A stretch of DNA of 64,000 nt from Polymyxa betae A26-41 (lineage: Eukaryota; Protista; Endomyxa: Phytomyxea). A program made the translations under genes and the position numbers. The notes under the pieces were generated by a model. The model did no database searches. It was not told the DNA's origin and saw nothing but the letters and a program-made list of their open reading frames with translations. Location of the stretch: NCBI GenBank assembly GCA_003693705.1, contig RBZT01000768.1, forward strand, positions 1 through 64,000, given 5' to 3'. Below, piece by piece: positions 1 through 64,000 of the stretch (within the stretch, counting starts at the first letter, position 1; each line of letters starts with the position of its first letter).

Positions 1-11319: not shown

Positions 11320-14300
11320 CTATCTATCTTCGTTGGATGACGATGATAAGTAATCTGATTCTCCAGCTTGATTGTCAGCTGAATCAGCACCTACCACATT
11401 TATACGTGGAGCCGTCGAATACCCTGTTCGCTTTGTGAACGCGCTAGTCATTGCTTCAATGACGATATCGGGCATAACCCGGTCTTGCTTGAAGCGATGC
11501 CTGGAGAAGAGGTCGGCTAAAGGTCGACGTTGGAGAGCTTCGTCCACTAATTCCAAATAGTGTTGATTCTGACTCAAACTGAAGTATTGTCTGGCGTCCA
11601 GCAACATATCATGATCACGATCATCACCGAATCCATTATGACTTCCAATGATGAACCTTGCCCGAGCATCGAAGAAATGCATATCTGTGGCCTCAAGTAT
11701 AGAAACAGCCTTCTGTAGGAGATTGGTAGTAAACCGATCTGGCTGATCGGATTTCGTATCAACGAGTTCTAGACAACCAGCATATAGTTCTGCTATGCCT
11801 CGTGTATATTGATATCGGGATGAGAACTCACGTAGCTTCCTCACAACAACTGCCAGGTTGCGTTTAGCTTCCGATAAGTCTTCGTCTTCAGCCACAGGTA
11901 GAAAACGCCGTTTCTCTTCATTGCCTGATTTCCTGCTGGTTGGAGATACTGCCACTGAAGGCTGCTGCCTATTTACAAAATTCATTAATACATTGATGAT
12001 GCAGTCTTTCTCATGACTAACCTTGGACGACGTCGCGGATCGTCGATCAGGATTTCGACCAGATATTCAGCTACGAGAACGTGATCGAATAGGTCATACC
12101 AGGTTCGTAAATGTGATTCAGCAGAGTACTCCAAAAATAATGTCCCAAACCAAGCAGCAGCTTTGGATATTTGGCCCATTCTGAGAAAAACCAGAGAAAG
12201 TATAGCTTGACCAGCAATAGGAAGTTCATAATCAGTATGGTGGTTATCTAATAGTAACTCGGTGCACTTATCAAGTTGATGACGCTGTAATGCCATTAAT
12301 GCTTGCAATACAACAGCTTGATGACGTGATGCTTCTGTCAGTTGATGTTGATGACATATTCGTTCTAGCGTCGCCAACGAAGATTTTAACATTACCTGAT
12401 CTTCCTGAAGAATTGCCAAGAAAATCTGAGCATAAATTTAGAGATCGATTTGCTGGTTGATCGTGACAGACCTGAACCAAGAGCAGACGACGAGCTAATG
12501 TGGGATTTTCTGATAATATCCGGCTTAGGCTGCATGATCTCAACTTCGGTTCAGCAAGAGCGAACTTTCCTCTCACAATATCAATCACGGCAGATTGAAC
12601 AGTCACAACACCATATGGTCTGCAATGATCTATCAAAGCTTGCCCTAAATCCACCCAACCCTTCCATATAAAGAATTCACTGGCAACTGCACTGACTGTC
12701 GCCGTTAACACATCATCTTGTTCGCCCTCACAAAGATCCAATGCTCTTAGCGCGGCGTCCAATCCTTCGTCAAACATTCTCAGTTCAATGCACGCTTGAG
12801 CATACGCCAAATATAAGCGAGCAATAGTCGCTGACTTATTGAGGGTACTTAAGGGAACAGCTGTCTCAGTGCCAGGAACGATGTCTGGAGAAACCCTATT
12901 TAAGCTTTCTCTCCTGATGCCATTCCGGAATATAGACATAAGCCAATGTCGAATCTTATTAAGACCTGTTATCAGGCCATGACCAGTCGGCACAGGTTTG
13001 GCAATTTTTTTCAGCGCTAGTGTGACAGTCTCAATGGCGAGCGTATTCTGCTCGGTGATCAGTAGACATTCAGCCAACTCCAAATAGATAATTTCAATTC
13101 GAATGTGTGACCCATTGTTTTGTTGAGACGTCAGTGACGATCTTCGCTTGCTAATCAACGACCCAGATGATAAAGCTACACGATAAAACGTAATAGCCTG
13201 CAAACTCGTTAGATTGCACACCATGGTGAGGAATCAAGTCGAAACCTGATCAAGCTTTTGGCTTTTTCGGTACCGCCGAGCAGCTTTGACTTGATAATGC
13301 ATGCTTCGATCAAAATGTCGAGCCATTCTCCAATGACCAGCCAAAGCTTCATCATCATCTACATGAACTTGCTCTAATGCTTCTGCCACTAAACCATGAA
13401 GGCGTCGCTTGTATTCCATATCCAGGCTAGTGTAGATTTTCTGCTCAGTCTCCTCCGACCTAAACGCAAAGAGTAGTCCCTTTTTACGGCCTGAGCATCC
13501 ATGCGTTAGTCTGATGAAGCCAAACATGTTCTAACATAATTGCCTTCTGGCGATGGAAGCTGAACCAGTAATGATAGCTGGTTTGACAAAATTTGCAGCG
13601 CATCCATGAGCTCAGCTGGCGTCGTGGGCATATCAGAGCGCTGGGTCTGTAGTATTAATCAGCAATCAGCTTGACAATTTCTGTTACAGCGAATACCTCT
13701 CCTTTTTGAGATAAAGCATGTAATACAACCAATAGCAGATCCATATCGAATTTTGATCCAATCACAGAGCAGACAGCTAACACGGTTGATTGTGATTTTG
13801 TCAGCCCATCAGTGATAATCTGGTTAATGCGATCTCCTCTATAGAAGACTTAGATACAGAGCAGTGATGGCAAGTTTTAGATCCTACGATGATCGAGCAT
13901 TTGCTTCAGCTATCCTTCGACTTGCGTAGCACAGACGACTTGCACAAAAACAGAGGACGGCAAGATTAGACGAAGTAGTCATTTGAGCAGCTCGGAAAAC
14001 GAAATCAACGAATAGATGTGATGGAGTCATTCCACCAAGTCGTAAACATGCCAATAGAGCGACATCTTCGTGTGACATTTGAGGTAGATAAATCATTTCC
14101 CGTTCGAATTCATTATTGAACATAGACGTGCACTGCTCTGGTTTGGTTGAGCATGTCGCAATGACGATCAGGTTTTGAAGTTGGCCCAACATTTCGTCCA
14201 AACATCTCACGGATCTAGTGGGCAATTTAAGTGTTGTATCTGAAAAAACAGCAAATTGACATACAGTTCATCGATCATGTCAATGTCATCGATCATCATC

Positions 14301-17300
14301 ACAATTCGCTTACGATCATTCAGAGTCATTCCAATTAATACGGTCAAAATTTGTGCAATGTCTAAATTGGACTTCGGAGCAGCGGAAGACTGAGAGCGGC
14401 GATCAAGACCGAGATCGCATATGTGACCGATGTCACTTAGCAATTGTAAATAATTGGGTCCTAACTTCAAAATACATTGCACAAGTCTGGATCGAAATAC
14501 AGATAGAGATCCAAACTGATGCGTATAAACATATCGTAGGTACTGCCTAATAAGAACTTTGATGGTGTACCCAGGTTGGCAAGAGCGTTTTCGAGAACAA
14601 AAGAATGATGTCCTGCATATAACGTCAGACATTACATATACCATGAAGCTGACAGAGTTACAATGCGATATCTTGGCGCGTACACTGAATCTGTGAGTCA
14701 GAAACACGATGGATCTGGGACATTAACGAGGTTTTTCCAACACCATCGGCGGCTGCTATTAAGAATAGTTGTCCAGCATTACAGTATGTGTAGCTCTGAT
14801 CACGAATGATGGTTTCTTGTAGCATAGCACGTAACTGTATGCGGCCTGAAAGCAAGATACTAGTTCTAACTTGCAAGGGCATAGGGGATCTCAAAGATAG
14901 AAGAACGAAATGGTACCGAAGCAATCGAAGATTGTCACCAGAATTGAACTCAATCGTATTAATTTTCTGATCGAATGTCTCCTGAGTGACTTCATCAGTT
15001 ATAATCTGGTTTGTTGCTAACGAAACAGCAAGCAGAGCGGAATCAACAGCATCGCCAAGACTGTCAGCGTGTGATTAGATTGATAAATACATTCCACTTG
15101 GATCGCTCACTGACATGATTGGAATCGCTAGTGGGTCTATAAACCTGCAAGAGCATAATCCTGTCCCTATACCAACGCTGCATTCTGTTCCGAATTCTCC
15201 ACACATACGGGTCCGGATACGGAATGCGAATAAGAAAGCCAATGACGACCAGTCCAACTGAAAGGCAACCACCGCCATTAATCGCATTCCATTCGAGGAC
15301 ATAGAAGCAAAGACACAACTCGGCTCCGATAGCCGGATCGTTTGCATCTCGAATGCAAATGTTGACACCAGCAAGTGTGCCGTAACGGGATCCGTTGGGA
15401 TATCAACACGCACCGCAATCACAATCAATTCGTGAAGGTTTGCCGGATCTGAGATGTCCCCATGCCTGTGATGCTAATTGTCAGTAGCGGATTTTGCTGA
15501 ATCTCAGCTAGCCTTGCCTTTGTTTGGAGAATTTATGTTTGATCAACTGATCATCTTCATAAAAAATGTGATGTTGACGACCAAGTCTAATGACCTGGTC
15601 CATAACACGCTGCTGCTGGATTTCCACACTGCTGGCGAATGATTGCAGTATGGCACATCGTTTATCGTCAAACTCTTGTTTGACGACCACTTTTCCAGAT
15701 ATTCGTAATAGTTTGAGCAAGTTCTTATGCACAATGATCTGCCCAGAATCTGCAATGGGCTCAATTCGGAATGCCTAGAACCACGGTCAGAATAAGATCA
15801 TTATATTCAGGTACGACTACCTCTGATACAGCTGGACCAATACAAACATATCCTCGGGCACAATCTGGCCCGACTGTATCTAGCAAAATGCAATCGTCGC
15901 ACGACAAACAGAATTTGCATTGGAAAAGTTCTCCTAATCCTTGATCGATTAGTTGTTTTTTCATTTGGAATGCACAATTGACAGCCTAGTGATATAAGTA
16001 TGGACAAGGTACATGGGGGCGAATATTACCTGTGCACAAATCACCGATTGATTGAACGTTGGTGTCATGTCCCATATCATGACGAAACGGTTAAACGACA
16101 AATCCAGCAGAGCTCCTTGATGATGTTGGGCACATCTGAAAAAGGTTGAAAATAAATTTTGAAGTTGACTTGTGTCTTGAGTAATATTGCTTATCGAAAT
16201 GTTCAAAATAACGCCCCTTTGTTGATGATCAGTCGAAAGCAGAGATATGTTATCAAACAGGAAATACGTACAACAGTAGGGTTGACTGGCCATAAAGATG
16301 GTCTCTCTGATCTAAGCTGGTTGTGCATATAGCTCCAAATACGACAGGACGTGGTAATATTGCAGCATAATCACGATCAACTTCACTGACTGACTCAGCA
16401 TCGGATCCGGAAAATAGCCCAGAACGTAAATCACGGAATGCATCATAGATCCCGCTGCGATTCTGCCGAATTGCTTGTATACGGTGAGATTCGGCATTAT
16501 CGCGTCCTTTGCAACATGACAGATCCCATTCGTCCAGCAGTGTTTCATCAGCACCAGGATCATTCCCGCCACTTTTGCCATCATACACGCGAATGTCCTG
16601 TTTATCAGTATCGGCCATCTTCTCAAATCCCTAAACAGGAATTCCCAATAACTAGGTAGAACTGTCGACTAAACAGTGATTACATGTGACTCTTCAGTTA
16701 AAGGTAATGAGCACAATCTAGTCGTGGAAAGCATGGAAGAACTTTTCATGTTAACCTCTTCAAAAATAGGTACCGGGTTAAAAGTGTTCATATCTGGAAC
16801 ATCATCGTCCGGCTGCATTACTTTTTCCATAATAGCTGAAATGGTATTCTGCTGAATAAACGTGATGCGACTGTGGATGAAACGGCCAATGTTCAAGAGA
16901 TGTGTAGCATGACGAGATAAGGACTCGTTGTCTTGACGAAATTCGTCGAGATCAGCACTGCCCCCGGAATGATCACCAGGTAATGTCTCAGGGCTCGCAT
17001 GAAGCTGCAGATCGTTGAACTTGTTCCGAATGTAATCCTGATGACACCGAGCGCCAGTTTCAACAAACAGGCGAAATGCTTTTCTTGCATGTTCCCTCGC
17101 ATGCTTCCTGTTCTGGTCTTTATCCTCATAGATTTCAGCCATAAACATATGCGACAGAGCTTCAACAGAAGGTATTGCATACTGTGCAGCCGATCTTTGT
17201 GCTAACTGTAATAGATTAAGGACATCGATCGATTTCGATGATTTACAAGATAATAATGCAGCGTGCCATAGCAAAAAGTAAGTCCCTAATGACTGATCAG

Positions 17301-20300
17301 TGGATGAGCGAGAACTGGAGCAGGGATTTACTTGCGAACGTAATTGTTTCCGAGACCTTGTAAAGTAGTTGAACAGCTCCTTCAGCTTGAGCTATCACCG
17401 ATCTTCGTTGAATACCAAACATTTCTTCCAGTCCACTTCCTGAACTTGTTCTAAACTGCCGCAGAATGAAGACCAAGATTTCAGCTGCAATTGGAGCCGC
17501 AATCATAAGGGATAGGTCAACTCGAACACAAGCCTTCCGTAGATTCACAGCTGCCTAAATGAAAATCATTATTTATATAAAGCAATTGCACCAATCCGAC
17601 ATGATAGGCAGATGCAAAGTCACCGGTTTTATAGCGTAATACTGCTTCGACGCTAGAGTAAAAAGCCTGATTTGACGAATCTAGGCCAGAAGCAGGTTTG
17701 AGGAGTAGTAAACGCTCAATGTCTGCTACAAATGCGATAGCAGGATTCATCTGTGAGCACATAAGCTGATGAAGCGCAATCAGAAGACTGCAGTTTAGAG
17801 CTGTAGATGGATGGAAAAAAGCAATGGGCTTAGCCAACTGCTCCGCCCTATTGAACGCTTCCACTGATGGCTGCACTCTTCCAGAAATATAATGCACAAC
17901 ACCAAGACGCTGTAATGAGACGACAGACGCCTGCACATCATACAGGATCTCATCATATAGCTGCAGAGCACTCGATGCAAAATTGATCGATGATCGCCAA
18001 TACCCGCAAACACCTGCTGACTGACCCAATAAATTATAACATAAAGCCATTGTTCTTATCTCATCGGACCGCCTTATCCAATATCGAATTCGGTAAACGA
18101 TCAAATCTAAAAAGGCATTGTTCGTTAGAAGAGCACGATCGCATAGCACTTTGAGAAGCCAACAGTATCGACGTGCAGATACATCAGCAGATGATGAATC
18201 GCGCATCGTCAGAGCCTGTAATATTGCCCAATGTGCTGCCTCAGAATCACCTAACCGAAGCTCGACGTAAGACAAAGTCTCATATAATGCTGCTTGAGTA
18301 ATCTGATCTTGACTGGGAGGAGGTCGTTTCCGAATGCTCTGGCATGACATTAGCGCAATCTGCGCCCAGTATATACTGGCAGCGATGCTCGTGCGAGGTC
18401 GAATGTTTGCACCGATGTAGTCCTAGGGAGCATTTGAGGAAGATGTACCGAAAACAGAGTCCAATTGAAAAATACCAGTGCTCGAAGTATAATTGGTTTG
18501 GCAGATTCCGGATCTTGATTGTATAAGTGCAACCAAGCAATGTTAAGCCAATTGCCTGCGGTTACAATTTGGTGGTTGTAAGTTGGCGCCTTTTGATCTA
18601 GATCGATGCAGCGATAGAATAACTCTATAGCGTCGTTGATCATAAACAAGAACGAAAACTGAGTTGCGGCAAGTCCATTGAACTTGCGATCTAAGGCCGT
18701 CTGATTGGTTTGACTGTAATGACGACCAATTAGCGGTAGGACATAAGCATTATTACTGGATCCGCCTTCATAGTATTCGGCTAAATCAACATGAAACTTG
18801 TTGCGAGATTCACGATCCAATGTTGAATATACATCGCGTTGGATTGATGAATGTGGGAAGGAAATTCGAGGCGATGACGTTCTCATATGAGCTAATAACA
18901 ACCAGCCTCGGTTCTTGAGAACCATTAGATCAGATTTGAATTCGTCGATATCCTTATGCTGATCGCCCAGGGAGCGCAGGATATTGAATGGAAAAGAGAC
19001 ACCAATCACACTTGCTAGCCTTAACAAATTTTGTTGGGGCTTGGTCAGGCGATTCATTCGCTTTTTGACAAGATCAACCGAAGATCCAGAGATTGCGAAC
19101 AGAGCATCAACTGGTTCAACAACCAAATCAGCAATTGATTGCGATGTTACTTGAATTAATCGATCTTCTTGTAAGCAGAGGAGCACATCGGTTAGCCTTA
19201 ATGGGCTTCCTCCTGATTTTTTAATTAACAAAATCTCAAGCCCGCTCCTGATTTTTATTGCTGACAGCAGGCGACATGACAATCTTAGAACGTCAGATCG
19301 TTCCAATGGAGGGACATGAATCCAATGAGTCGACGCTGATAAGAGATGCCGAACTTCTGAATGTTCTTCAATGTACTTCTCTGCGGTGGGATCGTCGATC
19401 TGTAAAGTTCCTAATATGAAGACCCCAATATCGGGTGATGAAGCATATGAACTTAGAACGTGCCAGGTTCCGGTATCAAGCCATTGAATGTCTTCGATGA
19501 GTAAACAAATGTTGAATTCGCCGGCAATTGTCCTTAAAAGGTCACTGAAAATAATCGCCAGAATTTGGGCCCGAGACAGTTCTGATAACAGGCCTAGCAT
19601 TGCGTCAGATAATCCCTCAGAACCGAATATCATATGTGTGATCGCTTTTCGAAACGGGAGATATTTAGGCAGCCGATTGAAAAGCATTTCCATGACGGCA
19701 CTGACAGAAGTAATGCCTAGACATTTGCCATATTCTGAGATCATTTTTCGAAGGACGCGAATGACCGGCAAGTAAATTTGCTGTTTGTAACTCGATTCAC
19801 CATACATAGTAAATGCTTTTACATTTTGGTTTTGATCAGTAACAATCCTTAGAAATCTCTTAGCTATAGCCTGATGTGAGCACTTAGCTTAACCACAATA
19901 GCATACTTATTCGGACCATACCGATTTCCCGAATCCACTGGATCCATACAGAATTACTGGACTAATTGACGATGGTGACTGTTGTTGATAAAGCGCTGTC
20001 AATGTTTGCAGTTGATGGTCACGACCAACTAGAATCTCAGAAGTATCTAAGCCAGATAACAAGATCTCGTTTTCTCCGCCATAGCCTTCGTCAATTATGT
20101 CTGATATTGGCATCTGGTTAGACTGTCGATAGCCTTGAAGACGCAGGTCTCGGGTGGCGCTTGCAGATAAATCTGTTGGATCGCGTTGTATCTGGCTATC
20201 TGTTAGAATGTTATGTCCTTTGACCATGGGTATTAGTATTAAGCAAAAGTCATATTGCCGTGCTAAAGATGCACTTTTTGCCAGATGCTGTGCTCGAAGC

Positions 20301-23300
20301 CCGGAATCTACGACGCCATCGTTCCATAAACCAGATCCATCAATCTGTCCCATTGTTCCAAGCAAACGATGCGCCAAAGCCATATCGTAAATTAAATTTA
20401 GTTGATTAGCTAAGTCTAGCGCTTGAAGCCATTTGTTTGTAGCTTTCCAGATCGATGATCGATTTACGAAAACATCAAACATGCCTTGGACTAGAAGTGC
20501 TCGAGGTCTACCGACTGGGACCCTTTTAGCAAACTTTTTCAGAGCTCGCAGGCTCGCATTAGCCATACTCAATACTTGACGACGTTCAGTATCAATGGTC
20601 GCATCATGTAAGTCCTTATACCGAAGTATAGCCAGCTGACAAGTCCAAGCTAGAATATTAGTCAAATCATATGAGGCTGCTGAAGCTAAAGGCAAAGCAG
20701 TGTCCATAAATGCGAGAGATTGCTCTGGACGATCTTGATAATAATCGTAAATCATACGACAGACTGAATATTGGAGTGCAGATTTCGGGTCATCTTGTGG
20801 ATTTGGGCGTGTTAGTGCTTGAATCAATTGCCCAGCAGCTGCTATATTCCCAGTTATCAAATGATACATGGACCTTAATATCAGCATACGACTTCGTCCC
20901 CAATCGTATTCACAGAATTTAGCGATCCGTTCCATACTTTGGAGAACGTCTTCGACCTCTCCGACGTCCAAGAAAGCTAAAGACATCGAAGCCAGTTCGT
21001 CAAGAGTCCGAACCAGATGATGGGGCGAATTTGCAGACGTAAACTTGTCACTTGCCAACTTGAGGAATTGTCGTCCTTTAGCTGCATCTGCGAATATAGC
21101 ACAGGCAACCTGGGCTAATTTGATATATATTGATCCTTTGGTGAAGGGGGAGAATGGCTTCGCGTTAACACTTGAAAACAAATAATCACGTTCTGTATCA
21201 AACGTAATGACCTTATAGAGATTAGAAACGGTCATTAATTTGCCAACCGATAATGCCCCCATCATATAATTGGTCATTGCTTGGATTTTCTGTTCCATAG
21301 ACTTGGCAGCATCAGAGGTGATCAAGGCCCGAGTAGCGGATCTCATCGCCAGCACTCCATTTCCTAATTCAATTGCTATATTGCTTTCCATATTAAGAGA
21401 CTTGGCTCGCTCTAGAAGCAGCTGTCGTGTGAATAGCCCAGGTAGAACTGGACGGCATGGACCAGCAAGAGAAGAGGATAAGGCCAGGGCAACACGAGCC
21501 TTGCTGATAAGAGCTATCTTAGATTGCGAGGTGACATGGCTGTCAATATTCAATAAAGAATCCTCGATCAAAGTTAAACAGCGCGCCATTTCATGGTTCT
21601 CAAACAAATATTTTGCTGATGATCGCTGCAGTTTTGCAATTTCAAGCCTATCGTTTGGTGTATATTGCTCCAATAAAGACAGGGCTTTGAATGAATACGA
21701 AGCAGCTCCATTGAAGTCTCCAAGAGAGAAAGCTGCATCACCAGCTAACCGATAGTATCTGTGAGATAATAATTGAGTTGAAACTTGTAGAATCATCCAA
21801 TAATGTTAGTTACTTGATGGCATTAGCCAATTGCCCAGCACACTGATAGTGATGAGCTAGTTCAGCAGATGTGAGGGGAATTGCTTCAAGATGTCCAAGC
21901 AGAAGTCGGTCTTGCTGAAGGCGCTCTAACTGATCAACAATTAAATTATGGTATATGCTGGAATCGGATTTTGACAGAAGCCCATAAACCGTTTTCTGCA
22001 TCAAAGGCTGGCGAAATGCATATGTCGTAACCGGAAGTGTTGCAGTCGTTACGATGACGTCTTTCGATTCAAGATTGACCAAATTCTCCATTAATCTTTC
22101 ATTGTTATATGGAGATATGGCTTGTAGTAGATCGAGAGCAAATGTCACACCAATAACACTAGCACACTTCAAGATCTCTTGCTCAGACGGTGACAGTCGA
22201 TCAATATGGCTAGTAATGTTCTGCTCAAACATATGTTGAACGATCTCCATAGCTGTTTGCGAGAACTGTTCTGATGAAATCTTGGCTTCTGATAAGCCGG
22301 TAGCCAGATCCATTATTAATTCTGGGCTCCCTTCACTTGTCTTATGCACAGTATCAAGTACAATATCCGGAAGGTTAGTCAAGTGAAGCCGAAGACAAAG
22401 AAGCGCTTCAGTATCTCGACGTGACAAAGGCCCCAGTTTAACATGTTGAAAATATGACAGTTTACGTAGTTGGAAATCCAGCGTTGACATTTGACTTGAT
22501 ACAGATATGGGTCTAGAGGTCAGAAAAATCACCATATTTCGTGGAATGTTGCGACACAAATGACTCAGATATATCCCTGATGTAATATCGAGGTCACGAA
22601 CATTCTCTAATACGAGGCAGATCGAGCCACATATCTCAATCGCTGCTCGGTATAATTGAAGAAAGGCACGGATGTGTTTTTTTAAAGAGTCAGAAATTGT
22701 CGAGAGCTCTTCGATTTCACTTGAACCGGATTTCGATGAATTCCTTGAGTAATATGGCTTGCTGGATGCTATCGAGATCAAAGTCTCAACAGTTTCCTGG
22801 CTGAGATGGAGTTTGGCAGATACATTATTAAGCATCTCATGAAGAGAAGTGGCAGAATCAGGGTTGCCAGGACATAATAATGAAACAAAGCGCTGGAGTA
22901 CCGAGTTCCATAATACAACGTCAGCATTATCAGATATTCGACTACCTGCGAAATATAACGTAGTGAATTCATATTCTTGAGCAATCTCCCAGATAGACTG
23001 AACTAGTCGAGTCTTTCCCATACCGCTATCCGCTTCAATAAGCATAATCGTCTTGCATGATTTCAGCTTGTCAGATAGATCACTACGTGGTCCTAACTTG
23101 ATTCCTTCAAACATACTTCTAGCTAACTGCAGCTCAACAGAGCGACCCAGCATCAATGTTGCTGGCAGATGCAGTGTCTGCTCTGCAGAACCGCTTCCAG
23201 CAGCCGGATGGTAAACCTGGACGATACCAAGACGGCCTTTCACCTTGATCGGGGCCATTTTCGCGAATTCAATATTGAGTGAATGTCCTCCTCGAAGCAA

Positions 23301-24965
23301 AGCGGCCCTTTGTGTTTCGCCATCGCATAATAATCCATTATGCGACGCCACCATCAGACGAGCACTCAGATTAACGATATCGCCAACGATAGCATATTCA
23401 CATCTGATTTCATCTCCAACAGATCCGCAAAAAGCGCCACCAGTAGTAACTCCAATTCCCTGTATCACTCCAATGAGATTGATTCTCCTGAAGCAAGCGT
23501 AAATTACCGTTCTCATTCCAATCTCTAACAGCAGGCCCTGTATAGTAAGCGATGCTTGAACTGCTCGTATGGCATCGTCATCGTGAGAATTATACGGCAA
23601 ACCAAAGGCAGCAATAGCAACTGTTCCTTTGTCATCTTGAATCAACTGGCGTAACGTTCCATCGAACCGATGTAAAGCCTGTTGGATAAGCCGGAAAGCG
23701 CTCTGATTTGCTTGAATCTGCTGATCCGTATCATAATGGAAATCAGGAAGATTGATAAACACCATGGTGACTTGGCGCCTCTCACCAATAAGACCTTGTT
23801 TACCAGCATTGATTGCTAATGTCACAGATCGTGGCAAATAGCATGCTAAAGCCGATTCCACTGATTTGCAGATTTTAGTTTGTGACAAGAAATGCATCAA
23901 ATCCGGCATTGGATCGATGGACATAGGAAGGCTGTCAGCATTAATCGACTCCAAAAGAAACAGGTCATCATCCCGTTGGCGTACTTGACAAAATCCTTTA
24001 ATGAGTTCGAAAACTGATGACTGAATAACAACTTCACCACGAACAGCTGCCTCTAACGCTCTTCCCATTTCGAATATCGGCTGTCCAGCAAACATATACT
24101 CCCAGCGATTTTCAAATCCACCGAAGTGAAGTTCATGTAGCATGCCAGCCGATAGCCCAGAATGTAGCTCCAGATTAATGTTCATTTTCTGAAGGAGCTT
24201 CATACCAGTCTGCATTTCCAAGGCTGCTTTCGCAGCGCTCATTCCACATTTGGTCAGGTCATCCGGATTAGAGCCTGAAGGTCTGAACACCGATAAAAGT
24301 GCATCCCCAGCGAATTTTGTTACGTCTCCTCCGTTTCTCAGAATGGTATCGATAAACATAGAAAACACCTTATTCAGAATGGTTGCTAATCTCTCTCCGC
24401 CCATCTTCTGCAATGAATCTGCGTACTGCACGTTGCCCTGTTCTTTAGAAAGAGGATTTTTAGGCTGCTTAGCCAGATCAGCAGCTAATTGTGTGAAGCC
24501 AGAAATGTCTGACAGCAACACGACTCCAAAAAACTGAGACCGAACAGCGTCAGCGCTAGAGGCACTTCCCGCAGCATGACGTCCAGATAGTAAGATCGGT
24601 AAAGCAACAGCCCTGGGAACGTACCGACAAAGCACCTGAAATCGATGCAGTTGCTCTTCAGGTTTGTATCTATTTTTGAAACCTTCGTTCTTCCAGCGTT
24701 CGATTAACTCCAAGGCATTTCCTTTTAATGTAGGCGCGGAATCAATGGAGGGTATCTCGGCAGCTTTACGAGAAGAAGAATTTCGATCAAGTGACCGCGG
24801 TTTTATACTGGCTTTTCGACAAAGGCTATTTGAAATTGAGCCAGCAGATATAGCGACGCTGCTGGCTTGGCGAATGCTAATGCGGCGACGAGCTGTGACA
24901 GAAGGTGCTGCCTGCCCAGGGCAAGAAAGAGAAATAGAAGGTCTGCCACGAGCATTGCTGTCCAT
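11320..24965 (-). CDS. Giant soluble-cyclase (sAC/ADCY10/Dictyostelium sGC-like) STAND protein with three NTPase-TPR modules, roughly 4000 aa
   Basis: Cyclase C1 (LSDISGFT, GGDVTKFAGDALL) and C2 (LRQLIQDDKG, RCEYAIVGDIVNLSARLM); three P-loops ADSGMGKT (~23020), GSSGFGKS (~19930), ADGVGKT (~14740), each with Walker B and a (A/C)SVIG..F winged helix; TPR-like helices between; the ORF junctions checked are joined by in-phase GT-AG introns. Confidence 0.85.
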
Positions 24966-26232
24966 TTCCAATCAAATAATCTGGATGAAGCTCCTGGGTT
25001 GGACCAGGGCCAGAACTATATGATGGTGATTATAAGTCGACCATGCAGCAGGCGCCCTAGGCCTGGATCTTCGGTGTGCCCTGTTTTAGATGCAGATTAG
25101 ATGTGCCTCGGCGTATACCGAATCAAAGGTACACCGATGGTAATGGTTGAGCCAGCATGAGCTTCACAGTTGATCACAAATTATGAACGAACACCACATT
25201 GTGGTGGTTAAGGGCGGCATGACTCGTCATCTACGCAGGGAGCAATAACAGAATCAGATTCAGCAAGCATGATTGGAAGACCTGCTACAGCTTTGGCTAG
25301 GCTGAGCCTGATAGCGTGGCATACATACTGGGAACGTTCCGAGGCAGGCATCAACGTCGAGACCCAGCTAGAGCAGGAGCCAATGTCATGATCCAGCTAG
25401 AACAGGCATCAACGTCAAAGACCCAGATAATGACGGTGGTTATAATGAAGTAGCGCTCCGTCACTTTACTACAAAGACAAGGAAGATACTGTAACACTGA
25501 AAATGGCAAATTAACCGGCGCATGTAACGTAATCATTTGGGGAGTGGTAGTGCAGAGCATAAGCTTGTCATCGATGAATTTATTAACGACAATCAAAGCA
25601 GAGGTGTCTGGACTCATGATGGTTGGTGTCTGCGTACTGCTCTTCAGGAATAAGCCGCCCTTTAGTTGAGTCAGTCTACAAACTGGTAGTTGAGCAGAAT
25701 CCAGTAGTTCTGCATGTTGCTTTCAAAACCGTCTGCTAATAGCAAAACCAATTATCTAGGGTCAAGGATATCGCCCTCTCGCATCAAACATTTTCGTCAT
25801 GCCTCTTTCTCTTCATCTGCTATCGACATTCTGTCTTTGACTCAGCAATCTATGGGTGAAATTGTAATCACTTTGAAGACGGAAGTAGGGGCTCATGAGA
25901 ATCATAGTGTAGACATTCGTTTTATACCACTTCGCTCGATTGATATTTGAGAGGAATCATATACATCAGCTTCCTCAATTTGTTCGTTCCGGTGATCTGC
26001 TGTCATCATGTTAGTTATTGAGGCATGTCACTCAGTCAGAATTGTGGGTGCAACGACATTGCATTACTTACTAACAGAACGACGTTGCTCGTATCTGGAG
26101 TCGAGAAAGCAGCAGCGATGGACCTTCACGCTAGTATACAGTATCACAGGTCAATCCAAGAAAAAATAATGATAATGATGGTAAAAGCATATAAGAACTG
26201 TATTAGCAAGCAAAGATTGTTAGCCAAATATT

Positions 26233-27546
26233 TTATAGATGCTGTCTTAACTTGCTCTGCTCTAAAATCATCGTATCGATCAGATAACGTCCAGAATCGG
26301 TCCTTGCTATGTCAAATTCCAAAGTCAGGCCAAGACCCATATTGGCATTATATCTATAAACATCCGAATAACAATCAGCATCAAATCTGATTTTGGACTC
26401 TGCCAATTCGGCGATTGCTATTGGGTTAACTAATTGGCAGTATGAGCCGAGAATATTACCATAGCTGCTCCATAACGTCATATCGATCATGAAAACATTC
26501 TTCAGACAGCCTTTGAATTGGCCATATTGAAATAGCCAATCACTATGAACACAATCCAGATATGTATCAACTTCAACGCACGATTTCATTGACGATATGA
26601 GCGAATATTGCCCAGGTTGGCCACTATTGCCATCCAGGTGTACACCAGTGAATGATCGATGCCATAAAATAGCATTAGAAGAACGCATACAGATGGAGAG
26701 CGAGCTAATTTCACGACCCCGATGTCTTGTACAAGGTTTGCTCGAGATTGTGAATCGACATGGAACTAGCAGCTTGAAAATGGAAAAAGATGGTATCGAT
26801 AAGATTAGAAACTGGAATTCATTGTCACATTCAAAAACTGTAATGGAAACATTTCCATTTAATACTGCTTGGGACACCAGAAATCCTTCTGGCTTCGACT
26901 CAGCTTTAACAGGTTGCCATTCTGTAGAATCGTTTGTTTGTGCTATCATGCTTCGCTGAAACGTCGAGCCGCTGACTACCTCTATGTTAAGCGAACTTTT
27001 GGAAAAAGCGCCAGGTTGACACTTGAACTTCGCTAAGACTGACCAATCGTTGATCTGAAGTTGTCGCAGACACATTTTCATGCGAACGTTCACAGGCTTA
27101 AGACGAATCTCAGCCTTAATTCGGATATTTAGCCTCGCTATGACGTTTTTGAGGCGATTATCTGCTAAACCGCCTGGCACCCGGAAGAAATTGTCATTTT
27201 GATTCTTGATCATATGTTCCATCTTCTTAATAGCAACATTCCTCATTTTATGCCAGAAAAGCTGTTGTATTTGACTGGAATCCAGATTGCCACAATCAGG
27301 ACAGTGCTTCCATTGTCGTTTTAGTGCTCGAATCAGAAATTGAGGACTGCTGATTAAATTACGAAAATGGCGACATGTAAGAATGCAAGACAACAGGAGA
27401 TCGTGGACGGGAATGGCCAGCAAGATATCCCATGCCAATGCTTCCGGAAGACCCAGAAGACGATTTGAACCGGGTCCAACCCATGTCGGATTAACAGCAG
27501 ACCCAGCAGATTTCAAATGGCGTTTAGCACTGAACGCCAATGGCAT
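26233..27546 (-). CDS. F-box protein, FBXO15-like, intronless
   Basis: F-box LLGLPEALAWDILLAIPVHDLLLSCILTCRHFRNL; C-terminal FKGCLKNVFMIDMTLW resembles the FBXO15 FDGCI....MDVTL motif. Confidence 0.75.
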   Translation of the reverse strand: MPLAFSAKRHLKSAGSAVNPTWVGPGSNRLLGLPEALAWDILLAIPVHDLLLSCILTCRHFRNLISSPQFLIRALKRQWKHCPDCGNLDSSQIQQLFWHKMRNVAIKKMEHMIKNQNDNFFRVPGGLADNRLKNVIARLNIRIKAEIRLKPVNVRMKMCLRQLQINDWSVLAKFKCQPGAFSKSSLNIEVVSGSTFQRSMIAQTNDSTEWQPVKAESKPEGFLVSQAVLNGNVSITVFECDNEFQFLILSIPSFSIFKLLVPCRFTISSKPCTRHRGREISSLSICMRSSNAILWHRSFTGVHLDGNSGQPGQYSLISSMKSCVEVDTYLDCVHSDWLFQYGQFKGCLKNVFMIDMTLWSSYGNILGSYCQLVNPIAIAELAESKIRFDADCYSDVYRYNANMGLGLTLEFDIARTDSGRYLIDTMILEQSKLRQHL

Positions 27547-27725
27547 GAATCTGGGGCAGACGAGAGATGCTAAGAAAGAGGCGAGAACGACGAAGTTCAA
27601 CCTTGGTGCGTACTACAACGCGTCACAATGACTGAATTAACAAAGAGAGACTAAAAAGCAACGATTGAAAAAGAGCATTTCGATTAATCGTCGTACTAAG
27701 TCGATCCAAACCTCAGTAACTTAAT

Positions 27726-27986
27726 ATGACAGATGCTCTGAAGGCATGGCTCGAGACGAAATTCATGGCGGATTGTGCCTATATATTTATTCAGAATGGA
27801 TATTGTGAACCGGCCGATCTTCTGCCATGCTCGCAATCGGAAATTGATGCATTGCTATCCCAACTTCCCAAGCCTGGATATCGATTAAAAGCAAGAATTA
27901 TGATAGAAGATTTGAGACAAGATAACTTTGGCACAGATGGAGCAGCGACAATTATCAACAGAAGGGCTCACAAGCAGCGAATCTAG
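27726..27986 (+). CDS. Short SAM-domain ORF, probably the 5' part of a decayed gene
   Basis: LKAWLETKFMADCAYIFIQNGY...DLL......ID.LL..L.KPGYRLK fits the SAM pattern (WL......Y...F..NGY.....L...D...L.....GHR.K); downstream frames contain stops. Confidence 0.55.
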   Translation: MTDALKAWLETKFMADCAYIFIQNGYCEPADLLPCSQSEIDALLSQLPKPGYRLKARIMIEDLRQDNFGTDGAATIINRRAHKQRI

Positions 27987-28703
27987 CAAAAACAACAATC
28001 GGAGCAAGTCAAAAAGGATCAATGGTGACAGCCGCAGCTTGATCCTTACTTAACATCGGCCCCAGTACCCAACCTTGGCAGGCAATCCATCTTCATGCAC
28101 TGATAGCTGTGCACAGCTTTTTATGGCAGTAGACAACTTCAGGAAACATCTTCACGAATGCCCATTCGAGCTGTCAGACAAGGAACATACTTCAGCAGAA
28201 TGATCTGTCTGTTTCTTAATACAGCAACTTGCAAATATTGATTCCGCTCTTGGACGTTTGATAAACAATTTGAAGGTCAAAATACGAATTGGAAATTAAT
28301 GCTCAAATTGATGCAATACTATTTCCGTTCGATACGTCGCGTAATGGGGGCAGTCGTATGTGAAAACATCGAGCTTATTTAGACACGAGAATACCGCACG
28401 ATGGCCTTTGATACTTGAAAGCACACAGACCCAGACAAAGACAACACAACGAGAATCAGGTTAGCATGACTGTCTAGACAGAGATTGGAAATGGTGAAAT
28501 GTGAACGTAAACTGAAGAGGGTGACGTAATTGACGGAGCAGCCCTCTGGAAATCAACTTCATTTTCCTCTTGTATGTAGGTGGTGCTCTACAACATCTTC
28601 GCTATCCGCCTATTCCCATTTCTGCTCTGGCCATTTCGTCGAATATTATACAGCTGCATCTGACACCACACTGTAACCCGTCCTGTATATATTCTTTTCC
28701 GAG

Positions 28704-31700
28704 ATGAGCCAGTTCTTGGCGGATCCGTCTTGGTCCTTCCTGAAGATTACTAATGGAGTCTTATCACTGGCTCGAAATTCAATTAATGATATTGAAACAC
28801 AGTTTATGAAGCATGAAGTTGAGCTGACAAACTCAATTGAAAAGTTATCAAAATCATTTCAGCAAACCAAGGATATCCCAATTCAGAAAGGACCCAACAA
28901 TCCTCTCACGGACGAAAACATCGCGACGAATGAATCAAATGAAGATAATAATAACGAAGTAGAACGGCAGCCAAAGCCGAAACTGCAAATTAAAGATATC
29001 CCAATTCAGACAGGACCCAAGAATCCTCTCACGGACGAGAAATTCGCAACGATTGAATCAAATGATGACAATATTAACGATGTAGAACGGCAGCCAAAGC
29101 CGAAACCTTCCAGGGCCAGAAAAAAGCAAATTCTTTTTGCTGCATCAGAGCCTGCAGAGAACGTATCCGAAGATCATAATTGCTCAGCAATTTCAGCCAC
29201 GAATCTAATTAATTCGGATATGTCTGGTGCCAACACATGTGAAAACGTCACCATCTCTGAATCCGGTGACCTAAATCAGAATCTTTCTGGTGAAAACTAT
29301 GCTACATGTGCCGAGGGCAAGGCAGATGTTCAGCCAACCGAAACTGTACTCTCGCCAATTGTCAGCAGAACCAGGTCGCGGAGGAAAGTGCAGCCAACAG
29401 TGGTCACACAACCACGAGAGACTAGATCTAGACGACGAGCTCGCAAACAAGAGCCTGTGGCAGAAGTGGATGGCAGCGATGCTAAGGATTCCACCCCGGT
29501 CGTCTCTGCTGAAATTTGTGCCACCAATCCTAGTGATTCAAAAGAAATTAACCCTGAAGTCAAGGTTTCCGAATTGGTCAATGAAGAGTTGGTTCGAGAA
29601 GAGGCTTCTAAAATTGAGGAAGTGCCAGAACAGGCGGCCCGGCCAAGAGCTCGCAGGGGTCGCAAAGCTGCCACAACCAGAACCACTCGGCAGCGAAAGA
29701 AGGCTGCTGTACAGAAGCTTGCTGATGACGAAGAGGCAAATTCCACGATTGCCGAAACAGTAGAAGTTGTCGATCTCACTGAATCTACCGGAATCGCACA
29801 CCATTTGCCTCCGGTTCAGCCTTTGCATGAGGAGGCTGATTTAAAAGTAGCCGTTCTGGCTCAGTCTGGTCCAGATTCAACGGATTCGCAAGAAATCAAC
29901 ACCATGTCAAGGCGTGAAATCCAGCTTGATGTGCCTTCCACATTGCAAAACGCTCCTGTCCTTGTGGAAGAAGCTCATTTGGATCGCAGTGTGTCGCCAA
30001 GGTATCTAACGATTTCGAATCTGTTTACCTAATTAATTCAGTGTTTAATAGGCAATCAATAATATCTGCTGGTGTTACGGCATCCGATAATCTAAACACA
30101 TTTGGTTCCCAAAACAGCCATCCTTTGACAGCTCCTGGGTCAGATGACGTCGAACCTTCGGAATCTTCCAATGTGCACGCATCACGTGGCATCGATTTGG
30201 AAGAAAATGTATCTCCTATTTCCTTGTCCGACTTTTCTAGCAGTGCCGGAAAACAAAATGATTTGCCGATGGTATTTTGCAATTTTTTTTGTCGCGTAAG
30301 ATATGAACTCCTATTAGGAAATATCTCCTTATATCGATTCACTATCCTTAAAAGCTTCTCAGTCATTGAACCTCTCTGCGGTAGACTTTGTACATTTTTT
30401 ATCACTGGATTTGTTTCCTAATACTCCAGTTTGTTTAGGAATCGCCTGTTGTTAAACATTCATTTGAAGTCAATCGGACCAATGTGCAACCCATTTCTAC
30501 AGCTGTTCTGCCCCTCAACATACAAACTGTCACTGTTCCCAAACAAGAATCTCTCCTGCAATCTCTCTTGGATGATGATAATTTGTCTGATTCAGAAGAT
30601 ATGCAAGTAGATGAACCCCCCGTTAACTTTGTTCAGCAAATCTCGAAACCTGCTGTTGAAACCATTCTGGTGGATACGCAATCTACCCAGAACGATCAGG
30701 TATTAACTCAAGCGTAGTCTGTGTTTCTCTTGTTAATAATCATTGTGGCAGAATAATTCCACTAACAAGAGTGCACTGTCAGTTGGCACTACACCGACTC
30801 CTAAGATCGATCATCCTGATGCTCCTTTCCCGTATCGGTTTATCCCACCGACAATTTGTCATGTGCGGTAACATTTTGCTATCGAAACCACTTTCTTAAC
30901 ATCTAGCTTCAGAATACCGTCAATGAAGCGAAATCATCTCCGCTCGGCGATTTTCGTGGGATGGGCTGTGAGACTGAATCAGGCGTGGTCCCAAACCCAA
31001 GCCCACCGATTAAACCGCCAAGTTGCTTATCTAATAGCAGTCAACCTTTGTTCTTATCGGTGAAATCTAACGCTTTTAACGACCCCAAATCCACCTCTGC
31101 AGATAAAGTTAAAAAGTCCACACCTCCTGTTTCAGGTGTTCTTCAGAGTTTACTAATGAAGGCTCGCGCAGACAGCATTCGAAGGCAATGTCCTGCGAAG
31201 CCGAATCAATCTGCTTTGGCTACTGCTCTTTCCTCGGATGTTGGCAGTAACTCGATTTCGACGCCCTCCACCTGCATCGGATCGGAACCTTTTTCAGTGC
31301 AACAAAATGCTGCTTTATCTCATAATAGCTGTGAGAAAGCTGCGATGTTGCCCTTAGTAATTTCACCTAACGCCTGTGTCAATGAAAGTTCTTTGCTTTC
31401 CTCTACTGCTGCTTTTTCAGCATCAAATGCTGATGTACTTCAAGATGGCATCGAAGTTGATGCTTTACATCATTCGGCTGCAAGTAAAACAGAGTCTATT
31501 TCCGTCAAGAAATCCTCCACTCAGTTAACCTGTAATGAAACAGTGCTTGTGGAGTCTAATGACTCTTGCGCATCTAAGGGCGCATCAGTTCCTTATGGTC
31601 GCATTGCTTCTAGCAATTTGGACTCCCCTGAGAACATCCCTAACAAGATAAAGTCTACCGAAGTCAGCAAGTCCGATTTGTCAGAGAAGCCGGAAAAGAT

Positions 31701-34142
31701 TCGCTCTAAGGACAAACCTAAAGATGGCGACTTGAAGCTAGATATGCCAGTTCAAGCGCTTTATGGTCCTGAAGTTAGAGCAGATGAACTTGCACAAAAA
31801 GGTGTCAGTCTCAAGCAACCGCCTAGTAAGCACTGCTTTGCGGACAATATATGCTAATTTATATTACAGCGAAAGCTACCGAAGAGGATCGACCCCTGGA
31901 GTCTAATGTGTCAAGTTACCTACCAACTGTTCGCTCTGAGGACAAACCTAAAAATAAGAACCTTAATGGTCATGCATCAGTCGCTTCACCTTATGACCCG
32001 GAATGTAGTAGTAATCCCTGCCCATCTGTAATAGCCAAAGACGTCAACCTCAAACAACCACCAAGTATGTTTAGTTTTTGTAACATGCTAAACTCAAATC
32101 TAATTCTCCTGTCCCAGCAATCGCTATCGGAGAGTGTCAACACTGGAAATCGGATGTATCCAGAAATGTACCAACAGTGCTCTCTGAGGACAAACGCAAA
32201 ACTGAGGATTCAAATGTCAATCTAACGGCATCTACTAAGCCTGAAAATCGAAGATCCGGGAAATCTGTTGCAAACCAAAACGCCAACCTCGAGGCACCCC
32301 GTGGTATGCTTCGTTTTCATATGTTTTTCAAATTTGACTTGTAAACAGAGTCGTGTTCCCATGATGTTGTTAGCTCTGAAAACTCGAATCTTCGTTTACT
32401 TACTGATTCCATCGCAACTGCTGAACAATCAGAATCCAGCTTTTCAGCTGTCGCTGGAGAATCGCGTCTTCTGGAAGCGCCTGGTAAACGCTTTGTTTAT
32501 GAAGAAGTTGACTCTGCCATTGTCGCTAAAGCTGATAATTTGGATCGTCCTCTGGCTACCGTAGCACTCGATAATGTCGAAGATGATAAAAACAAGAAGT
32601 TCCTCGCAACTGTTTCTACCCAATCATCTGGTAGGTCTAATTATTTCATTAACTCAAGAAATTTATTCTGTTAAAAAGTGTTTGCGCCTGAAGAAACCGG
32701 CAACGTACCTATTCCAAGTAGTATTCTTGTCCCCGAAATTGAAACTTCGTATTCACCTCAGGAAGAACTGGAATCTGAACTTGGTCAATGTAAGCTGCAG
32801 CGTTTGAATCACTTATATTGACGTTTCGTAGCAGATGATGACATGGACGAAGATGAGACTCTGGGCGACAATCAGCCAGAGCAACCAGATCAAACTTCAA
32901 AATCCGGAAGCGTCTGGGTAAATGCTATAATCGAACTTGTGTTGTGCTAAAGCTGTTTCCAGGATTCACTTTATAACGGCTTTAACAACATCAGCACAAA
33001 TGTTGCCTCGTTTGTACGTCCTAAAGTACCTGATGCCAAAGCGAAACGAGTCGTTGAAGTTAAAGCTTTAAAGCTTGCTAATGCCAAGCGAAAACGAGAC
33101 ATGGAAAGGCAAGAGGAAATCAAGCTTCGTAACAAGAAGTAGTCAATTATCTTATTCGGTGCTTGTAAATGACTGATTCTTAGGTTCCAGGAAGTGGGCG
33201 AAGAACGCAAGCGAAAAGCAATTGAACAAGATCGTCTGAAGGAAACTACTCTGCACGGTGCCACGGATAGCTTATCGGGTCCTGCTAACGCTTCTGTAAG
33301 CAGGCCTTCCGCAAAAGCTCAGGATTGTCAAAAGAAGCCTGCTGAAAGGCTTGTAGAGCTTTCATCAGAAGAGCGGCGTAAGCGCGCCGAAGAAAGAAGG
33401 CTGGCGCTTGAAGAAGAAGAAAAGCGAAAGAGGCAGGAAAAGGAAGAGAACCGACAATTGCAGCGGGAGTTGCTGAAAAAACGGCGCAAAGAGGAAGACG
33501 ACATAGCCAGGAAGAAGCATAAAATCATCGAGGAACCCTCTAAAAAACTTGGCACGATTCTGCCAAGTGATAACGCTTCTGTCTTGTCTAAAAACAAGGA
33601 TGGTCTCAGGCAGACTGCTAATTCTTCGTTACAGAATCACAAATTCGCTGTTCCTCAGTTGCCAGCTCCAAGACATTTGTCGAAACCAAAATCTGAGGAA
33701 GATCATTATCCATCTGAACCTGTTGTTGAGATTCCTACTGAGCCGGATCCAAGGTAGGAAATCAGATTGTCTGTTTCATTTCCTTCACTAACCATTTTTA
33801 TTCAAGCGATTACGAGTCCGATGAAGAATCTGATGAGAAAGATTTGAAAATGAAAATACCGAAGTGGGCCCAGCATCCAAATCTGTTGAATGCGTTATCA
33901 ATGCAGGCGTCGACTGATCCTGATACAGTCTTCGATCCACATTATCTGAAAACCTGCGATCTAACAGGTTAAAACAGTTTATCCCATACGAAATATTGCT
34001 GATCGTTTTATTAGAAATGTTCACTGATTACTCCAGTAAGACTCGATTTACAAGAAGGACCAGTAGTGGTAACTGGCTGCAAGATCGTCTTGGTTGGAGA
34101 GAAGAACTCGAGTACAAAAGGCGAAACGGCTTCCTGCAATAA
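28704..34142 (+). CDS. INCENP: Inner centromere protein (INCENP), multi-exon
   Basis: Long low-complexity region, charged E/R/K helix (33360-33520) and C-terminal IN-box IPKWAQHPNLLNALSMQASTDPDTVF...CDL/TEMF...RRTSSGNW. Confidence 0.88.
28869..29107 (+). repeat. Two-copy 123-bp (41 aa) coding tandem repeat in INCENP
   Basis: KDIPIQKGPNNPLTDENIATNESNEDNNNEVERQPKPK vs KDIPIQTGPKNPLTDEKFATIESNDDNINDVERQPKPK; copies start at 28869 and 28992. Confidence 0.95.
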
Positions 34143-34362
34143 TCCTACCTAACCAAATCAATGTCTATTTAATAATATTATCCATTTTGGTAATCAAAAT
34201 GATTTTAAAGCACAGTCGAGGGACATATATTGGAAATATGTATGTTTATTCACTGAAGTCGCGATCAAAGCGCCAACAAAACAGCGAAGAATGGTACGAT
34301 GATATATTGGAAAGTATAACATTCAATGGATATTGGAGCTGGAATAATAGAATAATCGGCGA

Positions 34363-35577
34363 TCAAGCATTGGGACTATCGGAAACGACTTGCTCAGGAC
34401 TGGATCCTTTGAGATCGTGATGAACATTGAGACCGAGATCACTCGATCTACCAAGACCATCAGTATCATGAATGCCACCTATGTCAAGTAGTTCATGGCT
34501 GCTTGCTTCGTTGAGATGGGAATGTACATGGGAATGTACTCCCATCGATGACGGCGTTCCCACAACGTGACTGCCAAAAGCTTCCAGACTGGGATCGTTG
34601 TCGTTGGATTTATCGTCCGGATTGCCGAAGCTGTGCGAATATAGACCAACATGGTACTGCGGCGACAGTGGTGTAGCAGAGATATTTGAATTGGACACCG
34701 GTACTGATATTGTTGGGGTACTCGTCGGTGTTGATATCGGCTCGCTTTTCAGACGTTTGTGCGAATCTGGAGTGTTGGCTAATGGATCTAGATTGGACTC
34801 TTCTAGATTCTCTGCGCAGCGTTTCTTGCTGCCAATCGCCAGATTCGAGTCGTCAGCAGTAGTTGGTGTCATCGGTGTGGATATTGGAGTCGATACACTA
34901 TGGTGCAAATCATTGCGATGATCGGATTTATACGATTCCATCTGCTTTCGGTAACGCTCCCTATCACTCGACGCTCTCTCCTCGTAAGGCCTCTTCTCCT
35001 CTGAAGACAGATTCCGCCAGATTTCTCCCAGTTTGGCACCGATTTTTCCAAATGCCTATGAAATAGAGCATCAGCGATACCGCGATACAAGCCAGGGTCA
35101 GCACCAACCAGTTTTGGATTCTCTAGCTTGAGTTCAGCACGCCGTTCCTTACAGAAGATCATATATGCATTGGAGGCTGCTTTAGGAGCATTAGGATCCT
35201 TCTTCTTTTTAGGGGTTTTTTGTGGAATAGCACTGGAATCATGAAGCAAGGTCGTGCCACTTTGTGGAACACTTGACCTATTCTCACGAACATTCTGCGT
35301 GATCATGCACTTCGGGCATTGAATATAGAGAGAATGAGCTGGATGTGCCAATGGTGTAGCACATCCAATACAGACAGTCTGTCTAGGAGCGTGAGGGTCT
35401 TGTGTCACATGACAACGTGGACATTGAATCCAGAGGGAGCCTCGTGGAAATGAAAGCTGGACCGAGCAGTACGCACAATAGATAGTTTGCTGGAGATTTC
35501 ATTATTAATGATTGCAACGTTCAAGATCGAAAACTGCAACGAACCGTACTACCGGACGTAGCGCTCATATGTTCCAT
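34363..35577 (-). CDS. HMG-box protein with two N-terminal LSD1-type C4 zinc fingers, 3 exons
   Basis: CAYCSVQLSFPRGSLWIQCPRC and CIGCATPLAHPAHSLYIQCPKC; HMG box KKKKDPNAPKAASNAYMIFCKERR...L/AFGKIGAKLGEIWRNLSSEEKRPYEE; S/T/P/H-rich tail. Confidence 0.88.
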
Positions 35578-36709
35578 GCCACGACGCAAATCAAGATTCG
35601 TCAGAGTGTGCGGGCGTGTGCCTTCAACCGGGGACGTATCTTAACGAAATCGTCTGGTTTCGGAAGAAATTGTTGCCAGCTGCTGGCTGAGTCCACCCGA
35701 TTATCTGCCGACTGACTGATCCGCACTCAGATAGAGACACTCGTCGACGACTTCTCGACTCTAGAATGAGGAAAATCTGCGCGACTTCGTCCGTGTCACG
35801 CAATTCTAAGGGTTGCGCACTTGAAACCATTCGCATTTGGCATTTGCGCAACAGTTGCGCGGCCTACTGACCCGACTGGGTTAGGGTTTCCCCACGTGAC
35901 CAGGGTTGGCAACATAGGCTAACCATTAAGCGCGCGCTTTTCAATCGTCCAGTTAAGGGCACTGAATGGCTTACCGACTGGGCGCAACCTCGAAGGACGC
36001 TTCCACTGATAATGTGGAGCTCAGGTCCCGCTTTCACACCATCTTGTGCAACAGTAAACTCAGTGGAACTCTCCGACTGCAACACATCATTGCAACTATA
36101 CAAGTGGTCTCTGGATCTCACTCTCGGGAGCTTCGTCAACCAGCCGTGGTCTGGTGGACTTTGACATCTCTATCAAGAAAGAATCATTTTTCACATTCAA
36201 TGCATACAGTGGGAAGCCCACGGGTCCGGGATCAGCCCTGAATGCAACCAGCCCAATGAATAGAGTGAACCTCACTTTTGTCGTCAAACCGGAATAAGAT
36301 ATATGAAACTGTAGCACCTGTGATCTGTAACTATTTCCAAACTCGATGGGTTAAAATTGTCAAAAGAATCCATTGTAAGCAAAGAACTTGCCAGTTATCA
36401 ATTCTGTTTGTAATCCGCCAAACATGAGCGAATATGGCGCTTTACCAAAAAGCTTTCGGCTTGCTCTTTTACTTTATTCAGGAAGATGCATATTCTTTAA
36501 CGGTTTCGGTTCCATGAGATTACGGATGAAATAAAAAATGTTGCATTTCGTGGTTTGAATGTTATCCGACTCCGCGAATAAAAATGTCCTCTGAAGAGGT
36601 GATCCCCTTGGAATGCTCTCTATCTACGGCCTTCCGTCTCAATAACATACAAGTTACATTGTTGGAAACTTCCAGTCCTCAATCGCTTGTATTCAAGGCA
36701 GATCACGTT

Positions 36710-37363
36710 ATGGCTCGTCGTCAAACCAGGTCCTCGTTCGCCAGCCGAGCTGCTGCTCCTCGGCCTGCTCGTGCTCCCACTGCCATCAATAAGACGGCGG
36801 CTAACGCGCCGGCTCTGGCTAAGCCCCAGCCTCAACCCACTGTATGCAATGCAATGTTGGGTATCTCTTCAGAGATGTAATTGGAGTTAGGCGTCTTCCA
36901 ACCCGATTCCCCAGAGCCAAGGACCTGTCGGTGGTGGTTTGCTTTCTACTATGGCGTCAGGTATACGGCCAGATTTTCTGGTGATTTCAATACTCACTAT
37001 TGCTGTAGGAATGGCATTCGGCACAGGTAGCGCCATCGCTCATCGAGCTGTTGATGCTGTTATGGGTGGTGGATCATCTGGCCACCATCCAGCAGAACAA
37101 CAGTCTGCTCCTGGTGCTCCAATGGCGTCGGTTTCCAGCTTCGATCATGAAGGATCATCAGATTCATGCAAAGCTGACTTGAAGGCATTCCAAGATGTAA
37201 GTTTGCTTGCATAAATGCATCATGGCAATGCTGATTATCTGTGGCGTAGTGTTTAGCGGCGAATGGAAACAGCATGTCCAACTGTAAATATTATTTCGAT
37301 ATGCTGCAGCAGTGCCAGCTGCGATCTCCTCAGCAGCCCTCATTCTCTTTTGGAGATGACTGA
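36710..37363 (+). CDS. CHCHD2/CHCHD10/Mic17-like mitochondrial twin-Cx9C protein
   Basis: Arg/Ala-rich presequence, MASG/MAFGTGSAIAHRAVDAV, CKADLKAFQD/CLAANGNSMSNCKYYFDMLQQC. Confidence 0.9.
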
Positions 37364-37462
37364 TTATATGCCTCAGACTGTATTCATGGAATAAACTGAG
37401 GAGTGGATCATCAGAAAACTCCCTCAAAACTGCTAATGCTCTAATCGGCTCCAATTTATATA

Positions 37463-38643
37463 TTACAAAGAGGGATTCTGGAGAATTAGCGGATGTAATA
37501 CCGACATTGATACGAGAATGGCTTCTTCAGTTCGAATAGTTCCGCTTCCTTGATGTACACAAGTATTGATATAATCATCAAATAGTTCTTCGGCCCGATT
37601 ACAGGGTAGGCGCTCATCGCCTTCAACACAAGACTCAATGCCACCAAGTCCACCAAACACAATCAGAAGATGCTTGAATGGCCGCAGTTTAAAATCTCGA
37701 TCTTGAGCTATTTTCCCACGCTCTGATGTTCCCAGAGCAAGATCATAGCCGCTTTCATAGGGACAGTTTGAGAATACTTCTGAAAGACCAGCTGCCATGC
37801 GGGTTGTGTAACCCCAATACAACCCCAGATCTTCTTTAGGACGTGTTGGTGATACAGCAGTACCTTTAGCACCTAATATCCCATTCGGTTAAATTCAGAT
37901 AGCAATGACAAGGACGAATTACATTTGCAAACATTAGCAGGATTGGTTAAGGAAACAGTGATACGAACATTGGCAGGAATCTTATCTGGAATAAGAACAT
38001 GCTGTCTGAGACCAACATCGACAAGAGTGCCATGATCGGTATTCTTCACAGAAACACCCTCTCGATATTTACATACTTTATCAGCACGTAGATGATGTGG
38101 TGCATCTAATGGGTTTAGAAGACCAGCATATCTGTAGATACAGAAAAGGGATTCGTAAAGATCCAGATGCAGAGTTCGATTACGACCGACCTGAGATCTC
38201 GATGAACAGGAAACAGAGATTTTCGCAAATATTGTGGGCATTCCAGATATTGAAGTATTCTAGCTAGGAAGACGTTCTCGTTGGTCTTTTTCGAGTTCTT
38301 CTCGAAGTTACCTTCTATGGCTTGTTTGGATCCATCCTAAAGATGATTCATTGTCACTAGAGATAAACGGCATTTGTAAACGGATATGAACCTCTGAAAA
38401 CACGATAATTTCATCAATGTTGAAGATGGTAGCGGCTCTTGCAATCTGTCCAGCTAGATATGTTTTAAGCTCTGTAGTCTGAGCGTTCGAGATGATACTG
38501 CCTGGAAGAGCTAATGAGACCGTATAGCTCCTAGGTCTGGAAATCTGATCCAATGATGTGTGTTTCTCAGCAGTCCTCGTATCGGATTGCAGCTGGTCAG
38601 AATTGTTTTCATTTTGCTCCTGAACTCTGTTTCGTTTCCCCAT
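37463..38643 (-). CDS. SPOUT1: SPOUT RNA methyltransferase C9orf114/SPOUT1
   Basis: TVSLALPGSII.NAQ..ELKTYLAGQIARAATIF.IDEI, GLLNPLDAPHH, YWGY, GTSERG, QGSGTIRTEEA. Confidence 0.93.
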
Positions 38644-39504
38644 GAAATCAGCAGAAAACGAAATTCTTTGAAATGGCAAATGTTACAGCGTTACCGCGCA
38701 GTTGTCGTCAAATTTCTTAAAAAGTCCGGAACATTAAAGCTATCCGTAATTTGGCTCAAACTGGATTTAGTCAACAGCCGTCAAAGAGAGTCTAGGATTC
38801 CGCTGAGCCTCCCAGTGAGCTTTCGGTCACATTAAAGTGGATGTGAAACTGTTTTAAGCAATAAAAGTGGACGTAGTTCCAGTTTCAAACTCTGTTTAGC
38901 TTTATTACTTATTTTTGTGTGATCTGTTGTTGCGATTTTGAATGGATAACCCCTTGGGATCGACTCAATTTGCATCTAACGTCGAAAGAACATCTTCCGG
39001 TCCCGGAGAAGCAGGCGCTGATCTGAAATCTGCACGGAATCGCAAGCGGAAACCACCTGAGCAAGCTAGTGGAATCTAACCACTGCATTTTTTCCGAATA
39101 CAGCAAGGGAAGGAACCATCCCACAGCTCGATCCAAATCTAAATCGAATTCGCGTTCAGATCCTGAGCTCTCCCTCTCAGAAGGCGACATCATAAAAACA
39201 GGGTTTACAGACATCCACTTTCCAATAATAAACGGAAGAACACAGTCACACCCACTTTGTGATTCTGTGACTGAAACTAGACTTGAAAAGTGGGTTTATA
39301 TTTGCGGATTTCTTTATTATTCTTAAAAATTTACTTCTAGGTTTGGGGTAGTTTGCAGTGTTTCAGCGCTTGCACCATCGTTTTTGTGGTGTCTGATCAC
39401 TCATCAGTTTCTCTAGTGAATCTAGTCTACCTCTCATTTGAAGCTTTGTCGCACACGAGTTTTGCGACATTATAATATCATCGACCGATAAGCTAATAGG
39501 CAAG

Positions 39505-39625
39505 CCTGTTAATTAAGACCCTGTTACGCTTCAATACCAGGGTCCAGGGTCTTATTTCACTTTTCAGGTTCTATTTCAGGGTTCTGGGCTTATTAGCCGG
39601 AGTCTTAATAGACGGAATTACTGTA
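39505..39625. mobile_element. Remnant of a Tc1/mariner-pogo-type MITE end
   Basis: Reverse complement at 39625 reads TA|CAGTAATTCCGTCTATTAAGACTCCGGCTAATAAGCCC with repeated TAAGACCC/TAAGCCC subterminal motifs; inverted TAAGACCCTG pair at ~39514 and ~39545; no intact partner end found. Confidence 0.45.
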
Positions 39626-39976
39626 TTTGTATTCATTTCCTGCCGGATTCCATACTGGAACTGTGCAGACTACAGACTACCTGCTTTCTCTGGCATATTT
39701 AATTAAAGCTGGTAACAAAGTTGATCCGCCACCACCCATGAAGCAACCAACGTTCGCCACGCCGACTTGAATTACAAAACTTCCGAAAATGGAGCAGCCG
39801 TCTGCTGAAATTTTCAGCAAGAAAATTCGAACCCGGCCAAAGCATCTGAGACAAATCGAGATGAAAACTACAGCGGATTACGTGTTGATTCGCTCTGGTC
39901 TACCACATGTCCTGAAGAAATACCATTGTTCCAGTTCACAATCAGACTGATGTCAAGTATAGTTCTTATAAATTTT

Positions 39977-40413
39977 TAGGGCTCCGATCGAATCGAATTC
40001 GAATTCGACCATTTCTAACAAACAGCCTTGAAACAAAATATTAGTTAAAAGATCAAGAATAGGACTTTTTTATTTAAAAAATGAAAATTCCAAACATTAA
40101 CGCTGATATTGATTTTTGATTAAGAATGCTTCGTCGGATTCCAATTTGATGGTGCTGCGCGACAGATCCGAAGTCGTTTTCGACAAGATCCAAACGGCTC
40201 CTCTTCCTCACCCTCCCAGAGGCAACCATTTTAACAATGCGAGCCGCGGCTACATCGCGGACTCAGCAATTTTTTTTAAAAAATGAACTGAAAATTAAAA
40301 AAAAAAAAAACTTCGAACCACCGAATTGAATCAGGGGGGTCGGCTCGAGGCTCGATTCGTCGAATCAAAAGTTCGCGAATCATCGAGCTGATTCGGGCTC
40401 GATCGGAGCCCTA
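39977..40413. mobile_element. Non-autonomous hAT-type MITE (437 bp)
   Basis: Perfect 15-bp TIR TAGGGCTCCGATCGA...TCGATCGGAGCCCTA; TATAAATT at 39967-39974 (2 extra T before the TIR) and at 40414-40421 as 8-bp TSD; TCGA-rich subterminal repeats. Confidence 0.85.
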
Positions 40414-40981
40414 TATAAATTCATGTTTTTCTGAACTTAGAATGTCGTGGGATCTTTAAAGTTTTTTTAAGTATTGTTCTGCTTCCTGATATGAATGAAA
40501 TGACTTACCAATTTTCAGGTTTTTACGTTTTATTCGAATCCTATCAAAAGTTACAAACCTACCTTCTTCTAGTATCAAGTAAAAACTTGACAAGTTATCA
40601 TGGAGGGTAGTTCTGAGGTGTCTCCTGTCATAAAAGTCACGACTGCCATTCAGTCTTGCAAAACGATTTGACCATCTGGCTCGTATTCAGATTGCTATGT
40701 TGCCCATGCAAACAGTTTCTACATGGAGGCGTTATCAGTATACGTTTTCGGGACACACCTAAATCTTAAACCTCGCCAATATTGCTGCAGATGTCCAATA
40801 TTTAGTGATTGCTCTTCTCAAGGGGGTTTTGTTCCAATCTAACAACCCGAGTTTCTTTGGAATCCCGCACGAATCTTCGGAATAATGTCTGGCTCTCGTT
40901 TGTGGCTAAATGTAGAATTGGAATGTTGCATTACACTTCTACAGAATTCGTTATGATTATGACGGGTGTTGGAAAGCGATC

Positions 40982-41632
40982 ATGACGTCGATTTTGCCGA
41001 CCCGAATCTTGTGCCCATATCATGAAACAAGAGAGTGTCGTATCTCTCGTCCTCGGTTATCAACAAAGATACAGACTCCCAAGCTCAGCTGGATAGATCA
41101 TCTGTTATCACAAGCAAAGAATGGATTATTTGGAGCTCTATATATTATGTCAAAGAATATCCATCATACAGAATCATGGATGTTAGCCACATTCATTATT
41201 GAATTCTTTCATCTATTAGCATTTACTGTATGCTCTGTTAAGATAATCACATTGTGTTTACCATTGAAATTGTTCTAGTTCTCCGATGAAGCCCATTTCC
41301 CCTGGGATTCCAAAGTCGCTTCTGTCTTACATATTGCTCGATTTGATCTGATCAATTTCTTTGGTGGTCACAATGAGACCATCTGGTTTTCTATTCGCTT
41401 CTATTGTGGTTGTGGGTATTCTATCCATGATTATTCATGTTAGTCTGGCATTCACCAGGTAACAAACACCATCTATCTGCATTCGTTCAATCTCTTAACG
41501 TTCGCCCATCAGGAATAGGATCGGCTCAATTCTACCTCTGAGAATCTTGAGGGGAATTTCCTGGGACTTTGGTCAGCTTCCTGTTCGTTCCATTTCTGTC
41601 AACATTCGCCCAGATTAGTCATTGTCATGGTC
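40982..41632 (+). pseudogene. Truncated, frameshifted fragment of a TmcB/TmcC-like (PAS-associated multi-pass membrane) gene
   Basis: LFGALYIM...FIIEFFHLLAFT/FSDEAHFPW, ASIVVVGILSMIIHVSLAF, LPLRILR, FLFVPFLSTF...C; frameshifts near 41396 and ~41555; the rest of the protein is absent. Confidence 0.5.
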
Positions 41633-41679
41633 ATTCATTTACTACAAAAGCTCGCATATCTAATATACAAAATACGCCA

Positions 41680-43600
41680 TCATCCCAATTGCAAAGTCCA
41701 TTGAAATCGAGATGAAAACACGATTCTATCTACTTGACCATGACCTCCTATATCAACATAAATCCAATACCCAGGATGATGATGAACGATCTCAACATTT
41801 GAAATTCGTGATAGATCAATATCACATATACTCAGATATCTCAATATTATTGATATAATGATGTCTGATATTATGGGACATCCATTACGTAACATGTTTT
41901 ATATGCCTAAAAGTATTGAAGATATACTTAAAAATGAGAAAACGGATGATGGAGTTTATCTCCCAATTGATACAAATTTATACAAACAAAAAATTAATCC
42001 AATAAATTTAAAAACTCCAATGATGAACCCGCAAAAAAATTTAAACGACGTGATGAAAAATAAATTTTTTCAAGATGAAAAAATTACACAAATTAAACAA
42101 ACAATATTAAAAAGTAAATTAAATAATGAAATACTCTCAACAACAAGGTTAGTCCCGCCTGAATTTACAAGTTATAATTCTGATGTAATATCGGTTTTAC
42201 CAGATAAAAGCGAGAGACCCAGAGGTTGGCACCGAAGGCGTGGAGAAATCATTCATCAATGAGACTATCGCATTACAACAATCATATAGGAATCAGAGAC
42301 AAGTATTACCCATCATGTTTATCATTATATTGGTTGGATCCGTGGTATTCCTGTACTGGCCCATGGTGAAAACGTCTAGATCTGGGTATTAAATGTACCC
42401 GATCAATGATATTACTGTGTTCCAGCTCGAATATTGAATAGTGTGCCAGATATACGAGATAAGCTAACAACTATATAATCAACATATCTCTTCACACAAT
42501 CAATTCGTTGTATAAAACCAGAACATGACGTTTAACGAGATAATTGCGATTGTATGATGGGCGCTCATACATCGAGTTGGAGATCATTGAATTCATCTAA
42601 TACGGGTGCAACAGGGGGTGGTACTGGCTCTAGATCAGGTTTATGACATACTATAATGGATGAATTGCCATCATCTAGACCTGTATCATATCATACATAT
42701 GAATACAGATAGATATGATGATATATAGTACCAGATGGGGAACATATGATAGAAACTTCTTGAAATATATTCACCATCCATGGATATGCACGTAGTATAC
42801 GAAGTATACAATGTTCTGTTAGATTACGTTGTCGGGCCTATCATATCAGATGATGCTCAACGAGGGCCCCCCAGAGCACAAACCCTAAAACCCTACCTCC
42901 TCACCACGGAACAGAAATCGGAACGCTGTTCGATGATCTGGTATGATAGGAACACAATTGCGAAACTTCCCGAACTGTTTCGCTACGAATATCTCCACCT
43001 GTAACAGGTCAACTTCATGTCAGAGCAGAGGCCGATGGAACCGGGAGCGAGCGAGGGGCTGGGGGCCAGTACGCCCGCCCAAGTCCCATCCAATAGTACC
43101 TGGACGGAATCGGAGAATCCGGATATGGGGACGGGGTCCCAGTACGACACATGCCCGGGACACGATAGCTCCGGATACAGGCGATAATCATCAGCTGGAC
43201 CCAGGGCGTCCCGTACTGGCCCGGGCGGAGTCCGATCCGGACCAAGAATCGCCTGCAGCTCTGTACATCACATCGACATGAGTATTTGGCATGAGCCGAG
43301 ATAAGGCGATATGCAACCTGCAGGTCGGTATGTGATGAAGCAGAGATTCATGTTGCCTGTGTTCGGGCGTACTGGCTCCTGCCTGGGGTCTGATTGATGA
43401 TGGGTGGGGCGGACCCCGCGTCCCCACGCAAACTTTCCCGAACTCGTTTAGCATAGGCAGGCAGGTGTATCTGACGATAGAATTCGTGATGAGCGGATCG
43501 ATTCATGATCGATTTGATGAGAAGAAATAGATCAGAGCAGGGTGAGTAGGAGATCCACTTCATTATATCATTGATATTGATAATACTATGGCGTATCATG
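41680..43600 (-). CDS. Uncharacterised multi-exon gene, 3' end apparently interrupted by an insert
   Basis: A chain of in-phase GT-AG introns gives an open reading (ELQAILGPD...VEIFVAKQFGKFRNC...LRILRAYPWMVNIF...LISYIWHTIQ...SGSLA); no family recognised; 5' exons unresolved. Confidence 0.45.
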
Positions 43601-43740
43601 ATTATTGCTCATTATATACCATTATATAGACCATGTGATGTGTATCTATTGATATCATCATACATTCCATATCCATCTATATCTGTATAATTACAAATAA
43701 CCATCACCATGGACGATACTGGTCCGCGGTAAAGTCCGAA

Positions 43741-43767
43741 GAGCGAGAGAGAGAGACAGAGGAGAGA
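43741..43767 (+). promoter_or_regulatory. GA-dinucleotide tract in the divergent promoter upstream of eRF3
   Basis: gagcgagagagagagacagaggagag about 60 bp before the eRF3 ATG; function inferred from position only. Confidence 0.3.
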
Positions 43768-43826
43768 TTGAGATCGTGTTGTATATTGTGGGCTGATAGT
43801 CGGTCATTTGATTTAGATCGGACAAT

Positions 43827-45520
43827 ATGCCTGCATTTAATCCATCTGCAGCTGAGTTTGTACCTCGATTTGATGCTGCCGCATTCGTACCTGATGCACA
43901 GACCTATACTGATACTCAGGAGGCGAATTGGGACGACGAGGACGCCCAGGATCAGCTAAACGTCAGCATGGCTGCCGTCTCTGTCCAGAGCCCACCAGCA
44001 TCCCAGCAGCAGCAGAAGCAGCCTGAGCCTGAGCCTGAACCTGAGCCGATCGTTGAAGAAGAAGAAGATGAAGATGATCAGGAAGAGGAGATTGATCCCT
44101 CCAAGTATCACGATCCTCGTGAGAATCTCAATGTTGTATTCATTGGTCATGTTGATGCTGGAAAATCGACCATCTCTGGCAATCTGCTTGTAATTACTGG
44201 CCAAGTAGATCAACGTACTGTTCAGAAATATGAACGTGAAGCTAAAGAGAAGAATCGTGAATCGTGGTTCTTAGCATATGTTATGGATACCAATGAAGAA
44301 GAACGTATTAAAGGTATCACAACCGAGATGGGACGAGCATCATTTGAGACAGCTGCTAAACGTTATACAATATTGGATACACCTGGACATAAGACATTAG
44401 TTCCAAATATGATTATGGGAACAGCACAAGCTGATATTGGTGTATTGGTTATATCTGCAAGAAAGGGAGAATTCGAGACTGGATTCGATCGCGGTGGTCA
44501 AACACGTGAACATGCTCTATTAGCAAAGACTTTGGGTGTTGAGAAGCTCGTTGTTGTTATCAACAAGATGGATGAACCATCTGTTAAATGGTCTGAAGAG
44601 CGATATAACGAGATTGTTGGGAAATTGACACCATTCTTACGACGATGCGGATTCCAGCTTAAGAAGAATCTCTGGTTCTTACCATGCTCTGGTATGACCG
44701 GTGCTAATCTCATGGAACCTGTCTCCAAGTCGGTTTGCCCATGGTATGGTTTCCCTATTCGACTAGGGTCTAGGGTTTAGGCTTTGTGTTTAGGTTCAAC
44801 GAAGGTCTGTCGTTGGTTGGCCTGCTTGACTCTTTACCGTCGAATCATCGTGATCCAAAGGCGCCCGTTCGGATTCCAGTATCTGGCCGTTATAAGGAGA
44901 TGGGATGTACCTTTATTATGGGGAAACTTGAGGTCGGCACTCTCAGCCTGAAATCCAAGCTCTGTCTCATGCCGGGTCGTAAACGCATCGAACTCGTCAG
45001 CATCGTAACCGACGAGAAAGAGCTCGAGTACTGTCGTCCCGGTGAGAACGTCTTGCTCAAATGTCGTGGTGTTGAAGAGGAAGATGTTCGTGTTGGAATG
45101 GTTTTATGTCCTGTTAAATATCCATGCAGCGTTGCTAGTGAATTCGAAGTTCAAATGCAGGTTACTGAACTGCTTGAACATAAGCCACTTATCACCGCTG
45201 GTTATGAAGCTGTTATGCATATTCATAGTGTTATCGTTGAATGTCAGATCAACAAATTGTTAGCGGAGTTCGACCCGCAGGGACGAAAGAGAAAGCGCCC
45301 TCCTGTGTTTGTTAAATCGAACAGTATTCTGACCTGTGTTATTTCAGTTGAATATCCAATTGCGGTTGAGGTAAGAGCATCATCACATCACTTGTCGGTT
45401 TGTTGATCGTGCCAATTGTAGACGTTCGCATCTCGACCTCAACTTGGTCGATTGACTTTACGTGATGAAGGCAAGACTATTGCTATCGGCAAGATCCTTT
45501 CTTTGGTGCCTGCTGCTTGA
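43827..45520 (+). CDS. SUP35: Translation release factor eRF3 (GTPase), 3 exons
   Basis: PAM2 FNPSAAEFVP; GHVDAGKST, RESWFLAYVMDTNEEER, GEFETGF..GGQTREH, NKMD; last exon QLGRLTLRDEGKTIAIGKI. Confidence 0.96.
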
Positions 45521-45627
45521 TTGCACTCGCTATTCCTCAGTTCAAATAAAAAATACATTCTTAAGCATTGATTGATACCATGTATTAACAGTATTTGATA
45601 CTTATTGGCAGTTTTACCATTAACGAC

Positions 45628-47964
45628 TTAATCCACTTTAATCGATCCATAAATTTTCTTGACAAAAGCCAAAGTCGCTAGGTAGCCGATCGTTCCAGTG
45701 ATCAAAAAGAAAGCTGTAGAGGCTAGCGACATGTACCCAAAGAACAGTACTGTCGAAGCAAGTTCCTTTATACGAAGATTTGTGCTGAAATACATGATCG
45801 AATATAAGAACAGATACACTGCTGAAGCACCAGAGGTGAAATATGACCTCCACCACCACTGGTAATCCTCACTGTTGATGGATAAGACAAGTTTTTAAGA
45901 AAACAACAAAAAAACGCACCTGCACAAGTGGAAGTAGCACATGACAATAGTGATTTCGGCACAAGTGATGGCCAAGATTGCAAAGACAATGAACAGGAAC
46001 CCAAACATGTAGTAGAATCGATGCAGCCACAAACTCGACATAATGAAGTAGATCTCAATAAAAACAGCACCAAAAGGAAGCATTCCTCCAACTACGAAGG
46101 AGAAGGCAGGGCGCATGTACCAGATTTGAGTAGGAATTTGCCTCGGGATTTGGTTCACTTTCACCGGCAACGGGTCTGAAGGCTTCTTGTAGCCGAAATA
46201 GCTGAATGTTCGCAATGAGCACAAACCAGGAATATACACGAGTTTGTTTTATACCTTCCCAAGTATACAAGCGGCACCGAGATACCAAACCAAAGCACTA
46301 AAAGCGCAAACAAAGTCCCGAACGGAACAGCTCCAGAAGAATGCTTCGACCAAACAATAATGTTGAGAAAGAAGAAGACAGCGAAATTGTAACCGGGGAA
46401 CAGCAAAGCGGTCAACAGAGTATTCTTTCTCCACTGAAGAAGACCGAACATCTTGTACGTTCTGGCAGAGAAGTACCCTGGAAACTAATTAGTTTGTTAG
46501 CACAGCATCTTAGAGATACAATACCTCCAGCAACTCCCATGAATACGAAGAGAAGGACAAGAGCAGTCATCAGACCACCACGGTTCGCTGGCGATAAGAA
46601 ACCGAGAACAGCGAAAAACATGGTAATAACAGACATGAGGGTGATCTGAACACCGCTACCGACCATGATGGAGAACAGTCCACCGTGACGAGGTGGTCGG
46701 AAAACATCACCGTGGACAAGCTTCCATCCAGTTTCTTCTTGCTGAGTTTCCTCATCCTGTTCCAGCTCGTTATATCGGCGGAAGTCACTGAGTAGTATGA
46801 GTGCAATCAGGAATCAACAGCCAGAATAAAATGGCCTACCGGTGAAGGGTACGCATCATAATCATGGCCACCATACCAGATAAGAATAGGACAATCATTA
46901 GTGAGTTAATGATCGACAACCAATGGATCTTGGAATCCGTCATTTTCAGATAGAGATCCCATCGCGAAGCCCACTTAATCGGGGATGGCTCAAACTCCAC
47001 GTCGTATGTCCAGATCAGCATAGAAGAGCCCTTGGGCTGCAAAATCAAATTGAGCTGAGGATTCACCATAACAGAATATCAGTACATTAGAGAGGCTCAT
47101 AGGCTCCGACGGGGAAGTGACTGGGCAGGTTTTAAGTTTCATCTTCTGCTGTCCAGCAACATCAGATGGCCAGTCACCATCGTACTTATGGTGCACACTG
47201 AGAGGAACAACCTCGAACCCAACGATACTGACAGCAATCAATAACAGCTTGAAGCTTCATACACAAGACATTACCGGCTGCCTTTATACGAGGCTGGGTC
47301 GTCGTGATAGAGCAAACGAATAGTGACATGGTTGTTAATATAAACTTCGCCTGGGATAGATGATTGAGGAGCTTCAGCACCGCCAACAAAACCCAATGGG
47401 AACCCTTGCTCGTAAACAATTGACTAAATACCCAAATAAGTGATCGAATGACCAAGTTTTGACCTGATGACCTCCTCTTCGGTTAATAGCTTGTCATTAA
47501 CATCTGTTGGAGCCAAATGATATTTCATCGCTGCTGGTAAATTATCGACAATCCTAAAGCGAAATTAAAAAAGTTATAGTTATACAGCAGGATTAGTACC
47601 AATGCACCCGATATTCGTCTGTAACCATTTTGATAAACTTTTCAGCAGCGTCCGAATTATCTATTGGCGTCCCACAGAGAACTTTACATTCCTCCTTAAC
47701 GCCCATAAGCAGTTGATAAGGAGAATTCTCTATGGTTTCACCAGTAAGGTGTTCCCCAAGATTTTCAGCCTTATGGACGATCTGATTCGGGCGACAGAAC
47801 GCCAGATCATAGTAATCATACTGGAGCTGGGTCCGGACAGAATTCAACCCTTTCACTTTTAAAGGAATTGGGTCACCATGTTCAAATTGGTGTGGCGCTA
47901 CACCAGGAAGGTAGAACCCTGTAGTCTGGGTCGCCAATAATATGGCCACGAAGACGAATATCAT
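45628..47964 (-). CDS. Transmembrane 9 superfamily protein (EMP70/TMN)
   Basis: FYLPGVAP, ENLGEHL.G, WASRWD.YL....IHWLSIINSL, LSPANRGGLMT, GGMLPFGAVFIE, C-terminal IYGSIKVD. Confidence 0.96.
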
Positions 47965-48323
47965 ATCGTCGGAGGCGATTCACAATGGTGTAGAATGCGG
48001 AGTGCGACAGTTGGTTGTTTGGTTGATCCGGTAATGTCCCTGCGATCGATGACGATGCCAAGACGATAACGACGACTAGTTAATCAATCAGATGTAAAAT
48101 GAAATATAGAAAGCAGATAAGAGAGAGAGAAATAGAGTGTGTAACAAAGCAGCAGTGACCGGGCCCTCATTCATATTTTAACTACAACTGTAACTGCTAT
48201 ACTGTCAATCAATAATGAAAACCATAGCCAAAGCCCGCCACCTTCAATAAATGCAAACTGCATGGTATAAAATAAAAACAAATTGACTGAATATTTGTTT
48301 ATATTTTTTGTTAGAGGTTTGAA

Positions 48324-48712
48324 CTAGAAACCGTGAACCTTGACTTCGTTTTTAGAGCAGATCTTGTAAGTCGTCAGAAAATCAAAGACATGCTTTCGCT
48401 GGTCTCCCTGCAACTGTATGACCTTGCCCATTTCTGGGTCGTTTACAATAGTCCCGTTGGTGGAATATGTCTTCTTCAAAGCCTATTCCAATGCATAAGA
48501 ATAATATTCCGACCTGGCAGATGTAAGCTTACAGTCAAAATTTTCCTTAAATCCAGATCGACAGCGAGACCCTGGATGGTGGTCAGGCTCTTACGACCGT
48601 TCCTCTGCTGAATACGGATGTGGACATAGTTGCCGTGCTCATGGGACTCTATATCGGTTCCCTCGGCGAAGTGGTCGGTGTTAGCGAATACTATATTGGT
48701 GAGCTTGGACAT
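48324..48712 (-). CDS. SUI1: Translation initiation factor eIF1
   Basis: YVHIRIQQRNGRKSLTTIQGL, spliced second exon with TFHQRDYCKRP-shifted frame giving NGTIV...GKVIQLQGDQR and ending VKVHGF*. Confidence 0.95.
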
Positions 48713-49272
48713 GGTGATTGAGGATGTGAAGCAGCTAACGTAGGTCTGTACTCTTCACACAGAGATGACGGCGACTAAATATTAATTTCGGACTGGCAGT
48801 TTCCAGAAAAGAGAAAACACCGTTAATCTAGGAAACTGCGTAATGACTCAACATTATCCTCATTAAGACAGTTCGCCAGCCAGCTTTTTCATGAGAACAC
48901 CTGCCTTAAATTTGGCTTTTGAACAGATATTTCCACATATTCTCCCATTAACAAGATACAACGCTTGGAGAATGTGTATTGGCGTAGAAAATTGGACACG
49001 ATATGTAGAGCAGAGGTTTGTCCATCGAGGCGGATCATGTGAATAGTCCAATGAAATCGCCAGAGCAAGCCATATTGTGCACATTGCACATCAGTAAATG
49101 CAAGTCAATGCTTGACGTAACAATACAAACGTCTAAATACAGCCCATTTTTATACAGCTGCACTACGCAATGGAGAGTGATTTTTCAGTGTTACATTTGG
49201 ATGGGTGTCAATTGAACCCAAACCCATCCAGCAATCCACTGTTTAGATTGACCATTATGATATCGGGTTGAT

Positions 49273-52200
49273 ATGGATGATTCCAATGGTGAACAGTCGA
49301 GTCTTGAGCGCCTTGATCAGCTCAGGCGACATTTGCCAGAGGTCATGTCCAGTCACATCCAGCAGCTGGAATCCGGCACTTTCGAAGAAGCAAACATGGT
49401 CAAGGTCATCTCATTGACCAAAGAAGCGTTCAAATCGGAAATCTGTGATCAAATATTTCGAGGTAGTTGATCACCCCTACCGTATTCTGGGTTTCAATTC
49501 GCTTCAGACGAATTAAGTACAGTCATGCCTTTCCTGACATTAATGGTCAAACAGCTCGCTGAGCCTAGCCTGAAAGTTTTGTATTCTCCTATTGTCGGTA
49601 CGTCAGGGAACTTGTTTTAAGACGAGTATGTAACTTTCTCTTAGACAACCTGATGCGTTTGTTTCGGTTTGTTAAGCGAAAAAACATCCTGGGGGTTCGC
49701 TACCTATTTTGCGATCTTCTTGGATGTATTTCTGAGATTTCACAATATGTTCAAAGTGGTGCTCATTATGCTGCTGAACAGGCGGGCGTACCCGTTCAAA
49801 TCTGCATGTTTTCGTCGTTTTGTCAGTTCATCTCGTGCCATTCCTTCAACTGCCAGAATGTAACAGATTTTTCTCCCACCGATTGCCAGCCGATTTCTTT
49901 CCAGTGCCAGATTCATCCCGTATCAAATCCACTCGTCGTTAACATCGAAACATTTAAGCGAATCGAATTATTTCATGCTTCATGCACTACGATCGCAGGA
50001 CAAATGGTCGCTGACAATATGTATCTGCACGATATATTATATACGCTCTCGTCACTGTTGTCAAAGCAAATTTTCGGGTTCTCATGTGAAGTTCAAGAGG
50101 TGATACTGGTCGGTCTAGCTCGCAACATCTTTATGTCTTTCGTTAGGCGACAGTTGGTGCTTTCGTGCAATACGTCAAGCATGCTCCATTACAGGCATCA
50201 TTCCCTGTGGTATTACAGGTGGTGGAGTTAATCTCGACCGATTGTTTCCGCACAGCGACCTTCGAATCGGAAGTTGCGGCTTTGCTCGAATTAACAAGAA
50301 AGCGGCTCGACTTCCAGTATATTAGGCCTATAGCGCTCGATATCTTGACGTACTCGCAAAGGGCCCTTGAAGTAGCACATACTTCATCTCTAAGAACCAG
50401 CTTGGTTCGTTTCGTATCGGAACTGTTCAAGGCCTTCCCTTATCTTAGGCTCTATGTGGATTCATTCAAGCAATTCTTTCGCAATCCCAACGTGTTAAAA
50501 TCTCTGTGCCCATTACTCAGCACTGTTTTGGAATCTCTTCCTGACACCTTTTTGTCGTCTTCATTGGCGGTTAATTCGGCTCCTGAAATCTCCCACGACC
50601 GTTCTTGCTCGAACTTTTTCGTAATTAACGCCTCGTGGTCATTCTTTCATGAATTCGCTCGGTCTGCTCTGGAAGCTCCTGTTTCCAAGTTCCCATCGCC
50701 CACGACCGAAGCGTCCAATGCGTTTTCCTGTGTTGCCTGCGTTTTTTCTTGCTTTGCACGTCAAAAAGATTGTGGTTTACTATCGCAGCTGACATCGCTT
50801 CTGAACGATTGGCTGCAAGCCATCTCAAATTTTTGTGTTGCCGTCTCTTCAAATTCTCAAGCGACACAGAATGCCACGCTTCTTCTCTCTGCATTTAATT
50901 TAATGTCGTCATGCTTCAGGTACCTGGAACCAAGTCTATTCCAGGTTTTACATCAATCATGCATATCACTTATCACGATTCCGTTCGCATCGTCAGACGA
51001 AAGTTTGAAATCGGATTTGATACTGTCCAGCTGTATACAGGCCTGGAGCAACCTTCCATTTTCACCTAACGATCAACTTGAAATGGATCTCGTACTGCAC
51101 CATCTGGGCCTGATTTTTCCCCGACTCCCATTCATCATGTTCCGGATATCGTCTGATCACGATATCAGAAGCAAACATCTCATTAGAGTAATAAGTGAGC
51201 TACATACCGGGCGCATTCAGCACCAGAATTCGAGAGATTTCATTCACTGCATTGGCTTGCTTTTCTGCATCCTTTCAAATTCGTGCTCCCTTCATTTCCA
51301 ACCTGATGACGATGTACCTGGGACATTGATTAAATGTCGTCTTTGCGATGAACCCAAACCGAATGGCGCCGTCTCGCAAGATTTAAAATATCCGCCCTGG
51401 TCTCTGTGTTCGTACTTTCTATGTTATCTCAATGAGGAGCATGCTGTCGAAGTTAGAGCTGAAATGTGCCGACAATTATTCAGATTGCTGTGCCATTCGA
51501 ATCGCGATGATCTTCATTGTGCGGCTCCATTGTTGCGCTCTTTATTGGTCGATCTTCTATTTGACCCCAAGCCTGAAATTCGAACAGCGACTGCCCAATC
51601 AATTCATCTTCTTGTATTTGGTGATAAAGAAACATGTGCTTTAGTGTCATTATGCGGTCCCACAAAGCAGGACGCAACTCGCCGTTCAAACTCTGTCCTG
51701 CATTCGATTCGATTTTTGGTGGAGAAACTTGTCGAGGTATGCTCTCTTGACATCCCCACAGCTCATCTAATGCTGATGTTCTAGGCTAATGAATGCCACA
51801 CTGATGAACGGCATAATGATAATCTCATGGATAAGTTCAAAGATGTCATTGCTGCGTTATCGTCGGTGGCCAAATATTTGACTGGCACAGCCCAATCTGT
51901 GATCGTGTTCGTCTTAATTCAGCAAATGATGCACGACGATGTCAGCTTACGTGCTATGGCCTATAAGCAGATTTGCGATATCGCCTTGCATTTGGGCATC
52001 TCAACCGCTGACCTCATCCATCAGCCGTATATAGAGGAGTGTCTTCTCCTATGGATGCCGGAATGTCCTCTGGTTTGCGATGAAGTTTGTGAGGCATTCT
52101 TGGGCACCAGCGTTTGCGATTTCCTACATCGATGCTTACCCCGCGTCCTACCAGGCCTGATTCTGAAGCATTCCGAAGAAGCTCTTCACGAAATCGGACT

Positions 52201-55200
52201 GAGACTTGGCGTTTCGGTTCGCAGCTTCGTTATGGATAGAATATCTCCAATATTACTTCGAATTCTTCTTGATAATGATCCAGAAGAAAGCAAAGCGGCA
52301 TCTGCGATCGCCTTCCTCTCTGATAAAGTGATCCCTGGGTTCAGGTTTTCCGAATTGCTGAAACAATCCAAATCCCTGCTTTTGGAGAATTTGGTTGATG
52401 CAATGGGCATTCCAAACCAATGTGAGAATGCAAAATACGCCCTTCAAATCCTTGTTCTTGCAGATTCGGGGTCTGCATTCAGTGATTATGTCACTGAGAA
52501 AATCGACCTCTCCGTTAACGATAATCAAATGTCATCGTTCTGTTGTGAATATTTCTTGATGATGTCCGATTACCTGTGCCAGTTCATTCAAGGATCGAAT
52601 TGCTCTGAAGATCGCAAGCTACAAGCTTTTCGCAGCCTGGACTGCTTATGTCATCTAGTCGGGAACCGCATCTATAACTTCTCTTCGAAGCTGATCGCAA
52701 CTGTCAAATTAGCGCTGGATCGCTCTGGCTTGGACTCGATCAAACTGGAAGCTCTTAAGATATTCGAGGCGTTCATCAAATTGCTATCCAATGATCAACT
52801 GAGCACTTGTCTCAGCCAGTTGGTCGTAACATTACTTTCTTGTTGGCATTCCAATGGGAATGCATCATTACGACAAAGCATTACCGCTCTATTGGAAACG
52901 TTGCTTATCAAGAAACGGCAAGCTCTCTGCGACAGTTTTAATGAGATTCCGATGATTCCCGATGACCCTTCTTTACACCATATCAAGACTTCGGTAGAAG
53001 CATTCACAAGCGGCTGTAGTGTTGTAAAGAAACTTGTAGGCTTGCGAAAAGTTTCATTTGTTCTAGTGATCTTAAGTTTGGATAGGATAACCTCATCCGT
53101 CTGATGGATCATCCAAGTGCCAATGTCAGAGAGATGGCTCTGTCTCAACTACGAATATTATTACTTCATTATGAGAATGATATTCATGCATTAATTTCGA
53201 GCAACGACACCCAGCTAACTCAAGTAGTCATCACCTTAATGCATCGCTGTTCAGATCCCTCAGCAGAAGTACGTCTTCTGTCTGCCGAGTGCATCGGCGT
53301 TTTGGGTGCCCTTGATCCAGTACAAATCGGTTACGTTAACGTTCGTAACGAGCCGGCTGCCATCAGCACAGTCGACGACTTCGCTGTGGCCCTTTGTGTT
53401 GACTACCTTATTAATGCGATTCGATCTTTACCTCCAGCCGATCAGAACAGATCCATGTTCGCTCTGCAGGAGATTTTGAAGTTTGTTGGATGTCGCCCTG
53501 AGACTCCTGACCTCGCCCGAGACCCGTCTCTGCATACAGAATTGTTAGAAACAGATCGCCGGGCAGTCGCGTTTTGGTCAAAGATCCCTGTTGAGCTTCG
53601 CGATGTGGCTGTTCCCTGTCTGCTGTCGAATTTCGTAATCCCATCGAGAAAGCCCTCACCTTATGACGGTAACGTCTTCTGGCGTCATGAGATTTCTTAC
53701 GAACGATGGCTTGCTGAATGGACTCGCTTTCTGATCGCTAATAGTAAAGGACCGCTAAAGCCCATATTTGAAGCATGTCAAGGCGTCGTTGTTTCAGATT
53801 TAGCAACCGCCCGATTTCTTCTTCCACATCTGGTTATCGCCATTCTACTGGCGGAAGATCAAACCTGCATCGAACAGATTCGCAAAGAGATTCTCACCAT
53901 TCTGGATCACGCCATAACCGAAGGCCCTCGTCCTATTCGATCTGAGCAAAGCTCGCTGCAAACCATCTTCGATCTGCTGGATTTACTGCGAATGGGCTAC
54001 GAATCGCAACGCTGTCGTACGCTCCCAATCGCTTTAAAGAAACTACGTTGCTTTGAGTATGCGACATACCCATGTGTTGCAATACAGGAATTGTTAGACT
54101 CGATCCCGCATATGACGTTAGCTCGGTCTGCTCATGCTTGCGGTGCGACAGCTCGGGCGTTACGTCATTTTGAGCAACACATCCGCCAAACTGATGCCCT
54201 CCTGACCTCACAACATCTCGAATTCCTTCAGTCGCTGTTCTGCGATCTCGACGACGTCGACGGAATGAAAAGTATCCCAGCCCTACGAACAGAACCAGCG
54301 ACCCCGTCAGAGCAGGGCCGCGATTACGAGAGTCTCGGCCAATGGAATATGGCGTTAATCTGCTACCAAGAAGAATGCCGAAGCCATCTGGATAATCACA
54401 ACTCCAGGGCCCGCCTCCTTCACAGCATGTTCAAACTGGGTCAGTACGAGAACTGCATTGCTCACGTCCGGAAATTTCTGGACGATGGCGCCGCCCCGGT
54501 TCCTTTACTTCAAGGTCGCATAATTTCGCTGGGCATTGAAGCGGCCTGGAGGATTTCCGATTGGGAGGCGCTGCAACACCTCACCGAACATCATCCAGAT
54601 CAGTCATGTTTCGAAGTCGGTCTAGGTCGTGTATTCATATCCTGGAAGCAACAGAATGTTGGTGACATTGAATCGGCGCTGCGATTTACTCGCATCGGTG
54701 TCATGGGCAAGTTGGCTGCCGCCGCTCAAGAGTCGTATTCGCGCGCCTACCCGTTCTGGGTCCAGTTGCAGCTGTTACATTCATTCTCGACGGCGTTAGG
54801 CCATGTCTCATCACGTTCGTCCTGGGATTGGTTCCGAGATGTGAACAATATGCAGCCGAAGTTCTCAGTTCGTGAGTCGCAGTTGTCCCTGCTGCGTACT
54901 GTATTCGAGCTATCAGGTTGGCCGGATATGGCCGGCCGCTGCTGGTTACAACTAGCTCGGGAAGCTAGACGTTCAGGTGAGCTCGAACAGGCGTCGTACG
55001 CTGCCTTGCGTGCCCAGCGCCTTCAGATACGAAATTCCGGTATCGAACAAGCCAAGATATTACGAGCCCAAGGTCTCCTACATCAGGCTCTGAACGTCCT
55101 CGAGGAATACTCGAATGTCGATACGTCGATCGTGGCTGACAGCCTGAGCGCTGACCGGCAGATTGAACTGTGTAACATGGCGTGCCTGGTGGGCCAGTAC

Positions 55201-57339
55201 ATGCAGGAGAGCGCATCACGAACCTCGAATCTGGTTTTGAGCTGTTATAGAAAGGCGATCTCCCAATTCCCGAACTCTTCACGGGCCCATTTTCTGTTGG
55301 CGTCCTACAGTGATATGGTTTTACGTTCGGCGTTGAACGAACCCGACCTCAATGATAATAAGCGACACGCTCAGATCAGGGAGCATGCACCCCAAATAAT
55401 TCGACATTACATCGCATCTGTTCGAGAAAGGTCGACCTGCGTCTTTGAGAGTATGCCGAGAATCATCACTTTGTTCTGTGAGTTAGCACCTGTTGCTAGG
55501 ACCAACTCCAAATCCTCAGATGATCCAGAACGGATCGCCAAAGATGCTGTCGATGCCATACCAGCCCAGCATTGGTTTCTTACTTTGCCGCAGATCATAT
55601 CCAGGCTACAAAACGATAACCCGGTTATTCAGAATTTCTTGAAATCGATACTCACCAAGACGATTCTAACATACCCGCGACAGACGACCTGGCATGTGGC
55701 CTCGATCGCCAATTTCAAAAATGAAAAGCGCAAGCAAGCCGTTGTGCTCGTCTTGAACTCGGTTATCAAACAAATGCCGCAAAAGCGTGGCGAAGAACTC
55801 ATTCAAGCTCAGAAATTGTTGCGATTACTGATCGAGTTATGCACCGCGGCTGTTAATCCCGACAACAAATCGATCAGGTTCCCGAGCGGCTTGCGTCGGT
55901 TCCTGCGAGCGTCATCACCGTGCCTTATAATGCCTTTGCAAGCGACACTGACTGTTGCCATTCCGGAACCTATTGACCAAGATGGCGACCTGACCGCATC
56001 TGGTACTGGCCTTGATATGAAACCCTTCTGTGAAGAGCCGGCCATGTTGCAGGCCATCGATGAAGCTGTTCAAGTTCTGGGCACCAAGGAGAAGCCACGC
56101 AAAGCTGCGTTTATCGACACGAATGGCAACAGGCATTGGTTTCTTTGTAAAATCGAAGGCGAAGGCGATATGCGAAAGAATTCTCGCATGATGGATTTTG
56201 CTGCTGTAATGAACCGATTATTCCGCTGCTTTCCTCACGGTATACTGGCTATGTTTGTAACTGTTTCATAAGTTAATTCCTATGTCCAGCTCGACAGCGT
56301 CAGCTACGTCTAAGGACTTTCGCCGCTTTACCATTACGAGAAGATTGCGGGATCATCGAGGTTCGGTTCGTACAATCATCTTTGTTGAAATTACTGACTT
56401 GGCATTAGTGGATTCCGGATACCATCTCGTTACGTAGCTTGCTAGAGCATTACCAGTACGACCAGCCTTACAAGAGCCGCGAACTGTTCAAGATTTACAA
56501 TGAAATTACGAGACCACCGGCCATTCGTTACAAGCAGATGCTTGAGAAGGTGCCGCCGCTGATGCACCGATTCTTTCTGGACAAATTCCCAGACCCAAAG
56601 TTCGTCAAAAGGAATCGATATCTGCGCCCATTATTTATTTGTATTGATAGTTGCTGGTACGAATCGCGGTTGATTTTCACCCGATCGTGGGCAGCGTGGT
56701 GCATTGTCGGACATATTCTTGGACTTGGCGATCGTCATTGTGAAAACATTCTCAGTCCGTTGCAGTCAGCATATCGATGAGTTTTTGTCTAAATTTATTC
56801 AGTTGATCACAAGACCGGGGAAGCCGTGCACGTCGATTTCGATTGCCTTTTCGATCGAGGCCTGAATCTTCGCACACCGGAAGTCGTACCATTCCGTCTC
56901 ACTCAAAACGCCCTGGATGGTATGGGCATTACAAAGGTACGAAAAAGCTGCCTCGTTTCTTTTAAAGTTTTTACGATCGACCTGCAATCAGTATGAAGGG
57001 GCATTCCGGTCGTGCTGCCACATCGTCTTGAATGTTCTTCGGACTCATCACGAAACGGTCAAGAACTGTCTCGAGACGTTTGTCCACGACCCGCTTGTCG
57101 AATGGATCGGACCATCGAGCTCTGTCGGCGCTCGTAAAGCAATGAATGATATCGAAAAACGTCTCGCAGGCCGTATTGGTGACTCGATTCTGACGGTCAC
57201 CATCGAAGGGTACGTTGAGCATCTCATTCAGCAAGCAACATCTCCTGACAACCTCGGCCGTATGTTTGTTGGTAAGTGCTGGTTCTTTACCCATAAAAGA
57301 ATTCAGGTTATATGTATAGGGTGGGCACCGTGGATGTAA
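49273..57339 (+). CDS. ATR: ATR/Mec1 PIKK checkpoint kinase, multi-exon
   Basis: HEAT region, UME-like segment, CIGVLGALDP, FLLPHLV, FAT domain (RALRHFE, ESYSRAY), kinase KEKPRK, DMRKNSRMMDF, LGLGDRHCENIL, HVDFDCLF, PEVVPFRLTQN, HDPLVEW, FATC LGRMFVG/WAPWM. Confidence 0.95.
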
Positions 57340-57394
57340 TATATATAGAGGTTATTTTAACGCTTGGGGATGTAATATTTATAAATCTCGGGGC

Positions 57395-58527
57395 TCATAT
57401 TGTACGACGATGTCGAGAGCGTCTTCCTTGAGCATTACGATCGATTTGAGCATATGCCCTTTTGACTCGGTACAATTCTCCCCATTGCAGTAATGTCATA
57501 GGAGGATGATCAGGCCCAGGATATAACATCCCTGGATCCTGTTGTTTCAAATGTTTCAACAGCTTCTTCGCCATCAAATCTGAATGCTCGGACTGATATT
57601 GACCTGTTTTGATTATCGCTGCCATATTCAAAGCCTGATTGATGTCAGACAGGCTGCAATGTCGCTACAGAGCCCGACCTGATCGACGTTGATGCCGTTT
57701 TGGCGCTGCTCGCTGTATGTCGATTTCTTCTTGCCAAGCGCGAAACACATCCGCACCAGCTGTTCCTGCGAGAGATTGCCGAACGCTCTCCTGACGTTAT
57801 TCAGGACGATCTCGTGTGCGTCCTGGGGGCGATCATGCAGAAATTCAGCGAACAAGCCTCGAACCAGCCGAGGAGCGCCCAACGCAATCAGATCCTATCA
57901 AGCCACTGCATAATCAGCGAAAGCCGCTGTTCGTTAACAAGCCGACCGAATCCTCGGACGCCACCGCGTCGACGAGCCGTAGCGAGTCGTGGGCCAGTAG
58001 GGCGCAGAACGAATCGGCATCGTGTGTGGCCGTGATCCAGGCCACATGTTCATGATCGAGGGCTCGTTTCACAAGGCTCCAGATACCGCTGTCCGCTGCC
58101 GATTTCGGCCGATGCAGCTCGACCCGCACCTCCTTCCAGTGATCGCATCGCGCCACCGGCCGTACTGGCTCACGATGCGACCGCTGTTCGCCTCCTGTAT
58201 GGCGAGAGTTCAATAATCGGTCGTCATCTGACGACGGAACATCTCATTACGGCTCGAGGTGCAGGGCGGCATTCTATCAGAGCCGTCGAAGACGAATATA
58301 GGCTCGATATTGAACGATATGATATGACGAGCCCAGCTGGCGAACAGGTCTGCGATCTGGGAGGGAGATGTCTGACGTTCCCGGCAGAGGTGAAGGTAGA
58401 GATTGGTATCGATAGCGATTCGGGATCCGGCCATGGACCTGTATGATATGGGACGTAGTGGGCGCTCTACATCCGGCAGACGACTCGACAATCGTCGTAG
58501 AATTGATATGAGATCACGGAATCCCAT
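57395..58527 (-). CDS. Divergent compact XPG/FEN1/EXO1-family 5' nuclease
   Basis: N-terminal MGFRDL, RIAIDTNLYL, IEPIFVFDG, HDADSFCALL, AVASEDS/DLIALGAP, LSQEQLVRMCFALG. Confidence 0.8.
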
Positions 58528-58804
58528 CTCATCACCACCAGGCAGTGATTGATCAGAACGTCGGTTTCCGCAATCAAACCGTGGTGTCGCACTCCTTACA
58601 CGACGATTTCCCTCCAATGTTTCCGCTTCCAAACATCATCCAATGGGCATTCGTACATTCCGGAACTATCAACGACATTCTCAAGTCTTGAAACCTGAGT
58701 AAAATGTCGCCTGATATCATGATGAGAGGAGGCCGGCATGATGGAGGCGGGGCCTCCTTCTTCTGTGATTATGGGGGAGCGGCCTCCTGTCCTAAATCGT
58801 CTGA

Positions 58805-60038
58805 ATGATGCCTGGACTACGTCAAGTTCAGACAGATATTCTAATAGGTCATCATGGGTCTGTTCAGTGTCTCTATCGGGTTCCAGGACCAGAACTACAG
58901 ATCTTGTCTGGTGACGTCGAGGGTGTAGTCTGCGTCTGGGATCCAGCTCGATCCACCCAGGCAGTTCAGTCGATCGAAGTCGGATCCGAGGCTATTAGCA
59001 GCGTTGTCTGTGTCGACGACCATTATCTGTATGTGGCGGCCGGCTGCGATCTGCATCGGTTCGATCGTAGGCGGCCGGATCGCCAGCTCGAGCTGGTGTT
59101 CAGCGCCGAAGACGACATCAATCAAATCTCGGTCGAAGGACGTCATATGGCCTGGTGTGATGATAGCGGCGCCCTAACGTTGGCGTCAATTGATCCTGAT
59201 TCCAATATCGAGGTTTATCGCTGCTTAGAATCTGGTATGGGATCTGTCATAATTCCGTCCTTGTTCTGATTGAAATCAGCCCATGATAATATATGCAGTT
59301 CTGTCCTAATATCGGCAGGGGATGATGACGACGATCCCGTCGTTTACACAGCCGGAATGGATTCAACGATTCGCGTCTGGGATCTCGAGTACGTCGAGGT
59401 TTTCAATATGGGTTTAGGGTTTCCCTTCTCAGTCAATGGTGCTGAATGGAAATCGGCAGCGGCGACGAGATCGAACGCCTAGAAACCGGCACGGCGGGAC
59501 CAGATCCTGGAACTTTCCAGCAACCATCTCTTGTGCATTGGTTAGCGTGTTCGGGCGACGGCGGCTTGCTGGCAGCAGGCCTGCAATCTGCCGATATTAT
59601 CCTGGCTGATACACAGACGTATTCGATGGGTCTACTTCACGCTCACACATCCATCGTCAGCAATGTTCATTTTGCCGCTTTCCGATCACGTCCGATCCCA
59701 ATCCCATGGCTATCGACCGCCTGTCTGATTTCTCGTTTAGGTGATATTCTTTTGTCGGCGTCATCTGATTCGACCTTGGTCATATGGAATCTGGACCCAT
59801 CAGCTGTTCTACCAGATGATGGTACTTTGCGGCAGTTCAGTGATGCTGAGAGGTCGCTCTTCGATATGAATCTGATACAGGCTCGTATAAGGTTCATTAT
59901 CGGTATTCTCTATGATCCCACGCTCAAGATGTGCTCTATAGGTTGCCTTATAAACCAAATGATATCACAACCAGCATACAAGGTCAGGTCTATGTTGCGG
60001 ATACGTCGCCCGATATTCATGTCTATAATATTTTATAA
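58805..60038 (+). CDS. WD40-repeat protein, WDR53-like
   Basis: GHHGSVQCL, LSGDVEGVVCVWD, EDDINQI, CDDSG, AHDNICSSV, AGMDSTIRVWD, AHTSIVS, LSASSDSTLVIWN. Confidence 0.85.
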
Positions 60039-60069
60039 ACGTTCTTAAGGATGCGATTGTCGTACTCCT

Positions 60070-63000
60070 GCTTAGGCTGCCTTCAAACGATATGGATATA
60101 TGCTCGCCATTGGTGATGATCGTTTGTCGGAACGGTTGCAGCAAAATCTCAATCCATTCCAGCATGTCGTTCGGAGATTCTTGGCAGCAGTCTAGTTTCG
60201 AGGCAATTGTTTTGGATCCAAAATCCAGTGTCCCGTGGTTCTTAAGCCCTTCAGTACTGCCCAGAGATTTGCTAAATACAATCAGTCGCTTGATGAATAT
60301 AGGCGACTAAACTGCTGGGACAGGAAGAATCTCTGTAAATGTATTCGTAATATGTATCTAGAACATCGTTCTACTAAAGTAAGAACCGAGCAACTCAACC
60401 GCTCAGTCATCGATCCATTGCAGCTCGATCAGCGATAGATCGACCAGATCCGATTTTCCGGGAAATTCGCGATCCTTGCCTTGAACCTTGTTCTTGTTCA
60501 TCAGTGCCTGGTTCGGCCGCGATCCGACCTCGTCATCCATCTCTGACAAAGTTTCAATCGGTCTGTAGGCAGATCGCATAGCTTCGCCTTGGCACAGCCC
60601 ATCATTATCGTCGACGTCGTCATCAGGCAGACCTGATGTGGGAATTCCTTCCGATAAATCACTGCCGACATCCAGATCTCGTTCCGGGGAACTTGGCGTC
60701 GACTTTAATGGACAGGGAGTCAGATCTGGTACCGTGATCGACATCTCCATCAGCGAACTGGGCGGCGATCCCACAGCGAGGATGTTCTCGTAATCAACAT
60801 CTTCGCCTCGTCCACTGATAATATCAGTGAGCAGCGTCGCCGCCAGCCGGACGTCGTCATTAGAATCGAATCGGGCGGCAACGATCAGATCGGAAATGGA
60901 GCTGGGTGCCGAACGCAGTACAGCGGGAGACCTGAAGGCCAACGCCCAGATCAACTTGAGGCCCCAAAGCCGCGTCTCCGCACATGCATGACGTCCACAC
61001 GACTCGGCGATTGCTTCATGCCAGGGCTCAGCTGGGCCAGCACGCCAGGCTTGGTCCAGATTGTCACTGGAGAAATGCGATCGGGTCAAGTTCAGGCTGG
61101 CCCAGAAAGCAATGCGCCGGACGTTGTTCCAATTGGTATCGATGGCGAGAGCCTGCAGCCAGATCCAGGTCCGTTCTATGATAGGACATGGCCACGGCCT
61201 CAAAGTCATCATCGTCCCGAGAAGTTCAGCAATAGCAAACTGGGTCGGAGGGTTGGGATCCGCCTCGGCCACGTCCAGAACGGCCAAGATCACTGCCGAA
61301 TCTATTACAAAAATGAGCGGAACAGGCACGAAAGCGAATAGTGAGCGGTCATACGCACCCAGAGCAACTTGTGGTGTACTGATGATCTGTTTTAAGATCT
61401 GCAGACACAAATGGCGAAGGTCGTTGTCCATTAGCATGGATCGCAAACAGGATGCGATTGTGACCATATCGAGGCGTAACACTGAGCAGTGGTCGGCGAC
61501 TTCGACGGCCTCCAATACGAATTGCAGCAGGTCCCGACGCCGTACCGGATCCTTTATATCAACGAGGCCTTGGAACAGATATGACAGAGTCCCGGTCTGG
61601 ATAACGATCTCTTGGACCAAGGTTCTGCATCGATCAGCTAGTTGTGATCTTGCAGTGGACCTGTTCGACCAGATCCAGACCAGATCGCGGATCTGATCAC
61701 AAGACAGCCTAGGTCGGAGCTTGACGATCAAGACGTGGATTAGGTCGAACATGGCGTCCTGAACACAATCTGGTAGCCAGACCAGGATCCGCATTAGCAA
61801 CACCATCAATCCGCTGCTTGGCTCTATAAACTCCACTCAATAACCAATAGCGAACATGCACACCAGACAACAGACCCAGGGCCGGCACGACTTGACGTAG
61901 GACTTGGAGCAGAGGGGTCTTTGGTGAACCATGACGCAGCATCTGGACGCCGGCTTCGACGATGGGTGTTGCTATGCGATCGATGGAGACAATGTGGTTG
62001 GCAGAAGTCGTGACGATGGCATTGTGCAGTGCAATAACCAAGATCAGCGCTTCCCAATACATCTGAAATAGATCCATGTGGATCTGATCGCCACGTTCCA
62101 ACTCCGACATGATCATTATCGTTAATCGATCGATCAGCCCAACCAGATCGTATTGGACAGGCCGAGGGCCGTCACTTTCCAATCACGATTAGCGGTTCGG
62201 TGATATGTAAATGCGACCTGATCATACCCGGTAGCCCTTTCTAGATTAACAGCAGCGATTCGTATGATTAATTGTAGAGAGCGACGTACGTAGTCGGTTG
62301 GCGTGTTATCTATCGATATCATTTCCGCACATAGGTCCAGAATCTACAATGCGTATTATCAGGTGCAGATCAACTATGTGGTATATTGTTGACCTCTGCT
62401 TGATATTGAGTATCAGGAATGTATGATATAATCATAACCCAGACTTGATCCACGACCCAATGTGTATGAGAGTATCGCTCTTGAGAGCACTCCATCACAT
62501 CCGCTATCATCTCCTGTCTCATCTCCATATCCCACTATTATCAGGATTTACCGATACCGTTTAGGGTTTCATGACTGCCTACCTTCAGGCGATGAAACGC
62601 CGCCAGAATCAGGCGAAGCACGGTCGCTATGGAACAATCCGATATGGAATAGGCCAGAGCCTGGTGCAGAGCAGGTTCAAAGACGGTCTCGACCAGAGCC
62701 TGTACGGCACCAGGTGTCATCAGGAACAGATTCGTGATAGAGGCTACCAGGACAGGCTCGACAAGATCAGCATCGTGCGCCATCAATAAGCTGGCCACGA
62801 TCGTGTCCATCATCGGAACACAATCGCAGCCGATCGTCTCCAGCAGGAACTCCAGAGCCCGCGACGCCGCTTGCCGTACGTATGGCAGAGAATGGGCCAG
62901 CATCGGGCCGACAGCGTCGACGAGCGGCTCGATTTTGGCGCTGCGATGCAGATCGGACATGGACATTGGTTGGCCAGATATATCGCCCAGTATTTGCAGA

Positions 63001-63800
63001 AGTCGATCGGTTTTAGCAGTCGGAAAGAAAGTCGCCGCTGATAAAAGCAGCAATGACTCCCGCGAACAGATCGTCGTTCTGGTTTCATCTGGCCCATGCT
63101 GTACATTGCCTCAGTTAAAAGAGTTTGAAAAAGCGATCGTCGACATTTACCTGTTCCAGCAAAATTGCAGCAGATTGAAAAATCTGTAGGGCAATTTACA
63201 AAACTGATAACAACAACGATGACGAAGCGTTCGGCAGACCTCGGATGCTTGCAGAAAGGACCGCGAATCGATCAGGGCCAGGCCGCATAGTAGATCGGTA
63301 ATGATAACGTTCTGCCACAGCGATCGTTGCCTGAACCAGGCCGACAGATTCAGAAGGTCAATGAGCTGCGATTTGTCAGGTGATTCAGTGAGGTCGTAGC
63401 CATAGACAGAGACTGTCATGGGCCGATCGCAGACGAACCCGTAAACCACCGACAACGTTGTTGTTGCCGACCTTACAGGATAGAGCAGCGAATCGCCGTC
63501 CGAAACGGCATCCACGAACGATTCCTGGCCAATGCGAATTTTGGGTAAGGGCTCGGATGATTCCGGGTCAATTCGCAGATGAACTGCCTCGATTAGGCAT
63601 AGATGAGGGAGATGTACGATAATGAGTGGCGATGTAGGTCGGCATTGGCAGTTATATTGATGAAGAAGTCGCGACGATTTCGGCTGCGATTCCAACATGG
63701 CCGTCTGTCGATGGGCTTCAGCCAGCCTGGTCCTGACAACATTGAACGAACAGACCGTCACAATGATTGGATCATCATGTCTTGGGTAGCAAACAGCCAT
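60070..63800 (-). CDS. Large uncharacterised ARM/HEAT-like helical protein, multi-exon (ends uncertain)
   Basis: Consecutive Leu-rich ORFs with HEAT-like motifs (LAHSLPYVRQAASRAL, FDSNDDVRLAATLL) separated by GT-AG introns. Confidence 0.6.
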
Positions 63801-64000
63801 CCACCATCATGCAGAGTTCACATCCAGAATCCACCGAAGCGTTGAGTCACGATGCCGCTTGGGGCTCCCTTCCGATGATCTGCGAGCGAGAACCGCCAAA
63901 CTCCAAATCCCTTTCCGAAGGTATCGCTATTGGTAGATCTCCTCGATGTTGGCCGTAATGGAATCGATGGCCCAGAACAAGCGCGCTATCGTGGCGCCGG

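What the first reader, a model, noticed from the sequence alone, without database searches (positions are those of the whole stretch)
11320..24965. Giant triple-STAND nucleotide-cyclase receptor: Cyc-Cyc/STAND/TPR + STAND/TPR + pseudoCyc/STAND/TPR in one chain
Seen: three NTPase modules, each with GR..[EQ]L, Walker A (~23020, ~19930, ~14740), Walker B (VLENVRDLD, LIEDIQWLD, MIDDIDMID), a winged helix (CASVIGVTF, LASVIGVSF, VCSVIGSKF) and a helical repeat array. The first TPR array runs into NTPase 2 with no stop (ORF 19907-21796). The module 2 to 3 junction splices in phase (SH/GFEKMAD, STLL/GVILNI). Known: ADCY10, Dictyostelium sGC and bacterial cyclase-STAND-TPR proteins carry one STAND module, and STANDs including NLRs signal by oligomerising. 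Inference: internal triplication has made a covalently pre-assembled multi-sensor switch controlling one active cyclase, possibly a multi-input or NLR-like signalling system. I do not know of a description of this layout.
Basis: partly seen in the sequence, partly recalled or inferred. Interest (0 to 1): 0.9.

Follow-up and report, generated by a model that had tools for sequence, protein, structure and literature searches.

The report
Giant three-switch nucleotide cyclase gene
A root-parasite protist has one real, spliced gene for a 4,214-residue signalling enzyme in which a working cyclic-nucleotide cyclase is chained to three ATP-switch/sensor modules and a dead copy of itself, an unusual but database-listed elaboration of the sperm-type soluble cyclase.

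Summary
Window 24965-11320 (minus strand) is one 21-exon gene of 4,214 aa: cyclase pair/STAND/TPR + STAND/TPR + dead cyclase pair/STAND/TPR. Public contigs skip all 8 predicted introns tested, including the module 2/3 junction. The Plasmodiophora brassicae orthologue (PBRA_001450, 4,742 aa) carries all three modules in one 4,707-codon genomic reading frame. The genome matches the Polymyxa betae draft. 'Internal triplication' and 'NLR-like' are weaker. Five metagenomic eukaryote relatives have only the active and the dead-cyclase modules, so module 2 is probably a later addition (tree favours this; one clade not rejected, p 0.07). The gene is single-copy and conserved. The cyclase keeps its catalytic Asp/Asp/Asn/Arg but has Gln/Ala where sAC has Lys/Thr, hinting at cGMP. 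Module 3's Walker A is lost in P. brassicae. A bacterial protein has three STAND modules independently. I found no paper on this layout. Verdict: new variant of the sAC/SWACOS-type cyclase. The scan noted this same stretch before, not on other DNA.

The parts
11320..24965 (-). Whole gene, 21 exons, 20 introns (44-55 nt), 4,214 aa
   Evidence: collinear with P. brassicae PBRA_001450 exon by exon
23964..24602 (-). Cyclase C1, active: metal Asp153 and Asp221 (sAC D47, D99), Lys217 (K95); Gly at sAC R176, His at K144
   Evidence: residue roles from PMC12867704 Table 1
23229..23858 (-). Cyclase C2, active: Asn516 and Arg520 kept; Gln440 and Ala509 at the base-selecting sAC K334 and T405; holds in-frame 48-nt intron 23460-23507
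   Evidence: PF00211 E 1e-7
21837..23162 (-). STAND module 1 (NTPase + winged helix): Walker A Lys kept, Walker B E-N, sensor TSR and GxP kept, FxH changed to FRQ
20351..21757 (-). TPR-like array 1
   Evidence: 40% identical to orthologue
18707..20047 (-). STAND module 2: Walker A GSSGFGKS, Walker B E-D, GxP and FxH kept in both species; sensor Arg absent; intron 19871-19921 read in contigs
   Evidence: orthologue module 99.9% by hhalign
17047..18706 (-). TPR-like array 2
   Evidence: TPR_2/TPR_12 weak hits
16631..16683 (-). 53-nt intron joining module 2 to module 3 in frame; its retention would stop the chain at 16671
   Evidence: skipped in contigs of all 4 runs
15685..16378 (-). Pseudo-cyclase C1, both metal Asp motifs gone
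   Evidence: orthologue HMM iE 2e-10; hhalign 96%; Foldseek top hits all class III cyclases; window exons align to it
14943..15449 (-). Pseudo-cyclase C2 (weakly detected): DDKG, Asn and Arg motifs replaced
   Evidence: hhalign P 0.0016, probability 16%; position and VGIGTG motif
13321..14865 (-). STAND module 3, degenerate: AADGVGKT here, no Walker A Lys in P. brassicae; winged helix well kept
   Evidence: orthologue 97.9% by hhalign over 395 columns
11428..13320 (-). TPR-like array 3; its last part is the best-conserved repeat region (55-57%)

Best explanation
One cytosolic enzyme of the soluble-cyclase (sAC/SWACOS) type. SHOWN: a single 4,214-aa reading frame with the layout C1-C2/STAND/TPR + STAND/TPR + pseudoC1-pseudoC2/STAND/TPR, conserved in a second plasmodiophorid; catalytic residues kept only in the first cyclase pair. 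INFERRED: C1 and C2 fold into one active site, as in sAC, that is held low by the STAND region behind it. The extra modules supply in one chain the partners that STAND proteins otherwise gather by oligomerising. Module 2 (best-kept Walker A/B) is the likeliest ATP/ADP switch; module 1 binds nucleotide and passes the change to the cyclase; module 3 is a dead copy acting as scaffold or allosteric input, its last TPRs binding a conserved partner. Output is more likely cGMP (about 55%) than cAMP (30%). History: an old duplication gave an active-plus-dead two-module family in eukaryotes, and a third STAND/TPR module was added in the plasmodiophorid line. Likely role: housekeeping or life-cycle signalling such as zoospore movement or encystment (analogy only).
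For: Frame and splicing. Orthologue with a 4,707-codon uninterrupted genomic frame over all three modules. Domains. Residues: with PMC12867704 and PMC12250328. Two-module relatives P0002, P0154, P0085, P0072, L019 with alignable pseudo-cyclase in the four aligned. All members read share Gln at the K334 site and nearly all Ala at T405 (one Ser), while the three other cyclase-STAND genes of this genome have Lys, and Ser in the two read. Full-length sAC is about 3-fold less active than the truncated form, tied to the P-loop region (PMC12802110). Dictyostelium sGC is an sAC-like guanylyl cyclase used in chemotaxis (PMC11988041). No transmembrane segment in the orthologue.
Against: No activity, nucleotide binding or oligomer state was measured. 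Added nucleotides did not regulate full-length sAC in vitro (PMC12802110), so the switch model is unproven even for sAC. Neither module 1 (Walker B E-N) nor module 2 (no sensor Arg) has the full motif set. That Gln/Ala means GTP rests on my memory of Dictyostelium sGC; the papers were not held. 14 of about 143 single-module, mostly bacterial relatives also have Gln/Ala, untested. The tree is weak for modules 2 and 3 (long branches).
Confidence: 0.6

Rival explanations
1. Same gene, but shorter isoforms do much of the work: an internal start near 17300-17700 yields a module-3-only pseudo-enzyme, or retention of intron 19871-19921 or 16631-16683 yields truncated cyclases, like sAC-t versus sAC-fl.
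For: In runs X1 and X5 the contig over module 3 has depth 50 and 34 against 0-8 over module 2 and 8-16 over module 1; a Met follows the junction intron at 16618; both introns carry an in-frame stop.
Against: Depth is one figure per contig, 3' bias would raise it, run X2 is flat, and no retained form was listed. The orthologue has no intron at either place. No stand-alone module-3 protein was found.
Confidence: 0.15
2. True internal triplication of one unit, with three independent sensor-switches.
For: AU test does not reject one clade for the three modules (p 0.07), nor M2+M3 (p 0.20). A bacterial example of real internal triplication exists (P0044, 96 support).
Against: Modules are only 16-24% identical to each other, no closer than to bacterial ones; M1 joins first modules of two-module relatives (92-93); M1+M2 rejected at p 0.04; module 3 Walker A lost in the orthologue.
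Confidence: 0.12
3. NLR-like immune or cell-death receptor whose TPR arrays sense invaders and whose cyclase is the effector.
For: Effector-STAND-repeat order is the NLR order; STAND clades including SWACOS appear in conflict systems (PMC8195603).
Against: Single copy, conserved one-to-one with P. brassicae, no repeat expansion or DNA repeats; no variant letters in 4 runs.
Confidence: 0.08
4. Two or three adjacent genes wrongly joined.
For: No single contig spans the gene; a stop at 16671 and an ATG at 16618 flank the junction.
Against: The junction is spliced in 4 runs; one contig runs from TPR array 2 into module 3; the orthologue is one genomic ORF.
Confidence: 0.03

Closest known systems
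Mammalian soluble adenylyl cyclase ADCY10 (sAC, full-length)
   Same: C1-C2 pair followed by a STAND/P-loop region; best PDB match (E 3e-31); D47, D99, K95, N412, R416 equivalents kept.
   Different: One STAND module and 187 kDa, against three modules and 4,214 aa; K334/T405 are Gln/Ala; bicarbonate switch R176 is Gly; has an added dead cyclase pair.
Dictyostelium sGC (SgcA)
   Same: sAC-like soluble enzyme with two catalytic domains that makes cGMP (PMC11988041); from memory also Gln/Ala at the base-selecting sites and one AAA/TPR tail.
   Different: Not retrieved in any search here, so not compared directly; from memory a single STAND module and a long N-terminal actin-binding region absent here.
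Bacterial cyclase-AAA_16-TPR proteins (SWACOS-type STAND; Thioploca, Chloroflexota and others)
   Same: Each module aligns over its full length to their profile; 35-41% identity in C2.
   Different: Usually one module of about 1,350 aa with Lys/Thr (98 of 143). Rare tandem forms (P0010, P0017 two units; P0044 three STAND/TPR) arose separately.
P. brassicae PBRA_001450 (CEP00396.1, A0A0G4IZA4; XXQ30884.1)
   Same: One-to-one orthologue, all modules collinear, 22-59% identity by exon.
   Different: Almost intron-less, 4,742 aa, module 3 Walker A lost; annotated only as hypothetical or 'guanylate cyclase domain-containing'; no paper names it.
Unnamed two-module eukaryotic giants from metagenomes (P0002, P0154, P0085, P0072, L019)
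   Same: Active Gln/Ala cyclase pair + STAND/TPR, then pseudo-cyclase + STAND/TPR.
   Different: No module 2 detected; host organisms not identified.

Membership tests
Class III nucleotide cyclase, sAC-like (active) | Tandem C1-C2 domains with two metal Asp in C1 and Asn/Arg in C2 | tested here: met
Adenylyl cyclase of the sAC type | Lys334 and Thr405 select adenine | tested here: not met
   Gln440 and Ala509; lowers 'is an adenylyl cyclase', not 'works like sAC'
Bicarbonate-activated sAC | Lys95 and Arg176 | tested here: not met
   Lys kept, Arg176 is Gly (PMC12867704)
Guanylyl cyclase | Makes cGMP from GTP | not testable with these tools
   needs an assay; canonical Glu/Cys pair is absent, Gln/Ala present
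STAND NTPase, SWACOS-type | GR..E motif, Walker A, Walker B, GxP helical domain, winged helix, then repeats, fused to a cyclase | tested here: met
   modules 1 and 2; clade name from Leipe et al. 2004 as cited in PMC8195603; no curated SWACOS model was available, so the clade label itself is by resemblance
STAND NTPase, SWACOS-type | Intact nucleotide site in module 3 | tested here: inconclusive
   fold-level match 97.9%; Walker A Lys present here, absent in orthologue
STAND NTPase | ADP/ATP switch and ligand-induced oligomerisation | not testable with these tools
   needs biochemistry or cryo-EM
NLR immune receptor | NACHT or NB-ARC domain | tested here: not met
   window exons: NACHT 16 bits against cut-off 26.7, no NB-ARC; best family AAA_16. 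The orthologue's NACHT score (31.7) rests on a short Walker A stretch, AAA_16 scores 89.9
NLR immune receptor | Expanded, fast-diversifying repertoire | tested here: not met
   single copy, conserved

The most novel reading that the evidence does not exclude
An undescribed eukaryotic family of Gln/Ala (probably guanylyl) cyclases in which an active unit and a catalytically dead copy are fused and work as a built-in STAND hetero-oligomer; in plasmodiophorids a third module adds a separate ATP-driven input. It would be a single-chain model for how STAND modules control soluble cyclases and might drive zoospore behaviour.
Probability: 0.3. Interest if true: 0.75.

Novelty: new variant of a known kind. 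Interest (0 to 1): 0.5.

Why it matters
What the STAND region of soluble adenylyl cyclase does is still open: a 2025 study found no regulator for the full-length enzyme (PMC12802110). A natural protein that fixes three STAND modules and a dead cyclase copy in one chain offers a defined stoichiometry for structure work on that question. It also flags a conserved cyclic-nucleotide source in plasmodiophorids, whose signalling is little studied. The parts are all known, the orthologue is already in databases, and no function is shown, which limits the surprise.

Tried and rejected
Separate genes: rejected. Recent DNA-level duplication: no direct repeats in 11000-25500. Stand-alone module-3 proteins: none among 8,000 candidates. 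Extra upstream coding exons: not needed, the orthologue aligns from residue 21-22. AlphaFold of the pseudo-cyclase region was poor overall (pLDDT 35); only the pseudo-C1 core (60-78) was usable. Naming the hosts of the metagenomic relatives failed: cluster look-ups gave no organism, cytochrome c1 only shows a eukaryote. A metagenome scan gave more Gln/Ala members but on contigs too short to count modules. No synteny signal between the flanks of the two plasmodiophorid loci. Primary papers on Dictyostelium sGC and the sAC crystal structure were not held. Ten literature searches found no description of this layout; the library lacks most subscription journals. No Spongospora orthologue turned up, which is not evidence of absence.

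Full report
Source. The window's genome has 27,085,814 bases in 1,001 contigs. The Polymyxa betae draft has 1,001 contigs and 27,085,946 bp (PMC6328671), so the organism is almost certainly this plasmodiophorid root parasite (inferred). Nothing looked human.

Gene structure. From six-frame translation I placed 20 introns of 44-55 nt (mean 50; 18 GT-AG, 2 GC-AG). Removing them gives 12,645 nt, 4,214 aa and no internal stop. The joined model was translated in a script only to check the frame. It was not sent to any search: searches were run exon by exon by reference, or with the stored natural orthologue P0001, and the joined search step was left out.

Transcript evidence. Contigs from four public runs laid on 15911-21900 skip exactly the eight predicted introns there. 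The runs are not on record as RNA; the clean intron skips imply it. The module 2/3 junction intron 16631-16683 is skipped in all four runs. One 5,870-nt contig runs from TPR array 2 (about 17650) into module 3; its length fits all 12 downstream introns being spliced plus a 333-nt 3' tail (inference). No contig spans the whole gene. Contig depth is higher over module 3 in two runs and flat in a third; the tool warns that this cannot rank parts of a gene, so I keep it only as a rival.

Orthologue. A phmmer search with STAND module 1 against 1.84 billion proteins gave one close hit, P0001 (E 1e-132, 45%), which is P. brassicae PBRA_001450, 4,742 aa. The window's exons align to it in order from end to end. 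Its genomic locus has a single open frame of 4,707 codons covering all three modules. This shows, without any splice model, that the three-module chain exists as one reading frame.

Domains. HMMs built from 45 single-module relatives find C1, C2, NTPase, winged helix and TPR in module 1, and NTPase, winged helix and TPR in module 2. Module 3 in the orthologue matches the STAND profile over 395 columns at 97.9%, module 2 at 99.9%. The region before STAND 3 is a cyclase remnant: pseudo-C1 scores iE 2e-10, 96% by profile comparison, and a low-confidence model of it hits only class III cyclases among the top 50. Pseudo-C2 is weakly supported. All four catalytic positions are replaced there.

Active site. 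Against human sAC (residue roles from PMC12867704 and PMC12250328) the first pair keeps both metal aspartates (Asp153, Asp221), Asn516 and Arg520. It has Gln440 and Ala509 at the adenine-selecting K334 and T405, Gly at the bicarbonate switch R176, and His at K144. Most single-module relatives have Lys/Thr (98 of 143; Gln/Ala 14), and the three other cyclase-STAND genes of this genome have Lys. Dictyostelium sGC is an sAC-like guanylyl cyclase (PMC11988041); that it has Gln/Ala is my recollection and could not be checked. The pair is 71-86% identical between the two plasmodiophorids, so it is under strong constraint.

Nucleotide sites. Module 1 keeps Walker A, the sensor TSR and GxP but has E-N in Walker B (139 of 154 matched relatives have E-D) and FRQ for FxH, in both species. 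Module 2 keeps Walker A, E-D, GxP and FxH in both species but lacks the sensor Arg. Module 3 has AADGVGKT here and no Walker A lysine in P. brassicae; second modules of relatives are also often degenerate. So module 3 is probably a pseudo-enzyme unit throughout.

Family and history. Eukaryotic metagenome proteins P0002, P0154, P0085, P0072 and locus L019 have an active Gln/Ala cyclase module and a second STAND/TPR module; in the four proteins aligned it is preceded by the same pseudo-cyclase; none shows module 2. In two trees module 1 joins their first modules (support 92-93), module 3 their second modules (62-81, long branches), and module 2 stands alone. AU tests: all three as one clade p 0.07, M1+M2 p 0.04, M1+M3 p 0.13, M2+M3 p 0.20. 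Rows left out of the second tree: 11 single-module proteins, both P0010 modules, L019 first module; the window's module 3 was represented by the orthologue, and its module 2 by exon 4 alone. An old duplication plus a later added module is favoured, not proven; module 2 may derive from module 3's ancestor. Tandem STAND layouts also occur in bacteria, including a cyclase + three STAND/TPR protein from an actinobacterial MAG (P0044), whose modules do form their own clade.

Mechanism. Most likely a cytosolic, self-inhibited cyclase whose STAND partners are built into the chain; module 2 as switch, module 3 as dead scaffold or input, cGMP somewhat more likely than cAMP. Full-length sAC is about 3-fold less active than its truncated form, but no regulator of its STAND region is known (PMC12802110), so all regulatory steps are inferred. 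An immune role is unlikely: single copy, conserved, no repeats.

Verdict. Real, one gene, conserved; a new architectural variant of the sAC/SWACOS-type cyclases, present in databases but not described in the literature I could search. Interest 0.5.

Noticed in passing
window 16849-17239: In runs X1 and X4 a separate contig matches this 390-nt stretch of exon 7 but continues into unlike, GC-rich sequence on both sides. The assembly has only one copy. The loose flanks have no reference, so they were not searched.
   Followed up: partly
window 24966-26180: One contig of run X1 extends about 1.2 kb upstream of the start codon, up to the end of the F-box gene at 26233-27600: long 5' UTR or merged transcripts.
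   Followed up: no
window 1297-5366 (+): Low-GC (32%) stretch at the contig end with frame-shifted or spliced ORFs of a long TPR-like protein (TPR_12 E 6e-7 in 2966-3658).
   Followed up: no
G000:C941:190112-196608, C467:75373-79211, C355:22475-28540: Three other cyclase-pair/STAND genes in this genome, with Lys at the base-selecting site; the C941 gene appears to continue into a PH-like domain after the winged helix.
   Followed up: partly
L018:10001-24401 versus window 11320-24965: The P. brassicae orthologue has about 172 nt of intron in all, the window's gene 20 introns: wholesale intron gain or loss between two plasmodiophorids.
   Followed up: no
P0044, P0010, P0017, P0109, P0028, P0068: Bacterial proteins with two or three tandem STAND/TPR modules, some with repeated cyclase domains.
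   Followed up: partly
window 8827-10654, 43827-45406, 51827-56271: Ordinary neighbours: PI31 proteasome regulator, BPL_N protein, eRF3/EF-Tu-like GTPase, ATR kinase.
   Followed up: no
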